From positions 1,693-65,692 of the IMG/VR virus record IMGVR_UViG_2814123190_000001: 64,000 bases of DNA; one strand, 5' to 3'. This DNA comes from a virus. Taxonomy: Duplodnaviria; Caudoviricetes. The translations under genes were made by a program, and so were the position numbers. Below are positions 1-64,000 of the stretch, in pieces (position 1 is the first letter of the stretch; every line of letters begins with the position of its first letter). The notes beneath the pieces are model-generated. The model saw nothing but the letters and a program-made list of their open reading frames with translations. It searched no databases and was not told the origin of the DNA.

Positions 1-330
1 GTGGGGATTTAAAGGAGGATACGCTAAAACAAAGGAAAAGGAAGTCATTAGCCAAGCAACGCTTCCTACCATCATCACAAACCCAGTTAAGTATTTCGAT
101 CGAATACACTCATCTGACCCTATAAGAGAGAATAAGAATAGAGATAGAAAGATACCAATGTAGACTTCTCTACTAAATTTAAATCCAGAATAAACATCTA
201 AAAGTAAAAAGCTTGGGTCTACAATTAAGATAATTGACCAGATTAAATAAAAATTAATTAATACAAAGTCTGTGAGGTTATCTTTATTTGGTAGTAACTT
301 TCTTAAAACTATTCCTATTCTTTTTTTCAT
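1..330 (-). CDS. Partial multi-pass membrane protein, holin-like (runs off window start)
   Basis: Manual translation from ATG at 330: MKKRIGIVLRKLLPNKDNLTDFVLINFYLIWSIILIV...VAWLMTSFSFVLAYPPLNPH, open to base 1. Three hydrophobic segments; follows tail module. Holin call is inference. Confidence 0.55.
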   Translation of the reverse strand, partial: MKKRIGIVLRKLLPNKDNLTDFVLINFYLIWSIILIVDPSFLLLDVYSGFKFSREVYIGIFLSLFLFSLIGSDECIRSKYLTGFVMMVGSVAWLMTSFSFVLAYPPLNPH

Positions 331-340
331 GATAGTTATC

Positions 341-637
341 CTAATCAGTTGAGTTATATTTCTTATAATATTCAGGGTAATGCTTACGTTCCTTCTCAGA
401 TAGGTAAGATTGGTAGCAGTGATCTTCTTGCCAAAAGAAAAGTAAATCAATCATACGTCTCATCAATGCCCATCGCTTCTTCAAATGCTGCATTCGCCAA
501 GCTCTTGCTGATAGAGTTTCATCAGCATGACCTGCTAAGAGTGTATTAAATAACTGGTCAATAGCAATTGGAATTTGATAACCAAATGTACGTTTACTCA
601 TTGTCTTTCCACCCTTTACTGTAATCATAATCCACAA
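341..637 (-). CDS. Small phage protein of tail-fibre modules (probable start Met at ~601)
   Basis: IAIDQLFN..G..DETLSARAWR..IDLLFFWQ.DHC pattern commonly seen downstream of tail-fibre genes. Confidence 0.65.
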   Translation of the reverse strand: MWIMITVKGGKTMSKRTFGYQIPIAIDQLFNTLLAGHADETLSARAWRMQHLKKRWALMRRMIDLLFFWQEDHCYQSYLSEKERKHYPEYYKKYNSTD

Positions 638-1199
638 TAGCTAAACCATCACTTAAAGCATCTACTGCTTCATGGTGTCGCCTTTCAGCTGTATAGCACC
701 GCTGTAAGAATTTACCAATTAAGCCTGTAATCATTTCTAATTCACCAATGGTTAGAGTTACCCAACCACTTTTAGCTTTAAAATCTACTTTTGATTCTTT
801 GGTTAAACCAGCTAAATGAGAGTTAGAAACTACCGTTGATATTCTATTCTGGTCTTCTACAGTGGTAGCAATTCGAGTACCGTTAGGAAGTATTAAACCT
901 CCTGTCATTACTTCCCACCGCTTCTCTGTAATTTTATTCTTGATTTGGTTTTTTAGAATATTTAAATCAATTGGTTTAAGATCATACTCTGCAATGTATT
1001 GAATACCCTCTTGTTTCCAAGTCCTTGCATTAGAGAGTTCAATGGTATGAGTTCTCTTATCGTACTCTGGTTTAATATTAATAACTTTATAGATTCCCTG
1101 ATCAGCAAGTGCTTCATCAGTCATTGGTTTGTTATCATCACCAATCCAGTCAGGCCTATCAATAAAAGTATAGTTATGTTCTGTGATTCGGATATACAT
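594..1199 (-). CDS. DUF4376-like tail fibre assembly/chaperone protein
   Basis: C-terminal KITEKRWEVMTGG..IATTVEDQNRI..DFKAKSGWVTL..CYTAE..GW; directly downstream of fibre gene. Confidence 0.7.
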   Translation of the reverse strand: MYIRITEHNYTFIDRPDWIGDDNKPMTDEALADQGIYKVINIKPEYDKRTHTIELSNARTWKQEGIQYIAEYDLKPIDLNILKNQIKNKITEKRWEVMTGGLILPNGTRIATTVEDQNRISTVVSNSHLAGLTKESKVDFKAKSGWVTLTIGELEMITGLIGKFLQRCYTAERRHHEAVDALSDGLAIVDYDYSKGWKDNE

Positions 1200-3085
1200 T
1201 ATTGATCCTCCCCTCTAGGACAAGTACCCCATTTAGGGTGTTTTTCAGGTGAGTTTTCTAGGGGAGACCTTTCTGCAAAGAAAGAAGGTTTTGTTTTGAT
1301 CAATGGAACACACCACTCTGAGAGGTCCTGATTGAAGGTACTATTTTCATTGAAAGCATAATCCATATTAGTTACCTTAGATGTATTCCATTGGCTGATA
1401 TCCGTTACTTGTAAAAAAACTTCATCGCTTAAGAACCACCGCATACTAGTTAAATTACTGGTGTCCCAAGTACTAATGTCAGCAATTGTACCAATAGGAG
1501 TAGTATGATTATTGGGAAGTTCAAAGCCATTCGGCAAGGTAGAAATAAGCCTAGAAGTTATTACTTGAGACAGGGGAATTGTTTTGGTAACTCCATGCTT
1601 ATCTTGTATTGTTATGTGTAGGTAATTATCAATAATAGATAATTTTGATGTTTCACCGCCAAACAACTCATAAAATTTAATTTGTTTTCTTGCATATCTA
1701 GGTTGTTTACCTACCCAATTGTCATTATTATTTATCTTGTCCGCTGCAATGTAATACCATTTCCCCTCTAACTGATAAAACTTATCTTCCTCTGCGGAAA
1801 CCGTAGATACATAAGTTAGAGGCTTTCCTTCCCCATTAATTTTAAAAATAATAGGAGGAGCCCACATAGGGTGTTTGGAAGTATCTTCTTCAAATCCGGA
1901 ACCAGAGGCAAAATCTGCATTAGAGGCATTAGAACCATCCCACCTAGAGAGGTCCTGATTAAATGAAGTTGCTCCGTAGAACATTCGGTTCATGTTAAGG
2001 ACTGATGTTGTGTTCCAGCTGCTAATGTCTTGATTAAAGGATGTTGCTTCTTCAAACATGCTAGAGAAATCCGTAACATTAGAAGTGTCCCAATTACTAA
2101 TATCCTGATTAAATGAGGTTGCGCCTTCAAACATTCCCTCAAAATTTGTAACACCAGAAGTGTCCCACTTGCTAATATCCTGATTAAATGAAGTCGCATT
2201 ACGGAACATATATCTTAAGGAGGTTATTTTTCGGGGTAAATAATCAGGTACACGAGTTAGCCGATTACCAAAAATTCCGGTTATTGTCTCAATATCTTCC
2301 CCCCAATCAAGAACTTCCTTAATATGGTTACGCATATTCAAATCAGTAAAAAATGGTGATAAGCTCCTAAACCTTACATAATATGGTTTATTTGCCACAA
2401 GATTTCCAACGGAACTCCATGTTTTATTATCCTCACTAAACTCCCATTGAGTTTCTGTAGGATAGTTAAAAGGAGCAAAAAGCACTACTTTAATAGCAAC
2501 CCCTAAATCATTTCGATCTCCTTTGTTTGTAGAAGGTATGGTAGTAGGGTCTAATAAGTGAAATAGTTTATTTATATCTTTTTCTAAGGTTTCTTGATTT
2601 CTTACAATTTTTTTTCTTTCCTGATAACCATAATAAAATGACTTTGAGAAATCATTTAATGTTCCTGCTGTGAGTCTCATTTCAATGAGGTCTCCTGCTT
2701 CAAACATCAGATTAGTGTCATAATCAATATATTTAAAATTGTCAGGAGACTCCTCAGAAAGGCGCCACATTATTAATCCAGTATTCCTATTCCATTTATC
2801 AGCAGGGCTGAATTCAATTATTTGAAACTCTGTCGGGGAGCCTTTTCTTATTAAAGTAAATTTGGCGATAGCTTCTTCAGGATGATCTATGTAATTATCT
2901 GTGAAGTTCCTTAAATATTGATAAAGCTTATCATCTTCAGAAGTATCTATATATAACTTTCCATATGAAGAACCGCCTTGAAATGCTGAGTGTTCTCCCG
3001 GAGCTAGTACTTCAATAAAACCTCCCCACGATGCATAAAAAGGTCCTGCTAATTTTCCAGATAAATTATTTTCAAATACTTGCAT
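1199..3085 (-). CDS. Tail fibre/adhesin with DUF285 (BspA-like) 25-aa repeats
   Basis: N-terminal fibre-anchor-like region (MQVFENN...FEAGDLIEMRLTAGTLN); tandem F.xATSFNQDISxWDTSxVTxxxxM repeats and a second repeat block at the C-terminus. Confidence 0.75.
   Translation of the reverse strand: MQVFENNLSGKLAGPFYASWGGFIEVLAPGEHSAFQGGSSYGKLYIDTSEDDKLYQYLRNFTDNYIDHPEEAIAKFTLIRKGSPTEFQIIEFSPADKWNRNTGLIMWRLSEESPDNFKYIDYDTNLMFEAGDLIEMRLTAGTLNDFSKSFYYGYQERKKIVRNQETLEKDINKLFHLLDPTTIPSTNKGDRNDLGVAIKVVLFAPFNYPTETQWEFSEDNKTWSSVGNLVANKPYYVRFRSLSPFFTDLNMRNHIKEVLDWGEDIETITGIFGNRLTRVPDYLPRKITSLRYMFRNATSFNQDISKWDTSGVTNFEGMFEGATSFNQDISNWDTSNVTDFSSMFEEATSFNQDISSWNTTSVLNMNRMFYGATSFNQDLSRWDGSNASNADFASGSGFEEDTSKHPMWAPPIIFKINGEGKPLTYVSTVSAEEDKFYQLEGKWYYIAADKINNNDNWVGKQPRYARKQIKFYELFGGETSKLSIIDNYLHITIQDKHGVTKTIPLSQVITSRLISTLPNGFELPNNHTTPIGTIADISTWDTSNLTSMRWFLSDEVFLQVTDISQWNTSKVTNMDYAFNENSTFNQDLSEWCVPLIKTKPSFFAERSPLENSPEKHPKWGTCPRGEDQ
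1935..2210 (-). repeat. Four imperfect 75-bp tandem repeats encoding DUF285 units
   Basis: Recurring (tc)ctgattaaa at ~1954, 2029 (variant), 2104 and 2179, i.e. 75-nt period. Confidence 0.85.
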
Positions 3086-3088
3086 GAT

Positions 3089-3394
3089 TTAGAAATCCTT
3101 TATTTTTATTTTAAATTCGTCTTCTATTACTCTTCCAGATTTAGTAGTGGATCGGCATGTGATCTTATAGGTCTTTCCGTCAATCCCTTTAATCAACCAT
3201 ACTTTAATAACTTTCTCGGAAATATACGTGGCACTTGATTGGAGGGTATCTGGGTTATCTCCATCTACTTCTTCACTATCTGTAAATACTTCTAAACCAA
3301 TAATGAAATCTTCTTCGTCTAAGTCCTCTGAATAGTCGATACTGTATAATTCTTCTTCAGCAGGTTGCTTAATAAATGCACCTAATATAGCCAT
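3089..3394 (-). CDS. Putative fibre-tail adaptor protein
   Basis: FIKQP.E...YSIDY...VWL..G..G.TYKIT...TT.SGRV.EDEFKIKI pattern typical of small fibre adaptors; position in tail module. Confidence 0.6.
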   Translation of the reverse strand: MAILGAFIKQPAEEELYSIDYSEDLDEEDFIIGLEVFTDSEEVDGDNPDTLQSSATYISEKVIKVWLIKGIDGKTYKITCRSTTKSGRVIEDEFKIKIKDF

Positions 3395-3421
3395 ATCAAT
3401 ATTTCCTTTATTTATTTCTTA

Positions 3422-4597
3422 TTATTTAGACATTGATTGGGAACCTCTACTAGAGACCATCATTCGCTTATCAGGGCTTCTAGCATAGGAATACATAGTA
3501 TATTTTTCTAATCCTTTGATATGTACGTTTAATAAACCATTTCCTGTAAGGTATCCGTAACTAATAACAGGACATTTCACATACTTATGTATATTTAATA
3601 AATAATGCTCGCAGCTAGTTTTACTATTCCCACTAATAATAAAATCCCCTGAAGGGGTAATTTTTAATACGTTATCAGTAGTGATATTAGAAACGCCTTT
3701 AATTGATATTTTGGTATCTCTATAAGTAATTAAAGGCGGAGAATTTAAGTTACCTAATCCATATAAAACCCCATTGAAATACTGGATCTTATAGGTACTT
3801 GCATCAGCAGAGGAGAAACCATAAGCTAACGTATTAAAATGGATTCTCTTATTGGATACAACATATGTATTTGCCCTGCTCCGCAAAAAGGACTTACTAT
3901 CTCTAATAGCAAATACTTTGCCGTTAGTGGTACTACTCCCATTTATATGGCTTTCCATAAAATACTTCTTATGGAATTTCCACACATTTAAATCTGATTT
4001 AGCAATACCAGAAATATATGTATTTGGTTTTTTGAGGCGTTGGGCAACAGTTGAATTTTTACTTGTTCCAAATACTGAAGTATTTAAAAACTTCTTAGAA
4101 GATCTTTTAGAAGATACCTTGCTCTTACCTACAAGATTACTTACTACATTTACTATCTGATATGGATTAGCTGAAGCATCTGCAGAGCCTGAAATATAAC
4201 TTTCTGCATAAATAAATCCAGCAATATCTACAACCTTAATAGATATCCCAAATAGTTGAGATTCTCCATATGTTCTTCTAGATAGCGGAGAGTGGGTTAT
4301 TTTAGAATAGCCATTAAATTGCTCTACAATACCTGTACGGACTCTTGTAGTATCTACTAATGGGATAGTAGCCTTTCTTTTTAAAACCAGTCCAGAAGTG
4401 ATTGTAGAGTGTTTTTGAACATGTACTACAGCTGTACTTAATCCAGTTGAATCTTTTGGATTAGCTTTAGCTGAGCGGGTAATAGATACCTTATTAAAAG
4501 CTTTAGCGACACTATTAAGTATCGCCTCCGCTCTTATAATAGATGTTTTAGAAGATCCATTAATTACTTGGGAATTAATTACGGAATTATTAAGCAT
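3422..4597 (-). CDS. Basic Ser/Gly-rich virion appendage protein with degenerate ~24-aa periodicity
   Basis: MLNNSVINSQVING start; recurring GxS/GxA motifs; flanked by fibre-module genes. Confidence 0.5.
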   Translation of the reverse strand: MLNNSVINSQVINGSSKTSIIRAEAILNSVAKAFNKVSITRSAKANPKDSTGLSTAVVHVQKHSTITSGLVLKRKATIPLVDTTRVRTGIVEQFNGYSKITHSPLSRRTYGESQLFGISIKVVDIAGFIYAESYISGSADASANPYQIVNVVSNLVGKSKVSSKRSSKKFLNTSVFGTSKNSTVAQRLKKPNTYISGIAKSDLNVWKFHKKYFMESHINGSSTTNGKVFAIRDSKSFLRSRANTYVVSNKRIHFNTLAYGFSSADASTYKIQYFNGVLYGLGNLNSPPLITYRDTKISIKGVSNITTDNVLKITPSGDFIISGNSKTSCEHYLLNIHKYVKCPVISYGYLTGNGLLNVHIKGLEKYTMYSYARSPDKRMMVSSRGSQSMSK

Positions 4598-4635
4598 TTA
4601 AATTCCCTAATTTAATTAATTTCAGATGCTAGAAA

Positions 4636-5061
4636 TTAATCCAAGGCTACTGTAATAGCACCAATACCCATACTAAGAGCATCAGAAGGCTCTAGTGTTT
4701 TGGGCTGGGTTAGTGCAGCATGGAATAATAAATTGCCTCCAGTTGCTGCATCATAAATGCCCATATGAGTAATCGTAATAGTTTGACTGCCGTCTACTGG
4801 AGTAAAGGTAACTTCTTTAGTATTGCTTGTAGAACCTGCTGTAGGATTAGTCCATGCTTCAGAAGCTAATACACCCCCAGTTGCATCTACCCTTGCATAA
4901 CTCGGCCATTGTGTTTTCTGGACTTCTCTAGAAGCTGTACCTGCATCTGTAGGATTTGATGTAAATAATGCAATATAGGTTTTTTCAGGAGAGGTATAGG
5001 ATAGACCTCTTAAAGTGGCATCTAATAATTTATTTTCTAAGTAGTCTGAAAAAGCTGCCAT
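4636..5061 (-). CDS. Virion fibre/structural protein
   Basis: MAAFSDYLENKLL..YIALFT..P.D.G...EV....YARV..ITHMGIYDAATGGNLLF pattern of a widespread fibre-module protein. Confidence 0.7.
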   Translation of the reverse strand: MAAFSDYLENKLLDATLRGLSYTSPEKTYIALFTSNPTDAGTASREVQKTQWPSYARVDATGGVLASEAWTNPTAGSTSNTKEVTFTPVDGSQTITITHMGIYDAATGGNLLFHAALTQPKTLEPSDALSMGIGAITVALD

Positions 5062-5124
5062 TTCTATTTTCCTTATCGATAGTTAATGAAATTATTTGAT
5101 AAGTATAAATAGAAACATTTAGGC

Positions 5125-5313
5125 TCACTGCTTAGGGAATTTATCTTTAATACTGGCTATATACTTAATCCAATCTTCTGTTTCTTTAGGTAGTTTAATA
5201 CCTTGGTTTTGTATTGCTACAAAGCCTTTGTAGATAGCATCTATCTGATCTCCTATATAGGGATAATTAGCTAATCTATGAGGAATTGGATCTTCTTTAT
5301 GCTTTATTTTCAT
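5125..5313 (-). CDS. Small tail accessory protein
   Basis: R...YP.IGDQIDAIYKG..W......IK.KFPK motif seen after tail-tip genes. Confidence 0.6.
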   Translation of the reverse strand: MKIKHKEDPIPHRLANYPYIGDQIDAIYKGFVAIQNQGIKLPKETEDWIKYIASIKDKFPKQ

Positions 5314-5668
5314 ATGTCGTCTCCCAGTCTTTATACGGCCACGCTTGTACGGTTATGGTGTAAGTAGTAGGTTGGTCAAACTCAAGCTCTACAGTTTCAC
5401 TATTACACTCATACGGAGTATCATTAATGGTGATTGTGCAGGGATTAGGTAAATCCGTAAGCGTTAAACCCGTGATTTTCGTTTGTTGGTTTGGACGTTC
5501 TAAAACCTGCTCATTTTTAACGTAGTAATCCTCATAAGGATATTCCCTATCTACTAAAATGAGTTGCTTACCTTGTTCTCTTAAGGGAACTACTACTTCT
5601 TCAATTCCTTGAATGTGAGAAATTATTAGACCGTTAGTATCATATTCTATATACAAATTTATATTCAT
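5297..5668 (-). CDS. Tail accessory protein
   Basis: ORF between tail-tip gene and accessory gene; LP.PC.ITI...ELEFDQP..Y.I.V.AWPY. Confidence 0.55.
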   Translation of the reverse strand: MNINLYIEYDTNGLIISHIQGIEEVVVPLREQGKQLILVDREYPYEDYYVKNEQVLERPNQQTKITGLTLTDLPNPCTITINDTPYECNSETVELEFDQPTTYTITVQAWPYKDWETTYENKA

Positions 5669-5683
5669 TTTTTTTTTTTTATT

Positions 5684-7450
5684 TTATTTATACATGTATA
5701 AGGCGGTTATCCGACCTTCCCAATTAGGAAGAGCGTTTGCTAGATTATTAGTATTTGCTACAGCTACTATTTCTAGTCTATAAGTACTTCCAGCAGGAAG
5801 CCACCAAGAGGACGCACCATTAGATTTATATAGTAATGTGCTTCCCCTGTATGCCCTTAGCTGTATGTAAAAGCCCGTTTGAATAGAGTACGGCCTACTC
5901 CCGCCAAAGTCTCCGCTGCTTTCACGGTATCCTCTTTCAGTATATGCGTTCGTTCCAGTGACAGTACCTAGGATAAGCCTATTTGTATTTGCTGGTAATG
6001 TAGTAGTCCACAGTACTCTTTCAGCATTCCCTCCTGCGTATTTGTAATTACCACTATTAAATCGATCTCCGCCTCCCCGAGGATTGAAATGAGCCCCAGT
6101 TGTAACTGCATGATTTACAATCTGTGCTCTTCCAATTACATTAATATCTTTAATGGTCATCTCACCGTTATGGTTAACTGTAAATTTACCATTACCGAAA
6201 TTAATCCAAGCACCATTAGTAACTCCGTTACCAGAGCCCATACGGATCATACTATTACCATATTTGAATTCTAAGAAGTTACCATCTGCTTTACTGCCAA
6301 TTATCCAACCATTTTTTGAGTCTCCTATCCATTTATCATTGGACCGTATATTACTCCAACCAGAGCTTTTCATGTTAATAGTGCCCGCAGTAACAATACC
6401 CATATTTGCTGATATTGTAGATAATGATCCCACATTTAAATGATTAGCATTAACTGCATTGGTTTTAATGTGCTTGGCTTCAATTACTCCAGCATTTATA
6501 TGGGTAGAAGAAATAGCATTTGCTGCAATATTTCCTGCTCCTAAATTTCTGATAAAGGCATTGTTTATGTAGACATTTCCATTATCAATAATAAAGGGCT
6601 TTCTTTTAGCGTTACCAGAACCAACCCAGAAGCGATTTACATCGAATCCTGCTTCTACAGTCTTGCCTGTATTATGAATTCCAAAACCACCGACTAATCC
6701 ATTCACATCTACCTTGACGTGATAAAGTGCTCCTAGAGCCTCTGTCTTGTCTTCTAAGGACTTTGTTTTACCATCTAAGGCATCTATCCATGTTTTGGCT
6801 GTTGTCTCAACAGAGGCGATATTAGAGCCTAGAGAGGACTGTATAGTATTTACTTGAGAAGCCATGGCAGATAATTCAGTAGCTCGGATAGAAGCTTCTT
6901 CTTGTACCGCTGCTATAGCATCTCCTACAGTTCCTTGCATGGCTTTTAAGAAAGTACCAATAGCCTCAATTTCATTTTCATTATATTTGGCTTGTTCGGT
7001 AAGTCCATTTTCTAAATCTTCAATTTTATTAATACGCTCTTTTAATCCTTGGGCTAACATACCTTCATTAATCTGGTTTGTAAGAGCGTCCATTGTCTTA
7101 CCAATACCTGGCTTAGCAACTCCCATTGCAGGACCAACAGCAGAGTTCCTAATCCCACTCATAGCTAACGTAGCTACCCAGTAGTATTGGGGTACTCCTT
7201 CTTCCATTTCTGTATCGGTGTAAGAGTCTCCACCTACCCTAGCAATACGTTTAGCTGTAGAGAAATTAGGAGTAGTGCTTCTCCATACCTCATAATGAGC
7301 CACTCCTTGTGGGTTCGTTACTGGTACTTCCCACATTACTTTAATTAATCCAAAACCGCTAAATGTGGAAATCCCATATACGTTACTAGGGTCTCCCGGA
7401 TTAGGTACTAAAGTACCTCCTGTACCGCAGACAATATTAAATATTTCCAT
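5684..7450 (-). CDS. Tail tip/fibre protein (FN3-like N-terminus, coiled coil, DUF1983-like region)
   Basis: W....YEVWRS..F..A..Y.D..YYWV FN3-like segment; YHVKVDVNGLVGGFG...PFIIDNGNVYINNAFI; LSTISANMGIVTAG repeats as in lambda J-like tips. Confidence 0.75.
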   Translation of the reverse strand: MEIFNIVCGTGGTLVPNPGDPSNVYGISTFSGFGLIKVMWEVPVTNPQGVAHYEVWRSTTPNFSTAKRIARVGGDSYTDTEMEEGVPQYYWVATLAMSGIRNSAVGPAMGVAKPGIGKTMDALTNQINEGMLAQGLKERINKIEDLENGLTEQAKYNENEIEAIGTFLKAMQGTVGDAIAAVQEEASIRATELSAMASQVNTIQSSLGSNIASVETTAKTWIDALDGKTKSLEDKTEALGALYHVKVDVNGLVGGFGIHNTGKTVEAGFDVNRFWVGSGNAKRKPFIIDNGNVYINNAFIRNLGAGNIAANAISSTHINAGVIEAKHIKTNAVNANHLNVGSLSTISANMGIVTAGTINMKSSGWSNIRSNDKWIGDSKNGWIIGSKADGNFLEFKYGNSMIRMGSGNGVTNGAWINFGNGKFTVNHNGEMTIKDINVIGRAQIVNHAVTTGAHFNPRGGGDRFNSGNYKYAGGNAERVLWTTTLPANTNRLILGTVTGTNAYTERGYRESSGDFGGSRPYSIQTGFYIQLRAYRGSTLLYKSNGASSWWLPAGSTYRLEIVAVANTNNLANALPNWEGRITALYMYK

Positions 7451-7468
7451 GTACTGTTCTTTCCTTTA

Positions 7469-7496
7469 TTGTTCTAATTTTGGGGAATAGTATAAT
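7469..7496 (+). promoter_or_regulatory. Candidate sigma70-like promoter for thyX
   Basis: TTGTTC-N16-TATAAT upstream of AAGGA RBS and ATG at 7532. Confidence 0.4.
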
Positions 7497-7531
7497 CTTA
7501 AACTATTTAATCTTAAAGGATAATACTAATA

Positions 7532-8185
7532 ATGAATATCGTTAAAGAACTAACCGTAGATTACATTACTCACTCTGGAGATGATTTATTAGTTGTTAAT
7601 GCAGCAAGGGTATCGATGGATAAACACAAAGATGTATATGATGAATCCGACACTAAGCTAATTAATTACCTAGCTACCCATAATCACTTCACTCCTTTTA
7701 CTCACCCACAAATTACCCTACGAGAAGAAGTACCTATCTTTGTAGCTAGACAACGATTTAAGCATATGGTTGGTTTTACTTATAACGAAGTATCCCGTAG
7801 GTATGTATCCACTGAACCCAGTATTTATATGCCTCCTTCTTGGAGATACAAACCAGAGAAGAATATTAAACAAGGTAGTGGTGGGGATATGAGAGCAGAT
7901 ACAAATAGTCTAGTAAATTCATTAGTAATCTCCTCATTGGATAAAGCACTAATGACATATGATTCATTACTGGAATGTGAAGTAGCTCCAGAACAAGCCA
8001 GAATGGTATTACCGCAGAATATGATGACTTCTTATTATGTTACAGGTTCTTTGGCTGCGTTTGCTAGAGCGTATAAATTACGTATTTCTGAGGATTCTCA
8101 AAAAGAGATTCAGGAATTAGCTAAGAAGTGGAATGAGATTATTAGTAAGCTATATCCCGTTTCTTGGGCTGCGCTTATTATGTGA
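7532..8185 (+). CDS. thyX: FAD-dependent thymidylate synthase
   Basis: VNAARVS, H.TPF, ARQRFKH...NEVSRRY, APEQARMVLP, SQKEI motifs. Confidence 0.93.
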   Translation: MNIVKELTVDYITHSGDDLLVVNAARVSMDKHKDVYDESDTKLINYLATHNHFTPFTHPQITLREEVPIFVARQRFKHMVGFTYNEVSRRYVSTEPSIYMPPSWRYKPEKNIKQGSGGDMRADTNSLVNSLVISSLDKALMTYDSLLECEVAPEQARMVLPQNMMTSYYVTGSLAAFARAYKLRISEDSQKEIQELAKKWNEIISKLYPVSWAALIM

Positions 8186-8212
8186 AGTAATAGATATTAA
8201 GTATATTATTAC

Positions 8213-8231
8213 CACAGCTTCGCTGTGTCTA
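8213..8231 (+). promoter_or_regulatory. Candidate N4-type vRNAP hairpin promoter (class B)
   Basis: CACAGC-TTC-GCTGTG perfect 6-bp stem; template loop GAA; predicted +1 at A8231 by N4 P2 geometry; intergenic. Confidence 0.6.
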
Positions 8232-8368
8232 TGAATGTGGTAAGAGTTATCTAATAACTCTAGTTTATCTATCTAAGAAGTTAACTACTAAATCTACTAA
8301 TTAATTATATTAAATAAGAGTAGACCATCTAGTTGACTTCTAGTTCAAGATTCTAGCATGGATTTACT

Positions 8369-8674
8369 ATGTACAAACAAGATTTACTTTTTTACTTACA
8401 AAATAATAAAAACATTGATACTGAAAAAGTACCCTTAAAACAATATTCTAAATACTTCAGAGACGTCTCTGAATTGACATATATGGACGTATATTCTGTG
8501 TGCCAAGTATTTGGTATCTCAGACCCTTCAGGAGCGATTCAGCACGCTATTAAGAAGCTCCTATTAAGTGGTGTACGTACAGGCAATAAATCCCACTATC
8601 AAGACATAGAGGAAGCCAGAGACACTCTAAATCGATGGTTAGAGATGAACCATAATAAGAAGGAGAACATATGA
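8369..8674 (+). CDS. Conserved phage protein (DUF3310-like)
   Basis: DVY.V...F...QHAIKKLL..G.R.G.K...QDI.EA...L.R pattern. Confidence 0.6.
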   Translation: MYKQDLLFYLQNNKNIDTEKVPLKQYSKYFRDVSELTYMDVYSVCQVFGISDPSGAIQHAIKKLLLSGVRTGNKSHYQDIEEARDTLNRWLEMNHNKKENI

Positions 8675-9675
8675 GTAAATCCAAATATATTAATACTGAG
8701 CAGATTCACCCTGTTTTAGGGGTATTTCTAGCAGGGTCTTGCTACTCATATGATTTCTCTAATCCAGAGCCTAATGAGATTTCTGTAACCTCATTAATTA
8801 AACCAGTAAAAAGAACTTTACTTTCTCAACGTGTTCCTATGGATTTAGCCAAAGCTGATTTACTGGGAAATGTTCAGAGAAGTATTGGTACGGCTATCCA
8901 TAATGAGATTGAGTCCTCTTGGAAGAATAGCCATAAAGAAGCATTAGCGGATTTAGGCTATCCAGAGAGTATAATTAATCGATTTCTCATTAACCCTAAA
9001 CCAGAAGAATTAACTCCTGCTTCTATACCTGTATACATTGAGAATCGATCTAGAAAGGAAAATGTATACAAGGACTATGTAGTTACTGGTAAATATGACT
9101 TCATATTTAATGGTGTGGTAGTAGATATTAAAACTACATCTACCTACTCCTATATGGCTGATAGCAGTTCTAATGACTATATCCTTCAGGGCAGTATGTA
9201 CCGCTGGCTTAATCCAGAAAAGATTACTGAAGATTATATGACCATTGCATATATCTTTACAGACTATTCTCAAACCAGAGCAAATACTAATCCTGATTAT
9301 CCTCAACAGAGAATAGCTACCAGAGACTTTCATCTAATGACTTATCAAGAGACAGAGAGATGGATTAAAGAAAGGCTTTTCTTATTGGATTCCTTAAAGA
9401 ATAGTCCTGAAGCTGATATGCCTGACTGTACTGATGAGGAATTATGGCGTACAGAGACTGTATATAAATATTATAAAGACCCTAGTAAAACCACTAGAAG
9501 TACTAGGAACTTTACTAGCAAACAGGAAGCTATGGTTTACATGGCAACTAAAGGTAATGGTAAAGGAATAATCCTTGATGTTCCCGGTGAGGTTAGAGCC
9601 TGTAAATACTGTCCTGCATTTCCTATCTGCGAGCAAAAAGACTCATTAATTGCTTCAGGAGACCTAGTACTTTAA
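8671..9675 (+). CDS. PD-(D/E)XK exonuclease, N4 gp42-like, Cas4-like Cys cluster
   Basis: ISVTSLIKP, GTAIH, TGKYD...DIKT, LQGSMY, C-terminal CKYC.....C; precedes primase as in N4. Confidence 0.8.
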   Translation: MSKSKYINTEQIHPVLGVFLAGSCYSYDFSNPEPNEISVTSLIKPVKRTLLSQRVPMDLAKADLLGNVQRSIGTAIHNEIESSWKNSHKEALADLGYPESIINRFLINPKPEELTPASIPVYIENRSRKENVYKDYVVTGKYDFIFNGVVVDIKTTSTYSYMADSSSNDYILQGSMYRWLNPEKITEDYMTIAYIFTDYSQTRANTNPDYPQQRIATRDFHLMTYQETERWIKERLFLLDSLKNSPEADMPDCTDEELWRTETVYKYYKDPSKTTRSTRNFTSKQEAMVYMATKGNGKGIILDVPGEVRACKYCPAFPICEQKDSLIASGDLVL

Positions 9676-9709
9676 ACCATGAATAAACCAATAATTATAA
9701 ATAAATACT

Positions 9710-9913
9710 ATGAAAGACCTTCCTCAAGTAGGTGAGCTTTACAGGCATATAGAGCGTGGTAGTGCTTACCGAATTATATGTATTGCTAATCTATACTCCT
9801 TAAATCCTAAGTTCCCAATTACTGTTATCTACGAGAATATTGCTACAGGAAGTGTATGGGCAAGACCATTTAATAGTGAATGGGCAGAGCGATACCAATT
9901 AATTAAAAAATAA
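9710..9913 (+). CDS. DUF1653-like small protein
   Basis: G.LYRH...G..Y......VIY......VWARP motif. Confidence 0.6.
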   Translation: MKDLPQVGELYRHIERGSAYRIICIANLYSLNPKFPITVIYENIATGSVWARPFNSEWAERYQLIKK

Positions 9914-9929
9914 TCTAAGGAGATACAAA

Positions 9930-12125
9930 ATGAATATTGAGAATATGCAGTATCACCCTCTTTCTGAGCAGTTAGTAAAAGTTCTATTAGATAAGACTCA
10001 AGCTACAGACCCTCATTATTTTAGGGTACTTGTGGCTTATTACTTTAGCTTAGCTGCTTCTCATATGCGAGCTAAGGTAGTTACTCAAGATAGAGGTGAT
10101 ATCCCTATCAACCTATATGCCTTAAATCTAGCTCCTTCTGGTTTCGGTAAAACCATGAGCACTAACTTTATGGAATCTGAGGTTTTAGGGAATTTCCGAT
10201 ATAAATTCTTAGAAGATACCTTCCCTTCAATGGCTGAGATTAATTTACCTAAATTAGCTAATCGTAGAGCCATCAGAAACCAGACAGACCCAGAGCAAGA
10301 ACTAGCAAGCGTAGAGCGTGAATTTGTACGTCAAGGACCTATGCTATTTAGTTTTGACAGTGGTACAAGTCCAGCAGTTAAGCAACTACGACATAAACTA
10401 CTAATGGCTAATGTAGGTAGTCTAAATCTGATTATGGACGAAGTAGGATTAAACCTTTCAGATAATAAAGAAGTCTTTAAAGATTTTATTGAGCTTTATG
10501 ATGTTGGTTTAATTAAGCAGAAATTAGTTAAATACACCAATGACAATCAACGCTCTGAAGAAATCATTGATAAGACTCCTTCTAACTTACTGATGTTTGG
10601 CGTGCCTAGTAAGCTCCTAGACAATGGTAAGACAGAATCTGACCTTATGTCCTTATTAGATACTGGATATGCTAGAAGATGCTTCTTTGCTCATGTAGAG
10701 AGAGTAGATAGAAAATCTACTTTATCTGCTGAGGAAATCTTTGAGATGCGTTCACAAATCCAAAGTAGTCAATTTATTGAGAATCTATCTGAGCAGTTAG
10801 AAATCCTAGCAGATGCCTCACAGGTAGATAAATCAATTGAAGTACCTAGAGAAGTATCTATCAAACTCATCGAGTACAGAAATTACTGTGAACGTAGAGC
10901 TAAAGAAATACCTAATCCAGAAAACTCTAAGCAGTTATTAATTGCAGAGCTAGAACATAGAGACTTTAAAGTCTTAAAACTAGCAGGTGCTTATGCCTTT
11001 ATGGATAACTCTATGTGGGTTACTGAAGAGCATTTAGATAATGCAATTAAGCTGGCTGAGGATAGTGGCGAAGCATTTCGTTCAATTGTAGAGCGAGATA
11101 GACCTTGGGTTCGCTTAGCTAAATATATTGCAGAAGTGGGTGATGAAGTAACTCAAGCAGATTTATCCCAAGATTTACCAATCTACTCAGGTCCTAAATC
11201 AGCTAAAGATGAGCTACTAACTAATGCTATTGCTTGGGGATACAAGAATAACGTCATTATTAAAAAGCGTTATGAAGATGGAATTGAATTTCTAAGAGGT
11301 GAAAGCTTAGATGAAACCAGTACAGATAAGATGATTATTACTTACAGCAATCAAATTACTGAAGGGTATCAGAATGAGTATGCTCCTTTTGAGAAACTCC
11401 ATCAATTAACTCAACAACCTAATATGCATTGGGTTAATCATCACCTAGATAACGGATACCGCAAAGAAGAACATATTGACGCCTCTGTAGGCACAAATAT
11501 GCTTGTCCTAGATGTTGATAACGGTACCCGATTAGAAGTCGTCAGAGAGCTTCTCAGGGACTATAAATACCATATCTATACTACCAAAAGACATACTTCC
11601 TCAGAGCATAGATTCAGAATCATTTTACCTCTAAGCCATGTACTGAAATTAGATATCAGAGATTACAAAGAATTCATGAATAACGTATTTGAATTCCTAC
11701 CCTTTGATGTTGATACTCAGACAGGACAAAGAGCTAGAAAATGGCTAACTCACAAAGGTCATTATGAATATAACGATGGTGAGTTATTTGATGCTATGCC
11801 TTTTATTCCTAGAACCGCTAAGAATGATTCACGCCTAAACCAAATGAAAAACCAGTCAGATTTAGACAGGTTAGAAAGATGGATTATGAATAATTCAGGA
11901 GATGGTAATAGAAATAATATGCTCTTGAGATATGGACTAATTCTTGTAGATTCTGGCTTTAAGCTAGATGAAGTAAGAACCAAATTGCTTAACTTAAACG
12001 ATAAATTATCCGACAAGTTAAGTGAAACTGAGATTCTTTCTACCATTTTAGTAACAGTGTCTAAAAAGCTGATTACTTCTAATGCTAGTAATGATGAACA
12101 TTCTAATCAAGTAATTAACAGTTAA
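9930..12125 (+). CDS. DNA primase, N4 gp43-like (P-loop domain plus primase domain)
   Basis: Walker A APSGFGKT, LIMDE; C-terminal LVLDVD, TTKRH..HRFRII, GNRNN.L. Confidence 0.88.
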   Translation: MNIENMQYHPLSEQLVKVLLDKTQATDPHYFRVLVAYYFSLAASHMRAKVVTQDRGDIPINLYALNLAPSGFGKTMSTNFMESEVLGNFRYKFLEDTFPSMAEINLPKLANRRAIRNQTDPEQELASVEREFVRQGPMLFSFDSGTSPAVKQLRHKLLMANVGSLNLIMDEVGLNLSDNKEVFKDFIELYDVGLIKQKLVKYTNDNQRSEEIIDKTPSNLLMFGVPSKLLDNGKTESDLMSLLDTGYARRCFFAHVERVDRKSTLSAEEIFEMRSQIQSSQFIENLSEQLEILADASQVDKSIEVPREVSIKLIEYRNYCERRAKEIPNPENSKQLLIAELEHRDFKVLKLAGAYAFMDNSMWVTEEHLDNAIKLAEDSGEAFRSIVERDRPWVRLAKYIAEVGDEVTQADLSQDLPIYSGPKSAKDELLTNAIAWGYKNNVIIKKRYEDGIEFLRGESLDETSTDKMIITYSNQITEGYQNEYAPFEKLHQLTQQPNMHWVNHHLDNGYRKEEHIDASVGTNMLVLDVDNGTRLEVVRELLRDYKYHIYTTKRHTSSEHRFRIILPLSHVLKLDIRDYKEFMNNVFEFLPFDVDTQTGQRARKWLTHKGHYEYNDGELFDAMPFIPRTAKNDSRLNQMKNQSDLDRLERWIMNNSGDGNRNNMLLRYGLILVDSGFKLDEVRTKLLNLNDKLSDKLSETEILSTILVTVSKKLITSNASNDEHSNQVINS

Positions 12126-12144
12126 CTATAAGGAATAAAACCAA

Positions 12145-12255
12145 ATGAGTAACAATAAAAATATTGTTCTGATTATGGGTAAACCTAATACTGGTAAGAG
12201 TACTTCTTTGATGAAGCTAGCTAACCAAGATAGGTATGTTTATCTCAATACAGAT
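12145..12255 (+). CDS. Exon 1 of N4 gp44/Sak4-like AAA ATPase (not in ORF track)
   Basis: AAGGA RBS, ATG 12145; MSNNKNIVLIMGKPNTGKSTSLMKLANQDRYVYLNTD contains Walker A; in-frame TAA follows at intron start. Confidence 0.88.
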
Positions 12256-13136
12256 TAATTTCTAGTCTGGCTTAGTAGAAATACTATGAATAATTAACCT
12301 ATCTAATTCAGGGAAACTCCTAACGTAAAGCCGAGGACAACCCTGAGCGAAGCTAATAGAAAAATAAATAGAAGGTAATGAACGTGGAAAAGGTAATTAA
12401 CGTCAACGGCAAAACATATGTTATATGTAGCAGCGGTAAGGTTTTTCGAGAAACTCTAAGAAAAATTCCCATTGTTACTAAAGGTATGCGCTTCTCTGGA
12501 AAATTTCTAGAAATCCAAGAACCCCGTAAACCATTAAAGCGTATCCTAAATAACCGAGGATATCTATCGGTAAAATTGGATAAAAAGACGAAAATGGTAC
12601 ATCGTTTAATTGCTGAAGCTTTTATCCCCAACCCAGAAAATAAACCATATGTGAACCATCTTAATGGCAATCGTTTAGATAACCGTGTAGAGAACCTTGA
12701 GTGGTGTACTCAACAAGAAAACGTTCATCATGCATTTAATACTGGTTTAATTTCCGAAAAGGGAAGAAAAAACTCCATACAGGCATTATTAGATAATAAT
12801 CCAAATCCGAGATTGTCCGATAGTGCTATTGAAGATATTCGTACTAATTTTAAAAAGAGGTGCCCAGTAAACGGGGCAAATGCCTTTGCAAAAAAGTATG
12901 GGGTATCCACTACCACTATTTCTTATGTTATTAATCGAAGAAAACATTATGTTTTCTATTAGAACGTGCAACGACTATCCCCAATGGGGAGTACATACGA
13001 AGCTAATGCGTATGGAAACGGTAGGCGTCTTAACAGATAGTGCTGAAGATGAAGATATAGTCTGTTCTCATAAGAAATTATGAGCAATTCTAGATGAATT
13101 GACTTAATGAGTTGCGTCATTAAGTAAACACAAAAG
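12256..13136 (+). mobile_element. Group I self-splicing intron (IA2-like), 881 nt, carrying HNH homing endonuclease
   Basis: P1 CAGAU/GUCUG with U12255.G12265 wobble; P AAUUCAGGGAA and Q AACCCUGAGC; P3 CCUAUC/GGUAGG; P6a 12353-63/12952-62; R GUGCAACGACUA; S AAGAUAUAGUC; P7.1, P7.2, P8, P9, P9.1, P9.2 hairpins; omega-G13136; splicing restores frame. Confidence 0.92.
12378..12962 (+). CDS. Intron-encoded HNH homing endonuclease (I-HmuI-like)
   Basis: Y..CSSGKV NUMOD4-like start; VHRLIAEAFIPNPENKPYVNHLNGNRLDNRVENLEWCT..EN..H; C-terminal HTH-like AKKYGVS.TTIS.V. Confidence 0.92.
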   Translation: MNVEKVINVNGKTYVICSSGKVFRETLRKIPIVTKGMRFSGKFLEIQEPRKPLKRILNNRGYLSVKLDKKTKMVHRLIAEAFIPNPENKPYVNHLNGNRLDNRVENLEWCTQQENVHHAFNTGLISEKGRKNSIQALLDNNPNPRLSDSAIEDIRTNFKKRCPVNGANAFAKKYGVSTTTISYVINRRKHYVFY

Positions 13137-13751
13137 ATGAAAGAACTGCCCTTCAAAGATAAATTCTTAAAGAATGTACAGGTAGCTGATGCTCTTGATG
13201 TACTTGGGTTCATTTCAGAGATTGAAAAGAATCCTGATGTTGATGGGGTTGTTATAGATACCCTAACTTTCTTAATGAGTATGTATGAAAGGCAGTATGT
13301 AGCTACTGCTACAAACACCCAAAAGGCATGGGGAGATTACGGGAACTTCTACCGTGAATTAATCCACGCAATTAAAGCAGGTACTAAAGACTACATTATC
13401 TTTGCTCATGAGGATTCAGAACTAAATACTCAAACCATGCAGATGGAAACTAGAGTACCCGTAAAAGGCTCTGTAGGAAGAACTGGAGTAGAGGCAGACT
13501 TTACTACTATTCTCTCTGCTAAGCAGGTTCCTATCTCTATTCTTCAAGATGAGAAATATCATAATGATTTATTAAATATTACTCCTGAAGAAGAGGAAGA
13601 TGGTCAGAAGCACGTATTCGTAACCCGAGTAACTAAAGAGTATGTCGGTGAGAAAATGAGAAGTGCTATGGGCTTATGGAACCGTAATGAGTTATATATC
13701 GATAATGATATTAATCAAGTACTTATCCGATTAAAAGAGTACTATAATTAA
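13137..13751 (+). CDS. Exon 2 of N4 gp44/Sak4-like AAA ATPase (spliced product 241 aa)
   Basis: Walker B VVIDTLTFLM, AWGDY, FAH, VPVKGS...GVEADF; lacks Walker A unless joined to exon 1; lies between primase and SSB as N4 gp44. Confidence 0.9.
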   Translation: MKELPFKDKFLKNVQVADALDVLGFISEIEKNPDVDGVVIDTLTFLMSMYERQYVATATNTQKAWGDYGNFYRELIHAIKAGTKDYIIFAHEDSELNTQTMQMETRVPVKGSVGRTGVEADFTTILSAKQVPISILQDEKYHNDLLNITPEEEEDGQKHVFVTRVTKEYVGEKMRSAMGLWNRNELYIDNDINQVLIRLKEYYN

Positions 13752-13795
13752 TTCTTTAAATTTAAAGAAATTAGTTATCTACCCTTGTCTTTACT

Positions 13796-13842
13796 AAATA
13801 AAACCAATAGTTATATCTCCTATTTCTATTGGTTTTATTTTC
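13796..13842 (+). terminator. Inverted repeat/terminator after ATPase gene
   Basis: AAATAAAACCAATAG / CTATTGGTTTTATTT 15-bp perfect IR. Confidence 0.55.
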
Positions 13843-13885
13843 CCTAAATTAATTAATTAATAAAAACTATATATAGGAAATTATT

Positions 13886-14623
13886 ATGACTTTTTTTGGT
13901 AACCTAGAAACCTCTTCAGATATCCAACAAGAACAGGATTTCGTATCTCGTGGTGGTTTATTAGATTCTGATATTTATACCCTCACTATTAAATTAGCTT
14001 ATGGTGTTATCGCTGGTAGTGGCGCTAAAGGTTTAGCTATCGTAGGGGAGACTGAAGATGGTCGAGAAGTCCGTCAAACTTTCTACTTAACCTCAGGTAC
14101 TGCTAAGGGTTGTTTAAACTTCTGGACTGACCAGAATGGTAAAAAACACTACTTACCTGGCTTTAACATGGCAGATTCATTAGCCCTTCTAACCGTTGGT
14201 AAGTCGATTACAGAGCTTCCTACAGAGACTAAGAAGATTAGCCTATGGAACTCAGAAGTTCGTGCAGAAGTGCCTACAGACGTTCCTATGTTCATGGATT
14301 TAATTGGCCAGAAAATCAAAGCAGGAATCCAGAAACAGTTGGTTAATAAAACTGCTCAAGGTTCTTCAGGTAAATGGGTTAACACCTCTGAAACCAGAGA
14401 AGTTAATGAAATCGATAAATTCTTCCGAGAACGTGATTCTAAAACCACAACAGAAATCCGTGCAGAAGCTCCTGAAGCCAATTACATTGAAATTTGGAAA
14501 ACTCAAAACCAAGGTCAATTAATTGATAAGGTTAAGAAAGCTGACCCTTCAACGTCAAGAGCAGCTAATAGCAGTGCCTCTAATGGTGGTACTGCAATGC
14601 CTACAAAGAGCTTATTTGCTTAA
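13886..14623 (+). CDS. Single-stranded DNA-binding protein, N4 gp45-like
   Basis: LDSDIY..TI..AY, F.LTSG, YLPGF..A, RE.NEIDKFF, flexible tail ending SLFA; synteny. Confidence 0.8.
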   Translation: MTFFGNLETSSDIQQEQDFVSRGGLLDSDIYTLTIKLAYGVIAGSGAKGLAIVGETEDGREVRQTFYLTSGTAKGCLNFWTDQNGKKHYLPGFNMADSLALLTVGKSITELPTETKKISLWNSEVRAEVPTDVPMFMDLIGQKIKAGIQKQLVNKTAQGSSGKWVNTSETREVNEIDKFFRERDSKTTTEIRAEAPEANYIEIWKTQNQGQLIDKVKKADPSTSRAANSSASNGGTAMPTKSLFA

Positions 14624-14654
14624 TTAGTTAGTCTTAACTGATGGATACTTAAAT

Positions 14655-15161
14655 ATGGAAAATTTATCTAATCCAGTAAAGATTAATTTTACTTTAACCC
14701 CTAGTGCAGTAAAAGCATTCTTACTTGCAGAGCTAAGCAATCATTTAAGGATTCTGTTTGCCTATGATACGTACTGTAGAATTCGTGATAAAGAATCCTT
14801 GGTACTTAAGGTATCGACTGGAGACTCTGAATTAGATGCTGAGCTATCAAAGAAAATCTCAGGTAGTGAATTAGCAGCTTATAAAGTTGGTTTACTATCC
14901 TCTACTGATTTTATGGAAATGAAGACAGGTAGAGGAACTACCACTGAAGATACTACCGAAGAAGAGTATGAATATGTCCTACAGCTAAAGAAGCTATCTG
15001 AGAAAATGAATAGCATTTTCCAAGAACATATCGATTCTCTTCTTATATCCTCAAAAGAGGAAATTCTTCAACTTCCTCCATTTAAAGAATTAGCTCAAAA
15101 GCTAATTCAAGAAGTTATTGATAAATGTATCAATGTAGTAAAAACAGAGGATAATGACTAA
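14655..15161 (+). CDS. Hypothetical protein
   Basis: 168-aa ORF in co-directional operon. Confidence 0.6.
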   Translation: MENLSNPVKINFTLTPSAVKAFLLAELSNHLRILFAYDTYCRIRDKESLVLKVSTGDSELDAELSKKISGSELAAYKVGLLSSTDFMEMKTGRGTTTEDTTEEEYEYVLQLKKLSEKMNSIFQEHIDSLLISSKEEILQLPPFKELAQKLIQEVIDKCINVVKTEDND

Positions 15162-15741
15162 GTCGGTTAATATCCCTATTGTTGGAATTGATCCTAGCCT
15201 TAATAACTGGGGAATGGTAAAAGGAGAGATGTATGTCTCTCCTACTACCTACGAAATCCATTCAATTCATATCAAATCAAACATAGTTTTACAGCCTAAA
15301 ACTACTTACCAAAAACACTCTCTACAAAGCATTAAAGACTATTCCAGAGCATTTGAGATTTACTCTAATACCCTTGGATTCATTGATAATGCGCCTAAAG
15401 TAGTATTTGTAGAATTCCCCATAGGTAGTCAATCAGCTAGGGCAATGGCTTCCTATGGTGTCTGTCTAGGAATTCTAGGCTCACTAGGTAATAGTTTACC
15501 CATCATTTCAGTTACTCCCAACGAAGTAAAAATGTCCACTGTAGGCTCTAGAACAGCCTCTAAGGAAGAAATGATTCAATGGGCTATAACTACTCACCCA
15601 GAACTAGAAATGCCCTCTAGAACGCTTAGAGGATCTCCTACACTTATCACATCAAAGGCTGAGCATATTGCTGATGCGGTAGGTGCTATTTATGCAGGTA
15701 TCTCTAAACTAGATTTACCTGATTTTTTAAAAACACTTTAA
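15154..15741 (+). CDS. RuvC-like Holliday junction resolvase
   Basis: IVGIDPSL.NWG, VFVE.P.GSQS, VTP.EVK..V.G...ASK, HIADA. Confidence 0.85.
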   Translation: MTKSVNIPIVGIDPSLNNWGMVKGEMYVSPTTYEIHSIHIKSNIVLQPKTTYQKHSLQSIKDYSRAFEIYSNTLGFIDNAPKVVFVEFPIGSQSARAMASYGVCLGILGSLGNSLPIISVTPNEVKMSTVGSRTASKEEMIQWAITTHPELEMPSRTLRGSPTLITSKAEHIADAVGAIYAGISKLDLPDFLKTL

Positions 15742-15760
15742 ATTTAAAAGGATAAAAAAT

Positions 15761-16132
15761 ATGCAGATTTCTTTAAACCAAGAAGAGATTGAACAAGCCA
15801 TCCTCAAATATATTACTGAACTAGGTATTGCGGTTGACCCTGCTACTGCACAGATGACGTTTACTTCTGGCAGAAGCGATAAAGGATTAACTGTAGATAT
15901 CAATGATGAAACCAGCGTAATTAAACGAGGTATTGAAAATGTGGAGTCGAATACTCTTAGTGGCAGCGGAAGCGATAATAGTAAGTTTACTAAGCCAAGC
16001 AACCCAGAACCACAAGCCAAAGAAGAGGAAGTAGTAGTAGTTGATACTTCTCCTGCTATGCTTGAGGAAGATGAGGATATTCCACTTCAATCAGAATCTA
16101 CTTCTACTAGTACCTCTAGTCTGTTTTCCTAG
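15761..16132 (+). CDS. Conserved N4-like hypothetical protein with acidic tail
   Basis: MQISL.Q.EIEQAI..YI...G...FT.GR...G...DI; ends SLFS. Confidence 0.65.
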   Translation: MQISLNQEEIEQAILKYITELGIAVDPATAQMTFTSGRSDKGLTVDINDETSVIKRGIENVESNTLSGSGSDNSKFTKPSNPEPQAKEEEVVVVDTSPAMLEEDEDIPLQSESTSTSTSSLFS

Positions 16133-16146
16133 TAAGCTCTCCTAAT

Positions 16147-16222
16147 ATCCACTTGGGATAGATTAGTAGATTAGATATTTAGATATCTAGTTATACTGAC
16201 TATCCTAGGTGGATTCTTTTTT
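16147..16222 (+). terminator. Long hairpin with T-tract
   Basis: ATCCACTTGGGATAG...CTATCCTAGGTGGAT with inner pairing, followed by TCTTTTTT. Confidence 0.6.
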
Positions 16223-16227
16223 ATTAT

Positions 16228-16419
16228 GTGGAGATTACTATGATTACATTTATTAAGATAGTCGCATACCTAATACTGATATTAGTAGGAGGAGTTTCTG
16301 CTTTCTTAATGGGTGCAGTATTCTTAGGAATAATAAGCTTTTTACCCTACATCATAGTAGGTGGTGGGATTATCATGCTTGCCTTTATGATTATTACTAG
16401 TAAACCTTTTGATGATTAG
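16228..16419 (+). CDS. Small membrane protein
   Basis: Almost entirely hydrophobic, two TM segments; GGAG RBS favours start at ATG 16240. Confidence 0.65.
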   Translation: MEITMITFIKIVAYLILILVGGVSAFLMGAVFLGIISFLPYIIVGGGIIMLAFMIITSKPFDD

Positions 16420-16427
16420 GAATCCTA

Positions 16428-16661
16428 ATGAGATATCAATTACTTATGATGAAAAAAGAATTAGAGGGCATTTCCGATAGGCTTATCCTACTTCACGAAA
16501 GAGAGAGGAGTCCCTATAAAAAGGAACTCCTACACTCTAACTTGGAAGTAACTAATTCTTTAATTTCGGTATTTGATGCCTCTATCCAAGCTTTGGGTAG
16601 GGAATCATCTTCCGAGAAAAAAGATAAGTATGTTAAAAAAGATCCAATGTCATTACATTAA
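16428..16661 (+). CDS. Hypothetical protein
   Basis: AGGA RBS; 77 aa; converges on vRNAP stop. Confidence 0.5.
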   Translation: MRYQLLMMKKELEGISDRLILLHERERSPYKKELLHSNLEVTNSLISVFDASIQALGRESSSEKKDKYVKKDPMSLH

Positions 16662-16667
16662 TCTGGA

Positions 16668-19600
16668 TTAATATAAATTACTTATCCCATACTCAATCGT
16701 ACCAATAGTACCCACATTTTTAGGAATATTAAATATACTCCACTCTAGTGGATTTCTAGTTAGACGATTGGTAGTAAGCCAAGAGGAATCCATAACAGTA
16801 TCTAAGCCACTAATACCAACTGTGGCATTAGTAAGGATTGTAGATACTACATGTACTGGCTTATTAACTAATAATGAAGCCAATACTCTTTGGATTCCTA
16901 AGGCATACTTCATAAATAATACTAATCCTAAACCGTCCATATATTGAAGATGTCTAGGCATCGCAATATCGTACATAATGAACGAATCTTTAGCAGCATC
17001 TAATGCCTCTTTTTCACTTAGTGGATTATGCTTCTTATTGGTTAAATGGTCATATAACGCATGTCTTGCTACAAAATCACTGTATTGAGTTGCTGTATTC
17101 AGTACTTTAAATAGCGTAGTATCCTGAGCCATGTACACGAATTTAGCCACTTCTCTAACTGATTTTGGAAGCTTAGAAGTTTTCTCATCTAACTTATTAA
17201 AGAATTGATTTCTTAAAGAATATGGGTCATCTTCCAAAGCTACGTCCTCAACAATCGTAGGCATTAATCCGTTATGAATTAGTGTCTGAATAGGGTTATT
17301 ATTTAATACCTGTCTAAGTGTCTCTAAATCACTCTCCATACGCTTACGTTGAGCAGCAGGAATATCTGGATTAATAGATAATCGAGTGTGTAAATCATAA
17401 GCTTGATCAGTTCTAAGCTTGTAGTCCTTAAGAAGCTTATAACCCTCAATCTGTTTAGTGATTGCCTTGATTGGGTGCATACCATTCATCATAAGAAGTG
17501 TGGTGTTGGACCAAATATTTCCTAATAAAACAACTCCTGATTTAACAACAATCCATTGTTTCATTTCTTGAATCATAGTCCTAAATACATCTTCCCCTCT
17601 TCGGATATGATGTATAGCACGCTTAGCAAAGGCTTCAGCGTCTTTCGGGTCTACCCCTAACCACTTAGTACCAACAGTCTTATAAATGTGTTCTACTGCA
17701 GCTACAAATAGCTCTGTGAATTTATTCCTATTGGCCGGGTCAGATTCTAGGAACTCCGCTAAGCTAGGCATACGATAACCAAAGGTAACTGTTAATAGGT
17801 CTTTTCTAACAAAAATTCCATCTTTAACATTATCGTCCTTTAACATAAGCTGAGGATTAGCCTTAGCCATATTGGTTTTCAAATAATTCTGAGTTTCCTC
17901 AGGAATTAAATTCCAATACTCTGCTAATACAGGGTCTTTTGAATCCTTACCAACCCAGACAAATGATTCCTTATAGAGGTCATAATCATCTTTGAAATCA
18001 CTAATTAATACATCAGCCACATTTTGGTTATGGTTTACGGTTTCTACTTTGTCATAAATAGAAGCAGCATATTTACCTAGTAACGTACCAAAGTCATTAT
18101 TTCTAGAGAATAAAGAATCTTTGGTGTGGTTATCCATTTCATATCTGTAGTTAGCAACTAAGCCATTTGATGTTAGTAGTGGAATTGCATAGTCTCTTCT
18201 TAGGTTACCTGGATTCTCAAACTTAAATGGTGTTTTAAATAAGGAATCAATATCCTTTCTTCTCTTAGCATAGGTCTGTTTTACCCCATTAGAGAAGTTA
18301 CTCTCAAATACAGTAGTTCCTCTGTGGTGTTTGTTTGTAATCTGCATGGCTTGAGACACATAGCGATTACTACCACTATTCTTAAGAACATACATATATT
18401 GCTTCTCAGGACCTGAAGTAATTGATGGGTCTGTAGATACTGGATTATTAATCATCACATAACCCATGGCTTTATATTTACTGGCTTCAGATGCAGGAGC
18501 AATCTCAAAATGAGTTCTCTCATCTAATTGGTCTGGTAAATACGCATCAGTCATGTGAGCACCTAAAGTATCTTCAGAGAATAATATCTCTTTAGACTGC
18601 TTCTCAAGGTCTCTCACGAACTGTAATGTCCACTTAATACCATTACCATCAGTACGTGCATTTTCCGTCTGTAAGAGCCTGTGAGCCACTGTAAGCTCTT
18701 CTGGCTTCATATAAGAAATAGCCATTAAGCTAAATAATTTCTTAAGCGTAGGCTCTACTGCTTTGGCTTGCTTTTCTGATACCCGTGCTACTTTAGGATC
18801 AATACCTACTAATCTAGCAATTGCTCCAATATTGTTTAGAGCATGTGCATGTACAGAATTACCTCCATATAAAGAACGATAAGCAAAATCTGAAACCAGT
18901 TTTAGGTAAGCATTAACGTGCCCTTTATTCTGGGCACTACTACGTAATTGAGCAGATAGTCTTTGGATTTCTTTAGATAGCTTGTCTCCATCTTTTAAGA
19001 ATCCTTCGATATCTTCCATACTGTAGTCATCGATAAGGTATTGAGTACCACCTCGTAAGAATACTTGAGAGATGGTATTTCTCTCTGTTTGGGTTAAATG
19101 AATACCTCCATTCTTGAAACCAGAATCTAAGAATTTCTTAGCATTAGCTTCAATAGTCTTTCTATTTCCCTGTAGGAAGTTAGCAGCGACTACCATTGCT
19201 TCCATAGGTTTGTGGTGTCCGTGAATATGAGTAGCTAGGTTTCTAACAAATCCCGGTCTACTATCTTCCTTGCCTCTAGTGAAGTCAATATAGTTATAGA
19301 AGGATTTAAGCATACCTCCATTTTTTACAAAGTCAGGATTTTTCATGCCTGTCTTTATTGAAGTAGCTACTGTATAGATGGTATTAGCAATACCCCCTTT
19401 CTTATTCTTAGTAGCACTAGAGAGTCTTTCTGCTGCGGTTTGAATAGTAGCCTTACCTGCATTTGAGATACCGCTATTAATCCTATCAGTAACGTACCCT
19501 AGGTTAGAGATAATATTTTCACCAGAGAGTTTATTAGCATGCCTCTGTTGGATTGATTCCAAACGATAAGCCAAGATTTCTAACTGTTCTTTAATAGTTT

Positions 19601-22600
19601 GGTTTTGATTAGTTCCTGTAGCTTTATCGTTAATCCAACTAAATAAATCCTCAACGAGCTGTTTAATTCTCTGCGTAATTGTAGGATTATCTTTTTTCTC
19701 TTTTTGTTCTACTGGTATGTTAAGTACATTCCCTACCTCGGTATTGGATAAACCAAGGGCAATGAATCTAGCTAAGAAATCAGTATTATTTTCTTTTCTA
19801 AATAGGTCCTCGTGCTTTTCTTGGGCTAGTTTAATATCTTCCTTAGTAGCAGTTTTCATTGTTAAACCAGTAGGTAAGAAATGCTCTGGTTTAATTGTTT
19901 TTTCTGTATATCGGTATAAATCAACTAATTGTCTATACGTTGCTGTACGGAAGATAGGATTATCTTTACGCTTCTCAAAGAATGTAGCTAAGGTAGTTCC
20001 TGCCATATCAAAAGTAAACTTCTGAGCACGACTACTCTTAAAGGACATCGGAGGAGCACCTAAGAATGGAAGATAATCATCTTCTAATTTTGAGTAACCA
20101 GGCTCTGCTATTGGAGCAGGATTATGAGTGAAATCAAATGAAGTCTGTTCTGTATATGTGGTATTAACAGTAACCTTATCGATTAACTCGTGTACCTCTT
20201 TTAGGTTCTTCTGTGTTTCTATATTGCTATCACTATCTAGACTATTTAGAATATCTTCAACAGTAGCATTGTCATAAATATCTAGGCCATTTGTCTCTTT
20301 ATATACTTGAGGATTTCCATAAGTATCGTATGAGACTTCTAAAGATTTAACAATAATTTCCCTAGTGATAGAACTAAGTGCTTTATAAAGGCTAAGTCCT
20401 TCTTTGTAATTCTTGTTCTTATGAGATTGTTTTACTAATACACGGGTGATAATATCAATAAACCAATCACCAAAAGTTAGCAACTTATCAAAGAACATGT
20501 TATTGCTATGCTTCTTACGGAATTCCTCTGATACTGGGGTAGTAAACAATCTGTACATAGTCTCTTTGTTTGTCATACCCATTGCGATAAATTCATCTGT
20601 ATTTTGAAGTGCGTACGCAATATCAGAATCATCAGTAAATTCTTTCAGCTGTTCCTTAGCATCTTCAAGTAGTTCCTTTAATAAAATAACTTCTTTGCTA
20701 TCTGGGAAGGTACGAATATAATGAAGCGTAAGTGCGTGAAGAATTTCATGGACAGCAGTCTCTAACCTTGTCCCGTGTGCCAAAAAGTCAGGAGACCCTA
20801 AAGATATCACTCCCACTGTATTGGGATTTTTCCCTTTATTTATTTCTCCACGTCTTGCCGAGAACACTCCCCCTAATCCACGCTTATATTCATCTAAGAA
20901 CTTTCTTCCATCTTCGCTATTGAAAGGAGTATCTTCTAATTTAGTATCTTTAGTAATGAAATGTACTTCTATATTTTTAAGGGCATTTCCTATGTTTGGC
21001 GTTTCCCTTAAAAAGGTAATCATTGGGATTAAGTAATTATCCTCTTCTTTAATAATCTCTGGATTATTTAGGATTTCCTGTACTAAGTCATATGCATTAC
21101 TGTCAGGATTATTTCGTAAATATTTCTCTAGAGGTTTATTAATTTCTTCTCTACTATAAGTATAGTATTCATCATCATAGATAGCGTTCTCATCTAATAA
21201 GATACCGAAAGGACTATTTTTAGTTTTTGGTAACTCAGTCTTATATTTCTTAGCTGTTTTAGGAGTAGCTGGTGGCGATGTGGGAGGGGTTTCTTGAGAA
21301 GAGCCCTTTTTTACATCTTCTGATCTCTTAATAAAATCAAAGTCTTCAAGCCCTTCAGGAGAATCTGGATCAAAGCTCTGAACAGGTTCAACAAGAGTTT
21401 CTACATATTTTTGGTATGTGTAGAGAGGTACTCTTGGATTCTTAATCTTTTGATACGCTGCCTTAGTAATAGCTTCTAAAGCCTGAACTACTTCTTTATT
21501 AGGCTGAAGTAATGCAGTACTGAAGACATGGAAAGGACCTTGCTCTTTTAACATCTTTTCTGGGATACCATATTTCTTCTGGATTGCAATGATTTGGTTC
21601 TCAACCCGTTCGATATCCTCTTTGGTAATTTCATACCCACCTTCTTCTGATGAATATTGGTTTACTATACCCCCTTCATAATCTCTAAGGGTAAGGAGTT
21701 TATTCATCTCGGTAATGTAAGCAGTGTCTAGGGCTCTCTTATATGTAGTATATAAGTGATGAACGTAGTCTCTTACCTCTCCGCCATCAACAGTAATTAC
21801 ATTTCGCTGCAGTGGATTAATAGAATATAAATAGTCTAATACCCCTTTAGCGATTTGATCAGTAGATACATGCTTTTCTAATCCAGCAAGGTCAATATTC
21901 ATCACAATAGATTCAAAGGACTTTAATGCCTCTGTTTGTGGTGAGTATGTGCTGATAGCATTCCATGTTTGTTTATTTAACTCATGAGCTGCGTCATCAG
22001 CAAGTAAGAAGCTGGTTAGTAATTCATCATGGTTATTTAAAGCATCAACAACAGTCTGTGCTAGGTGAGAAATAAAGCTATCTAGAGAGTGTACAGTTGC
22101 GGATACAGCAGATAACCCGGGGTCTGTATGAGAAGGTAAATTAGCCCTTGTAGAGTGCGTTAGAGACTTCTGATTCTCTTTCTTACCCTGCATGTTAGCA
22201 GTTGGCTTAGAGCTAATACTAACCTTATTAATTGGGTTAATCGCATCTGAGCGAGTATTATTTAATAACTGAATACCCGTATTAATGAAATCATCTTTAG
22301 ACCAAATACTATTAATAATTGGTACTAAACCATGAATCTTTCCAAGGATTTCATTATATTCATCTCTTGAGAAATCCCTCTCATATGTACCATTTACTTT
22401 CTTGATTCCGTATTCGGCATAGGAATTTTCTAAGAGTGGTCGTACAATCGCATTAAATAAACCATAAACAGCATTGGTAGTATTTACCATCATTTGCTGT
22501 GTTTTTCTCATACTCTCAAAATATTTGTTTGCTACGTCTCCTGCGAATTCTCCGATAGTCATTGAGAAAGCATCTTGCAGGAATAGCTCTACACTTGTAG

Positions 22601-25600
22601 AGATTTCATGATTTAATAGCTCCTCATAAGATTTAATATTTTTTAATTTATTTAAATCATCTTTTAAGGATTCGTTATATCGATACCCTCTATCTAATGA
22701 CTCTCCACGATCACCATCCATGAGCATGGTAACATCTTCGATATCCTGAATCATATCCTTAAAGTAGGCTAATCCTTCAGGCGTAGATAAGAACTCCTCA
22801 TTCTTTTCTATATATTTATAGAAGCTAGCTAGGAAGTCCTCAGATAATACACGTACAGCATTGTGAGTAGCTGAACCGAAAACCATAGCAGAAACAATAT
22901 TCTTAACAAAGTCCCTGCCTGTTTTGGTAATAGCGTGAATATCGTTTCCTTCATGGAAAGGCTCAAATATTCCATAAATCTTAGCAAAGACTCTAGAGAA
23001 TGTATTATCTGAATCTTTTTCAGTTCGGATATTCGGGTAAGAAATATATAACCTCTCTAAGATGTTATACATAAAGTCTTGGTATAAGTCTTTATTCCCT
23101 GCTTTTGTCCGATAGTCGACAACACTACTCATATCTTTAAATTCTCTGTCTGCAGCGGTAAACATACCTCCCCGTCTTAGAGAATCTGTAATGGTTTCCT
23201 TAGGATTACTCCCTGCACGTATACCATTTAGAATGTGATATAAGAATGGACCATTAGTAACCCCGTCAATGGCATTAACCATTTTTGAAGTAAATACATT
23301 TGTTCCTGAATCTTGAGCATGTAAGAACTTAGCTAATTCTGTTAAGGCAAGTAAGGATAAATATTTCTCGCCTCCTTCATCTACAGTAGCTCCAATTGCT
23401 TCATTGATTTTAGTATCTTCTAATGTTTTCTCTTTTAATCCTAGCCGTTGTTGGATTGCATCAATACCTTTTTGAAGCTCTTCATCATTCTGGATTCGAT
23501 CCATTAATAATTTAATAGAAGTAGCTTTATGTTCTGTATCTGCATTTGCCCCGAAACCAACAGCAATTGCATGTAGGAAGGTATTTACTTTCTCGATATC
23601 ATCTAGTTTTACTTCTACTTCCCACTCTTTAGAGTGAGTAAGATAACGGTGCATCTTATTGGCTTGTAGGTTAAACCTACCTTCCATACCAACCCGACCG
23701 TTTTTCCAATAGTCAAAAGAAAAGAAGAATTCAGAATCAAGTCCTTGCTCTTGGCTTAAAACCATATCTAAGAACTCTAAGAAATAATCTAAGTTTCTTT
23801 CAAGGTCTTTATTCTTAGCTTCTGCACTCTCCCTACGGTTAACGTGCATTTTCTTAATTTCATCAGGGTGTACCCAACCACCCATCTTTAAGAAGGCTTC
23901 TTTATCTTTTGGATTTCCATTCTCGTCTAAGCCTCCGAGCATTGGTAGGATAATATCTACCATCTCTTTATTTAGTTTATAGGCTTCTTCTCGCTTACCT
24001 GTAAGAATCTTTTTAAGTTTCTTAGGTACTGACATTCCTGTACCCGATGCTTTTTGCTTAGTAAATTTCTCTGGTGCAAAGGAAGGGAATACATCAGCAG
24101 ATGAACCTGTAAATAGATTAGTAACTACATGTCCACTCTTATTATTAACTTCAATTAACTGCTTAGTAGCAGGGATTAATTCCCCTCTTCTATTCACTGT
24201 AGGGCGGATTATCATACGCCCACCAGTACCTACTTGGTTAGTTGCAGCAATCTTCTCGTTAAGTGTAAGCTTATCATTGCCCTCAATTAGGGCTTTCATT
24301 GTGCTTGAATCAATGTGGGTATGTGAGAACGTACCTAGCTCAATCAAGGTTCTAGTAGCTACCAAGCCCATTGCTGCTTCTAGCTTAGGTAGGATATCTC
24401 TACCTGCTTGTTTAGTACTTCTTAAACCAAGAGATTTAACTGCTAATTCACCAATGGAGTTAGCAACCGTACCCATAAAGACACCTTTACGATAAGCCTG
24501 TCTTTCCTCAACAGATAAGGGACTCTTATCCTTTCTACCGAGCATACGATTGATTGCCTTATCATCGTTATACATCATCTGAGAGGCTCTCTCAGTAACG
24601 TAACGATACGCAGCAGAAGCCATAGCTAAGGATACGTTTTCCTCAATGTAAGGGTTACCCTCAGCATCATATTCAACTAATTGGTCAAACAGGTTCTCAT
24701 TAGCGTATTTAGCATCAGGTCTTAAATAGATTTCATACATAGCCTCATTAAATCTCTGAGCAAAGCTTACAAAGAGGTCCATACCATTCTGATGGTTCTG
24801 TACAAACTTTTCTTGCATGTGTTTAGGCAAGTAAGATTTCCAATCAATTACACCTGATGTTGCTTTAGATAGGAAATTTCTTTCTGAAACCAAAGGCAAT
24901 CTATGTGCATTATCTACTTCCCTATCAGATTGCGTCAGAAACGTTGCGAGGACGTTTTTAATCTTACCGTAGGGCGTATCCTCTTTAGTTGTATTACTTG
25001 CCTTAAAGATGCCTAGGTAAGCTGTAGGAGGTATTTGTTTAGTATCATCACTCTCCTCATTATCAGCCTTAGCTACCATATCCCTAATACTTTCTAATTG
25101 CTTTTTAAAGTCAGGAACATTTGGATCATCTTGTAGTGATGGTTTCTCTTTAGATTTTTTCTCTTTTTCTTTCTTGGGTTCTTGATTCTTTTTACTTAAG
25201 CCAATTTTTGTTTCACGATTAGTAATGGCATTATCTTCAGAATCAATATCCTCCTCAATCCTACCGTTGCTAAAGATAGGAGTTACTGTACCCTCTTCAT
25301 CTGCTTCTCTAAAGTACTTACTTCTAATCTCTCTGTCAGAAGTTTCATTAGTACTTGGAGGAGGAAGGTGAGATTCACCGATTACTTCAGAATCATCAAT
25401 CAAACCCTGCTTATGTAAATCATCGTAAGCGGCTAATTCTTCATCAGATAGTGATGGTGGTATGTCAGGAGGAGATGTATCTTGATTATCTCCTTGTCCA
25501 GTATCTCCTTCTTTAGTAGGGGTTTCCTTAGGAGGTTCCTGTGTAGTTGGTTTAGTAGTCTTAGTGTCCTTACCAGTCTCAGAAGATTTAGGAGCCGTAG

Positions 25601-28600
25601 TAAACTCACTTAAATACTGCTCTACCGATTTACCATGGTTTGCTTTAATCCAAGCACCTAAAGCAGCTCTATTAACTGTATTCTTACCTGTACCTAAAAC
25701 AGCAGGAATACCATAAGCAATTGAAATAGCAGAAATAGTTCTATTTAATTGGTTAAAGTATTTTCCTGAATAATCAACATCTGCTGCTTCTTTATCTGAA
25801 CCAACAGATTCATTGATTGACATAACCCCTGCATTTTTAAGAGTGGTATTAATACGAGAAGATAGTTCCGTACCCCACATTGCAGAGTCATTTGTCATAT
25901 TAAGTAATGTTCTCAATACCAAATCTCTTAGGGATACCTGATTCTCTCCTGATCTATCTTCAGGGTCTGGAATCATTACATTCTCTGCAAAGGCTACTTT
26001 AGGCTTAATATTCTCATAGTTGTATGGAGCTACTTTATTCTTCTTAGCTAGCTTATTGTAAGCATCAACATTAGCTCTTATCTTCTGGTCTGTAGCATCA
26101 TCTAACTGGTTTAAACCAACCTGATAATCAATGGTTTCTACTTCATTGCCTTCAAATACAATAGCCCCACGGTTATTTAATTGCTTAGAAGGGGTGCTTG
26201 TTTTTGGAGGAGTAGTAGTAGTGGTAGAAGAATTACCTTCTTTTGCTGTAGTTGTACTTGTAGAAGTGCTTGTAGTCTGTTTAGGTATAGTTACATCACT
26301 ACCCTGTTCTACGGCATTAATATAAGATTTTACATCTACGTCTTTATTAGCCTCTCTCCAAGCATTTAATTCCTTAGCGCTTGTTGCTGGAGGCCATGGC
26401 ATACCATAAGCTACCGCTACTTGGTTTACTAAGAAATCCATCTGGTTTGCTTTAGCTGCGTTATCAGATTCTCTAAGGCTATTAATCCCTGTAGCCTTCA
26501 TAACCGCCTGTGTGAGCTTTTTACCGTACAGAGGTCTATCGCCATCTCCTTTAATTGCAACGTCTAAAATATGCTCTACAAGGCTTCTATCACCTACTTT
26601 AAGTTCCCTAGCCATAGCAATCTTATTCGCTACATGCTTTTCTTGGGCTCTTGGGAAGGTAGAAGTAGTGCGACTTAGTAATGATTTATACGTAGGAGAA
26701 TCCACATCAGGAGAATCATAAACAGACTCTACTGAATCTTTTCCAATATTTACATATCCTTTTGTTTTCCCTTCTGGGATTTCTTGAGACTTCTGCTTAC
26801 TTGTGGAAGTAGCCGTACTTGTCTTAGGCGATGTAGTTGCCGTATTAGAGGAGGTAGCAGTACTTGAGGTACTTGGTTTTGTTGGTTTTTTAATAGCCCC
26901 TCTTAATTTATCCCGTAATCCCTGTAACCCTCTTTTCTTAAGGGAGGCTTCTTGATTAGATTCTTCTCTGGCTTTATTTAGGATATTTTGCATTCCTTGA
27001 GGAAGGTCTACATATTCTCCTGTTAAATCAGTAGATACATTGTCAAAGATTTCATATGCCTCTAATTGGCTATCTCTAGTACTAAAGTCAAAAGCCTTAG
27101 GTTTTCTAGTAGCTGTACTATCTAAACCAATATCTGGATTCTGTGCAATTTCTAATGCACTGGCTAATGTATTAGCTGTGTTATCTAAATGGTCTGCTAA
27201 ACCAGACATAGTAGAACCTAACTGTCTAGATGCAGCACTGTTAGCCATAGCATCTAAGGCACCCTCATCTCCTTGAGTACGCTTACCCTCTCTGACAACC
27301 CAGTTCATATTCTCATCTTTAGAGATATGCATTGTCTTTTTGTTTTCTTGGGATTGTCTTAGGGCTTCTTGGAAAGCATCAGCTTTAGACCGTTGTTGTA
27401 AAGCAAAAGCCTGCAAACCATTTAAGGCATCAATAGCTTGGTTATAGTTGCCTGTAGCAATACCTTGTTTAATTGCGGTCTCATACTGGTCTACGCCTTT
27501 ACGTCTACCATCACCCTGACCAATAGAAAGAGCTTCTAGAACAGTTCTAGACATATTCTTTTGAGCTGTCTGTTTACTGTTCTCTACAGTAGCTTGATGT
27601 TCTGCTACTGTTTTCTGTCTTTCTTCTAATAGCTGAATCCCTTGCTCAAAGATATCTTTAAGCTCTTGTGGGATATCCTCAGAGGTTTTTAATGCCTCTC
27701 TAACCTTAGTAATATCCTCTTGGGATAATGCTTCTGGATTAGTAATTGCAGTTGTAGCTAGCGTCTTAGCAGCTTTAAACCTAAGTTCTGGTGCTCCATA
27801 AAATTTCATTGTTCCTTCCTCTTCTTGAGTACCTTCAGTTGTTTTAGAAGAGGTGGAGTTTACTTCGGTAGGTTCTGTAGGAGACGTAGCTGGTGTAGTT
27901 AAGGTTTCTACTGCTTGAGATACTGATTGGGATTGCTCTTCTTCAGTAGTAGAATCAATTAAATCAGAAATCTTCTGTAGGGCATCGCCTAAACCAATAA
28001 GCTCATCTTGGACAGAAGATAGCTTGGATTGGAAATCTTCGGGGCTTAATTCTGCATGTGCTTTTTTAACAGCTTCATATGCAGATTCGCTGGCTTTAAT
28101 TTTATTTAGGGTAGCCGTATCATTCTCTGATTCTGCTTTGGTTTTAGCAGCCATCATGCGGTCATAGGAAGCTTCAAAATCTTCCTTAGGCATCTGCATT
28201 AGCTTAGACTGTACTGCCTTACTAGCAGCGGCTACATTGACCTCAGTAAAGATTTTATCGATCTTTTCATCATTAGCTTTTTTCTGCTCTGGGGTAATGC
28301 CTTCTTGTTTATTACTTTCCATCAAAACAGATACAGCTTCTTTAGGGTCGTAATCAGCATGGGTACTATCTGCGATATCATCTACATTACCTGTTCTGAC
28401 CCGCTCTGCTCTTTTAGCAATGGCTTCTTCTTTCTTAGCGATTTCTGCCCGTCTCTGTGCTTCTTTAGTAGCGGCTCTTCGCATAGGTGCACCAATGACT
28501 TCAGCAACTCCTCTGACGCCTCCAGTCATTCCACCGCCACCCATACCTTCGAGCATACCACTAAGGTAGATATCCTCACCTGTAGGGTCTTCTAATTGAG

Positions 28601-29711
28601 CCTTAGCTTCTGTATATCCTTGAGCAGCGCCAATGGGGAATTCACTAGCAAAACCACCTAAGTAAGCTTTACCAGTTCTGGTAGCCATGTTATCCCCTGC
28701 AAAGTTAGCTAGTTTACGTAGCCTACTTACATTCTTAGCAGTTTCTTCAGATGCCTCTTTAGCCGCTTTAGTAGCCCCTTTAACTGCTTTGGTAGGTGCT
28801 AATGCAGCTTTAGATAAACCAGCAATAAAACGATCTCCTGCGGCATCTAGAGAGGCTCCTGCTACAGACCATAATCTAGACTCATCTAGTTGTCCTTTAG
28901 TAGGTACAGCTCCTTGGTTTTCTTTGATATGATTATCAAGGAAATCTGTAGTCTGCCTTGAAACCTCAGAGGGCATTTCAGCAAGTAAAGAAGCTCCTCC
29001 TGTATATGCTGCAGCAAGAATGTTAGCAGCGTTCTCTGCAGCTAAACCTAAGGACGCTGACGGGTTACTTAACATGTCCCATAGTGAGCTTGCAACTAAT
29101 CCCATAGCCCCAGATTCGGGGTTTCCCTCAAGACCTGCTTGCTTATAATTCTCGTAGTTTTTAGATAATTTACTAATAAGTCTATCTCTATCTTGGTCAT
29201 AGATATTTGACTCATCAAATTCAAAGAACTTTCTGATAGACCTTGCATCTCTTCTAGCATCTAATGCAGATTGAACTCTACCGTAATGAGAGGACCTTGT
29301 TTCTGGATCAAGGGCGAATAGTCTTTCTTTTTCTTCAGCGGTTGCCTGACCTGAGTGGAATTTATTGTATAACTCTAATGATTCATCTTGTAGTGCTGAT
29401 GTTAAATACTCAGATGCTATACTTCCCGGCATAGAGACAACATTGCCCATAAATCTACCAGCACCTTGGATTGCACGTAAACCAAGATTAACTGCAGCGG
29501 CTGAATATGAATCCCTACTTAAGCCCATTTTTCCAGTAACTGAGTTTTTATGCCTTAACATATCCTCATGCAGTCGGGGCATTGCTTCAGCAATTTTACG
29601 TGCCTTATCTTCTCTTGCTTCCGAAACTGCCTGCATTTTGTTTTTATGGGAAGATTGATTCCAATCCCCGTATCTTTGATTTAAATAGGCTTTATAATCA
29701 AATTCAGACAT
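16668..29711 (-). CDS. Virion-encapsidated RNA polymerase (N4 gp50-like), 4347 aa
   Basis: Giant ORF, no Cys noticed; KNGRVG, motif A AIDGVTNGP, motif B RDFVKNIVSAMVFG, motif C NNHDE; zincin HEILH..EFIA domain; C-terminal QYSDFVAR; synteny with gp51-59. Confidence 0.96.
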   Translation of the reverse strand: MSEFDYKAYLNQRYGDWNQSSHKNKMQAVSEAREDKARKIAEAMPRLHEDMLRHKNSVTGKMGLSRDSYSAAAVNLGLRAIQGAGRFMGNVVSMPGSIASEYLTSALQDESLELYNKFHSGQATAEEKERLFALDPETRSSHYGRVQSALDARRDARSIRKFFEFDESNIYDQDRDRLISKLSKNYENYKQAGLEGNPESGAMGLVASSLWDMLSNPSASLGLAAENAANILAAAYTGGASLLAEMPSEVSRQTTDFLDNHIKENQGAVPTKGQLDESRLWSVAGASLDAAGDRFIAGLSKAALAPTKAVKGATKAAKEASEETAKNVSRLRKLANFAGDNMATRTGKAYLGGFASEFPIGAAQGYTEAKAQLEDPTGEDIYLSGMLEGMGGGGMTGGVRGVAEVIGAPMRRAATKEAQRRAEIAKKEEAIAKRAERVRTGNVDDIADSTHADYDPKEAVSVLMESNKQEGITPEQKKANDEKIDKIFTEVNVAAASKAVQSKLMQMPKEDFEASYDRMMAAKTKAESENDTATLNKIKASESAYEAVKKAHAELSPEDFQSKLSSVQDELIGLGDALQKISDLIDSTTEEEQSQSVSQAVETLTTPATSPTEPTEVNSTSSKTTEGTQEEEGTMKFYGAPELRFKAAKTLATTAITNPEALSQEDITKVREALKTSEDIPQELKDIFEQGIQLLEERQKTVAEHQATVENSKQTAQKNMSRTVLEALSIGQGDGRRKGVDQYETAIKQGIATGNYNQAIDALNGLQAFALQQRSKADAFQEALRQSQENKKTMHISKDENMNWVVREGKRTQGDEGALDAMANSAASRQLGSTMSGLADHLDNTANTLASALEIAQNPDIGLDSTATRKPKAFDFSTRDSQLEAYEIFDNVSTDLTGEYVDLPQGMQNILNKAREESNQEASLKKRGLQGLRDKLRGAIKKPTKPSTSSTATSSNTATTSPKTSTATSTSKQKSQEIPEGKTKGYVNIGKDSVESVYDSPDVDSPTYKSLLSRTTSTFPRAQEKHVANKIAMARELKVGDRSLVEHILDVAIKGDGDRPLYGKKLTQAVMKATGINSLRESDNAAKANQMDFLVNQVAVAYGMPWPPATSAKELNAWREANKDVDVKSYINAVEQGSDVTIPKQTTSTSTSTTTAKEGNSSTTTTTPPKTSTPSKQLNNRGAIVFEGNEVETIDYQVGLNQLDDATDQKIRANVDAYNKLAKKNKVAPYNYENIKPKVAFAENVMIPDPEDRSGENQVSLRDLVLRTLLNMTNDSAMWGTELSSRINTTLKNAGVMSINESVGSDKEAADVDYSGKYFNQLNRTISAISIAYGIPAVLGTGKNTVNRAALGAWIKANHGKSVEQYLSEFTTAPKSSETGKDTKTTKPTTQEPPKETPTKEGDTGQGDNQDTSPPDIPPSLSDEELAAYDDLHKQGLIDDSEVIGESHLPPPSTNETSDREIRSKYFREADEEGTVTPIFSNGRIEEDIDSEDNAITNRETKIGLSKKNQEPKKEKEKKSKEKPSLQDDPNVPDFKKQLESIRDMVAKADNEESDDTKQIPPTAYLGIFKASNTTKEDTPYGKIKNVLATFLTQSDREVDNAHRLPLVSERNFLSKATSGVIDWKSYLPKHMQEKFVQNHQNGMDLFVSFAQRFNEAMYEIYLRPDAKYANENLFDQLVEYDAEGNPYIEENVSLAMASAAYRYVTERASQMMYNDDKAINRMLGRKDKSPLSVEERQAYRKGVFMGTVANSIGELAVKSLGLRSTKQAGRDILPKLEAAMGLVATRTLIELGTFSHTHIDSSTMKALIEGNDKLTLNEKIAATNQVGTGGRMIIRPTVNRRGELIPATKQLIEVNNKSGHVVTNLFTGSSADVFPSFAPEKFTKQKASGTGMSVPKKLKKILTGKREEAYKLNKEMVDIILPMLGGLDENGNPKDKEAFLKMGGWVHPDEIKKMHVNRRESAEAKNKDLERNLDYFLEFLDMVLSQEQGLDSEFFFSFDYWKNGRVGMEGRFNLQANKMHRYLTHSKEWEVEVKLDDIEKVNTFLHAIAVGFGANADTEHKATSIKLLMDRIQNDEELQKGIDAIQQRLGLKEKTLEDTKINEAIGATVDEGGEKYLSLLALTELAKFLHAQDSGTNVFTSKMVNAIDGVTNGPFLYHILNGIRAGSNPKETITDSLRRGGMFTAADREFKDMSSVVDYRTKAGNKDLYQDFMYNILERLYISYPNIRTEKDSDNTFSRVFAKIYGIFEPFHEGNDIHAITKTGRDFVKNIVSAMVFGSATHNAVRVLSEDFLASFYKYIEKNEEFLSTPEGLAYFKDMIQDIEDVTMLMDGDRGESLDRGYRYNESLKDDLNKLKNIKSYEELLNHEISTSVELFLQDAFSMTIGEFAGDVANKYFESMRKTQQMMVNTTNAVYGLFNAIVRPLLENSYAEYGIKKVNGTYERDFSRDEYNEILGKIHGLVPIINSIWSKDDFINTGIQLLNNTRSDAINPINKVSISSKPTANMQGKKENQKSLTHSTRANLPSHTDPGLSAVSATVHSLDSFISHLAQTVVDALNNHDELLTSFLLADDAAHELNKQTWNAISTYSPQTEALKSFESIVMNIDLAGLEKHVSTDQIAKGVLDYLYSINPLQRNVITVDGGEVRDYVHHLYTTYKRALDTAYITEMNKLLTLRDYEGGIVNQYSSEEGGYEITKEDIERVENQIIAIQKKYGIPEKMLKEQGPFHVFSTALLQPNKEVVQALEAITKAAYQKIKNPRVPLYTYQKYVETLVEPVQSFDPDSPEGLEDFDFIKRSEDVKKGSSQETPPTSPPATPKTAKKYKTELPKTKNSPFGILLDENAIYDDEYYTYSREEINKPLEKYLRNNPDSNAYDLVQEILNNPEIIKEEDNYLIPMITFLRETPNIGNALKNIEVHFITKDTKLEDTPFNSEDGRKFLDEYKRGLGGVFSARRGEINKGKNPNTVGVISLGSPDFLAHGTRLETAVHEILHALTLHYIRTFPDSKEVILLKELLEDAKEQLKEFTDDSDIAYALQNTDEFIAMGMTNKETMYRLFTTPVSEEFRKKHSNNMFFDKLLTFGDWFIDIITRVLVKQSHKNKNYKEGLSLYKALSSITREIIVKSLEVSYDTYGNPQVYKETNGLDIYDNATVEDILNSLDSDSNIETQKNLKEVHELIDKVTVNTTYTEQTSFDFTHNPAPIAEPGYSKLEDDYLPFLGAPPMSFKSSRAQKFTFDMAGTTLATFFEKRKDNPIFRTATYRQLVDLYRYTEKTIKPEHFLPTGLTMKTATKEDIKLAQEKHEDLFRKENNTDFLARFIALGLSNTEVGNVLNIPVEQKEKKDNPTITQRIKQLVEDLFSWINDKATGTNQNQTIKEQLEILAYRLESIQQRHANKLSGENIISNLGYVTDRINSGISNAGKATIQTAAERLSSATKNKKGGIANTIYTVATSIKTGMKNPDFVKNGGMLKSFYNYIDFTRGKEDSRPGFVRNLATHIHGHHKPMEAMVVAANFLQGNRKTIEANAKKFLDSGFKNGGIHLTQTERNTISQVFLRGGTQYLIDDYSMEDIEGFLKDGDKLSKEIQRLSAQLRSSAQNKGHVNAYLKLVSDFAYRSLYGGNSVHAHALNNIGAIARLVGIDPKVARVSEKQAKAVEPTLKKLFSLMAISYMKPEELTVAHRLLQTENARTDGNGIKWTLQFVRDLEKQSKEILFSEDTLGAHMTDAYLPDQLDERTHFEIAPASEASKYKAMGYVMINNPVSTDPSITSGPEKQYMYVLKNSGSNRYVSQAMQITNKHHRGTTVFESNFSNGVKQTYAKRRKDIDSLFKTPFKFENPGNLRRDYAIPLLTSNGLVANYRYEMDNHTKDSLFSRNNDFGTLLGKYAASIYDKVETVNHNQNVADVLISDFKDDYDLYKESFVWVGKDSKDPVLAEYWNLIPEETQNYLKTNMAKANPQLMLKDDNVKDGIFVRKDLLTVTFGYRMPSLAEFLESDPANRNKFTELFVAAVEHIYKTVGTKWLGVDPKDAEAFAKRAIHHIRRGEDVFRTMIQEMKQWIVVKSGVVLLGNIWSNTTLLMMNGMHPIKAITKQIEGYKLLKDYKLRTDQAYDLHTRLSINPDIPAAQRKRMESDLETLRQVLNNNPIQTLIHNGLMPTIVEDVALEDDPYSLRNQFFNKLDEKTSKLPKSVREVAKFVYMAQDTTLFKVLNTATQYSDFVARHALYDHLTNKKHNPLSEKEALDAAKDSFIMYDIAMPRHLQYMDGLGLVLFMKYALGIQRVLASLLVNKPVHVVSTILTNATVGISGLDTVMDSSWLTTNRLTRNPLEWSIFNIPKNVGTIGTIEYGISNLY

Positions 29712-29816
29712 TCATTATTCCTTTATTGTTATAGTTATAGCAATATTATTACTGGATTATGTAGGAAAACATTTACCCCTTCACAGTACGGGTAGGGAAG
29801 TAAGAAGGAGAATTCT

Positions 29817-30080
29817 GTGGAACAGCAGAAAGGAAAAAAGAAATTACTCTCTAGAAGAAACAGAAAAGCTATCGTATTCACTCTATTGAGTCCTGTTGCT
29901 ACTTATATCGTAGGGGCTATTATCATTGAGGGAATCTGGCCTAATTTTATTAGAGACCAACAAGATTATGAGTTATGGAGAAGATGGTCATATGACCTTT
30001 TTATTGTTCCCTTTCTCATTAACTTGATAATTGTCGTTATTTATTGGGCTATTCGATTTATTAATATGTCTGAGGATTAA
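29817..30080 (+). CDS. Two-TM membrane protein, antisense insertion in ejection-protein cluster
   Basis: AAGAAGGAG RBS, GTG start, basic N-terminus, two hydrophobic helices, own terminator. Confidence 0.75.
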   Translation: MEQQKGKKKLLSRRNRKAIVFTLLSPVATYIVGAIIIEGIWPNFIRDQQDYELWRRWSYDLFIVPFLINLIIVVIYWAIRFINMSED

Positions 30081-30086
30081 AGGAAT

Positions 30087-30123
30087 AAGAGGATACTGAA
30101 AGGTAGCCTCTTTTTTTTTTTTT
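30087..30123 (+). terminator. Rho-independent terminator
   Basis: AAGAGGATAC-TGAAAG-GTAGCCTCTT followed by T13. Confidence 0.75.
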
Positions 30124-30140
30124 CACCTATTAATGTTATT

Positions 30141-32075
30141 TTAAGGGAAATGCTTATTTTTTAGATTATTGATATTTTCTCTATATTTCTGTACTTTCCT
30201 CACAGCGTCTCTATTGACTGCCCCGCTTAAAATCTCCACTGGGTTATTATCAATAATCCGCTGAATTTGCGCTTTAAGTCTCTCCTCTGGGGAGCTAAAT
30301 AAATTATATCCAAGATTCCAACCGCTTTTCTTAGGAAGCGTTGCAAGAGCACTCAAGATAATCTCTAGAGGGAGTCCAGTCATATCTCCATCAGAAGAAA
30401 TCAAGTCTGAGTTGACTAACTGATTTACAGCTTCATTAATTGTTCTAATGTGGTCCTCCCCGGAGACAGTAACCTTATTATCGTTAAGGGCATTAGACAG
30501 TAACTTTACTACTTCTTCTGGATTTTCTCTAGCTGATAGAAGTAAATCCTCTTGGGTTCGTAGGTTAGCCTCATCTTCTATAGCCCGTTCCGCATCAGAA
30601 CCTAGTGGTGTGATAGACCCGCCCACTCCATGATCAAAGTACTGTAGCATTTTCATAAGAGAGCTACCACTGACCCCTCTATCTAGTGCATCTTGCTGTA
30701 ATTTAAAATTATATGCAGTGTCCGCACCCGCCCCATACTCTTTCAGAAGAGCTAAAACTTGTGCTTCCTCTTCAGGGGAGATATCACGCGCTGTAGTAAG
30801 CTCTGGCCTTTCTTTTGAAAATTCTACAATATCGGGCCGTCTCTCTTCGTACACCACAGGACCAATATTCCCCGGAATATACTGAGAGTGAGTTCCTGTA
30901 TTTTGTTGAACTCGTTCTTTTGGGGTATAGGCACCTAGCTCTTTTAATCTTGGGATATCTCTACGGCCCCAAGCTTCTTGGATTTCTTTTTGACGTGTAT
31001 CATGAGCAGCTTTCTCTACATGCCAATTAGTCCATGCTACGGCTTCATCTATTTGCCGCTGTCTGGTGATTTCTGGGTCATACTCCCCATGCTCATTTAA
31101 TCCTAAGTTGTCTTCTCCGTATTTATCAAAAAAACGTTTAATAACATTATTAGCATTTTCGAGTCCTTGTTGCCTCTTTAAATTTTCTATAGTTAGTTGA
31201 GTCAGTAAGGCATCTGCTTCTTGTTCTCGTTCATATTCAGATTGGCTTTTCTTTAAGTTATGCTCATTAGTATTAGTAATGGATTGGGTGTTTCTAATGT
31301 TTTCAAAAGATGCCAGTCCATCTAATAATCCTTCTCCCCAACCGTCTACGCCTTCTTTGTCAAGCTCTTGCCCATATTTTTCTGCTCCTTCGAAATCACC
31401 TTGAGCAAGCAATGCATACATTCTCTGAAGTGCTTGAGAATCTGAATCTTTTTTTTGTTTTTGAGTTAAATCATATTTATTGGCTTCAGTGAGTTGTCTT
31501 GTGTGGTCTGTATTTGCCCATCGATTAGCAGTATTTGCTCTAGTCTCTTGTTGAGATAAATAAGTACCCATGGAATTCTGAAAGAACTCACCTAATCCTC
31601 GGATATCTTTATGTTTGTCTGCATAGGCTGTTGCTCCTTTGGTATCTCCTAAGGTTAATAACCTAGCGATCTCTTGTTTATGAGGCTGAGCTGCTACATC
31701 AGCAAAATAATCTTTAAATTCTTGAGTAGATTTCTCTTGATTTTGTAATCCAGAAAGTCTTGAATCAATAGCTTTAGTAGCCTCTCCCATGTCAAGCCAT
31801 CTAGAACCTCCTAGATGGTTTAATAGGTTTTGGATATCTCCTTGGGTTCTAGCCTGCTCTAATTGCTCTGCAGTTGTATATTGACCTAATTTACCCATTA
31901 ATTCATTTTCAGCATGACCTGCTTCTCCTTGCTTGTATGAATTAATAGCACCTAATAATCTTTCTAAACCAGTATCAAAACTATTAGATAATAGGGCATA
32001 TGGTTTGGTAGCCTCGCTAGTACTATTACTAGAACTATTCCCTGGAACGTTTCTCCACGTAATTACATTACTCAT
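30141..32075 (-). CDS. Ejection/internal virion protein, N4 gp51-like
   Basis: ITWRNV N-terminus; helical 644 aa; position between gp52-like gene and vRNAP. Confidence 0.7.
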   Translation of the reverse strand: MSNVITWRNVPGNSSSNSTSEATKPYALLSNSFDTGLERLLGAINSYKQGEAGHAENELMGKLGQYTTAEQLEQARTQGDIQNLLNHLGGSRWLDMGEATKAIDSRLSGLQNQEKSTQEFKDYFADVAAQPHKQEIARLLTLGDTKGATAYADKHKDIRGLGEFFQNSMGTYLSQQETRANTANRWANTDHTRQLTEANKYDLTQKQKKDSDSQALQRMYALLAQGDFEGAEKYGQELDKEGVDGWGEGLLDGLASFENIRNTQSITNTNEHNLKKSQSEYEREQEADALLTQLTIENLKRQQGLENANNVIKRFFDKYGEDNLGLNEHGEYDPEITRQRQIDEAVAWTNWHVEKAAHDTRQKEIQEAWGRRDIPRLKELGAYTPKERVQQNTGTHSQYIPGNIGPVVYEERRPDIVEFSKERPELTTARDISPEEEAQVLALLKEYGAGADTAYNFKLQQDALDRGVSGSSLMKMLQYFDHGVGGSITPLGSDAERAIEDEANLRTQEDLLLSARENPEEVVKLLSNALNDNKVTVSGEDHIRTINEAVNQLVNSDLISSDGDMTGLPLEIILSALATLPKKSGWNLGYNLFSSPEERLKAQIQRIIDNNPVEILSGAVNRDAVRKVQKYRENINNLKNKHFP

Positions 32076-32109
32076 GTTTTATCCTTATTTTAAGTAACCC
32101 TTTATCTAA

Positions 32110-32553
32110 TTATCTAATACGGTTTTTATCCATATAAGTACCTACAGATTCATAAGCTCCCGGATTAGAAGCTACCCTAGCTCTTTGTCTATCTTCTAAT
32201 TGACTATTTACTAGATTTCTTTGAGCAGCGTAGTTCTTCTCAAAATGCTCATTCTGTTGTTTCAGTGCTTTCTTGGCTTGTCCATATTGCTTCATTCCCA
32301 TATAGAAACTACCTAAGCCTCCAAGGGTCTGTAAACCAAGACTTAAAGCACCGGGTCTATCCTTACCTCCTAACAGGAATTCTCCCCATTTAAAGGAGTC
32401 TGGATTAGTCAGATTATTTCCTACATTTAAACCATTAAAATAATTATCAGCAGCGTTAGGCATACCCCAACTATTTAACTGTCCTGTGAGGTCTAAATGG
32501 GCTAACGGGTTTTGATGCTTATTTACTGCAGTCCAATCGATATTATTAAACAT
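32110..32553 (-). CDS. Ejection protein, N4 gp52-like
   Basis: Gly-rich hydrophobic segment, then GMKQYG.AK, N..LEDRQRARVASNP.AYESV..YM. Confidence 0.85.
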   Translation of the reverse strand: MFNNIDWTAVNKHQNPLAHLDLTGQLNSWGMPNAADNYFNGLNVGNNLTNPDSFKWGEFLLGGKDRPGALSLGLQTLGGLGSFYMGMKQYGQAKKALKQQNEHFEKNYAAQRNLVNSQLEDRQRARVASNPGAYESVGTYMDKNRIR

Positions 32554-32564
32554 TGTTATTCACC

Positions 32565-34901
32565 TTAACTAAAATTATTATTATTTGAGAATGTATTAAA
32601 TTGACCACTTAGGGATTCAGACAATGTAGGTAATGATAAAGCATGTTTGTAATAGTACTTATGTTCTAGTAATAGCAAATCAGGTCTACCTGCTGCTTTT
32701 ACCGTGCGGGTATAGAAAGCGTTAGAATCCTCTCCCGGTAAAATAATAGGAACTAAGTACTGATGATTTCCTTCCATCATTGACTTTGTTAATTCATTTA
32801 ATTCTTCTGTTTTTGATTTTACGTCAGTAACAAAGTCATCAAATTCTGTCTGTAGTTTATGGAACTTCTGTTGAAGTACCTGATTACTTGCTTTAATTAA
32901 ACCAGTAGATGCAGACTGTAAATGCTTACCCCAATTGGTAGTTTTAAATTTACCACTCATAGATACTACTGCAGCAATGACTGCTGCAATAATTGCAAAC
33001 TCCTCTCCGAATATCTTAGCAACTAATTTAGCTCCTACAGAGATTGCAATATTAATTAGGATACTTGTTAGGATAGCCTTCATTACTGCAAGGGCTGCAG
33101 CAGTAGTAACTACAGCAGAAGCTACCATAGCAGCAGATAATCCAGTACCTAATGAATAGATTGTGATAGCAATTGCAGCGACTTTAAGGAAGGTTTTAAA
33201 GAATCCTCGTTGATACCATTTAACTTTAGTAACTACTCTAGAGTTAAATATGAAATTCATACCATAAGAAATTACCTGCTCTCGTTTAGCTAATCCCATT
33301 TTATTTAAAATAGTTCTATCAATTGGGATAAGTAAATTCTCTATATCTTTATATAAAGTAGCTGAGGTAGTGTGTTTGCCATAGATGTATTGAACCATTC
33401 TCATCTCATGGACTTGGTATTCTTCGTATATTTGACTAGATATCTGCTTTCGATATTTGATATGAGGTACTTGTACAGTGTACGTTATTTCTCTACCTTC
33501 ACTGTCTCCAATACTCATGGTTGTCATTGTTCTGGTTTCAGGAGTATATGCCCTAACTGGTTTAGTATATTTACCTATAGGAGCTACCCTACCTACTAAG
33601 ACAGATCGGGTAATGCCACTAGCAGAAAAACCAATCCTATATGCCTTATCCTTGATAATATACTCTACCGAATTTGCAGAAGAGTTTCTATTTAATAACC
33701 CTGTAAATCGTCTAGGATTCTCAATAGCTACACCATTCTTAGGAGGATCAATTACTTTAATATTTCCATGCGAATCCCTAGAAACTTTATATCTAGAGTT
33801 ATAGAGGTGTTTAATGAATTCAAAAGTATATTCATTTACTGCTGGACTGTTATAAGAAGGTAGTGCAGATACACCCATAAATAATAAGGCTTGCTCTACA
33901 TCTTTAACATTTTCACGGTCTTTATGTATCTGCTCACTTACTTCCTCATATTTCAAACCAATCATCTTAACTAGTTTTTTACTACTAGCTAGATGGTCTT
34001 TACGGTCCATTAGGTTGGTTTTATTTAACCTAAAATAAGCCATAGGATAAAACTGACCTGCTACTTGTCGAGTATGGGATTCAGTAAGTAAATTATCTAT
34101 TTCAGGATATTTCCCTTCCCCTAAACGAAAGGTTTTATACTTTAGTTTATTCCCTACTGAGTAATGGACATTAATATACGTATCTTCAGAATCGTCAGGA
34201 AAGGCTACAGGAAGCTTTTCTAGAGTGGTTTGATTGCTTACCCATCTACTTATATCAGTAGTCTCTAAAAACGCCTCTACGGTACCGCTAGGGGTATTTC
34301 TAGATATTATTTTAAATGTGCCGGGAATAACATGAGTGTGCTTTGTTTCTGAAAGTGAAAGATTGATGGTGATAGTTGTACTAAACCAATAATCTGATGT
34401 ATTTAATCTCTCGGTATTTGATGAACTCAACTCATTGTAAATATTTGGGGGGACGTGGATTTGAACACCACGGACATTCTTTTTTTCCTTCCCCCTAGTA
34501 ACCGTATTTTCTGACCTATTAAAAGGAGAGTAGTTTAATAAAAACTCCCTAAGCCAGTGCTCATAATTAATATCCCCTATACGGTAGTAAATAATATCTA
34601 CAGAGGATTTTTCTATCTTACTCAGTACATCAGCTACAGTCGTTACCCCATGAGTAGAAAATAAATATTCATTTTTAGGAGTTCCAAAGAAGTATCCATT
34701 ATTTCCATAGCGGTAATACTGATTGGATTTAATAGCTACACTTTTTTGAAGGCTATCCATAATAGCTTCATCGATAGGTACGCTATTAAAAATGGAATTT
34801 AAATTTCCATCTCTAATAGCGTTAGGAATCATAACATCTTCGAGTGCCCTAACAACAGAAGTACCTACCGTTGTTTTCTTTTTAGAGCTAAATAAGCCCA
34901 C
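32565..34901 (-). CDS. Virion structural protein, N4 gp53-like
   Basis: MGLFSSKKKT.V start; KVKWYQ.GFF followed by long hydrophobic region. Confidence 0.8.
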   Translation of the reverse strand: MGLFSSKKKTTVGTSVVRALEDVMIPNAIRDGNLNSIFNSVPIDEAIMDSLQKSVAIKSNQYYRYGNNGYFFGTPKNEYLFSTHGVTTVADVLSKIEKSSVDIIYYRIGDINYEHWLREFLLNYSPFNRSENTVTRGKEKKNVRGVQIHVPPNIYNELSSSNTERLNTSDYWFSTTITINLSLSETKHTHVIPGTFKIISRNTPSGTVEAFLETTDISRWVSNQTTLEKLPVAFPDDSEDTYINVHYSVGNKLKYKTFRLGEGKYPEIDNLLTESHTRQVAGQFYPMAYFRLNKTNLMDRKDHLASSKKLVKMIGLKYEEVSEQIHKDRENVKDVEQALLFMGVSALPSYNSPAVNEYTFEFIKHLYNSRYKVSRDSHGNIKVIDPPKNGVAIENPRRFTGLLNRNSSANSVEYIIKDKAYRIGFSASGITRSVLVGRVAPIGKYTKPVRAYTPETRTMTTMSIGDSEGREITYTVQVPHIKYRKQISSQIYEEYQVHEMRMVQYIYGKHTTSATLYKDIENLLIPIDRTILNKMGLAKREQVISYGMNFIFNSRVVTKVKWYQRGFFKTFLKVAAIAITIYSLGTGLSAAMVASAVVTTAAALAVMKAILTSILINIAISVGAKLVAKIFGEEFAIIAAVIAAVVSMSGKFKTTNWGKHLQSASTGLIKASNQVLQQKFHKLQTEFDDFVTDVKSKTEELNELTKSMMEGNHQYLVPIILPGEDSNAFYTRTVKAAGRPDLLLLEHKYYYKHALSLPTLSESLSGQFNTFSNNNNFS

Positions 34902-34904
34902 TAT

Positions 34905-35873
34905 TTATATCCCAATACCTTGAAGGAGTTTAGTGATTGCTCTACCTACGTTAGCATCATCAAGTCTATTAGTAGAGTTAGCTTGTGTGGCATCATCAGT
35001 AGTTCTACGAGTGCTCCAAGTAGATGTGAGGATTCTAGCTACTTCTTGTTCAGCAGTACGCTTAAAACCATCTGCTTGGTTACTGATTAATCTATTTTGA
35101 ATACCAATCACAGAATTAGGGTCTACTCCTACATTACTGGTTTGAGCTTTCTCAGTAGCAATTCGCTGATTAATATAATTACCTTCCTCTTTTAGTTTTT
35201 GGATTTGCTGTAGGATAAGGTCGTATTCAGCAGCTAATTTACACTGCTCCCTAATCATTGTGTCATTCTGGGTAACTGCATTAATTCTCTGTTGGTCGAT
35301 TAATTTAGTCTGAGCTTCTGACTGTTTAATATTAGATTGTGCTACTTCTACTTGTTTATTAGTAAGGCTAGTTTGAGCAATGATTTGATCTTTTTGCTTA
35401 ACTGTATTTGCAGTTTCTGCAATGATCTGTTCCTTGGTTTCAACAAGATTCTCTGTTTGCTGTCTGGTTTGAGCTGCTTGTGCTTTTAATAATTCAATCT
35501 CAGCTGGGATTTTTTCTAATCCCATTCTAGCGATTTCTAAAGCTACTTTTGCCTGCTCTAATTCCATCTCGGCAATGGCAATCTGTTTCTCCATTAAGAG
35601 GCTTTCTAGGGCTAACTTACGACGTTGTAATACAAACTCTAAAGAGGTCTGTAAAACATGCTCTAAAGAGCCTAGGTACACCGTAGCATACTCTCCGCCC
35701 TTAATACGATTCTTAGCGTATTCCTGTTCTAAATGAGCTTTATTGGCTTTCATGAGAACATCAAATACACCATTACCTTCAACGATGGCTTCTGTCCATT
35801 CTTCAACTGGAATCGTAATATCAGCTAGTTTAGTTTCTTTAGTTGTAGTAGAGGAGATTTCAGAATTTGCCAT
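34905..35873 (-). CDS. Virion structural protein, N4 gp54-like
   Basis: [10 protein letters not shown]...HL..EY..NRI.G.EYA.VY; coiled coil. Confidence 0.8.
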
Positions 35874-35904
35874 TGCCTTTCCTTATTATTTTTATTGTTA
35901 TTAA

Positions 35905-36462
35905 TTACCTATCGATACTGCCTGACATGGCTTGGCGTTGAGCTAGATCCTTTAATTCTTGCTCTGTTAATGGAGGTAACTCCTTAACCGTAAATTCTGG
36001 AACATCTTTACCTTTTTTGGTTTCCACGCCAAATTTAGATTTTTCAGTAATGAAGATTTGGTATTTTTTCTCTTTTAGATAATCCACAACAACCTTAGGT
36101 AAATGCCAACCCTCTTCATTACCATAAGGCACAGTTTCACGGACTACACCAACAACATGATTCCTTACTGTAAAGATATCTGCTTCCACGGATTTACGAT
36201 TAATGTTGTTGTTATATACCACTACACGTACTAACTTCATTTGTTCCGCTCTTGCGGATAACGCTTTTTCGTTTTCTTTTGAGGTCTTTTTATCAGCGGT
36301 GGTTTCTGTGTCTGTGGATTCATCAGCTTCCTTTTCTAATGCTTCCTTAATGAGTTCTGCAAGTTTTTTAGCACCAATAGCGTGATGGTATTTAATACCC
36401 ATTAAATCAGCACGCTTCTTTAAATCTTCTAACTCATCGTACATTTCTACAGTATCAGTCAT
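35905..36462 (-). CDS. N4 gp55-like protein
   Basis: LK.RADLMGI.YH..IG..KL; LPPLT..EL.DLA..Q. Confidence 0.8.
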   Translation of the reverse strand: MTDTVEMYDELEDLKKRADLMGIKYHHAIGAKKLAELIKEALEKEADESTDTETTADKKTSKENEKALSARAEQMKLVRVVVYNNNINRKSVEADIFTVRNHVVGVVRETVPYGNEEGWHLPKVVVDYLKEKKYQIFITEKSKFGVETKKGKDVPEFTVKELPPLTEQELKDLAQRQAMSGSIDR

Positions 36463-36562
36463 TGTAATAATCCTATGATTTGTATTTATTTGGTTTTTAT
36501 TATTAATAGAGGATAGGTTAAGAGAGCCAGTTAAATTACTTAACCGACTCTCTTATTGGTGA

Positions 36563-37738
36563 TTACATCTTCGCAGCTACTTTCATTAAAGCGATACGTT
36601 CAGGCCTTAAAGCCATAAAACCGTAGTACCACTTAATGGACATAAAGCCAGTTTCACCGTAAGGGTCCATACGGTTTGCTACTTTCTCACCAGGCTTCTT
36701 GTGAATGATTTTAAACTTCACAGATTTACCATCGGTCTGGAAACCAATAGTAGTAAAGGATTCATTACCTACTACTAATAATGGGAATACATCTAACTTA
36801 CCATCGGTAGTGTGGTATTCAGCATTAGAGGAATCTTTACCTTTACCAGTCCAGTGCATCATTTCTGGTACACATACGATACGGAAGCCATAGATAGAAC
36901 CGATCTCACCGTTTAATAGAGTACCTGCTGCTCCGTACTTCTCTACTGGGATAAATGCAGGGTTACCATGCATATCCTTGAGTTTAAGTAGAGTAGGAAT
37001 CAGCTCACTACCTACATACATTACTCTCGCAGCCATGATGGTTTTAGTATCAACCATTCGTGAGCCTGTAATGATTTTGGTATTCTTAGGACAGCGGTTA
37101 TTATTTAAGGTGATATCTAGGTCTACGAAGTCCTTGTAAGAAACTTCTGTTTCGCCTACGGTTTCAGTAGTGGTAGCATCGCCTGTATAGAATACGACAC
37201 CTGCAGCGTTGATTAAATCAAGCTGTAGAGAATCTTCTGTGATTTCGTTAGCACCTCGGAGCATCTCACGGTTAATGTGAGTTAGTAATTCAGCATCGGT
37301 ATCGAAATCTAAGGCCTCTTGAGTGTATTCAGTGAAGAAACCTTGCTTCTCAAACGTACCCTCTAAAGTGATACGTTTAAAGCCTACTCGGTTAACTCGA
37401 CCACCAGTCTCTGATAGTACTGGCATCTTATCTCGAATAGTACCAATATCCTTAGAAGAGCCGTATAGGTTACCATTAACGATTTTAGCGCCAGCGGCAT
37501 CAATACCTTGGTCGTTAACGTTACGATCATCTAGTAATGGTACATAATGGTATCGAACAATCTTTTTACCCATATTTTTAGGCATATCAGTTACTGAAGC
37601 CAATGGGGTAAAGTATTGCTCTTTTACTAGGTCAATAAGTGCTTTCTTCTGGAAATAATCAGTACGTAATTGAGTACCGATAGAAGAAGGCTTATTACCT
37701 ACTGGGTCATTATATAAATGAGAGTGAACATCTGACAT
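36563..37738 (-). CDS. Major capsid protein, N4 gp56-like
   Basis: [55 protein letters not shown]. Confidence 0.95.
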
Positions 37739-37766
37739 TTTCTAATTCCTTTTCATGAAATGAAGG

Positions 37767-38918
37767 TTACATATATTTCTTATTTACCAACTTCATAAAC
37801 TCCTCATCACTCATGGCTAATGGATTAAAATCATTTACCTGAGAATGTGAGCTAGGAGATTGGCGTGTGGGACTAACTGCCCTCTTTTTATTACGTAACT
37901 CAGCTTCCGCTTGACTCGGTTTAGAAGAACGTCTGACGCCCAAGGACCTTGATTGCACTTGAGGATTGCTCTGATTGAGTTCCGATAAGTGGTCAAATGC
38001 CCCCTGTTCATTCAGCATATCTCCAACTTTACGATAAGCTTCTAAATCTGATTCTCCTGTGAGATTACCAAATACTCTCTGACGCTGTACTTCTTTGCTG
38101 ACGATATCAAAGATACCTGATTCCATATGAGCATTAATTACTCCTAGAATCTTTGGCTCGACTGTGGCAATGTATTTAGAACTAGCTTCGTCCCACTCAT
38201 TAGCAATCACATTAATAGTTTTACTAAAAGTAGGACTGTTTTCTAGTCTCTCTACCTGCTCTTGAAAAGCCATTTCAGCCTCAGAAATAGCGTATTTAGA
38301 GGTATCTGGACGGTACGTATTATCTTCAGAGGTATCGATATCATAAGTATCTAAACCACTGTCTCTAATTAACTTACCAATCGCATCTGGATTTTTATTA
38401 TTTAAATCGATTAAATAAGCTAACTTCTCCTCGCTTAAAAGATTGTTCTTTTCTAACATTCTTAAAGCACTTAGAGAAGGTTTTAAAGCCATCATTTTTT
38501 TATTGTAGTTAGCTCCCATTTGCATTAAGGAAATAACTTCTTCAGGACTTTGAACACTAAACTCAGTACCATTTGCTTTAAATGGAGCAAAGATTTGTTT
38601 ATATACGCCCTCATAGTCAATATCTTGTGTGGCTTCTTCTGAAGTATTTGTTTCCTTTTCTGAAGTGGCTACATTGCTTTCATCAAAGATTTCTTCTTCA
38701 GGTACTTCTACATGACTATATTCTGTATCACCCTCGGAAACTTCATCGTCTACAGGTTCTTGAGTTTCGTCGCCTGACGGCTCCTCACTCGCACCTTCCA
38801 CCGAATCAGTTTCCTCGGTATTGGCTTGTAATAATTCATCATCGTCTGGGGGAAAACTATTTAAAATTTCCTCATCTGACATTTCTAAAAATGAACGGTT
38901 ATTTTCTGTGTTACCCAT
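37767..38918 (-). CDS. N4 gp57-like protein (probable scaffold; often labelled tape measure)
   Basis: Acidic N-terminus, PFKANG, LMQMGANY.KKM, terminal NPLAMSDEEF. Confidence 0.8.
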   Translation of the reverse strand: MGNTENNRSFLEMSDEEILNSFPPDDDELLQANTEETDSVEGASEEPSGDETQEPVDDEVSEGDTEYSHVEVPEEEIFDESNVATSEKETNTSEEATQDIDYEGVYKQIFAPFKANGTEFSVQSPEEVISLMQMGANYNKKMMALKPSLSALRMLEKNNLLSEEKLAYLIDLNNKNPDAIGKLIRDSGLDTYDIDTSEDNTYRPDTSKYAISEAEMAFQEQVERLENSPTFSKTINVIANEWDEASSKYIATVEPKILGVINAHMESGIFDIVSKEVQRQRVFGNLTGESDLEAYRKVGDMLNEQGAFDHLSELNQSNPQVQSRSLGVRRSSKPSQAEAELRNKKRAVSPTRQSPSSHSQVNDFNPLAMSDEEFMKLVNKKYM

Positions 38919-39000
38919 TGTCGTAACTTTTCCTTGTAGTTGTTATTTTATGGATTATGAATCTAAGCCAGTAAATCTATTTAAATAACTAATAACTTAT

Positions 39001-39342
39001 TTATAAGGTTTCAGTTAATAATTCTTCTCTAAGTTCTTCGTTCTCTTTTAATGCAGCTTTAGCTTGTAGTGCTTGGTGGCTAATAAACTCTAAATACTGC
39101 TTAAAGAAACCAATTGACTTAAGGTTACTGTCTACAATCTTCTCTAACTTCTCATCAGTAAGTACTTGTCTCTCTGATTTTAAGAAAGCCAATCTTACAG
39201 CTTCATCTTTAAAGTAACCATCAACAACTAAACGTTTAAAGTCTCGGTTACGTAGAAGTCTCTCTACTGCTTCACCGTCTTTAATCATTTCTTTAGCACG
39301 GTCAATTGTTAACTCAATTTCTTGTAAGTCAGAAGAACTCAT
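39001..39342 (-). CDS. N4 gp58-like protein
   Basis: RL..N.DFK.L...GYF..EA.RL; between scaffold and portal. Confidence 0.75.
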   Translation of the reverse strand: MSSSDLQEIELTIDRAKEMIKDGEAVERLLRNRDFKRLVVDGYFKDEAVRLAFLKSERQVLTDEKLEKIVDSNLKSIGFFKQYLEFISHQALQAKAALKENEELREELLTETL

Positions 39343-39436
39343 TTAATTATTTCCTATATTGTTGTCGTTATTAATGAATTTAATTACATTATGATGTTAA
39401 GGAATAACATTTGACTATTAAAGTAAGTAACTAGGA

Positions 39437-41734
39437 CTAGTTATCATACTTTGTATACTTTCTCTTTCTTAAGTTGTTATCTTTAAAGCGAGCAGTTCTT
39501 TCTTTGAACTCATTATTCTGAGCATTTAAGACTAACTCCTTAGCAAAGTCATCATCACTCTTTTGTGATTGGAAGGCGTTATCAATCATCTTAAGTTCTG
39601 CTTGGCTCTTAGCTTGCTCTGCTCTTAGTTCCTTATCTCTCTCATGCTTAACACCCATCTCTTGCTCTACAAAGTCCAGGTCTTTCATATCAGTATCTGA
39701 CTGTAGGTTCGCTGCTTTAGCCATTTCAGTACCTACTTTGGTTTCAGCTAATCCAGCACTTGCTCTCATCTGAGCAGCTTTAGCAAGTTCTACTTCAATC
39801 TTAGCTTGAGCCATTTGTAGTTCTAGTTCTTTCATGGCTTCTTGGAATGGGTCTGGTTGAGGCGCATAGCTTCTAATCTGCTTAGCTAAATCAGGCATTT
39901 TTCTAAGGTCTGCAATATCTGCTAAAACGATTTGCATTAATTCCATACCCATAGAATTACCTAAGGTTTGCATCATAAAACCAAGCTCTTCTGCTTTGTT
40001 GTTATCTTCTTCTGCGGTAGAAATACTAAGCCTTAAATCGAAGTCTCCTGCAGTGCCTGCTAAGTCACTTCTCCTAACTTGGATAAATTCCTCATTAGTA
40101 ACTCGGACTACTTCCTCCTCTGAAAGGAATTCAGAGTTCATGGAAATAATCTTTTTACCTACTTTAATGATGCCATCAGCAAGCCTTCTGAGAATCCCTA
40201 GTTCTCGTTTAGATGCTGCGTCTAAAGCTCCCCTAACCGCTGTAGCAACGTTTCCTAGTGAGCTTTGAGAGATACCCTGTGAGAATGATTTAACCCCTGT
40301 AAGTGACTCTGCTTCCATATTCTGAAGCTGTAGCATAAACTGAGCAGACTGAGGAATCTCGGGATAGGTATGCATGTAAATAGCTTGCCTAGGGTCAGAA
40401 TGTGGATTAAATTCATAATCCATACCCCGTTCAAATTTACGTCTATTAGTAACGTCTAATAGCCCCTTTGCAATACCAGTTTGACCATTAGCAGATTTAC
40501 CCATAACATCAATCATGCCTCTGGTAACTGCACCAATAATTGCTTGGTTATCTTCTAATAATGCACCATCAGGTTCACCATAAATACTTTTACGTACAGG
40601 TAAATATTGAACTGCTACAAATGGAATCTTCTGGTCTGGGTAAGGATTCTCTTCTAAACGAATCATCACATCACCAACCCATGCAGCGACAATTGGTTTT
40701 ACTAATCCAGTGCCATCAATATCCCAGTAGCCCCAGTACTCGTATACGGTTACTTTCTTTCTTGGTTTATCTTTAAAGGTAAATGCTTGGGCGTAGGTCT
40801 CTTCTTCGTTATATGAGCTTACTAAATCACCATCAGCATCAATACGAATGTGTTCAATATTTCTATATCTAGTATCTTTAGCTAGGTCAGAGAGAGACAT
40901 TGCAAAGCTATGGATAACAAAACTAGCTTTATCCATATCTCCACTACACGTAGGGTCCACGATAACATTTTTATAATCACAAATTTCTAGTGATGGTTGA
41001 TTCTTAAGAATCCTAGTTTTAGTGATAGGTTCTTCGCCAATAACAATAGGCTCTACAGGAACTCCTGTTTGCATAGATAGTTCATATGCTTGCTTTAACT
41101 CTTCACTTACATCGGTATCGTATTGACTGGGAGACTCTGTTCTTAGTCCATGAATCTGTTCAATGGTTTCTGCGAACTCTGGATTCTGAATAAATTCAAT
41201 AATAGGCTGGGTGGTTTCATATTCTTCATCCTCATACTCCCAACCGACCTTAATAAATGCCGTACCTTCATCTACTACGGTTCTAACGAACTCATCGATA
41301 AATCGTGTCTTATCTAATTGAGAATTAAATTGATGAGAGAGAATAAGCTCGTTATGGTATGCAGCTTCTTTATCTTCCCAAGTTACAGGACGGACATTAA
41401 AAATTTCTCCCGTACTTAAAAAGGGTTCACTTAATGCTGCATATCTCCATTCTGCTTGCTTACGAATAAGCTTAGGAACAATCCTAGAATTACCATCTGG
41501 TACATCAATTTTTGCTTTACCTTCTACCAGTAAGTTATCAAGCCAGCCTTGAATCTTAGTTACTTGGCTTGAATGGTATGGTTTAGCTTCTTCGTAATCT
41601 TGCTTTAAATCTCTTAGTTTAGGTGGGTTCTCCCAATCTACTAAGAGGTCAGGGGCTTCTACTGTTTCTAGAGGTACTTGGTCAATTTCACTATCAGGTA
41701 CATTCAAAATAGAGTTGCCTTGGATATTGCTCAT
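39437..41734 (-). CDS. Portal protein, N4 gp59-like
   Basis: PKLIRKQAEWRYAALSEPFL, YEYWG.WDI, GAVTRGMID.MG.SANGQ, EAESLTGVKSF. Confidence 0.95.
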   Translation of the reverse strand: MSNIQGNSILNVPDSEIDQVPLETVEAPDLLVDWENPPKLRDLKQDYEEAKPYHSSQVTKIQGWLDNLLVEGKAKIDVPDGNSRIVPKLIRKQAEWRYAALSEPFLSTGEIFNVRPVTWEDKEAAYHNELILSHQFNSQLDKTRFIDEFVRTVVDEGTAFIKVGWEYEDEEYETTQPIIEFIQNPEFAETIEQIHGLRTESPSQYDTDVSEELKQAYELSMQTGVPVEPIVIGEEPITKTRILKNQPSLEICDYKNVIVDPTCSGDMDKASFVIHSFAMSLSDLAKDTRYRNIEHIRIDADGDLVSSYNEEETYAQAFTFKDKPRKKVTVYEYWGYWDIDGTGLVKPIVAAWVGDVMIRLEENPYPDQKIPFVAVQYLPVRKSIYGEPDGALLEDNQAIIGAVTRGMIDVMGKSANGQTGIAKGLLDVTNRRKFERGMDYEFNPHSDPRQAIYMHTYPEIPQSAQFMLQLQNMEAESLTGVKSFSQGISQSSLGNVATAVRGALDAASKRELGILRRLADGIIKVGKKIISMNSEFLSEEEVVRVTNEEFIQVRRSDLAGTAGDFDLRLSISTAEEDNNKAEELGFMMQTLGNSMGMELMQIVLADIADLRKMPDLAKQIRSYAPQPDPFQEAMKELELQMAQAKIEVELAKAAQMRASAGLAETKVGTEMAKAANLQSDTDMKDLDFVEQEMGVKHERDKELRAEQAKSQAELKMIDNAFQSQKSDDDFAKELVLNAQNNEFKERTARFKDNNLRKRKYTKYDN

Positions 41735-41866
41735 AGAAGTCTGTGCCTTTATAATTATTATTAATCTTTAAGCTTGAACTATAAAGAATAACAATCCCAA
41801 TTGTTATTTACAGAGCAATACCTTATCTTCTTTTACTTTAATCATAAAATATAAGGAAACCAATCA

Positions 41867-42301
41867 ATGAAAATTAAACCGTTAATCAGCACTGAAGATT
41901 TTATCGTTCCTACTAAGGGTACTCCTGAAAGTGCTGGGTTTGATATTTATATGCCTGAAGCAGGACATATTGAATCTGGTAAAACTACTACAGTATCTCT
42001 AGGCTTTGCTTCAGATATTCCACCGGGATTTGTTGCTTTAATCTTTCCTCGGTCTGGTGTAGGTTTTAAACACGGCTTAGAACTAAATAATACTTGCGGT
42101 GTAATTGATTCTGATTACCGTGGTGAGTGGAAAGCTAACCTACGTCTTAAGAATCCTACAGCTACTTTTAGATGGGAAAAAGGTGAAAGGTTACTTCAAT
42201 TCTTACTAGTACCTATCTACACAATCCAAGAGCTGGTAGTAGTTGATGAGCTTGAAGGTACAGAAAGAGGTGATGGAGGCTTTGGTAGTACTGGTAAGTA
42301 A
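41867..42301 (+). CDS. dut: Trimeric dUTPase
   Basis: AGFDI, PRSG, GVIDSDYRGE, Q, RGDGGFGSTG motifs. Confidence 0.96.
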   Translation: MKIKPLISTEDFIVPTKGTPESAGFDIYMPEAGHIESGKTTTVSLGFASDIPPGFVALIFPRSGVGFKHGLELNNTCGVIDSDYRGEWKANLRLKNPTATFRWEKGERLLQFLLVPIYTIQELVVVDELEGTERGDGGFGSTGK

Positions 42302-42320
42302 TTTTGATTTTTAAAAATAC

Positions 42321-42349
42321 TTTACATTTAAAATAATTGTGTATATAAT
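42321..42349 (+). promoter_or_regulatory. Near-consensus sigma70 promoter without a downstream + strand gene
   Basis: TTTACA-N17-TATAAT. Confidence 0.5.
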
Positions 42350-42458
42350 CTAATACATAATTAATAATAAAAATGGTAACAATATAAGTCTGTTTTTTAT
42401 CCTAGACTCCATCGCTAACATACTTTTATTTTTGTTTATTTTCTTGATATGAAATTTT

Positions 42459-42494
42459 AGGGAAGCCTCTTAACAATGCTTCCCTTGCTTTTCT
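42459..42494 (+). terminator. Terminator between convergent dut and gp67-like genes
   Basis: AGGGAAGC...GCTTCCCT then TGCTTTTCT. Confidence 0.55.
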
Positions 42495-42503
42495 CTGCAA
42501 TTC

Positions 42504-43247
42504 CTATCTCCAACCTCCTCTAACTAATCTAGAATTTGTCTGGGCATCGTTATCTATTTTGATATTTTGAAGCTCTAATGCCTGACAAGCTCTCTCATAC
42601 TTAGCCGCATAGCTATTACCTGCATGGAAGTTCTCTTGCATACCAATTGGATTATGTACCCTACTAGCTACAAACAGCAGTAAAGGTTCTACATGGCTAT
42701 ACGGTAACTCTATCGCTATTCTTTCTGGTCTGAAGTGTCTTTCTGAATATTCAATCTTAGGGTGGCTTGCTCTATAAACCACTTCTAGATAATCAGTCTT
42801 TAAATAATCAGGTAGGGTATCTGGTTTATCCACAATATCTTGTGGTACTTCTAGGGTATTCATACTAGATGTTCTGATACTGTATTTACTACCTAAGTCG
42901 TTAATAAGAAATTCATACCCCGAATCTGAATAGATTCTCTCTACTTTTAAGATATCCTCATTAAATGGATTATCCTCGGTATCCTTAATGTACTGAATAT
43001 CCTCAACACTTCTTAAATAATTCTCTGCAAAGTCTCTTTGTAGTTTATAGGTATATACCCCCTCAACTAACTGTACTCGGATTGTTCCCTCCTTTAATAA
43101 GAAGCGTTTATAGAGTGCATTTAAACCAAGGTTAATATGTAGAAGTAATTTCTTATAATCCTTTTCTTGGATTACGCCTTCTTCCCCAATATGTAAATTA
43201 CTTAATTCCCCCAATGCTAATTGGTCAAAGATATCTTGTAGGGTCAT
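42504..43247 (-). CDS. Head-tail adaptor, N4 gp67-like
   Basis: L..GELS.L, INLGL.ALYKRF.LKE, V.YRA.H, LL.FVASR, ends RGGW. Confidence 0.8.
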   Translation of the reverse strand: MTLQDIFDQLALGELSNLHIGEEGVIQEKDYKKLLLHINLGLNALYKRFLLKEGTIRVQLVEGVYTYKLQRDFAENYLRSVEDIQYIKDTEDNPFNEDILKVERIYSDSGYEFLINDLGSKYSIRTSSMNTLEVPQDIVDKPDTLPDYLKTDYLEVVYRASHPKIEYSERHFRPERIAIELPYSHVEPLLLFVASRVHNPIGMQENFHAGNSYAAKYERACQALELQNIKIDNDAQTNSRLVRGGWR

Positions 43248-43270
43248 CGTTTATCCTTTTTATTTTATAT

Positions 43271-44938
43271 TTAAACTATATATGAATTTAAATGACTATT
43301 ACTTGAGTAATCTTCCTCAACTGCCCAATAGCCCTCAGGGTCCTCAGAAACGTCTACATGCTGCATAGGAACTTCTTGTGATGGTTTCCATGGACTCATA
43401 CTAGAAAGCATTGAAATCGTATCTATAAAGTCATCGTGCTTACTTTTAAAACCAGATAAAGAAGCTAAGGTTAATTCCTCAATTGCTTCTTTCATGGGAG
43501 GGGTATCTTTTTTCTCTAGTGGGAACATTATCTTCCTTAATTTAAACATTGGAACAATGGTATTGAATCTCACTAGTTTATTAGTAATTGGTCTTAGTCC
43601 TAGATTTCCATTATTATTTTCTGAAGCCAAGGTAAAGTAGATATTCCTATTAATCATCTCTTCTTGAATCCAAGGAATAAATCCTCCTTGTTGTCCTGAT
43701 ACTTCAATCCCTACACTTTGTGGGCGGTATATTTGAGCTAATCTGAATAAGTCATTGATGTTCTTATCCATGGTTTGTCTTTCACAAATACCATCTACCC
43801 ATAACCAATCACCATTATTGTTATAAGCCCATACGGAAATAACAGAGAAGTCAGCTCTTTCTTTTTCTGAGGTAGCAAAGTCAGTAGTGATATAGAAGTT
43901 AAACCAATCACGATTACGTAGGACACTCTCTAATTTAAACCAGACAATCTCATTATCCTGAATGAGTCTATCCTCATCAGACATAATCCTAAGCATTAGC
44001 TCTTGGTTAAATGAATCTACCCTACCTAGTTTAGAGGCTTCTTCAAAGCGAGCATTGATGTAGTCATAATTAAATCTATCAGGCCATGCTCCCCTAAACT
44101 CTTCCCTTGTTACTGGAAATCTCTCACATACGGGGAATACGTTACAGTTCCATGCCCCAGACTCTACCGCTTTATATACAGGGTCCTTACTGTTAAATGG
44201 CGTACCGCTCCATATAATCATATTCCTAGAAGGGTGTAATGCGTGAGTAATTGCGTTATATACGGTATCTTCAATCTTGGCAATTACTGTAGGTGAGCGA
44301 GCATCTTCATCTGAAACCAAGTCATCTAAGACTGCTAATTGAGGTCGGGTACTAAATTGTTTTGTTCCACGAACTCCTGTCTTAGCACCGTAACCCAATA
44401 CAATAAATTCCTGCTTATCGATATTATGAAATTCCCATCGGGTATCTGTAAATTTAAGAGTAGGAATATAATGCGTAAGAAACTCTGAATTCTCCCATCT
44501 ATGCTCTAAGTTCTTACGCATATTCTTTACCCCGTTCTCAATGGAATCAGAGACATATAAGGCAAAGTTTACATTCCCTAGTGATGGAAGCTCTCTATAT
44601 ACAGCAATATATAAAAAGAGGTATTCTCCTAGTAGGGTAGTCTTTGCAGCACCCCGAAAGCATAGGTTAATCACACGGTTACCGCTATTGGTAATGGTAT
44701 CTAACATGCGGTAGTGAATCACTGGAGTAACATGTTCCTCCCCGTCTTCACCATTAACTAACTTAATAAAGTTAACAAAGTTAAGGGCAAAATCACTAGG
44801 AACATAACTACCATCATCATCATATTTAACTGTTCTTAAATAATCCTCTACCTTGAGTGGTTTAACCTGTTCCTCCAATGTTAGGATTACTTCATCTACT
44901 GAATTTGGTTTAATGTTATTATTATTTTCATACACCAT
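43271..44938 (-). CDS. Terminase large subunit, N4 gp68-like
   Basis: CFRGAAKTT, AVLDDL, GTPFN, YITTDFATSEK, HDDFIDTIS. Confidence 0.95.
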   Translation of the reverse strand: MVYENNNNIKPNSVDEVILTLEEQVKPLKVEDYLRTVKYDDDGSYVPSDFALNFVNFIKLVNGEDGEEHVTPVIHYRMLDTITNSGNRVINLCFRGAAKTTLLGEYLFLYIAVYRELPSLGNVNFALYVSDSIENGVKNMRKNLEHRWENSEFLTHYIPTLKFTDTRWEFHNIDKQEFIVLGYGAKTGVRGTKQFSTRPQLAVLDDLVSDEDARSPTVIAKIEDTVYNAITHALHPSRNMIIWSGTPFNSKDPVYKAVESGAWNCNVFPVCERFPVTREEFRGAWPDRFNYDYINARFEEASKLGRVDSFNQELMLRIMSDEDRLIQDNEIVWFKLESVLRNRDWFNFYITTDFATSEKERADFSVISVWAYNNNGDWLWVDGICERQTMDKNINDLFRLAQIYRPQSVGIEVSGQQGGFIPWIQEEMINRNIYFTLASENNNGNLGLRPITNKLVRFNTIVPMFKLRKIMFPLEKKDTPPMKEAIEELTLASLSGFKSKHDDFIDTISMLSSMSPWKPSQEVPMQHVDVSEDPEGYWAVEEDYSSNSHLNSYIV

Positions 44939-44939
44939 A

Positions 44940-45734
44940 TTACCAACCCCAATTTAAACCAGTACCTTTCCTACCCCTATTACTACTACCCCAACCAGTA
45001 AAGGTATCAAGAATACTCTTTCCAAAAGTAGGATTAGTACCCCCTGCTAAAGTACTTGCTACAACTTCCTTGGATTGGTCTGCTAATTTATTTACAATAT
45101 CTGAATCAAAGCTACCTACCCAACCATTATTTCTATTATTTTGTTGTATCTGCTGCCTTAGTTTTAGGTTCTCTCTTAAGAGTTCCCAGTCATTAGGTTG
45201 CTGTTGTCTAGTAGGCCTCCTAAGGGGTTGTTCCCCTTCCATGAATGAAGCCTCTGTAAGCGGCTCTGGTGCTTCTAAATAATACTCGGGGTGGTTTGGT
45301 ATAGGTGTCTTAGTAGAAGCTCCCTGTAGCCCTAATTTAGCCATTCTAGTGTTATATTTATTTAGGTAGCTATCCGTACCATCACCATAGCCTCTTAAGC
45401 CTCCCTCAAGGCTTCCTGCGTGTTTAATCCTTGCCTTAAAGTATTCCCCTGCAAATCGGACATTATCCCTTAGGCTAGTCTTATCTACTGGTTTAATACC
45501 CCACCCCGGCTTCCTACCAGTAGAGTCTAAAATCCCATATAAACCAGAAGCAGTAGAACTCCTTTTTCCGTTTACTAAACCATAGTGATAAGCTGCAGGA
45601 TTTGTTAAATATTTCTCACCGCTACTGGATTCAATATCTCGAATAACCGCTAAGGAATTAGCAGGCAATCCTAGTCTCTTTTCCTCTTCCTGTTCCCACT
45701 GTCTTACCTGCTTTAAAAGAGCCTGTATATCCAT
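44940..45734 (-). CDS. Lytic transglycosylase (SLT-like) domain protein
   Basis: IESS (catalytic Glu), ASGLYGI, NVRFAGEYF, L.GYGDG; low-complexity C-terminus. Confidence 0.7.
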   Translation of the reverse strand: MDIQALLKQVRQWEQEEEKRLGLPANSLAVIRDIESSSGEKYLTNPAAYHYGLVNGKRSSTASGLYGILDSTGRKPGWGIKPVDKTSLRDNVRFAGEYFKARIKHAGSLEGGLRGYGDGTDSYLNKYNTRMAKLGLQGASTKTPIPNHPEYYLEAPEPLTEASFMEGEQPLRRPTRQQQPNDWELLRENLKLRQQIQQNNRNNGWVGSFDSDIVNKLADQSKEVVASTLAGGTNPTFGKSILDTFTGWGSSNRGRKGTGLNWGW

Positions 45735-45737
45735 ACC

Positions 45738-46484
45738 TTAAGCCCCCTCAGAATTAATAATTTCAGCATCATCGATATCCGTTACTAGTTTAGTTTTAGC
45801 TATTTCTTGTGCAGTCATAGCCCCTGCTTGAATGACTGTTCTTTGCTGTGCACTTAGTTCTAATATAGATTGTTTTAACTGCTCAATTGAACTATCTTTC
45901 TTAATACCAATATCTAACTCTACCTTCTGAGTCTCAGGCATCTTCAAATGATTTAATAAACTATTTGCTGCTTGGGTTCTAACTAACTCTGACTTAGCAT
46001 TTACCATTAAGTCTGCTTGTACATTAATAGCTCTTTGATAAACATCTTGATTCAATACATATGTAGGAATCATAGTCTGTTCATAGATAATATTAACTAA
46101 CTTAGTCTTATTGTATGCAGTGATATAACTAGCAATATCTTTACTACTAGTACCATTTAATATGTGTTGTTGATATCTATCAGGAAAGGTAGCTATATAA
46201 GCATCTTGGTTTGTTCTTCCCATTAACTTAAATGACACATACTTAACAGCATCTATGTACTGTTGCATACTAAACTTACCATCATTTAGTACATGTGCAT
46301 AACCTAATAGATTCTCTCTAAAGATACTGAACTCATCTGGATTAGATAAGGTATTAACTATTTGATCTATTAACTCTTGGTTTACTGATTTCTTTAGTCT
46401 AGGAGGTAATACTCTTAATAACTGTTCTTCAGTAATAAGAGGAAGATTACTAGTATTAGAATTAGTAGAAGATAGAGTACTCAT
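45738..46484 (-). CDS. N4 gp69-like protein (putative terminase small subunit)
   Basis: Y..AVKYVS.KLMG..N..AY..TFPDRY, YNK.KLVN.I.EQ, AANSLL.HLK.PE. Confidence 0.8.
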   Translation of the reverse strand: MSTLSSTNSNTSNLPLITEEQLLRVLPPRLKKSVNQELIDQIVNTLSNPDEFSIFRENLLGYAHVLNDGKFSMQQYIDAVKYVSFKLMGRTNQDAYIATFPDRYQQHILNGTSSKDIASYITAYNKTKLVNIIYEQTMIPTYVLNQDVYQRAINVQADLMVNAKSELVRTQAANSLLNHLKMPETQKVELDIGIKKDSSIEQLKQSILELSAQQRTVIQAGAMTAQEIAKTKLVTDIDDAEIINSEGA

Positions 46485-46905
46485 TATATTTATTATTATT
46501 ATTAATTAAATAGTGAGTACTACAATAATGAATAACAAGGTATCTATCTATATAAACCAGATAACTAACTACCTTATCTATAAATAAATAACCCCCTTAT
46601 CTCGGGGGTATTATATATATCTTATTATTTATTATTACTTATATATATATCATGGTTTGTTTTGACGGAATGTTTGCGGCATCGCATTATATAGAACTAT
46701 ATACTATACCCCTTTTAACTGTCAAGCCTATAAGGGAAATAAAAATAATATTTTTTCGACTTGATGGAAAAATTAAATAATTAGGTAAAGACCTTGCTCA
46801 CTACTGAGCCTCAGGCTCAGGTCTAGAAGATAACCCCCCCGGGGTAACTACATCTCTCGATTTCTCACCACTGGTACCCCCATCAACGTATCGGGTACTA
46901 CTCAC
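46485..46905. other. Late/early divergence; probable genome terminus/direct terminal repeat region
   Basis: Non-coding; genes diverge here; N4 synteny puts genome ends between gp69-like and first early genes; palindrome cluster. Confidence 0.6.
46696..46725 (-). promoter_or_regulatory. Candidate sigma70 late promoter
   Basis: Minus strand TTGACA-N18-TATAGT pointing to gp69-like/terminase operon. Confidence 0.45.
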
Positions 46906-46909
46906 GCTC

Positions 46910-46932
46910 TTCATTTAGCTACGCCATTGCGG
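46910..46932 (+). promoter_or_regulatory. Candidate early vRNAP promoter A1
   Basis: TTCATTTAGC-TAC-GC-CATTGCG-G; template GC-GTA-GC mini-hairpin; +1 G46932. Confidence 0.65.
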
Positions 46933-46984
46933 ATGATATAGCGTTGGGCTGTATCACATTAACCTTGCTACAAGGAGATATCAC

Positions 46985-47179
46985 ATGAGCAAGAAATATG
47001 GCATCTTATCTATCTACCGGGCTGCTGCACAGGCAGCCACGCACTTAGCTGAGGCTCAGGTAGCCTCAGCGCTGACTCATAAATCAGTTAAAGTTGTTGA
47101 GGCCGAAAAGGCCTTAGCTAAAATTAACTCGGGAAGAGTTAAAGCTTCTGCAGAATCAGTATTAGCTGATCTGTGGTAG
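46985..47179 (+). CDS. First early protein, hypothetical (64 aa, Ala-rich)
   Basis: AAGGAG RBS; flanked by promoter A1 and terminator. Confidence 0.8.
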   Translation: MSKKYGILSIYRAAAQAATHLAEAQVASALTHKSVKVVEAEKALAKINSGRVKASAESVLADLW

Positions 47180-47180
47180 A

Positions 47181-47225
47181 AGTAAGGAGGTACAGATTAA
47201 GTTCTGTGCCTCCTTACTATTTTTT
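47181..47225 (+). terminator. Early terminator
   Basis: 16-bp stem AGTAAGGAGGTACAGA/TCTGTGCCTCCTTACT then ATTTTTT. Confidence 0.85.
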
Positions 47226-47469
47226 ATACTAATACTAATACATATACTTATACATATACAGTTAGATAGTCTAATAGTCTTACAGTCTAATAGACTTATA
47301 GATTATCTAACTGTATATAAGATAACTTAAGTTAAGTATTAAGTTAGTAAAAGTTAGTTTAATTAATAAGCTAAACAATTTTATTCAAAGATAACTTAAG
47401 TTAGTTAAGTTCTATCCGATATATTCCCGATATCTTCTTCTTTAAATATATAAGTAGTTATAAATTAAT

Positions 47470-47492
47470 TTCATTTAGCTTCGCCGTTGTGG
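47470..47492 (+). promoter_or_regulatory. Candidate early vRNAP promoter A2
   Basis: TTCATTTAGC-TTC-GC-CGTTGTG-G; template GCGAAGC; +1 G47492. Confidence 0.65.
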
Positions 47493-47525
47493 GCAATTGT
47501 GCCTTAACTCATTACGGAGAATGCC

Positions 47526-47591
47526 ATGGAATTCGAATTCGACCCAGAGAATTTCGATTTTCAGAAATGGTTGTTTGAACGCCAAATCTGA
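47526..47591 (+). CDS. 21-aa acidic/aromatic early peptide MEFEFDPENFDFQKWLFERQI
   Basis: GGAG RBS, own promoter A2 and terminator; below ORF-track cutoff. Confidence 0.7.
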   Translation: MEFEFDPENFDFQKWLFERQI

Positions 47592-47597
47592 AATCAC

Positions 47598-47643
47598 AGG
47601 AGATGGAGTAACATTTGTTGCTTCGTCTCCTACTTTTTTTTTT
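47598..47643 (+). terminator. Early terminator
   Basis: AGGAGATGGAGTAACA/TGTTGCTTCGTCTCCT then T10. Confidence 0.85.
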
Positions 47644-47771
47644 AACTATACAGACTGACTCCTTCTAATAGTCTTTGATTTATATAGTCTTTCCCATTCT
47701 CTTTTTTTTCTTTTCTCTACGAATCCTGCCTCTTCTCTCGTCTCTGGATTGCTCTAGGTACAGTCCTCTCT

Positions 47772-47794
47772 TTCATTTAGCTTCGCATGTGTGG
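47772..47794 (+). promoter_or_regulatory. Candidate early vRNAP promoter A3
   Basis: TTCATTTAGC-TTC-GC-ATGTGTG-G; +1 G47794. Confidence 0.65.
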
Positions 47795-47852
47795 TGTACG
47801 GCTAGTGCACTAAATTTCGTTTAATTCTTCTTATTATTTTAGGAGTGTCGCT

Positions 47853-48110
47853 ATGACTAATACTACATTTGATTTCGTACCAACTACTAACAACAACGCT
47901 AACGGTAACGCTAACTGGGAGCGTGCGGTAGGTTTCTTAAATCTCCGCATTCAGGGGAAAACCGTCGGTGCTATACCGTTAAAAGCCTCAAACATTGTTC
48001 AGAGGTCTTTATTCGAGTATCTTACCGATAACCCAGACGCTGATTTAATGTCTGTAATTGAGGTGGACTTTAAGTCTGCCACCCCAACTGCCGTAGAATT
48101 CGATTTCTAA
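47853..48110 (+). CDS. N4 gp2/Drc-like ssDNA-binding RNAPII cofactor (short form)
   Basis: N-rich start then WERAVGFLNL......VGAIPLK.S, F.SA; early position. Confidence 0.7.
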   Translation: MTNTTFDFVPTTNNNANGNANWERAVGFLNLRIQGKTVGAIPLKASNIVQRSLFEYLTDNPDADLMSVIEVDFKSATPTAVEFDF

Positions 48111-48123
48111 CGGTAGTGGGGCC

Positions 48124-48163
48124 ACTAGTGGGTTTAGATTCTTAGTCTAAATCCGCTAGTTTT
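48124..48163 (+). terminator. Early terminator
   Basis: ACTAGTGGGTTTAGAT/GTCTAAATCCGCTAGT then TTT. Confidence 0.7.
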
Positions 48164-48185
48164 ATTAATAACTAAGGAGTATTTA

Positions 48186-48206
48186 ATGTTTGGGATTAAG
48201 CCTTAA
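48186..48206 (+). CDS. Minigene MFGIKP (6 aa)
   Basis: TAAGGAG RBS 6 nt before ATG. Confidence 0.35.
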   Translation: MFGIKP

Positions 48207-48254
48207 CCTCCGATTAATTAATTATCTTTAAACCATGAATTAAGGAGGGTTTAT

Positions 48255-48287
48255 ATGTTTTCATGGTTAAGGCTTAATGTTTATTAA
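48255..48287 (+). CDS. Minigene MFSWLRLNVY (10 aa)
   Basis: TAAGGAGG RBS 6 nt before ATG; followed by terminator. Confidence 0.4.
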   Translation: MFSWLRLNVY

Positions 48288-48293
48288 CTTTAT

Positions 48294-48340
48294 ACCCTCA
48301 GTCTCATATGAGATTGGGGGTTTAGTTTTATTTTTATTTT
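48294..48340 (+). terminator. Early terminator
   Basis: ACCCTCAGTCTCA-TA-TGAGATTGGGGGT then T-rich tract. Confidence 0.75.
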
Positions 48341-48442
48341 TACTTAGTAGACAGTCTCAAGTCTACTTTACTCTTTTTTTTTCTACAAATCCTGCCTTCT
48401 TCCCGTGTGTTGGTTCTTGTAGGAATGTCCTCTTCTCTCTTC

Positions 48443-48465
48443 TTCATTAAGCTCTGCCGTTGTAG
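48443..48465 (+). promoter_or_regulatory. Candidate early vRNAP promoter A4 (variant loop)
   Basis: TTCATTAAGC-TCT-GC-CGTTGTA-G; +1 G48465. Confidence 0.55.
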
Positions 48466-48505
48466 CGTAGTAGTACGTCTATTTTCATTTATCAATTCCT
48501 AGGAG

Positions 48506-48997
48506 ATGCCTATGTTTAGCTTAAATACCTTACGTGGTTTATTGCAAAACACCACTAATGCTGCCCACCCAAGAGGATTCCTAATCACAGAGGAAACCAG
48601 ATTTCCAGCCATTTGGCTACATAAACTTGGATTCAAAGAAGAGTGGATTGACAATCTAAATCTTCAATGTGTAACGCATACCCTCTACTACATGGAAGTA
48701 GTTAAGGATGACCGTTACGCAGTGGGATTTTTCCTTATTGATAAGTTCGGAGAGGTAATAACGAGCAATTTTTATGAAGACGAGATCAAGAATATAGATC
48801 ATCTTCTTCTTAAATCCAATGAGGATTTAACCACAGACATCTTAATCACTGTGGATTGTGAGTTCCGAGAGGAGAGCTTAACAGACGATATCGGAAGCTT
48901 CAAGTACATCTGCCACTGCAGGGTAGGTCCTGTAGCCATGAGGTACACCCTAGATGAAGAGACGCTAACAGACACGATAGAGCTAGTTAGCAAATAG
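48506..48997 (+). CDS. Early hypothetical protein (acidic)
   Basis: AGGAG RBS (start probably ATG 48512); downstream of A4. Confidence 0.7.
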   Translation: MPMFSLNTLRGLLQNTTNAAHPRGFLITEETRFPAIWLHKLGFKEEWIDNLNLQCVTHTLYYMEVVKDDRYAVGFFLIDKFGEVITSNFYEDEIKNIDHLLLKSNEDLTTDILITVDCEFREESLTDDIGSFKYICHCRVGPVAMRYTLDEETLTDTIELVSK

Positions 48998-49158
48998 CTC
49001 TAGGAAGCTCTCAGAAGCCCTCTGACGGTTTTTAAGTAAAAATACCTAGCAATGTATAGGAAATTGCTTAAAAGCTCTCAGAGGGCTTTTTAATGGCTTT
49101 AAAAGACATTTACCTTTTTATCTTATTTTTATGACTAAAACAGTCTAAGGAGAATCAT

Positions 49159-49320
49159 ATGAAAAGTTTATTTATTTCTTTTATTTTAGGATTCATCGCT
49201 GCTCTAGTATTCTTCGTATTCCAAGCCTTAGTGGCTGACGCTATTGATAGAGAAGAAAGATTCTATCAAGAAAGACTAGAAATACATTTAAACAAAGCCC
49301 CTTCTTCTTATTCTCTGTAA
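49159..49320 (+). CDS. 53-aa early membrane-anchored protein (not in ORF track)
   Basis: AAGGAG RBS; MKSLFISFILGFIAALVFFVFQALVADAIDREERFYQERLEIHLNKAPSSYSL. Confidence 0.75.
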   Translation: MKSLFISFILGFIAALVFFVFQALVADAIDREERFYQERLEIHLNKAPSSYSL

Positions 49321-49330
49321 GGAGGAGTAA

Positions 49331-50239
49331 ATGCAGATATTTCAACAACAGTCCAATGAAGAAAGGTTTGGACGACATCACATAGAACAGAAGGTAAAAG
49401 AGGAATTATCTTCTAATTCTTGGTTTTTAGATAAAACCAAAGAAGTTAAAGACCTATTAAACCAATGGCTAGAAACAGAACATTGGGAATCCAAAGAGGT
49501 AAGAAAATCTCAATTAAAACTATTAGATTTAGATAAATTAATTGAGAGTATCTTTATCTTCTTGGCTTGTAGTTTACCCACTGAAACCAGTAAAGATACC
49601 TATGTATCTATTACTAGCCAATTAGCTAATAAATTAGGATTCTCTGACAAGAAAGATAGTATCCGAACCATAGCAGAAGTATTAGTACTCTTTGCTATAG
49701 CTAAGGTAATTAATATCGTTAGGGTATCTAACACTGGAAGTCTTTATGTCTCTTCTTATATTCCTCTTAGTAATAGAACTCAAAAGTTTATTGAGTACAG
49801 TCAGTATCTTCCTCCGATGGTAACTAAGCCATTGGAACTAGTACATAACAAATCTAGTGGATATCTAACAATTCCTAGTGAATCCCTTATCTTAGGTAAG
49901 GGTAATCATCATGATGGAGATATCTGTCTAGATGTACTCAACTTAATGAACTCTGTAGAACTCTGCCTTGACCGACAGTTCCTGTCGTCATGTGAGGAGG
50001 AGCCTACATTTGAGTTTGAAACCATAGAACAGAAAGAAGAATGGGATAAGTTTAAGAAACAGTCTTACTACTTCTATTCCTTATTAACTATACAATCTGA
50101 ATCCCTATACCTAACTCATAAAGTAGATAAAAGAGGAAGAATCTATGCAAATGGGTATCACATTAGTACCCAAGGAACTGCATTTAAGAAAGCCTCTTTA
50201 GAACTAGCAAATGGAGAGTTAGTTACTGGAGAGCTTTAA
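49331..50239 (+). CDS. RNA polymerase II subunit 1 (N4 gp15-like)
   Basis: YLPPMV..P, SLILG, THKVDKRGRIY..GYH...QG..F.KA (DxxGR motif). Confidence 0.9.
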   Translation: MQIFQQQSNEERFGRHHIEQKVKEELSSNSWFLDKTKEVKDLLNQWLETEHWESKEVRKSQLKLLDLDKLIESIFIFLACSLPTETSKDTYVSITSQLANKLGFSDKKDSIRTIAEVLVLFAIAKVINIVRVSNTGSLYVSSYIPLSNRTQKFIEYSQYLPPMVTKPLELVHNKSSGYLTIPSESLILGKGNHHDGDICLDVLNLMNSVELCLDRQFLSSCEEEPTFEFETIEQKEEWDKFKKQSYYFYSLLTIQSESLYLTHKVDKRGRIYANGYHISTQGTAFKKASLELANGELVTGEL

Positions 50240-50262
50240 ATAATCAATTCATTAATTCATTT

Positions 50263-50293
50263 AAAAGCCACTCTTAGGAGTGGTTTTTATTTT
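50263..50293 (+). terminator. Terminator between the RNAPII subunit genes
   Basis: AAAAGCCACTC-TTAG-GAGTGGTTTTT then ATTTT. Confidence 0.75.
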
Positions 50294-50318
50294 GGTTTAA
50301 ATATTCAGGAGAAAAGCT

Positions 50319-50687
50319 ATGAAACATTTACGAATCATTATCGCAGGTGGTAGAGACTTTAATGATACGTGGCTAATGAAGTCTTATATGAGTCTCGTAC
50401 TCATTGCTCTATCGGACATTACTAATAAATTTAGTTTTGTCTCTGGTGAGGCTAGAGGTGCCGATAAGATGGGTGCAGCCTATGCAAGACATTTAGGCGC
50501 ACATGTAGACCTATATCCTGCAGATTGGAATCGCTATGGTAAGTCTGCTGGATTTATTAGAAATTCAATCATGGCAGACAATGCCGAGGTTTTAGTAGCC
50601 TTCTGGGACGGTAAATCCAGAGGTACTGAACACATGATTAAAACCGCTAAAGCAAAAGGCTTAATGGTCTTTGTTTGTAATTATTAA
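50319..50687 (+). CDS. SLOG-family (YspA/DUF2493-like) protein
   Basis: IIIAGGRDF, VSG.ARGAD, W..YGKSAG.IRN..M, AFWDGKSRGT.HMI. Confidence 0.85.
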   Translation: MKHLRIIIAGGRDFNDTWLMKSYMSLVLIALSDITNKFSFVSGEARGADKMGAAYARHLGAHVDLYPADWNRYGKSAGFIRNSIMADNAEVLVAFWDGKSRGTEHMIKTAKAKGLMVFVCNY

Positions 50688-50711
50688 TTTAATTTTAATA
50701 GGTGATATCAC

Positions 50712-51980
50712 ATGGTTAAAGAATTTAATGGTATGCAGTATTTAGCAATTGATATTGCAAACCAGTATGGCTTAGATAAGCTCCTATTTGAGGAGCGAAT
50801 TAACTGGGTTAAAGAAAATCAACACAGCTTAGAAGAATTAGCTGATAAGGCTGAAACAAAGCCTTTATATATTAAGGCTGTACAAGCCTTTAGAAAGGCT
50901 CAACAAGGTATTCCTACAGGTCATCTTGTTGGTTTAGATGGTGTGTGTTCTGGTGTTCAAATCATGTCTGTTTTAACTAACTGCATGAGTGGGGCTGAAG
51001 CCACTGGATTAATTAATCCAAATAAGCGTGCAGACGCTTATACAGCGATTACAGACGCTATGAATACTATCCTAGCCAAAGATGAAAATATTGCCTCAGA
51101 AGAGCTTGTAGAGGTTTCTAGGAGCGATGCTAAGCAGGCTACTATGACAGCCTTCTACGGCTCTAAAGCTACCCCTAAAGCTATCTTTGGTGAAGATACG
51201 CCTGAATATAATGCATTTATTAAAGCCATGGAAGTAGTAGCTCCGGGAGCTTATGCATTATTACAGTCTTTACTTAAATCTTGGAATCCACAGGCACTAG
51301 TTCATGAGTGGAAATTACCTGATGGTTTTGATGCCAGAGTCAAAGTAATGACTAAGGTAAAAGCCTCAATTGAGGTTCAAGAACTAGGAGGAAGTACCTT
51401 TAATTATGAGTACTATGAGAATCTTCCCCAAGAGTATGGCTTAAGTAATGCAGCGAATGTAGTTCATTCTGTAGATGCCTACGTTTTAAGATGTATGCAC
51501 AGACGTTGTAATTACGATTCTGAGGTTATTTTACGAGCTAAAGCCTTACTAGAGGAGGAGCTTCAAAACCCTCTCAGAATCGCTGTAGAGCCTTCTAATG
51601 AGGATTCTAAAGTAGCTTATTACGTAAGGCAGTATCTACGCTGTAACTTAGCTGATATTGTCATTCTCCCCTATTTAAACCAAGAAGAAATGTATCTACT
51701 TCCAGATACCTTAATTACTGGTTTATTAGGAATCATCAATCAAATGCTTAAACATAAGTCATTTGAACTAGTTACTATTCATGATGAATTTAAGTGCCAT
51801 GCTAATAACGCAAATTTCATGCGTATGCACTATCGAAATATCTTAGCTGATATCGCTGAAAGTAACTTATTACAGGATTTACTAAGTCAGTTATTTCATA
51901 CTCCTATGGCTATTGATAAACCAGAGTATGAAGATAACTTTGCTGACTTAGTTAGAAATTCTAATTATGGTTTATGTTAA
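50712..51980 (+). CDS. RNA polymerase II subunit 2 (N4 gp16-like)
   Basis: Motif A LDGVCSG.Q, motif B RSDAKQATMTAFYG, ANVVHSVDAY, motif C IHDEF. Confidence 0.93.
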   Translation: MVKEFNGMQYLAIDIANQYGLDKLLFEERINWVKENQHSLEELADKAETKPLYIKAVQAFRKAQQGIPTGHLVGLDGVCSGVQIMSVLTNCMSGAEATGLINPNKRADAYTAITDAMNTILAKDENIASEELVEVSRSDAKQATMTAFYGSKATPKAIFGEDTPEYNAFIKAMEVVAPGAYALLQSLLKSWNPQALVHEWKLPDGFDARVKVMTKVKASIEVQELGGSTFNYEYYENLPQEYGLSNAANVVHSVDAYVLRCMHRRCNYDSEVILRAKALLEEELQNPLRIAVEPSNEDSKVAYYVRQYLRCNLADIVILPYLNQEEMYLLPDTLITGLLGIINQMLKHKSFELVTIHDEFKCHANNANFMRMHYRNILADIAESNLLQDLLSQLFHTPMAIDKPEYEDNFADLVRNSNYGLC

Positions 51981-52001
51981 TAAAATCAAGGAGTTACAGT
52001 T

Positions 52002-52499
52002 ATGACTATGGCGTATGATGGCGTATTGTTAGATACCAGACTTCAAGTATATTGCTCTTTTTCTTATCATCTTATTAAGGAGTGTAAAGAAGAAATCGAG
52101 GAGATAATCCAATCTTCTCTTTTTAGGGTCATTGTCTCTCATTCTTATAACTATGTATTAAATACTACTAGGGCTAGGTACAGTCTTACTCAGCTTATGC
52201 TCGCAATTAAAGATTTAGAGAGGAGATTCATTACTGTAAAGATGCCAGTAAGTATACATGCAAGACTGCACTTTGATTATCCAGAAATATTTGAATATCT
52301 GTCCTTATACCAAAGTATTTTTTACATCAATAAATCAGGAAAAGAAGTCCTCCGATATACCTCCCCAAATGAGACATTTATACCAAATGGTATTAGTCCT
52401 GAAATTCAGGAATTATACCGTATCCACTTTCAACAAGATAGCGGACTTGCTCAAGTAAATAGACGCAAGTTATTACTTGCTAAAGACCTAATTAAATAA
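52002..52499 (+). CDS. Hypothetical protein
   Basis: AAGGAG RBS, 165 aa. Confidence 0.65.
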   Translation: MTMAYDGVLLDTRLQVYCSFSYHLIKECKEEIEEIIQSSLFRVIVSHSYNYVLNTTRARYSLTQLMLAIKDLERRFITVKMPVSIHARLHFDYPEIFEYLSLYQSIFYINKSGKEVLRYTSPNETFIPNGISPEIQELYRIHFQQDSGLAQVNRRKLLLAKDLIK

Positions 52500-52508
52500 G
52501 GAGATTCT

Positions 52509-53087
52509 ATGGGTATAGATATTAAATCAAGCCTGGTATTTGAGCTGAGATTACCAGATTCTCTCCCCACTGAAACAATTGATATTGTTAAAGGAGTACT
52601 GGATTCCTTGGATATTCAATACGTCCCAATGACTAAATTTAGTCCTCACATTATGGAGCTAACCCTTGATCCTTTAGCGGCTCACGAGAACGCTGTTACG
52701 CATTTAGGTATTCTTACACTAGAGGAATTAGGGGCAACACTTCAAGACCTTTTTATCCCCTATTATATAGAAGGAAGAATAACTACTGTTATTGCACTAC
52801 CAAGGAACAGTCCTTTCTTTATGATGGTGTATGCCATCTTACCTAATCAAAAGCAGTACACTCAGTACTTATTTACTTCAGGAACTGCAGACCTTTTCTA
52901 TCTCTCAGATGCTCTATATAAAGCAGCAAGAGAAGAATTCTACGGTATCAGGGGCGCAGTTAGAGGCTTGTTCGATGATAGGAAGATGTCCTTTCAGCAG
53001 TATAAGGCAGCTAATATAATCAAGTCAAAAGCACTCTTAGGAGAGGAGTCTGATACTGTATATGAATTATCTATCGATAATCTCTAG
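52509..53087 (+). CDS. Hypothetical protein
   Basis: AAGGAG RBS, 192 aa. Confidence 0.65.
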   Translation: MGIDIKSSLVFELRLPDSLPTETIDIVKGVLDSLDIQYVPMTKFSPHIMELTLDPLAAHENAVTHLGILTLEELGATLQDLFIPYYIEGRITTVIALPRNSPFFMMVYAILPNQKQYTQYLFTSGTADLFYLSDALYKAAREEFYGIRGAVRGLFDDRKMSFQQYKAANIIKSKALLGEESDTVYELSIDNL

Positions 53088-53106
53088 CACGTCTCCGCCG
53101 TGTCTG
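53088..53106 (+). promoter_or_regulatory. Candidate N4-type vRNAP hairpin promoter (class B)
   Basis: CACGTC-TCC-GCCGTG (one mismatch); template loop GGA; TCT then +1 G53106. Confidence 0.5.
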
Positions 53107-53145
53107 TGGGTTAGTTAGCCCAGTCTTAATTTATTAAATCCGAAT

Positions 53146-53201
53146 ACCAGCTATTGTTACTTATTATTTATTAATAGGTAACTTTAGCTGGTTTTTTTTT
53201 T
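53146..53201 (+). terminator. Terminator
   Basis: ACCAGCTA..GTTAC/GTAAC..TAGCTGGT then T-run. Confidence 0.75.
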
Positions 53202-53289
53202 AACCCAAATCTATCAAAACCGATATACGAAATTCATTATTTTTTGAATTTTGGCGATATAGGACCGATAGACTAACTATGTAAATTCC

Positions 53290-53688
53290 ATGACTAAAAA
53301 GACTAAAAAAATCTTAAGCCAAGAAGAAAAAGACCAAATGATTGACCTCTTAAGAGCGGATTCTATTAGCGTTGAGGAAGCGGGTAAACAGTTTGATGTT
53401 ACGTATCGAACCGCTTACAAACACCTAATTAAACATTTAGCTTCTTTCTATGGTTTTAACACCTATGTGAGATGTATGCCCGAGACTACCTATGCCTACG
53501 CTCGTAATGAGTTTGAAACCGTTCAGGCTTTATTAGACGAAGCCAAAGATAAAGGTATACACGAAGGCGTAGAACTTACTAAGCGTGAGTTTCGTTCTAA
53601 TGCAGACCTAGTACGAGCACTAAAGAAAGTTTCTTTTTTCAAAGCACTAAAACTGGTTTGGCGTTCTAGAAAAAACAGAGACTATTAA
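53290..53688 (+). CDS. Putative HTH DNA-binding protein
   Basis: LSQEEK..M..L....SVEEAGKQFDVTYRTAYK helix-turn-helix pattern. Confidence 0.6.
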   Translation: MTKKTKKILSQEEKDQMIDLLRADSISVEEAGKQFDVTYRTAYKHLIKHLASFYGFNTYVRCMPETTYAYARNEFETVQALLDEAKDKGIHEGVELTKREFRSNADLVRALKKVSFFKALKLVWRSRKNRDY

Positions 53689-53724
53689 AAATAATAAAAC
53701 CAATAACAATAAGAAGGACAGTCA

Positions 53725-53910
53725 ATGCCTCACAACGTCTTTAAGGAGTTTTTGCTGAATAGGCAAGAACTCCCTATCTACCCTTCCCCAGATAGTCTAG
53801 AAAGTGCTGTAGATGCTTTCTATGAGCATTTTCCTAACCACATTAATACCATCATTCCATTATTAGCTACTTTCTTTAATGGTGTGATTAAGGAGATTAA
53901 ATATGAGTAA
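53725..53910 (+). CDS. Hypothetical protein
   Basis: AAGGA RBS; overlaps next start. Confidence 0.6.
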   Translation: MPHNVFKEFLLNRQELPIYPSPDSLESAVDAFYEHFPNHINTIIPLLATFFNGVIKEIKYE

Positions 53911-54985
53911 AAATCTTATTAGAAACATCACAGTAAATACAGACCAAGCTTCTCAATTAATTGAAACTGCTATTTCAGCCAAAATCGTACCACTTCTTAA
54001 AGGAAGTCCTGGTATTGGTAAATCAGCCATCATTCATCAAATTGCTAAGAATCATAATCTAAAAGTAATTGATGTACGACTAAGCCAAGCAGACCCTACT
54101 GATTTACTTGGCTTTCCTCAAATTAATAAAGATGGTACTAAAGCAGGTTATGTACCTATGGAGACCTTCCCTTTAGAAGGTGATCCAATTCCTGATGGGT
54201 ACTCAGGCTGGTTACTCTTCTTTGATGAGCTAACGAGTGCAGTACCTGCGATTCAAGCATCTGCCTACAAAATCATTTTAGATAGACAAGTAGGTATTCA
54301 TAACCTACACCCTTATGTAGCCATTGTCGCTGCTGGTAATTTAGAAACAGACAATGCCATTGTCGAAACCATGTCTACTGCTCTACAGTCTCGAATGATT
54401 CATTTTGAACTTAGGGTAGACAACAAGCAGTGGTTTGACTGGGCTGAGAAGAATCATATTGATTCTCGTATTCTGGCTTACTTATCTTATAAACCAGAAA
54501 TGCTATATAAGTTTGACCCAGACCACACAGACCAGACTTTCCCTTGTCCCCGTACATGGGAATTTACTAACCGTATGTTAGGTAAGTTAAACACCCTAGA
54601 TGAAAGTCTCTTATTACCTGCACTAGCAGGAACGATTGGACAAGGTACTGCTAGGGAATTTGTTGGTTTTACTAAGATTTACCAAAGCCTTCCTAAGTTA
54701 GAAACCATTCTAGCTAACCCAGACACAACACCAATTCCAGATGAGATTTCTAGTAAGTTTGCGCTTTCTGGAAGTATTGCTGATTTGGCTACTAAAGACA
54801 ATATTGATAAGTTATTTACTTATCTCCTTCGCTTACCTAGTGAGTTCCAAGTACTTGCTTTCCGTATTATTTACCGTAGAGATTCTAGCATTATCCCAGA
54901 CAAATACTTAATTGAATGGGCAGATACTCTACGTGATTTATCTGCTCCGTGTGAGTTAGATAAGGGAGCTAAGAAAGCAGCTTAG
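53903..54985 (+). CDS. MoxR-like AAA+ ATPase (N4 gp24-like)
   Basis: GSPGIGKS, DVRLSQ.DP.DL.GFP, LFFDE, AAGN, AL.SR, CPRTW. Confidence 0.9.
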   Translation: MSKNLIRNITVNTDQASQLIETAISAKIVPLLKGSPGIGKSAIIHQIAKNHNLKVIDVRLSQADPTDLLGFPQINKDGTKAGYVPMETFPLEGDPIPDGYSGWLLFFDELTSAVPAIQASAYKIILDRQVGIHNLHPYVAIVAAGNLETDNAIVETMSTALQSRMIHFELRVDNKQWFDWAEKNHIDSRILAYLSYKPEMLYKFDPDHTDQTFPCPRTWEFTNRMLGKLNTLDESLLLPALAGTIGQGTAREFVGFTKIYQSLPKLETILANPDTTPIPDEISSKFALSGSIADLATKDNIDKLFTYLLRLPSEFQVLAFRIIYRRDSSIIPDKYLIEWADTLRDLSAPCELDKGAKKAA

Positions 54986-55011
54986 CTTCTCACTTCTTTA
55001 AGGAGACTGCT

Positions 55012-55194
55012 ATGAAACCAGAATCTAAATATCTAACAGATAGTCATTATTGGATTAACCCAAATAATCTACTGTTCTCTCCATATTCTTCTCCTCCTAT
55101 TAATCAACTCTTAGAGGAATTAGGGATTTCTCAAGAAGAATTTAATAAAGAGCTAAACCAAGAAATTAGTAATAAAGGAGAAAATAATGAGTAA
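55012..55194 (+). CDS. Hypothetical protein
   Basis: AAGGAG RBS, 60 aa. Confidence 0.55.
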   Translation: MKPESKYLTDSHYWINPNNLLFSPYSSPPINQLLEELGISQEEFNKELNQEISNKGENNE

Positions 55195-56488
55195 ATCCAT
55201 AACAGTCTCTACAGGGAAATTACTCCCCTCTAAAGAAATCCCTGAGGATATCCTATCTCAAGCCACTAGAGCTATGGAGAGAGCTAAGTACCAACTATTT
55301 AGTAAATATAGTAATGAGGTATTTTTTACCTCTGTAATGTTTAGTCTCTACCATAAATTTACTTATGAAGTTCCTACTGCGGCAACTGACGGTAAATATA
55401 TCCTTTATAACCCAGAGTTCTTTTTATCTTGTAATGCAGAAGAACGTGTATTTATTATGCTTCATGAGACGTGCCATGTAGCATATATGCATATTATTCG
55501 TAAGCATGATAAAGACCATTTATTGTGGAACGCTGCTTGTGATTATGTAATCAACGGTATGCTTAGTACTGCTGGTTTTAGCGTACCTGCAGGAGCATTA
55601 CTAGAAAGGGATTATTTTGGTTTATCTGCTGATGAAGTCTATAAATTATTAGAAGAAAAAAGAGACAAACAACAAGCAGATGGAAAATCTACCTTCATAG
55701 GAATCGATGGTGAGACCACTGACGGTACTTCTCCTGACTTTGATGACTTAATGCCAGCAGGTAGTTATGAGAAGGCTAAGAAAGGCTCAGGAGGTTCTGA
55801 AGGTATTGATATTCCTCAACCCACTCAGGAAGAATTAGATGAGATTTCTGAATACATTAATGAGGTCCTAGTAAGAGCAGTTACCCAAGCAAACATGGAA
55901 GGGAAAGGAATTGGAAATATTCCCGGAGAATTTGCTAGGTATGTAGATAAATTACTAAATCCTAAACTTCCTTGGAATCAAATCTTAAGAAGATATTTAT
56001 CTAAATTTACTAAAGATGACTACTCATTCCGTAAATTGAATAGACGCTTTCTTCCTAAATATTACCTCCCCTCTTTAAGTAAAGAATCAATAGGAGACAT
56101 TGCAGTTGCTATTGATGTCTCTGGTTCAGTTGATGATAAGCAGTTTCATCATTTTGTATCTGAAGCCGCTTCCATTATTAAGTTAGCTAAACCAGAGAAT
56201 TTACACCTTATTTCCTTTGACCATGAAATCCAACAAAACGAGGAACTTAAAAACCTGAAGGATTTTAAAAAAGTGAAATTCACGGGTGGTGGGGGTACAT
56301 GCATTAAGCCAGTGATTAAGTGGGCTAATAAGAATAAACCAAAGGTTCTTATTTTCTTTACTGATGGAGAATTCCATATGCCTGAGAAACCAGTTAATCC
56401 AGATACTCAAGTTATTTGGCTTATTAATGATAATCCTAACTTTACCGCACCTTATGGAAAGGTAATTACTTACGAATATGGAGAATAA
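55187..56488 (+). CDS. DUF2201-like metallopeptidase plus vWA domain protein (N4 gp25-like)
   Basis: TAATDG, HETCH, WN.ACD..IN; MIDAS DVSGS, GGGT, FFTDG. Confidence 0.9.
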   Translation: MSKSITVSTGKLLPSKEIPEDILSQATRAMERAKYQLFSKYSNEVFFTSVMFSLYHKFTYEVPTAATDGKYILYNPEFFLSCNAEERVFIMLHETCHVAYMHIIRKHDKDHLLWNAACDYVINGMLSTAGFSVPAGALLERDYFGLSADEVYKLLEEKRDKQQADGKSTFIGIDGETTDGTSPDFDDLMPAGSYEKAKKGSGGSEGIDIPQPTQEELDEISEYINEVLVRAVTQANMEGKGIGNIPGEFARYVDKLLNPKLPWNQILRRYLSKFTKDDYSFRKLNRRFLPKYYLPSLSKESIGDIAVAIDVSGSVDDKQFHHFVSEAASIIKLAKPENLHLISFDHEIQQNEELKNLKDFKKVKFTGGGGTCIKPVIKWANKNKPKVLIFFTDGEFHMPEKPVNPDTQVIWLINDNPNFTAPYGKVITYEYGE

Positions 56489-56490
56489 AT

Positions 56491-56868
56491 ATGACAGTTA
56501 CCGCTGAAGCTAAGAACACTTTCGTACCTAATGATAGAGACATTCAAATTAAAGCTGCATTAGATACAGTACTGAAGTCTGAGAATGAAAATAGTCCCAC
56601 CTACTTGGTGGTTTCTATTATGTTTAATAAATTCATTCTTCCTTTTGATGTTGGTATTAAAGTATTTTCTGCATTTGAGGGCGCAGAGCTTTTACTGACT
56701 CCTTATAAGGAAGTTCCTACTATTAACAACGCACAGAATGAGCGAAGTGTTTATGCATACCCCCTTACTCACACTGAGTATCTAAAAATTAAAACTGCTC
56801 AATTATTGGGCATTACTGATATAGAGGAATACCATGAATTCACCAAAGACTTTAAAAACCTCCTCTAA
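56491..56868 (+). CDS. Hypothetical protein
   Basis: GGAG RBS, 125 aa. Confidence 0.65.
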   Translation: MTVTAEAKNTFVPNDRDIQIKAALDTVLKSENENSPTYLVVSIMFNKFILPFDVGIKVFSAFEGAELLLTPYKEVPTINNAQNERSVYAYPLTHTEYLKIKTAQLLGITDIEEYHEFTKDFKNLL

Positions 56869-58150
56869 TTCAGGGAGTATTACGCTTACAGAAGATCAGA
56901 CAAAGGTATTAAATTCTATCTATGAATTCCTTCTGTCTGATGAGCCTATGATGGTTTTAACAGGCTATGCAGGTACGGGTAAGAGTACCCTTGTTAAAAC
57001 CCTCCTAGAGGACTTAGAGAGCTTTAAAAACTCTATTGATATCATCACAGGGAATAATAAGATTCCCTCCACAGTAACGCTTACAGCCACTACACACAAG
57101 GCTGTAAATAACCTATCTCAAATTACTGGTAGAAAAGTTAAAACAATCCATAAGGTATTAGACCTTAGGGTTCAATCAGACTATCGGACAAACCAATCTA
57201 AACTAATTGGTGGACCTGATTACGATACCTTATCAGACACCTTTTTAATTGTAGATGAGGCGTCTTATATTGATAGCTTCCTACTATCCCAGTTAGTAAA
57301 GATTACCTTATCAGGTAGATGCGAAAATCTTAAGGTTTTATTAATTGGAGACCCTGCTCAATTAACACCAATTAAGACTTCAGTTGCTCCTGCCTTTAAT
57401 TGTAATATCCCTACCGTATCACTAACTAAAGTCATTCGACAAGCAGAGGGAAATCCAATTATTGAATTAGCTACCCTCTTTAGAGAGGCAGTTATTACAG
57501 GAGAATTCTTTTCTTTTAAACCAGATAATGTACATGTTAAGCATGTAGATAGAAAAGAATTTAATAGGCTAATTGAAGTTGAATTTAATCGTCCTAATTG
57601 GCATTACGATGATTCTAGGATTCTGGCTTGGACTAATAAGACAGTACAATCTTTTAATAAATACGTAGAAGAATTACGTACTGGTTCTTCAGAAATCTCT
57701 GCAGGAGATTATGTTATCAACAATGAATTTAAAGTCATTAACGATAAACATTATTTATCAACTGAAGAGATGTTAAAAGTCTTAGAAGTATTACCAACCT
57801 CTAAGCACGGAATCCAAGGAAATAAATACAAAGTATCTAATGGTATTGATACCGTAACTGTGTTTATGCCTAATGATTTTAATGAGGCTAATCGTTTATA
57901 CTTAAAGTATCGTAAGAGTAAAGATATTCGAGAAAACACAATTGCTTGGACTATCTTTAATACGTGGGTTGATTTAAGACAGCCTTATGCATCTACTGTT
58001 CATAAATCGCAAGGAAGTACTTACCGCACTGTCTTTATTGATTTAGACGATATTAAGAAATGCCGCAATGGAAACCAGTTAGCTAGAATGCTATACGTAG
58101 CTGTTTCTAGGGCATCTCAATATGTCGTTATTACAGGAGATACCGCATGA
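56834..58150 (+). CDS. SF1B Dda/RecD-like DNA helicase
   Basis: GYAGTGKS, IVDEAS, GDPAQL, RQA, YASTVHKSQGST, YVAVSRA. Confidence 0.93.
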   Translation: MNSPKTLKTSSNSGSITLTEDQTKVLNSIYEFLLSDEPMMVLTGYAGTGKSTLVKTLLEDLESFKNSIDIITGNNKIPSTVTLTATTHKAVNNLSQITGRKVKTIHKVLDLRVQSDYRTNQSKLIGGPDYDTLSDTFLIVDEASYIDSFLLSQLVKITLSGRCENLKVLLIGDPAQLTPIKTSVAPAFNCNIPTVSLTKVIRQAEGNPIIELATLFREAVITGEFFSFKPDNVHVKHVDRKEFNRLIEVEFNRPNWHYDDSRILAWTNKTVQSFNKYVEELRTGSSEISAGDYVINNEFKVINDKHYLSTEEMLKVLEVLPTSKHGIQGNKYKVSNGIDTVTVFMPNDFNEANRLYLKYRKSKDIRENTIAWTIFNTWVDLRQPYASTVHKSQGSTYRTVFIDLDDIKKCRNGNQLARMLYVAVSRASQYVVITGDTA

Positions 58151-58713
58151 GTTCTAGCGCTTTTAAATCCGCTTCAAGAATGATTATTATTGATGCAGTT
58201 ATAAAAAGGCTCTTTAAAGAGGTTGTAGCTAATCGTCGTAAAGCAGAAGAGAGAGTTTTAAAAGATATCTTCGTATCTATACCTAGCCATCGAGAGTACC
58301 ATAGTATGGCAATTATATTTAAAAGTGAGCCTTTTTACTATAACTTGTATTTAGATAAATTCAGTCCTTACTTAAGTCCTCCTAAACTTACTAAAGAAAT
58401 GAGGGATAGTCTCCTTCCTTTTTATAAATTAAGAAAAGAGGAGGAGGCAGCAGAGAGGAAGGTTAAACAGGCAATCCAGCATTTCTTCAGTCAGCCAATA
58501 GAAAAGTGTCATAAGGAAAATTTTGAATTACTTTTCTTAGGTGGTAATGATGTAGCTGATTTAATTTCACATGTCTTACATAAGCCCTCTGTAATAAATG
58601 CTATCTTTGTTTCTGGATTTGATGCAGAAATGTATGAGAAACAAAAGAAGTTGTATTCTCAAGCAATTAAAGAAGTTTCTTTATATTCTGCAAAAAGCCT
58701 ACTTTCTTTATAA
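58147..58713 (+). CDS. Hypothetical protein between helicase and polymerase
   Basis: ATGA overlap with helicase stop; 188 aa. Confidence 0.65.
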   Translation: MSSSAFKSASRMIIIDAVIKRLFKEVVANRRKAEERVLKDIFVSIPSHREYHSMAIIFKSEPFYYNLYLDKFSPYLSPPKLTKEMRDSLLPFYKLRKEEEAAERKVKQAIQHFFSQPIEKCHKENFELLFLGGNDVADLISHVLHKPSVINAIFVSGFDAEMYEKQKKLYSQAIKEVSLYSAKSLLSL

Positions 58714-58748
58714 ATAATAAACCTAATCATAATAAAAATAGGAGGTAT

Positions 58749-61328
58749 ATGTCATATCGAATTATATTAATGCATAGGCATACTCCTTATATAAACCAAA
58801 GGGATTATGATAAATATTACATAAATCCCTTGGTTTCTAAGGGGATAAATAGAGAATCTATTATTACTATCCCTCTGCCCTACCCTAATAATAAACCCCC
58901 TAAAGCTAATGATATGCAGGCATATTTTAATGCTTTCGTACACGATGCTTTAGAGTTTTATTCTGAAGATACTGAGCTATATCTACTAATTGCTGATGCT
59001 CATTATTTTAAGTACTTTGCTGGCGTTAAACAGGCTGACCCTTATAAGGGTATGGTAATGCCTCTGAGAGTATCTAAAGAGGTTATGAGGGATATGGTAC
59101 CCCCTAAGCATATCCATGCTCTCCTAGGCACTTCTATTAACTCCTTAAGGTATAAACCAGAGAATGAAGAAGATATTTACCGAAGTGTGGAAACAGTCTC
59201 TTCGTGCGTTTTGGGTAATTATTCTCCCCCAGGTGAGGATATTATTCACCATGCTGTGTACCCATCTACTATTAGTGATATTTCTTATTGTTTAAATGAA
59301 CTAAAGAAATACCCTAAAGTTACCGTAGATATTGAAACCAAAGGATTAGACTTACTCCCTAATGAGAACTCTATTCTTACTATTGCCTTTGCTGTTGATA
59401 CTCATAATGGTGTTGCTTTCCCAGTAGATAGGTTATCTGATGAGGTAAAAGAGATTCTTTGTGATTTCTTTGAATCCAGTAATAGTCGGTTCATTTTCCA
59501 TAATGCTACTTTTGATATTCGGCATATTATTCTTAGTCTTTTTATGAGAGGAAACTTCTCAGATAAAAAAGCTATGTACAGAGGATTAAGAGCATTTGAT
59601 GGAAAGGTAGATGATACAAAGATTATTGCTTATTTAGCTACCAATACCTGTACAGGTAATAATCTATCTCTTAAAGAACTAGCTCAAGAATTTGCAGGTA
59701 ATTATGCTCTTGATGAAATCAATAATGCTTCTTCTATTGAGGAAAGTAAATTACTTGAATATAACTTAGTAGATACCTTAGCTACTTGGTTTGTCTATAA
59801 CAAGTATTACCATCAAATGGTTAATGATAATCAAGAGAATATTTATAAGACTTTATTACTCCCCTCATTAATGCATATTATTGAGATGGAACTTACAGGT
59901 ATGCCTATGTGCACTTCCCGTATTAAAGAAGTTAAAAATATTCTTGAAACCAGTAGAGATGATTATATGGATACTATCAATAATCACCCTTTGATTAGTA
60001 ATCTTAATCTTCTTCTACAACAAGATGAGATGGTTAAAGCCAATGCTAAGTTAAAGACTAAGCAACACCCTATTGAGCATTTCTCTCATACTACTTTCAA
60101 TCCTAATAGTACTCACCATTTAACTAAACTGCTATACGATACCTTAGAGTTACCCGTATTAGAAACCACTAAATCAGGTAACCCTTCTACTCGTACAGGA
60201 GTAATTAAAAATCTAGTAAACCATGTAGATGAAAGTAATAAAGAAACCAAAGAACTCTTAGAAGCTATTGTGGAACATCGTCAGATAGTGAAGATTCTAT
60301 CTACTTTTATTCCTGCTTTTGAGAAAGGAATTACCCATAATGAGGGTGATTCTATTTCTTGGCTTCATGGAAATTTCAATATTGGTGGAACAGTCTCTGG
60401 TCGATTATCCTCTAATAATCCAAACCTACAGAATCTCCCATCAGGTAGTAAATATGGAAAATTAATTAAATCTATTTTCCAAGCTCCCAAAGGGTGGATA
60501 TTTGCAGGTGCAGACTTTAATAGTCTTGAGGATATGATTAATGCTTTAACGACTAAAGACCCAAATAAACTAAAAATTTATATTGATGGTTTTGATGGTC
60601 ATAGTCTTAGAGCGGCTTATTACTTCAAAGAGGAACTTAGCCACATTGATTTACATGATCCAGTATCAGTGAATTCAGTTGCAGATACTCACCCTAAGTT
60701 AAGACAGGAATCAAAATCACCTACCTTTGCTTTGACTTATCAGGGGACGTATTCGACTCTGATGAAAAACCTAGGTTGGTCAGAAGAGAAAGCCAAAGCA
60801 GTTGAAGCTAACTACCACGAGTTATATAAGCAATCTGCTATCTACGTAAATAATAAATTATTAGAAGCCTCTCAAAGAGGATATGTAGAAGTAGCCTTTG
60901 GTTTAAGAATACGTACTCCTTTAATTGAACAGTCTGTATGGAATAGTCCTAAAGTGCCTCAGGAGGCTCTAGCAGAGGGCAGGACAGCAGGAAATGCCTT
61001 AGGGCAGTCATATGGCTTACTTAATAATAGAGCCGCTGTAGAGTTCTTCCAGCGGGTTAAGAAAGCCAATTATGAATATGACATATTCCCAGTTAGTTTA
61101 ATCCACGATGCTATTTATATCCTCATTCGTGATGATGTAAAGATTGTAGAGTGGGCTAATAGAAATCTAATTGAGTGTATGCAGTGGCAGGAGCTTCCTG
61201 AAATCCAACATGACCAAGTTAAGTTAGGTGCAGAATTAAGTCTATTCTACCCATCATGGGCAGAAGAAATTACGATACCTAACAATGCCTCCATAGAAAC
61301 CATTAAGAAAGTCTGTAAGTCTGATTAG
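58749..61328 (+). CDS. Family A DNA polymerase (N4 gp39-like)
   Basis: Exo DIET, HNATFD, YNLVD; TVSGRLSS..PNLQN; ADFNSLE; RQESKSPTFALTY.G; IHDA. Confidence 0.96.
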   Translation: MSYRIILMHRHTPYINQRDYDKYYINPLVSKGINRESIITIPLPYPNNKPPKANDMQAYFNAFVHDALEFYSEDTELYLLIADAHYFKYFAGVKQADPYKGMVMPLRVSKEVMRDMVPPKHIHALLGTSINSLRYKPENEEDIYRSVETVSSCVLGNYSPPGEDIIHHAVYPSTISDISYCLNELKKYPKVTVDIETKGLDLLPNENSILTIAFAVDTHNGVAFPVDRLSDEVKEILCDFFESSNSRFIFHNATFDIRHIILSLFMRGNFSDKKAMYRGLRAFDGKVDDTKIIAYLATNTCTGNNLSLKELAQEFAGNYALDEINNASSIEESKLLEYNLVDTLATWFVYNKYYHQMVNDNQENIYKTLLLPSLMHIIEMELTGMPMCTSRIKEVKNILETSRDDYMDTINNHPLISNLNLLLQQDEMVKANAKLKTKQHPIEHFSHTTFNPNSTHHLTKLLYDTLELPVLETTKSGNPSTRTGVIKNLVNHVDESNKETKELLEAIVEHRQIVKILSTFIPAFEKGITHNEGDSISWLHGNFNIGGTVSGRLSSNNPNLQNLPSGSKYGKLIKSIFQAPKGWIFAGADFNSLEDMINALTTKDPNKLKIYIDGFDGHSLRAAYYFKEELSHIDLHDPVSVNSVADTHPKLRQESKSPTFALTYQGTYSTLMKNLGWSEEKAKAVEANYHELYKQSAIYVNNKLLEASQRGYVEVAFGLRIRTPLIEQSVWNSPKVPQEALAEGRTAGNALGQSYGLLNNRAAVEFFQRVKKANYEYDIFPVSLIHDAIYILIRDDVKIVEWANRNLIECMQWQELPEIQHDQVKLGAELSLFYPSWAEEITIPNNASIETIKKVCKSD

Positions 61329-61345
61329 TAATCAATGACTTATGC

Positions 61346-61374
61346 TTGATTGGTTTAAACTTAAAAGATAAAAT
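61346..61374 (+). promoter_or_regulatory. Candidate sigma70 promoter
   Basis: TTGATT-N17-TAAAAT upstream of ORF 61402. Confidence 0.45.
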
Positions 61375-61401
61375 ACCTCATTAATAATAAATACTATAAA
61401 T

Positions 61402-61749
61402 ATGGGGTATTTTTCTTTAATGTGTAAACAGAATAAGAATAATAAAAGCACTCATAAAAATACTTCACATAGTCCTGTTCTTAATACCTATTTAGGTATT
61501 CTTACTCATATAAAAAAGGACAGCACTAAGAGACCAAGAAAATCTGTGAAACCGAGGAAACCAAGAAAACCAACACAGATAGAACTATATGGTGAGAAGA
61601 TTCATGAGTTAAAAAAGCAGGGTTACTTTAATAGAGAAATCATAGAAATATTAGGTATACCCGGAGTAGCAACAGTCTATTCTAGATACCTCCTCTCTTT
61701 AGAGGAGCCTAAGCCAGAAACAATTAAGAAACGCTATGGTAGAAAGTAA
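61402..61749 (+). CDS. Basic protein, possible C-terminal HTH
   Basis: Lys/Arg-rich; IHELKKQGYFNREIIEILGI resembles an HTH. Confidence 0.5.
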   Translation: MGYFSLMCKQNKNNKSTHKNTSHSPVLNTYLGILTHIKKDSTKRPRKSVKPRKPRKPTQIELYGEKIHELKKQGYFNREIIEILGIPGVATVYSRYLLSLEEPKPETIKKRYGRK

Positions 61750-61863
61750 ACATTCCAAACTAGCAGATGATGTTTTTAATCAAATAAAAACAGGTAAGGT
61801 TACTATTCGCTGTAACCACCCATTACCAAAACTTAAGGAAGTTAAATTACCTCTTCTTCCTAC

Positions 61864-61882
61864 CGTGGCTTCGCCACGTTTG
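61864..61882 (+). promoter_or_regulatory. Candidate N4-type vRNAP hairpin promoter (class B)
   Basis: CGTGGC-TTC-GCCACG-TTT-G: perfect 6-bp stem, template GAA loop, same geometry as N4 P2. Confidence 0.65.
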
Positions 61883-61947
61883 CGGGATTTCCCAATTATT
61901 AAGAAACCCTTTTATAGCAGTATTAATTAAACCAGTAGGAGAACATA

Positions 61948-62268
61948 ATGGACTTAGTTTATTTATTAATACTTGCAGGTTTATGTAGTCTACTGGTTTT
62001 AAAGCTATTAAAAAGCTATAAGGAAATCTTTTTATCAGAAGGTAGACAGATATCATATTTTGAAGTAGATGTAGATATTTACTGCCAACCGTGTAAATAT
62101 TCAGAAGAATTAAAAAATCTAAATGGTAGAGTACCTCAAGTTGTTATTGGCTATAGTACCAAACAAGATAAGTGGGAACATTTAGAAGATATCCTTAATT
62201 CTGATGATGACCCTAATGAATACACTTACTTAATTATTATGCCTGATGTTATCAGTGCAGAAGATTAA
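61948..62268 (+). CDS. Membrane-anchored hypothetical protein
   Basis: AGGAG RBS; N-terminal hydrophobic helix. Confidence 0.65.
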   Translation: MDLVYLLILAGLCSLLVLKLLKSYKEIFLSEGRQISYFEVDVDIYCQPCKYSEELKNLNGRVPQVVIGYSTKQDKWEHLEDILNSDDDPNEYTYLIIMPDVISAED

Positions 62269-62355
62269 TCACTCCATAACCATAGCCATGGTGACTCCGT
62301 GGAGTTTACTAGTTCTCCATGCTCCTGAAACAAAACTAGTATCTATTCTTTAAGT

Positions 62356-62430
62356 ACGTCTGTAGTTCAATGGATAGAACAAAAGACTTCTAATCTTTAG
62401 ATGTAGGTTCGATTCCTACCAGACGTGCCA
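62356..62430 (+). tRNA. tRNA-Arg (anticodon UCU)
   Basis: Acceptor ACGTCTG/CAGACGT, D arm GTTC/GAAC, anticodon stem AAAGA/TCTTT with loop CTTCTAA, T arm GTAGG-TTCGATT-CCTAC, encoded CCA. Confidence 0.95.
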
Positions 62431-62488
62431 TAGCTCTCCTATATCTCTATTCCACTATTTAAATTACCCAATTTTTAAGGAACATTTT

Positions 62489-63061
62489 ATGCGTCTAAAT
62501 AAAACTATTCGACAAGAAATTGTACAAACAGCTTTAATTAAAGCCTTCTCAAAACGTAAAGAAGAACTAAAACAAAACCTAATTAAATTTGCCGATGAGC
62601 TTTATGACTTCACATATGGTGAGACTGTAAGTAAGTTTAAAAATGCCCCTCCTGAGTGGTTATATTATAACAATACAGCTCGTATTGACGCTCCTGGATT
62701 CTCCTACAAGACCACTGAAAAAACTTTAAATTATGATCTCTACCTAACCGTTCCTAAAGCATTTCCTATCCATTTTGATTATGGAAACAAAATTAAGCTA
62801 ACGCCTGAACACCCATTATTTGATAAATCCCAAGAGCTTGTACATACCCATATGGATTTATGGGCAGAGGAAGAAGCTCTAGAAGCCAAGCTTAATAGCA
62901 TTGTTAACAGTGTAAGTACTCTTAAACAGTTATTAGAAATATGGCCAGAATGTGCTAATATACTGCCTAAGGATATTAGTCCAGCCCCTTTAGCGATTGT
63001 GCCTATCTCCCTTATTAATGATGTAAATAAGGCATTAGGTATGGCTAAACCAATCAAGTAA
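62489..63061 (+). CDS. Nmad5-like (nucleotide modification-associated domain 5) protein
   Basis: MRLNK.IR..I...A start and SV.TLKQL.E.WPE end. Confidence 0.75.
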   Translation: MRLNKTIRQEIVQTALIKAFSKRKEELKQNLIKFADELYDFTYGETVSKFKNAPPEWLYYNNTARIDAPGFSYKTTEKTLNYDLYLTVPKAFPIHFDYGNKIKLTPEHPLFDKSQELVHTHMDLWAEEEALEAKLNSIVNSVSTLKQLLEIWPECANILPKDISPAPLAIVPISLINDVNKALGMAKPIK

Positions 63062-63083
63062 TAATAATAAATAAGGAATACAA

Positions 63084-63416
63084 ATGACTAAAGCTACATC
63101 TTTTAAAGATATCATCGCTGACTTAAATGAAGAAAAATTACTAGAGGCTATGATGACTGCTTCGCAATTAGTTCTAGCAGATGACGATATAGTACGTAAA
63201 ATAATCGAAGCTACTTCAAATCCTGAGGATACAGCTGAAGTTAAAGAAGAAGTATTTCAACAGATTAAAGAGGCTACTAAAGCCTTATTGGAAAATACAG
63301 AAGAAATCGATTATGAAGCATTATTAAAAGATGTTGATGAGGATCAAGCTTCACGAGTAATTGCTCAAGAAGAATCCTTTGAGGAAGATTCTGAATGTAC
63401 TGCATGTAAGATTTAA
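63084..63416 (+). CDS. Acidic hypothetical protein with C-terminal CxxC
   Basis: AAGGA RBS; ends ECTACKI. Confidence 0.7.
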   Translation: MTKATSFKDIIADLNEEKLLEAMMTASQLVLADDDIVRKIIEATSNPEDTAEVKEEVFQQIKEATKALLENTEEIDYEALLKDVDEDQASRVIAQEESFEEDSECTACKI

Positions 63417-63487
63417 TTCTTTCTGCATTCTTTCTTTTTTCTTTCTGCTTACTTTTCCCTCTAATAAAGCCATTGGTTTAATTACTG

Positions 63488-64000
63488 ATGGCTTTTATTA
63501 TTTACTTAGTTATAGGTAAATTAATGATAAAACGTAATCAAACTAAAATAAACCATAAGCCTCAACGAAGGGCATTATCAGCCCGTATGGTGATTTACAA
63601 TACTTGGTTTTATCAGTTAGATTCTTTCCTAAGAGAATATGTAGATAATCCAGAAATCACTACTATGGACGATTTACCCGTATTCCATGACAAGGTAAAA
63701 GGTGAATATATTGATGTAAGGTCAATGCTTAAATTTAATATCGATTTCTTTACTATTATTAATAATCATATCGAACCCAGTAAAAGAATCGATTTAGAGT
63801 CCCTTGTAGACCTCTACAATCACTTTTCTTTTGATACCCTAGATGACCTACAGGAATTATCATTAGAGACCTTAGAAAGCCTCCTACCGCTTCTAAGAGA
63901 GCTTACAAAGTCTCTAAATCATATCTCCCTTACATCGGCCAGTGATATTATCCTAACCCTACGTATTAAGGATTTTACAGATAAGCTGCAATATCACTAG
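63488..64000 (+). CDS. Hypothetical protein
   Basis: 170-aa ORF ending at last base; true start may be ATG 63523. Confidence 0.6.
   Translation: MAFIIYLVIGKLMIKRNQTKINHKPQRRALSARMVIYNTWFYQLDSFLREYVDNPEITTMDDLPVFHDKVKGEYIDVRSMLKFNIDFFTIINNHIEPSKRIDLESLVDLYNHFSFDTLDDLQELSLETLESLLPLLRELTKSLNHISLTSASDIILTLRIKDFTDKLQYH

Follow-up and report, generated by a model that had tools for sequence, protein, structure and literature searches.

A central question raised by this locus is [quoted passage not shown] Within the window (the whole stretch of 64,000 nucleotides that was analysed), we consider that positions 12256-13136 very probably constitute a mobile self-splicing IA2-like group I intron in the gp44/Sak4-like ATPase gene of an N4-like phage, a reading drawn from the sequence itself. 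The genes concerned and their neighbours are as follows.

9930-12125, plus strand: DNA primase of the N4 gp43 type, upstream neighbour (phrog_2135, 1013.6 bits).
12145-12255, plus strand: exon 1 of the gp44/Sak4-like AAA_24 ATPase, 37 codons (ORF 12145-12258).
12256-13136, plus strand: putative group I intron, 881 nt (RF00028 half-hits, absence in relatives, DNA homology, covariation).
12378-12962, plus strand: predicted HNH homing endonuclease gene, 194 aa, I-HmuI-like (PF13392, phrog_59, 1U3E).
13136, plus strand: predicted terminal G (omega-G), the last intron base (sequence, gap-free junction with homologues).
13137-13751, plus strand: exon 2 of the ATPase, 204 codons plus stop.
13886-14623, plus strand: single-strand DNA-binding protein (SSB) of the N4 gp45 type, downstream neighbour (phrog_743, E 9.6e-66).

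The split gene is assigned to the AAA_24/Sak4-like ssDNA-annealing ATPases by its family scores, by both Walker motifs and by its place between the primase and SSB genes, a gene order (primase, Sak4-like, SSB) that the window has in common with Meara, phiEaP8 and PhAPEC7. As the preliminary description had proposed for an N4 gp44/Sak4-like ATPase, Walker A (GKPNTGKS, 12178-12201) lies in exon 1 and Walker B (the hhhhD stretch, VVID, 13248-13259) in the ORF that begins at 13137, and AAA_24 and phrog_124 agree with that assignment, the link to N4 gp44 being made via an annotation note of PhAPEC7 and not by direct comparison with N4. Exon 1 alone matches phrog_124, the Sak4-like family, with E 7.6e-6 and is 47-81% identical to the N-termini of 25/25 homologues; its AAA_24 score (E 0.002, 18.4 bits) is under the cut-off, as expected of just 37 aa. 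Exon 2 scores 29.3 bits against AAA_24 (PF13479; Pfam cut-off 27) and E 9.6e-25 against phrog_124, with 60-71% identity to uninterrupted homologues.

Is the intervening DNA an insertion and, if so, where exactly does it begin and end? It is absent in all 25 relatives that we compared (three GenBank phages and 22 IMG/VR loci), in which the exon-1-like and exon-2-like parts abut without insertion. The gap between these parts is 0 nt in 22 of the 25 and 6 nt in the three most distant, where the match starts from residue 2 and there is one extra residue. At the protein level the alignment with homologues runs gap-free over the junction, so that two expectations of the preliminary description held: that intronless gp44 homologues would be colinear across the junction (25/25), and that 37 and 204 codons would join in frame to 241 with the sequence YLNTD|MKELPF. 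Its warning about truncated gene calls was likewise apt, the protein collection entry for this genome being the 204-aa form. Gene callers can be expected to output a 204-aa ATPase without Walker A together with a stray ORF of 37 codons; the joined 241-aa protein would be the correct product.

At the 5' end, the intron opens with an in-frame TAA (12256-12258). At the 3' end, G13136 is the only G that gives an in-frame and gap-free junction with the homologues. Could splicing instead use G13139, which would remove one codon more and leave ...YLNTD|KELPF... (240 aa)? That site is also in frame, a candidate P10 (below) pairs with 13139-42 and not with 13137-38, and there is a one-residue difference at this point in the distant Vibrio-type homologues. 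However, the residue in question is present in all 22 of the closest uninterrupted relatives (Leu in 20, Met in two), and therefore it is at 13136 that the junction leaves no gap; in the PhAPEC7 intron, too, the final base is a G, and the first conserved exon codon follows it immediately. We consider the use of G13139 very improbable and retain G13136. The occurrence of Met at this codon in two uninterrupted relatives also means that ATG 13137 does not have to be read as a newly acquired start.

The insertion follows codon 37, just beyond Walker A and one codon-length beyond the strand that comes after the Walker A helix, within a highly conserved stretch in which many columns are identical in 22/22 relatives. 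Homing sites usually lie in highly conserved stretches. This site was found in no other sequence examined. A megablast search with 11600-14400 gave no match in the phage collection, and a search for alleles broken at the same site in a collection of 5.8 billion proteins found none among the matches listed (120 of 727 proteins, E <= 1e-20); besides the window's own protein, those listed include three short proteins (217, 209 and 209 aa), all of which read through the site. Contig X1, which is DNA, agrees with 12078-12328 at every position and bridges the boundary of exon 1 and intron, which establishes that the interrupted form exists as DNA, and nothing more; it may come from the source sample of this genome. 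Six sequencing runs contain 5-16% of the sampled words of the stretch, none of the listed runs is recorded as RNA, and five short contigs from four of the six contain no exon-exon joint.

The case for a ribozyme lies in the 296 nt of intron core that are left when the ORF 12378-12962 is set aside. Its elements are listed below.

12251-55/12265-69, plus strand: P1, 5/5 pairs, exon CAGAU with guide GUCUG.
12273-77/12282-86, plus strand: P2 hairpin, 5/5 pairs, GAAA loop.
12298-303/13020-25, plus strand: P3, 6/6 pairs, formed across the ORF.
12308-13/12341-46, plus strand: P4, 6/6 pairs.
12318-21/12334-37, plus strand: P5, 4/4 pairs.
12347-48/12966-67, plus strand: P6, 2/2 pairs.
12353-61/12954-62, plus strand: P6a, 9/9 pairs, with the ORF in its loop.
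12973-77/13058-62, plus strand: P7, 5/5 pairs, GACUA/UAGUC.
12978-82/12986-90, plus strand: P7.1, 5/5 pairs.
12994-99/13009-14, plus strand: P7.2, 6/6 pairs.
13026-31/13046-51 plus 13034-36/13043-45, plus strand: P8, 6/6 plus 3/3 pairs.
13052-57, plus strand: J8/7, matching the RF00028 consensus.
13067-73/13078-84, plus strand: P9, 7/7 pairs, GAAA loop.
13085-90/13096-101, plus strand: P9.1, 6/6 pairs.
13102-10/13117-25, plus strand: P9.2, 9/9 pairs.

The core thus has what is expected of group I: P3 to P8 with a P3/P7 pseudoknot, P7 as the guanosine-binding helix and J8/7, together with a P1 closed at the 5' splice site by the U12255-G12265 wobble and a 3' terminal G. J8/7 and P7 are identical to the RF00028 model consensus, AAGAUAUAGUC. 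The full group I core of the preliminary description, from P1 to P9.2 and omega-G13136, stood up when each helix was checked base by base, every one of them pairing; all the structural tests applied likewise support its larger claim of a group I intron that splits the ATPase gene, with an HNH gene in P6a and predicted splice sites after U12255 and G13136. Minimum free energy folding of the ORF-less core recovered P1, P2, P3, P4/P5, P7.1, P7.2, P9, P9.1 and P9.2 and did not recover P7, which forms a pseudoknot with P3. A candidate P10 of 4 bp (4/4 pairs) may form between 12259-62 and 13139-42 of exon 2. This candidate starts two bases into exon 2, and P1 is short (5 bp). By architecture alone, namely P7.1/P7.2 and P9.1/P9.2, the predicted subgroup is IA2-like; Michel and Westhof reportedly defined IA2 by P7.1 and P7.2 hairpins between P7 and P3' and by peripheral P9.1/P9.2.

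The Infernal check that the preliminary description had suggested gave a divided answer. A scan of the whole window with Rfam at the gathering threshold returned only a tRNA and no group I match, whereas the permissive threshold returned two RF00028 half-hits, of 41.7 bits (12777-13084, E 3.1e-7) and 30.0 bits (12246-12489, E 9.8e-4), both E-values being for the whole 64-kb window; neither half reaches the 50 bits of the RF00028 gathering threshold. RF00028 matched nowhere else, neither in the window nor in the whole 65.7-kb record. We attribute the low score to the 585-nt HNH ORF that sits in P6a. As controls, the annotated ORF-bearing gp44 intron of PhAPEC7 gives a like split (49.5 + 30.9 bits), and the ORF-less relatives K470 and HNL01 score 102.9 and 91.6 bits. 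Since group I introns that bear an ORF score under the gathering threshold and surface only as pairs of half-hits, they are undercounted by scans at that threshold.

Covariation was assessed in an alignment of 10 rows and 60 pairs, with a structure derived from the window sequence, which in itself favours that structure over slid versions. In it, 88.8% of cells are paired, versus 32.1-41.3% when partners are slid by 1-3 columns, and 35 pairs change on both sides, versus 5-17 when slid; none of 500 shuffles reached any of the five covariation measures. Pairs changing on both sides among the relatives number 3/5 in P2 and 5/6 in P3 (94% of cells paired), and the P3 pair set of the window differs from those of K470, pVa5, LBC2 and PhAPEC7 and is still 6/6 paired. 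Covariation was also found in P4 (3/6 pairs), P5 (3/4), P7.2 (5/6), P8 (6/9) and P9 (5/7, 100% paired). Might the resemblance nevertheless be due to chance, or to a free-standing HNH gene that was inserted without a ribozyme? N4-like phages commonly carry free-standing HNH genes, as in Vibrio phage 1.097.O with three of them on the flanks of Sak4 and SSB, and RF00028 is below its cut-off. We give this almost no credence, in view of the RF00028 E-value of 3.1e-7 for 64 kb, the match of the ~300 nt of non-coding flanks to introns that score >90 bits, and the outcome of the shuffles (0/500).

The 194-aa ORF encodes a predicted HNH homing endonuclease, as indicated by its Pfam score (PF13392, HNH_3; 45.7 bits, cut-off 24.8) and its His/Asn motif, with phrog_59 at E 7.6e-44. 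Its placement inside P6a, which had been claimed beforehand, agrees with the 9/9 pairs that enclose it, and its stop codon is included in the 3' strand of P6a. Residues 51-162 match PDB 1U3E (E 4.9e-7, the residues of the His/Asn motif being in register), which is I-HmuI, the one-strand-nicking HNH homing endonuclease of the DNA polymerase intron of Bacillus phage SPO1. The two are alike in an HNH_3-type core with aligned motif residues and in being intron-encoded, and differ in that identity between them is low. A C-terminal helix-turn-helix is indicated by a weak LacI-type HTH match (residues 171-189). The relatives of this protein in IMG/VR (21 loci) are all partial matches, the best being 60% identical over residues 51-126, and none of these loci led to a second copy of the intron.

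How would such an element act? The ATPase gene would be transcribed as a single RNA, in which P1, with its U-G wobble, would arise by pairing of the guide GUCUG and the exon end CAGAU. An external guanosine bound in P7 would attack 3' of U12255, G13136 would then enter the same P7 site, and the exons would be ligated (...ACAGAU|AUGAAA...), with translation of the spliced mRNA giving the 241-aa ATPase (...YLNTD|MKELPF...). On unspliced RNA, ribosomes would be halted by the UAA that lies in frame as the first codon of the intron. During mixed infection, alleles without the intron would be the expected substrate of the HNH endonuclease, which would cleave or nick them close to the conserved YLN(T/A)D(L/M)K, and recombinational repair after the cut would copy the intron into the allele, i.e., homing. 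What the sequence shows is the insertion with its limits as set by the homologues, a complete core that covaries, and HNH motifs that are intact; we infer from it that the RNA splices in vivo, where precisely the 3' splice site lies, that P10 forms, and what the endonuclease does and targets.

Alternatively, the insertion might have lost splicing, or never have spliced in this setting, and the gene could be expressed in pieces: a Walker A peptide of 37 aa and, from ATG 13137, a protein of 204 aa, which assemble or else leave the gene without function. A stop directly after exon 1 and an exon 2 that begins exactly at an ATG would suit this, and there is an experimental precedent in the g39 insertion of a G7C-like N4 phage, which is unspliced and yields two polypeptides (bioRxiv 10.1101/542787). 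The second g39 piece, however, had its own Shine-Dalgarno sequence in that account, and exon 2 is predicted to be without a ribosome-binding site of its own: the anti-SD duplex before it is -0.9 kcal/mol, whereas the median of 25 long ORFs on the plus strand is -6.1, and 62% of 418 internal ATGs have an anti-SD duplex as strong as or stronger than that of ATG 13137. The stretch before this ATG is within and just 3' of the P9.2 stem, which the start codon adjoins. Further points against expression in pieces are that all catalytic-core helices are intact and covary with active-type relatives, that Met is found at the same codon in 2/22 uninterrupted alleles and that, as far as can be judged, a free 37-aa P-loop fragment would be unusually small for reassembly. 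Expression in pieces is therefore improbable in our estimation, and we hold to splicing of a group I intron as the explanation of this locus.

What does the intron add to what is known of its kind? In itself, the intron in 12256-13136 opens no new question for the field. It represents a second, independent insertion site in a gene that is known, from database annotation, as an intron host in N4-like phages, and it indicates that the IA2-like phage intron pool of td, tape-measure and recombinase genes also reaches uncultivated low-GC N4-like phages. It is tempting to go further and to regard the AAA_24/Sak4-type ATPase gene as a recurrent, independently invaded niche for IA2-like introns with homing endonuclease genes, a proposal that we rate as quite doubtful. 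Sites in genes of this type are those after codon 37 in the window and at QKA|WGD in PhAPEC7-type coliphages. A third interrupted AAA_24 gene may tentatively be recognized in the crAss-like cr50_1, whose N-terminal piece matches AAA_24 with E 2.6e-20; RF00028 gives just 26.9 bits there, and the downstream 81-aa piece has no similarity to exon 2 of the window. A related intron (RF00028, 89 bits) is found in a UvsX-like recombinase gene of LBC2. If there were such a preference, the intron would reside in a gene whose product does the strand annealing for its own homing, and splicing efficiency and intron mobility would be coupled.

The preliminary description had found it unusual for a group I intron to occur in this gene and, equally, in an N4-like podophage, and neither view is supported. 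For the gene, the GenBank records of two N4-like coliphages annotate the same gene as a two-piece joined CDS.

NC_024790, gp48/gp49: putative intron of Escherichia phage PhAPEC7 (vB_EcoP_PhAPEC7), GenBank annotation.
PQ850623: putative intron of Escherichia phage RudolfBernhard_Bas96, GenBank annotation.

The note on the internal endonuclease of PhAPEC7 reads [quoted passage not shown], and SP5M and PW8 also match the PhAPEC7-type intron core. Our literature search, which covered papers outside their supplementary tables, found none that describes the gp44 intron of PhAPEC7 or Bas96. Both phages resemble the window in host gene (a gp44 homologue), in family (Schitoviridae), in the primase, gp44 and SSB context and in having an internal endonuclease ORF. 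The PhAPEC7 intron is further alike in a UAA right after the splice-site U, in a guide fitted to its own exon, in its terminal G and in its P9.2 loop, GUUGCG, and it is 82.6% identical to the window over 67 nt of the 5' core and 71.8% over 102 nt of the 3' core. It differs in its site, QKA|WGD, which corresponds to residues 101|102 of the window's spliced protein (37|38 for the window's own site), in its guide sequence and in its internal ORF, which is annotated as "restriction endonuclease" and has no Pfam match at E 0.01, whereas that of the window is HNH_3. Its overall core identity with the window is just 58%, no closer than that of introns in unrelated genes.

As for the phage host, PMC5746245, PMC3670811 and bioRxiv 10.1101/542787 describe N4-like phages with group I introns or with HNH insertions that resemble introns. 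The first places a group I intron in td of the N4-like phage pVa5 (PMC5746245). We found this intron in Vibrio phage 1.097.O as well, and its RF00028 scores are 99.2 and 91.7 bits; it is like that of the window in its N4-like host, its HNH endonuclease ORF and a core of 63% identity with compensatory changes, and differs in its host gene and in passing the Rfam cut-off in a single piece. JA1 and VchO139-I have split gp24, DNAP and gp43 genes (PMC3670811). In G7C-like N4 coliphages, the g16 (RNAP2 subunit) intron splices by RT-PCR and the DNA polymerase gene g39 of the same phage set has an insertion that bears a homing endonuclease gene; the authors report no Rfam match for theirs (bioRxiv 10.1101/542787). 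These roughly 800-bp insertions are alike in bearing such a gene and in interrupting essential core genes of N4-like phages; the host genes differ, and the comparison is one of descriptions. The g16 case is proof that splicing of such introns occurs in the N4-like phage family, and g39 supplies the model for expression in pieces. The nearest DNA relatives of both core halves are in the Vibrio phages K470, where the host is the tape-measure gene (76% and 78% identity by blastn), and HNL01 (74% and 84%); these introns have the P7.1/P7.2 architecture of the window and differ in lacking an ORF in P6a, in their host genes and in the type of phage. Set beside all of these introns, what is new in the putative intron of the window is its insertion site, after codon 37, and its divergent HNH gene.

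The window represents the genome of an N4-like phage. Its GC content is uniform (~36%), and a minus-strand ORF of 4,347 aa (16668-29711) is as expected for these phages' giant virion RNA polymerase. The parent record (65,692 nt, of which the window is 1693-65692) bears the source label 'provirus', and the 204-aa ATPase protein is listed under a contig of 2,705,461 nt; a lytic-type, complete-looking N4-like genome within a 2.7-Mb contig would be unusual, and may reflect a mis-join or a labelling artefact. In relatives the gene order is primase, Sak4-like ATPase and SSB, with the Sak4-like gene a single unbroken ORF of ~240 codons. The corresponding features of the window are listed below, together with its matches to RF00028, the Rfam group I intron model.

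Features of the window
9930-12125, primase
12145-12258, 37-codon ORF (exon 1)
~12246-12362 (real alignment), plus strand, RF00028 5' half, P1-P6; 30.0 bits, E 9.8e-4 in the 64-kb window
12378-12962, HNH ORF
~12963-13084 (real alignment), plus strand, RF00028 3' half, P6'-P9; 41.7 bits, E 3.1e-7 in the 64-kb window
13137-13751, 204-codon ORF (exon 2)
13886-14623, SSB
62356-62427, plus strand, single tRNA gene, close to the window's right end; 75.5 bits

Both AAA_24 and the Sak4-like family phrog_124 match the 37-aa piece, in which the Walker A motif lies; the 204-aa piece scores above the AAA_24 cut-off and matches phrog_124 with an E of 9.6e-25. When the two pieces were compared separately with three GenBank phages and 22 IMG/VR loci (n=25), the exon-1-like match abutted the exon-2-like match in every locus, with a gap of 0 nt in 22 and of 6 nt in the three most distant, which match only from residue 2 onwards and carry one additional residue. 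The protein alignment runs through the junction without gaps (...YLN(T/A)D-(L/M)K..PF... in the homologues, ...YLNTD | MKELPF... in the window). Because the homologues are contiguous and the junction is gap-free, the window has 881 extra bases (12256-13136), inserted where amino-acid and nucleotide sequence are both highly conserved; this bears out the preliminary description of a split ATPase gene, whose parts are colinear with intronless homologues. No break at this site was found in the 25 loci compared, or among the 119 other proteins listed of 727 matches. Two 209-aa ATPase relatives, P0114 and P0115 (the latter on eight contigs of up to 50 kb), start at an internal Met just ahead of YLNTD and have no Walker A part; a break or a misplaced start at yet another site, upstream, may explain them.

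The extra bases are a group I intron. A by-coordinate check of every helix found full pairing in P1 (including U12255-G12265), P2, P3, P4, P5, P6, P6a (9 bp, enclosing the ORF), P7 (GACUA/UAGUC), P7.1, P7.2, P8, P9, P9.1 and P9.2, with G13136 as the final base, and the anatomy proposed earlier was correct in every detail testable here. In the covariance-model check proposed with it, no RF00028 match was reported for the window at the gathering threshold, and a permissive threshold gave the two plus-strand matches listed, whose ORF-ward stretches are filler, with no others in the window or the 65.7-kb record.

What, then, accounts for the sub-threshold score? Many phage introns are related to the two non-coding halves at the DNA level. 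Vibrio phages K470 and HNL01 supply natural versions without an ORF, their halves being ~18 nt apart, and reach 102.9 and 91.6 bits, respectively; for the published td intron of pVa5 the score is 99.2 bits. The annotated ORF-bearing intron of PhAPEC7 is split and sub-threshold like that of the window (49.5 and 30.9 bits). Since ORF-less relatives score high and the ORF-bearing one splits alike, the missed cut-off is an effect of the ORF in P6a and does not point to a core defect.

Similar features occur at other loci. In HNL01, three RF00028 matches within 1.6 kb (L032 1839-2120, 2195-2450 and 3192-3455; 91.6, 87.0 and 37.9 bits) fall where the annotation gives hypothetical proteins and nothing else, and appear to be several unannotated tandem group I introns. 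The K470 tape-measure gene is annotated as two pieces, with an HNH gene between them and no intron, and between the pieces lie the match of 102.9 bits and a second of 35 bits (L034 1369-1621 and 2562-2797). A match of 89 bits in Bacillus phage LBC2 (L037 1361-1613), between two CDSs each annotated 'UvsX-like recombinase', suggests that an intron missing from the annotation interrupts a recombinase gene there. Another interrupted AAA_24 gene is possible in crAss-like phage cr50_1, where an N-terminal AAA_24 piece (E 2.6e-20), an HNH gene and a short 'AAA/P-loop' ORF follow one another (L035 182-1933) and RF00028 matches weakly, at 26.9 bits.

Covariation was assessed in an alignment that joined six compact relatives and both halves from PhAPEC7 to the two halves of the window, with the window's helices mapped onto its columns. 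Standard pairs filled 88.8% of 448 cells, against 32.1-41.3% when the 3' partners were slid by 1-3 columns, and 35 of 60 pairs had both-sided changes, against 5-17 when slid, a comparison biased towards the tested structure because it was derived from the window itself. None of 500 shuffles reached any of the five covariation measures. P3, which spans the ORF, is paired at 6/6 positions in the window with a pair set differing from those of K470, pVa5, LBC2 and PhAPEC7. P1 could not be aligned across introns, as expected of a host-specific guide, and HNL01_b, a more divergent intron, aligned poorly; both were retained in the count.

With its core intact and covarying, and with independent translation of exon 2 disfavoured, the intron very probably splices. 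Both outcomes have precedents in G7C-like N4 phages: one preprint reports splicing of the g16 intron, by RT-PCR, and no splicing of the g39 insertion, from which two polypeptides result, the second having a Shine-Dalgarno and an ATG to itself (bioRxiv 10.1101/542787). An unspliced gene in pieces would suit the fact that exon 2 begins precisely with ATG, but we consider it improbable. No Shine-Dalgarno precedes exon 2: the duplex energy there is -0.9 kcal/mol, whereas 25 long plus-strand ORFs have a median of -6.1. Of 418 internal ATGs, 62% equal or exceed the exon-2 start in duplex strength, and that start lies next to the P9.2 stem. Moreover, Met occupies the first exon-2 codon in two of 22 uninterrupted relatives, and the ATG is therefore an ordinary Leu/Met variant.

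The 194-aa product of the HNH ORF matches PF13392 (45.7 bits; cut-off 24.8) and phrog_59 (E 7.6e-44) and aligns with I-HmuI (PDB 1U3E; E 4.9e-7) with the motif residues retained; no close full-length relatives were found in the phage collection or IMG/VR. In the N4-like Vibrio phage 1.097.O (L003 1-5293), the primase, Sak4-like, SSB and resolvase genes have around them three HNH genes that the annotation treats as free-standing, one of which overlaps the Sak4-like gene at its end.

The preliminary description considered both the host gene and the N4-like host unusual, an inference that is not supported. A search with the 3' core found matches in N4-like coliphages within the same ATPase gene: the PhAPEC7 record (NC_024790) gives gp48 as a CDS in two pieces that is 'similar to gp44 from Enterobacteria phage N4' and describes gp49, an endonuclease, as 'encoded in putative intron', and Bas96 has the same annotated layout. 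Published reports for N4-like phages cover a group I intron in pVa5 td (PMC5746245), and group I introns, or genes split by an HNH insertion, in JA1/VchO139-I gp24, DNAP and gp43 (PMC3670811), in ZC03/ZC08 (PMC5418858) and in g16 and g39 of G7C-like phages (bioRxiv 10.1101/542787). No published description of the gp44 intron itself was found in the main texts searched, which came largely from outside the subscription journals. What is new here is the insertion site and the divergent HNH gene; an intron in this gene and phage family had already been annotated or published. The introns of the window and PhAPEC7 share a UAA directly after the splice-site U, a guide that fits its own exon, a terminal G and an identical P9.2 loop. 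However, PhAPEC7 and Bas96 are broken at QKA|WGD, ~64 codons downstream of the window's site, and the PhAPEC7 core is only 58% identical to that of the window, no nearer than introns in td, tape-measure and recombinase genes. The two introns most plausibly entered the gene independently, from one pool.
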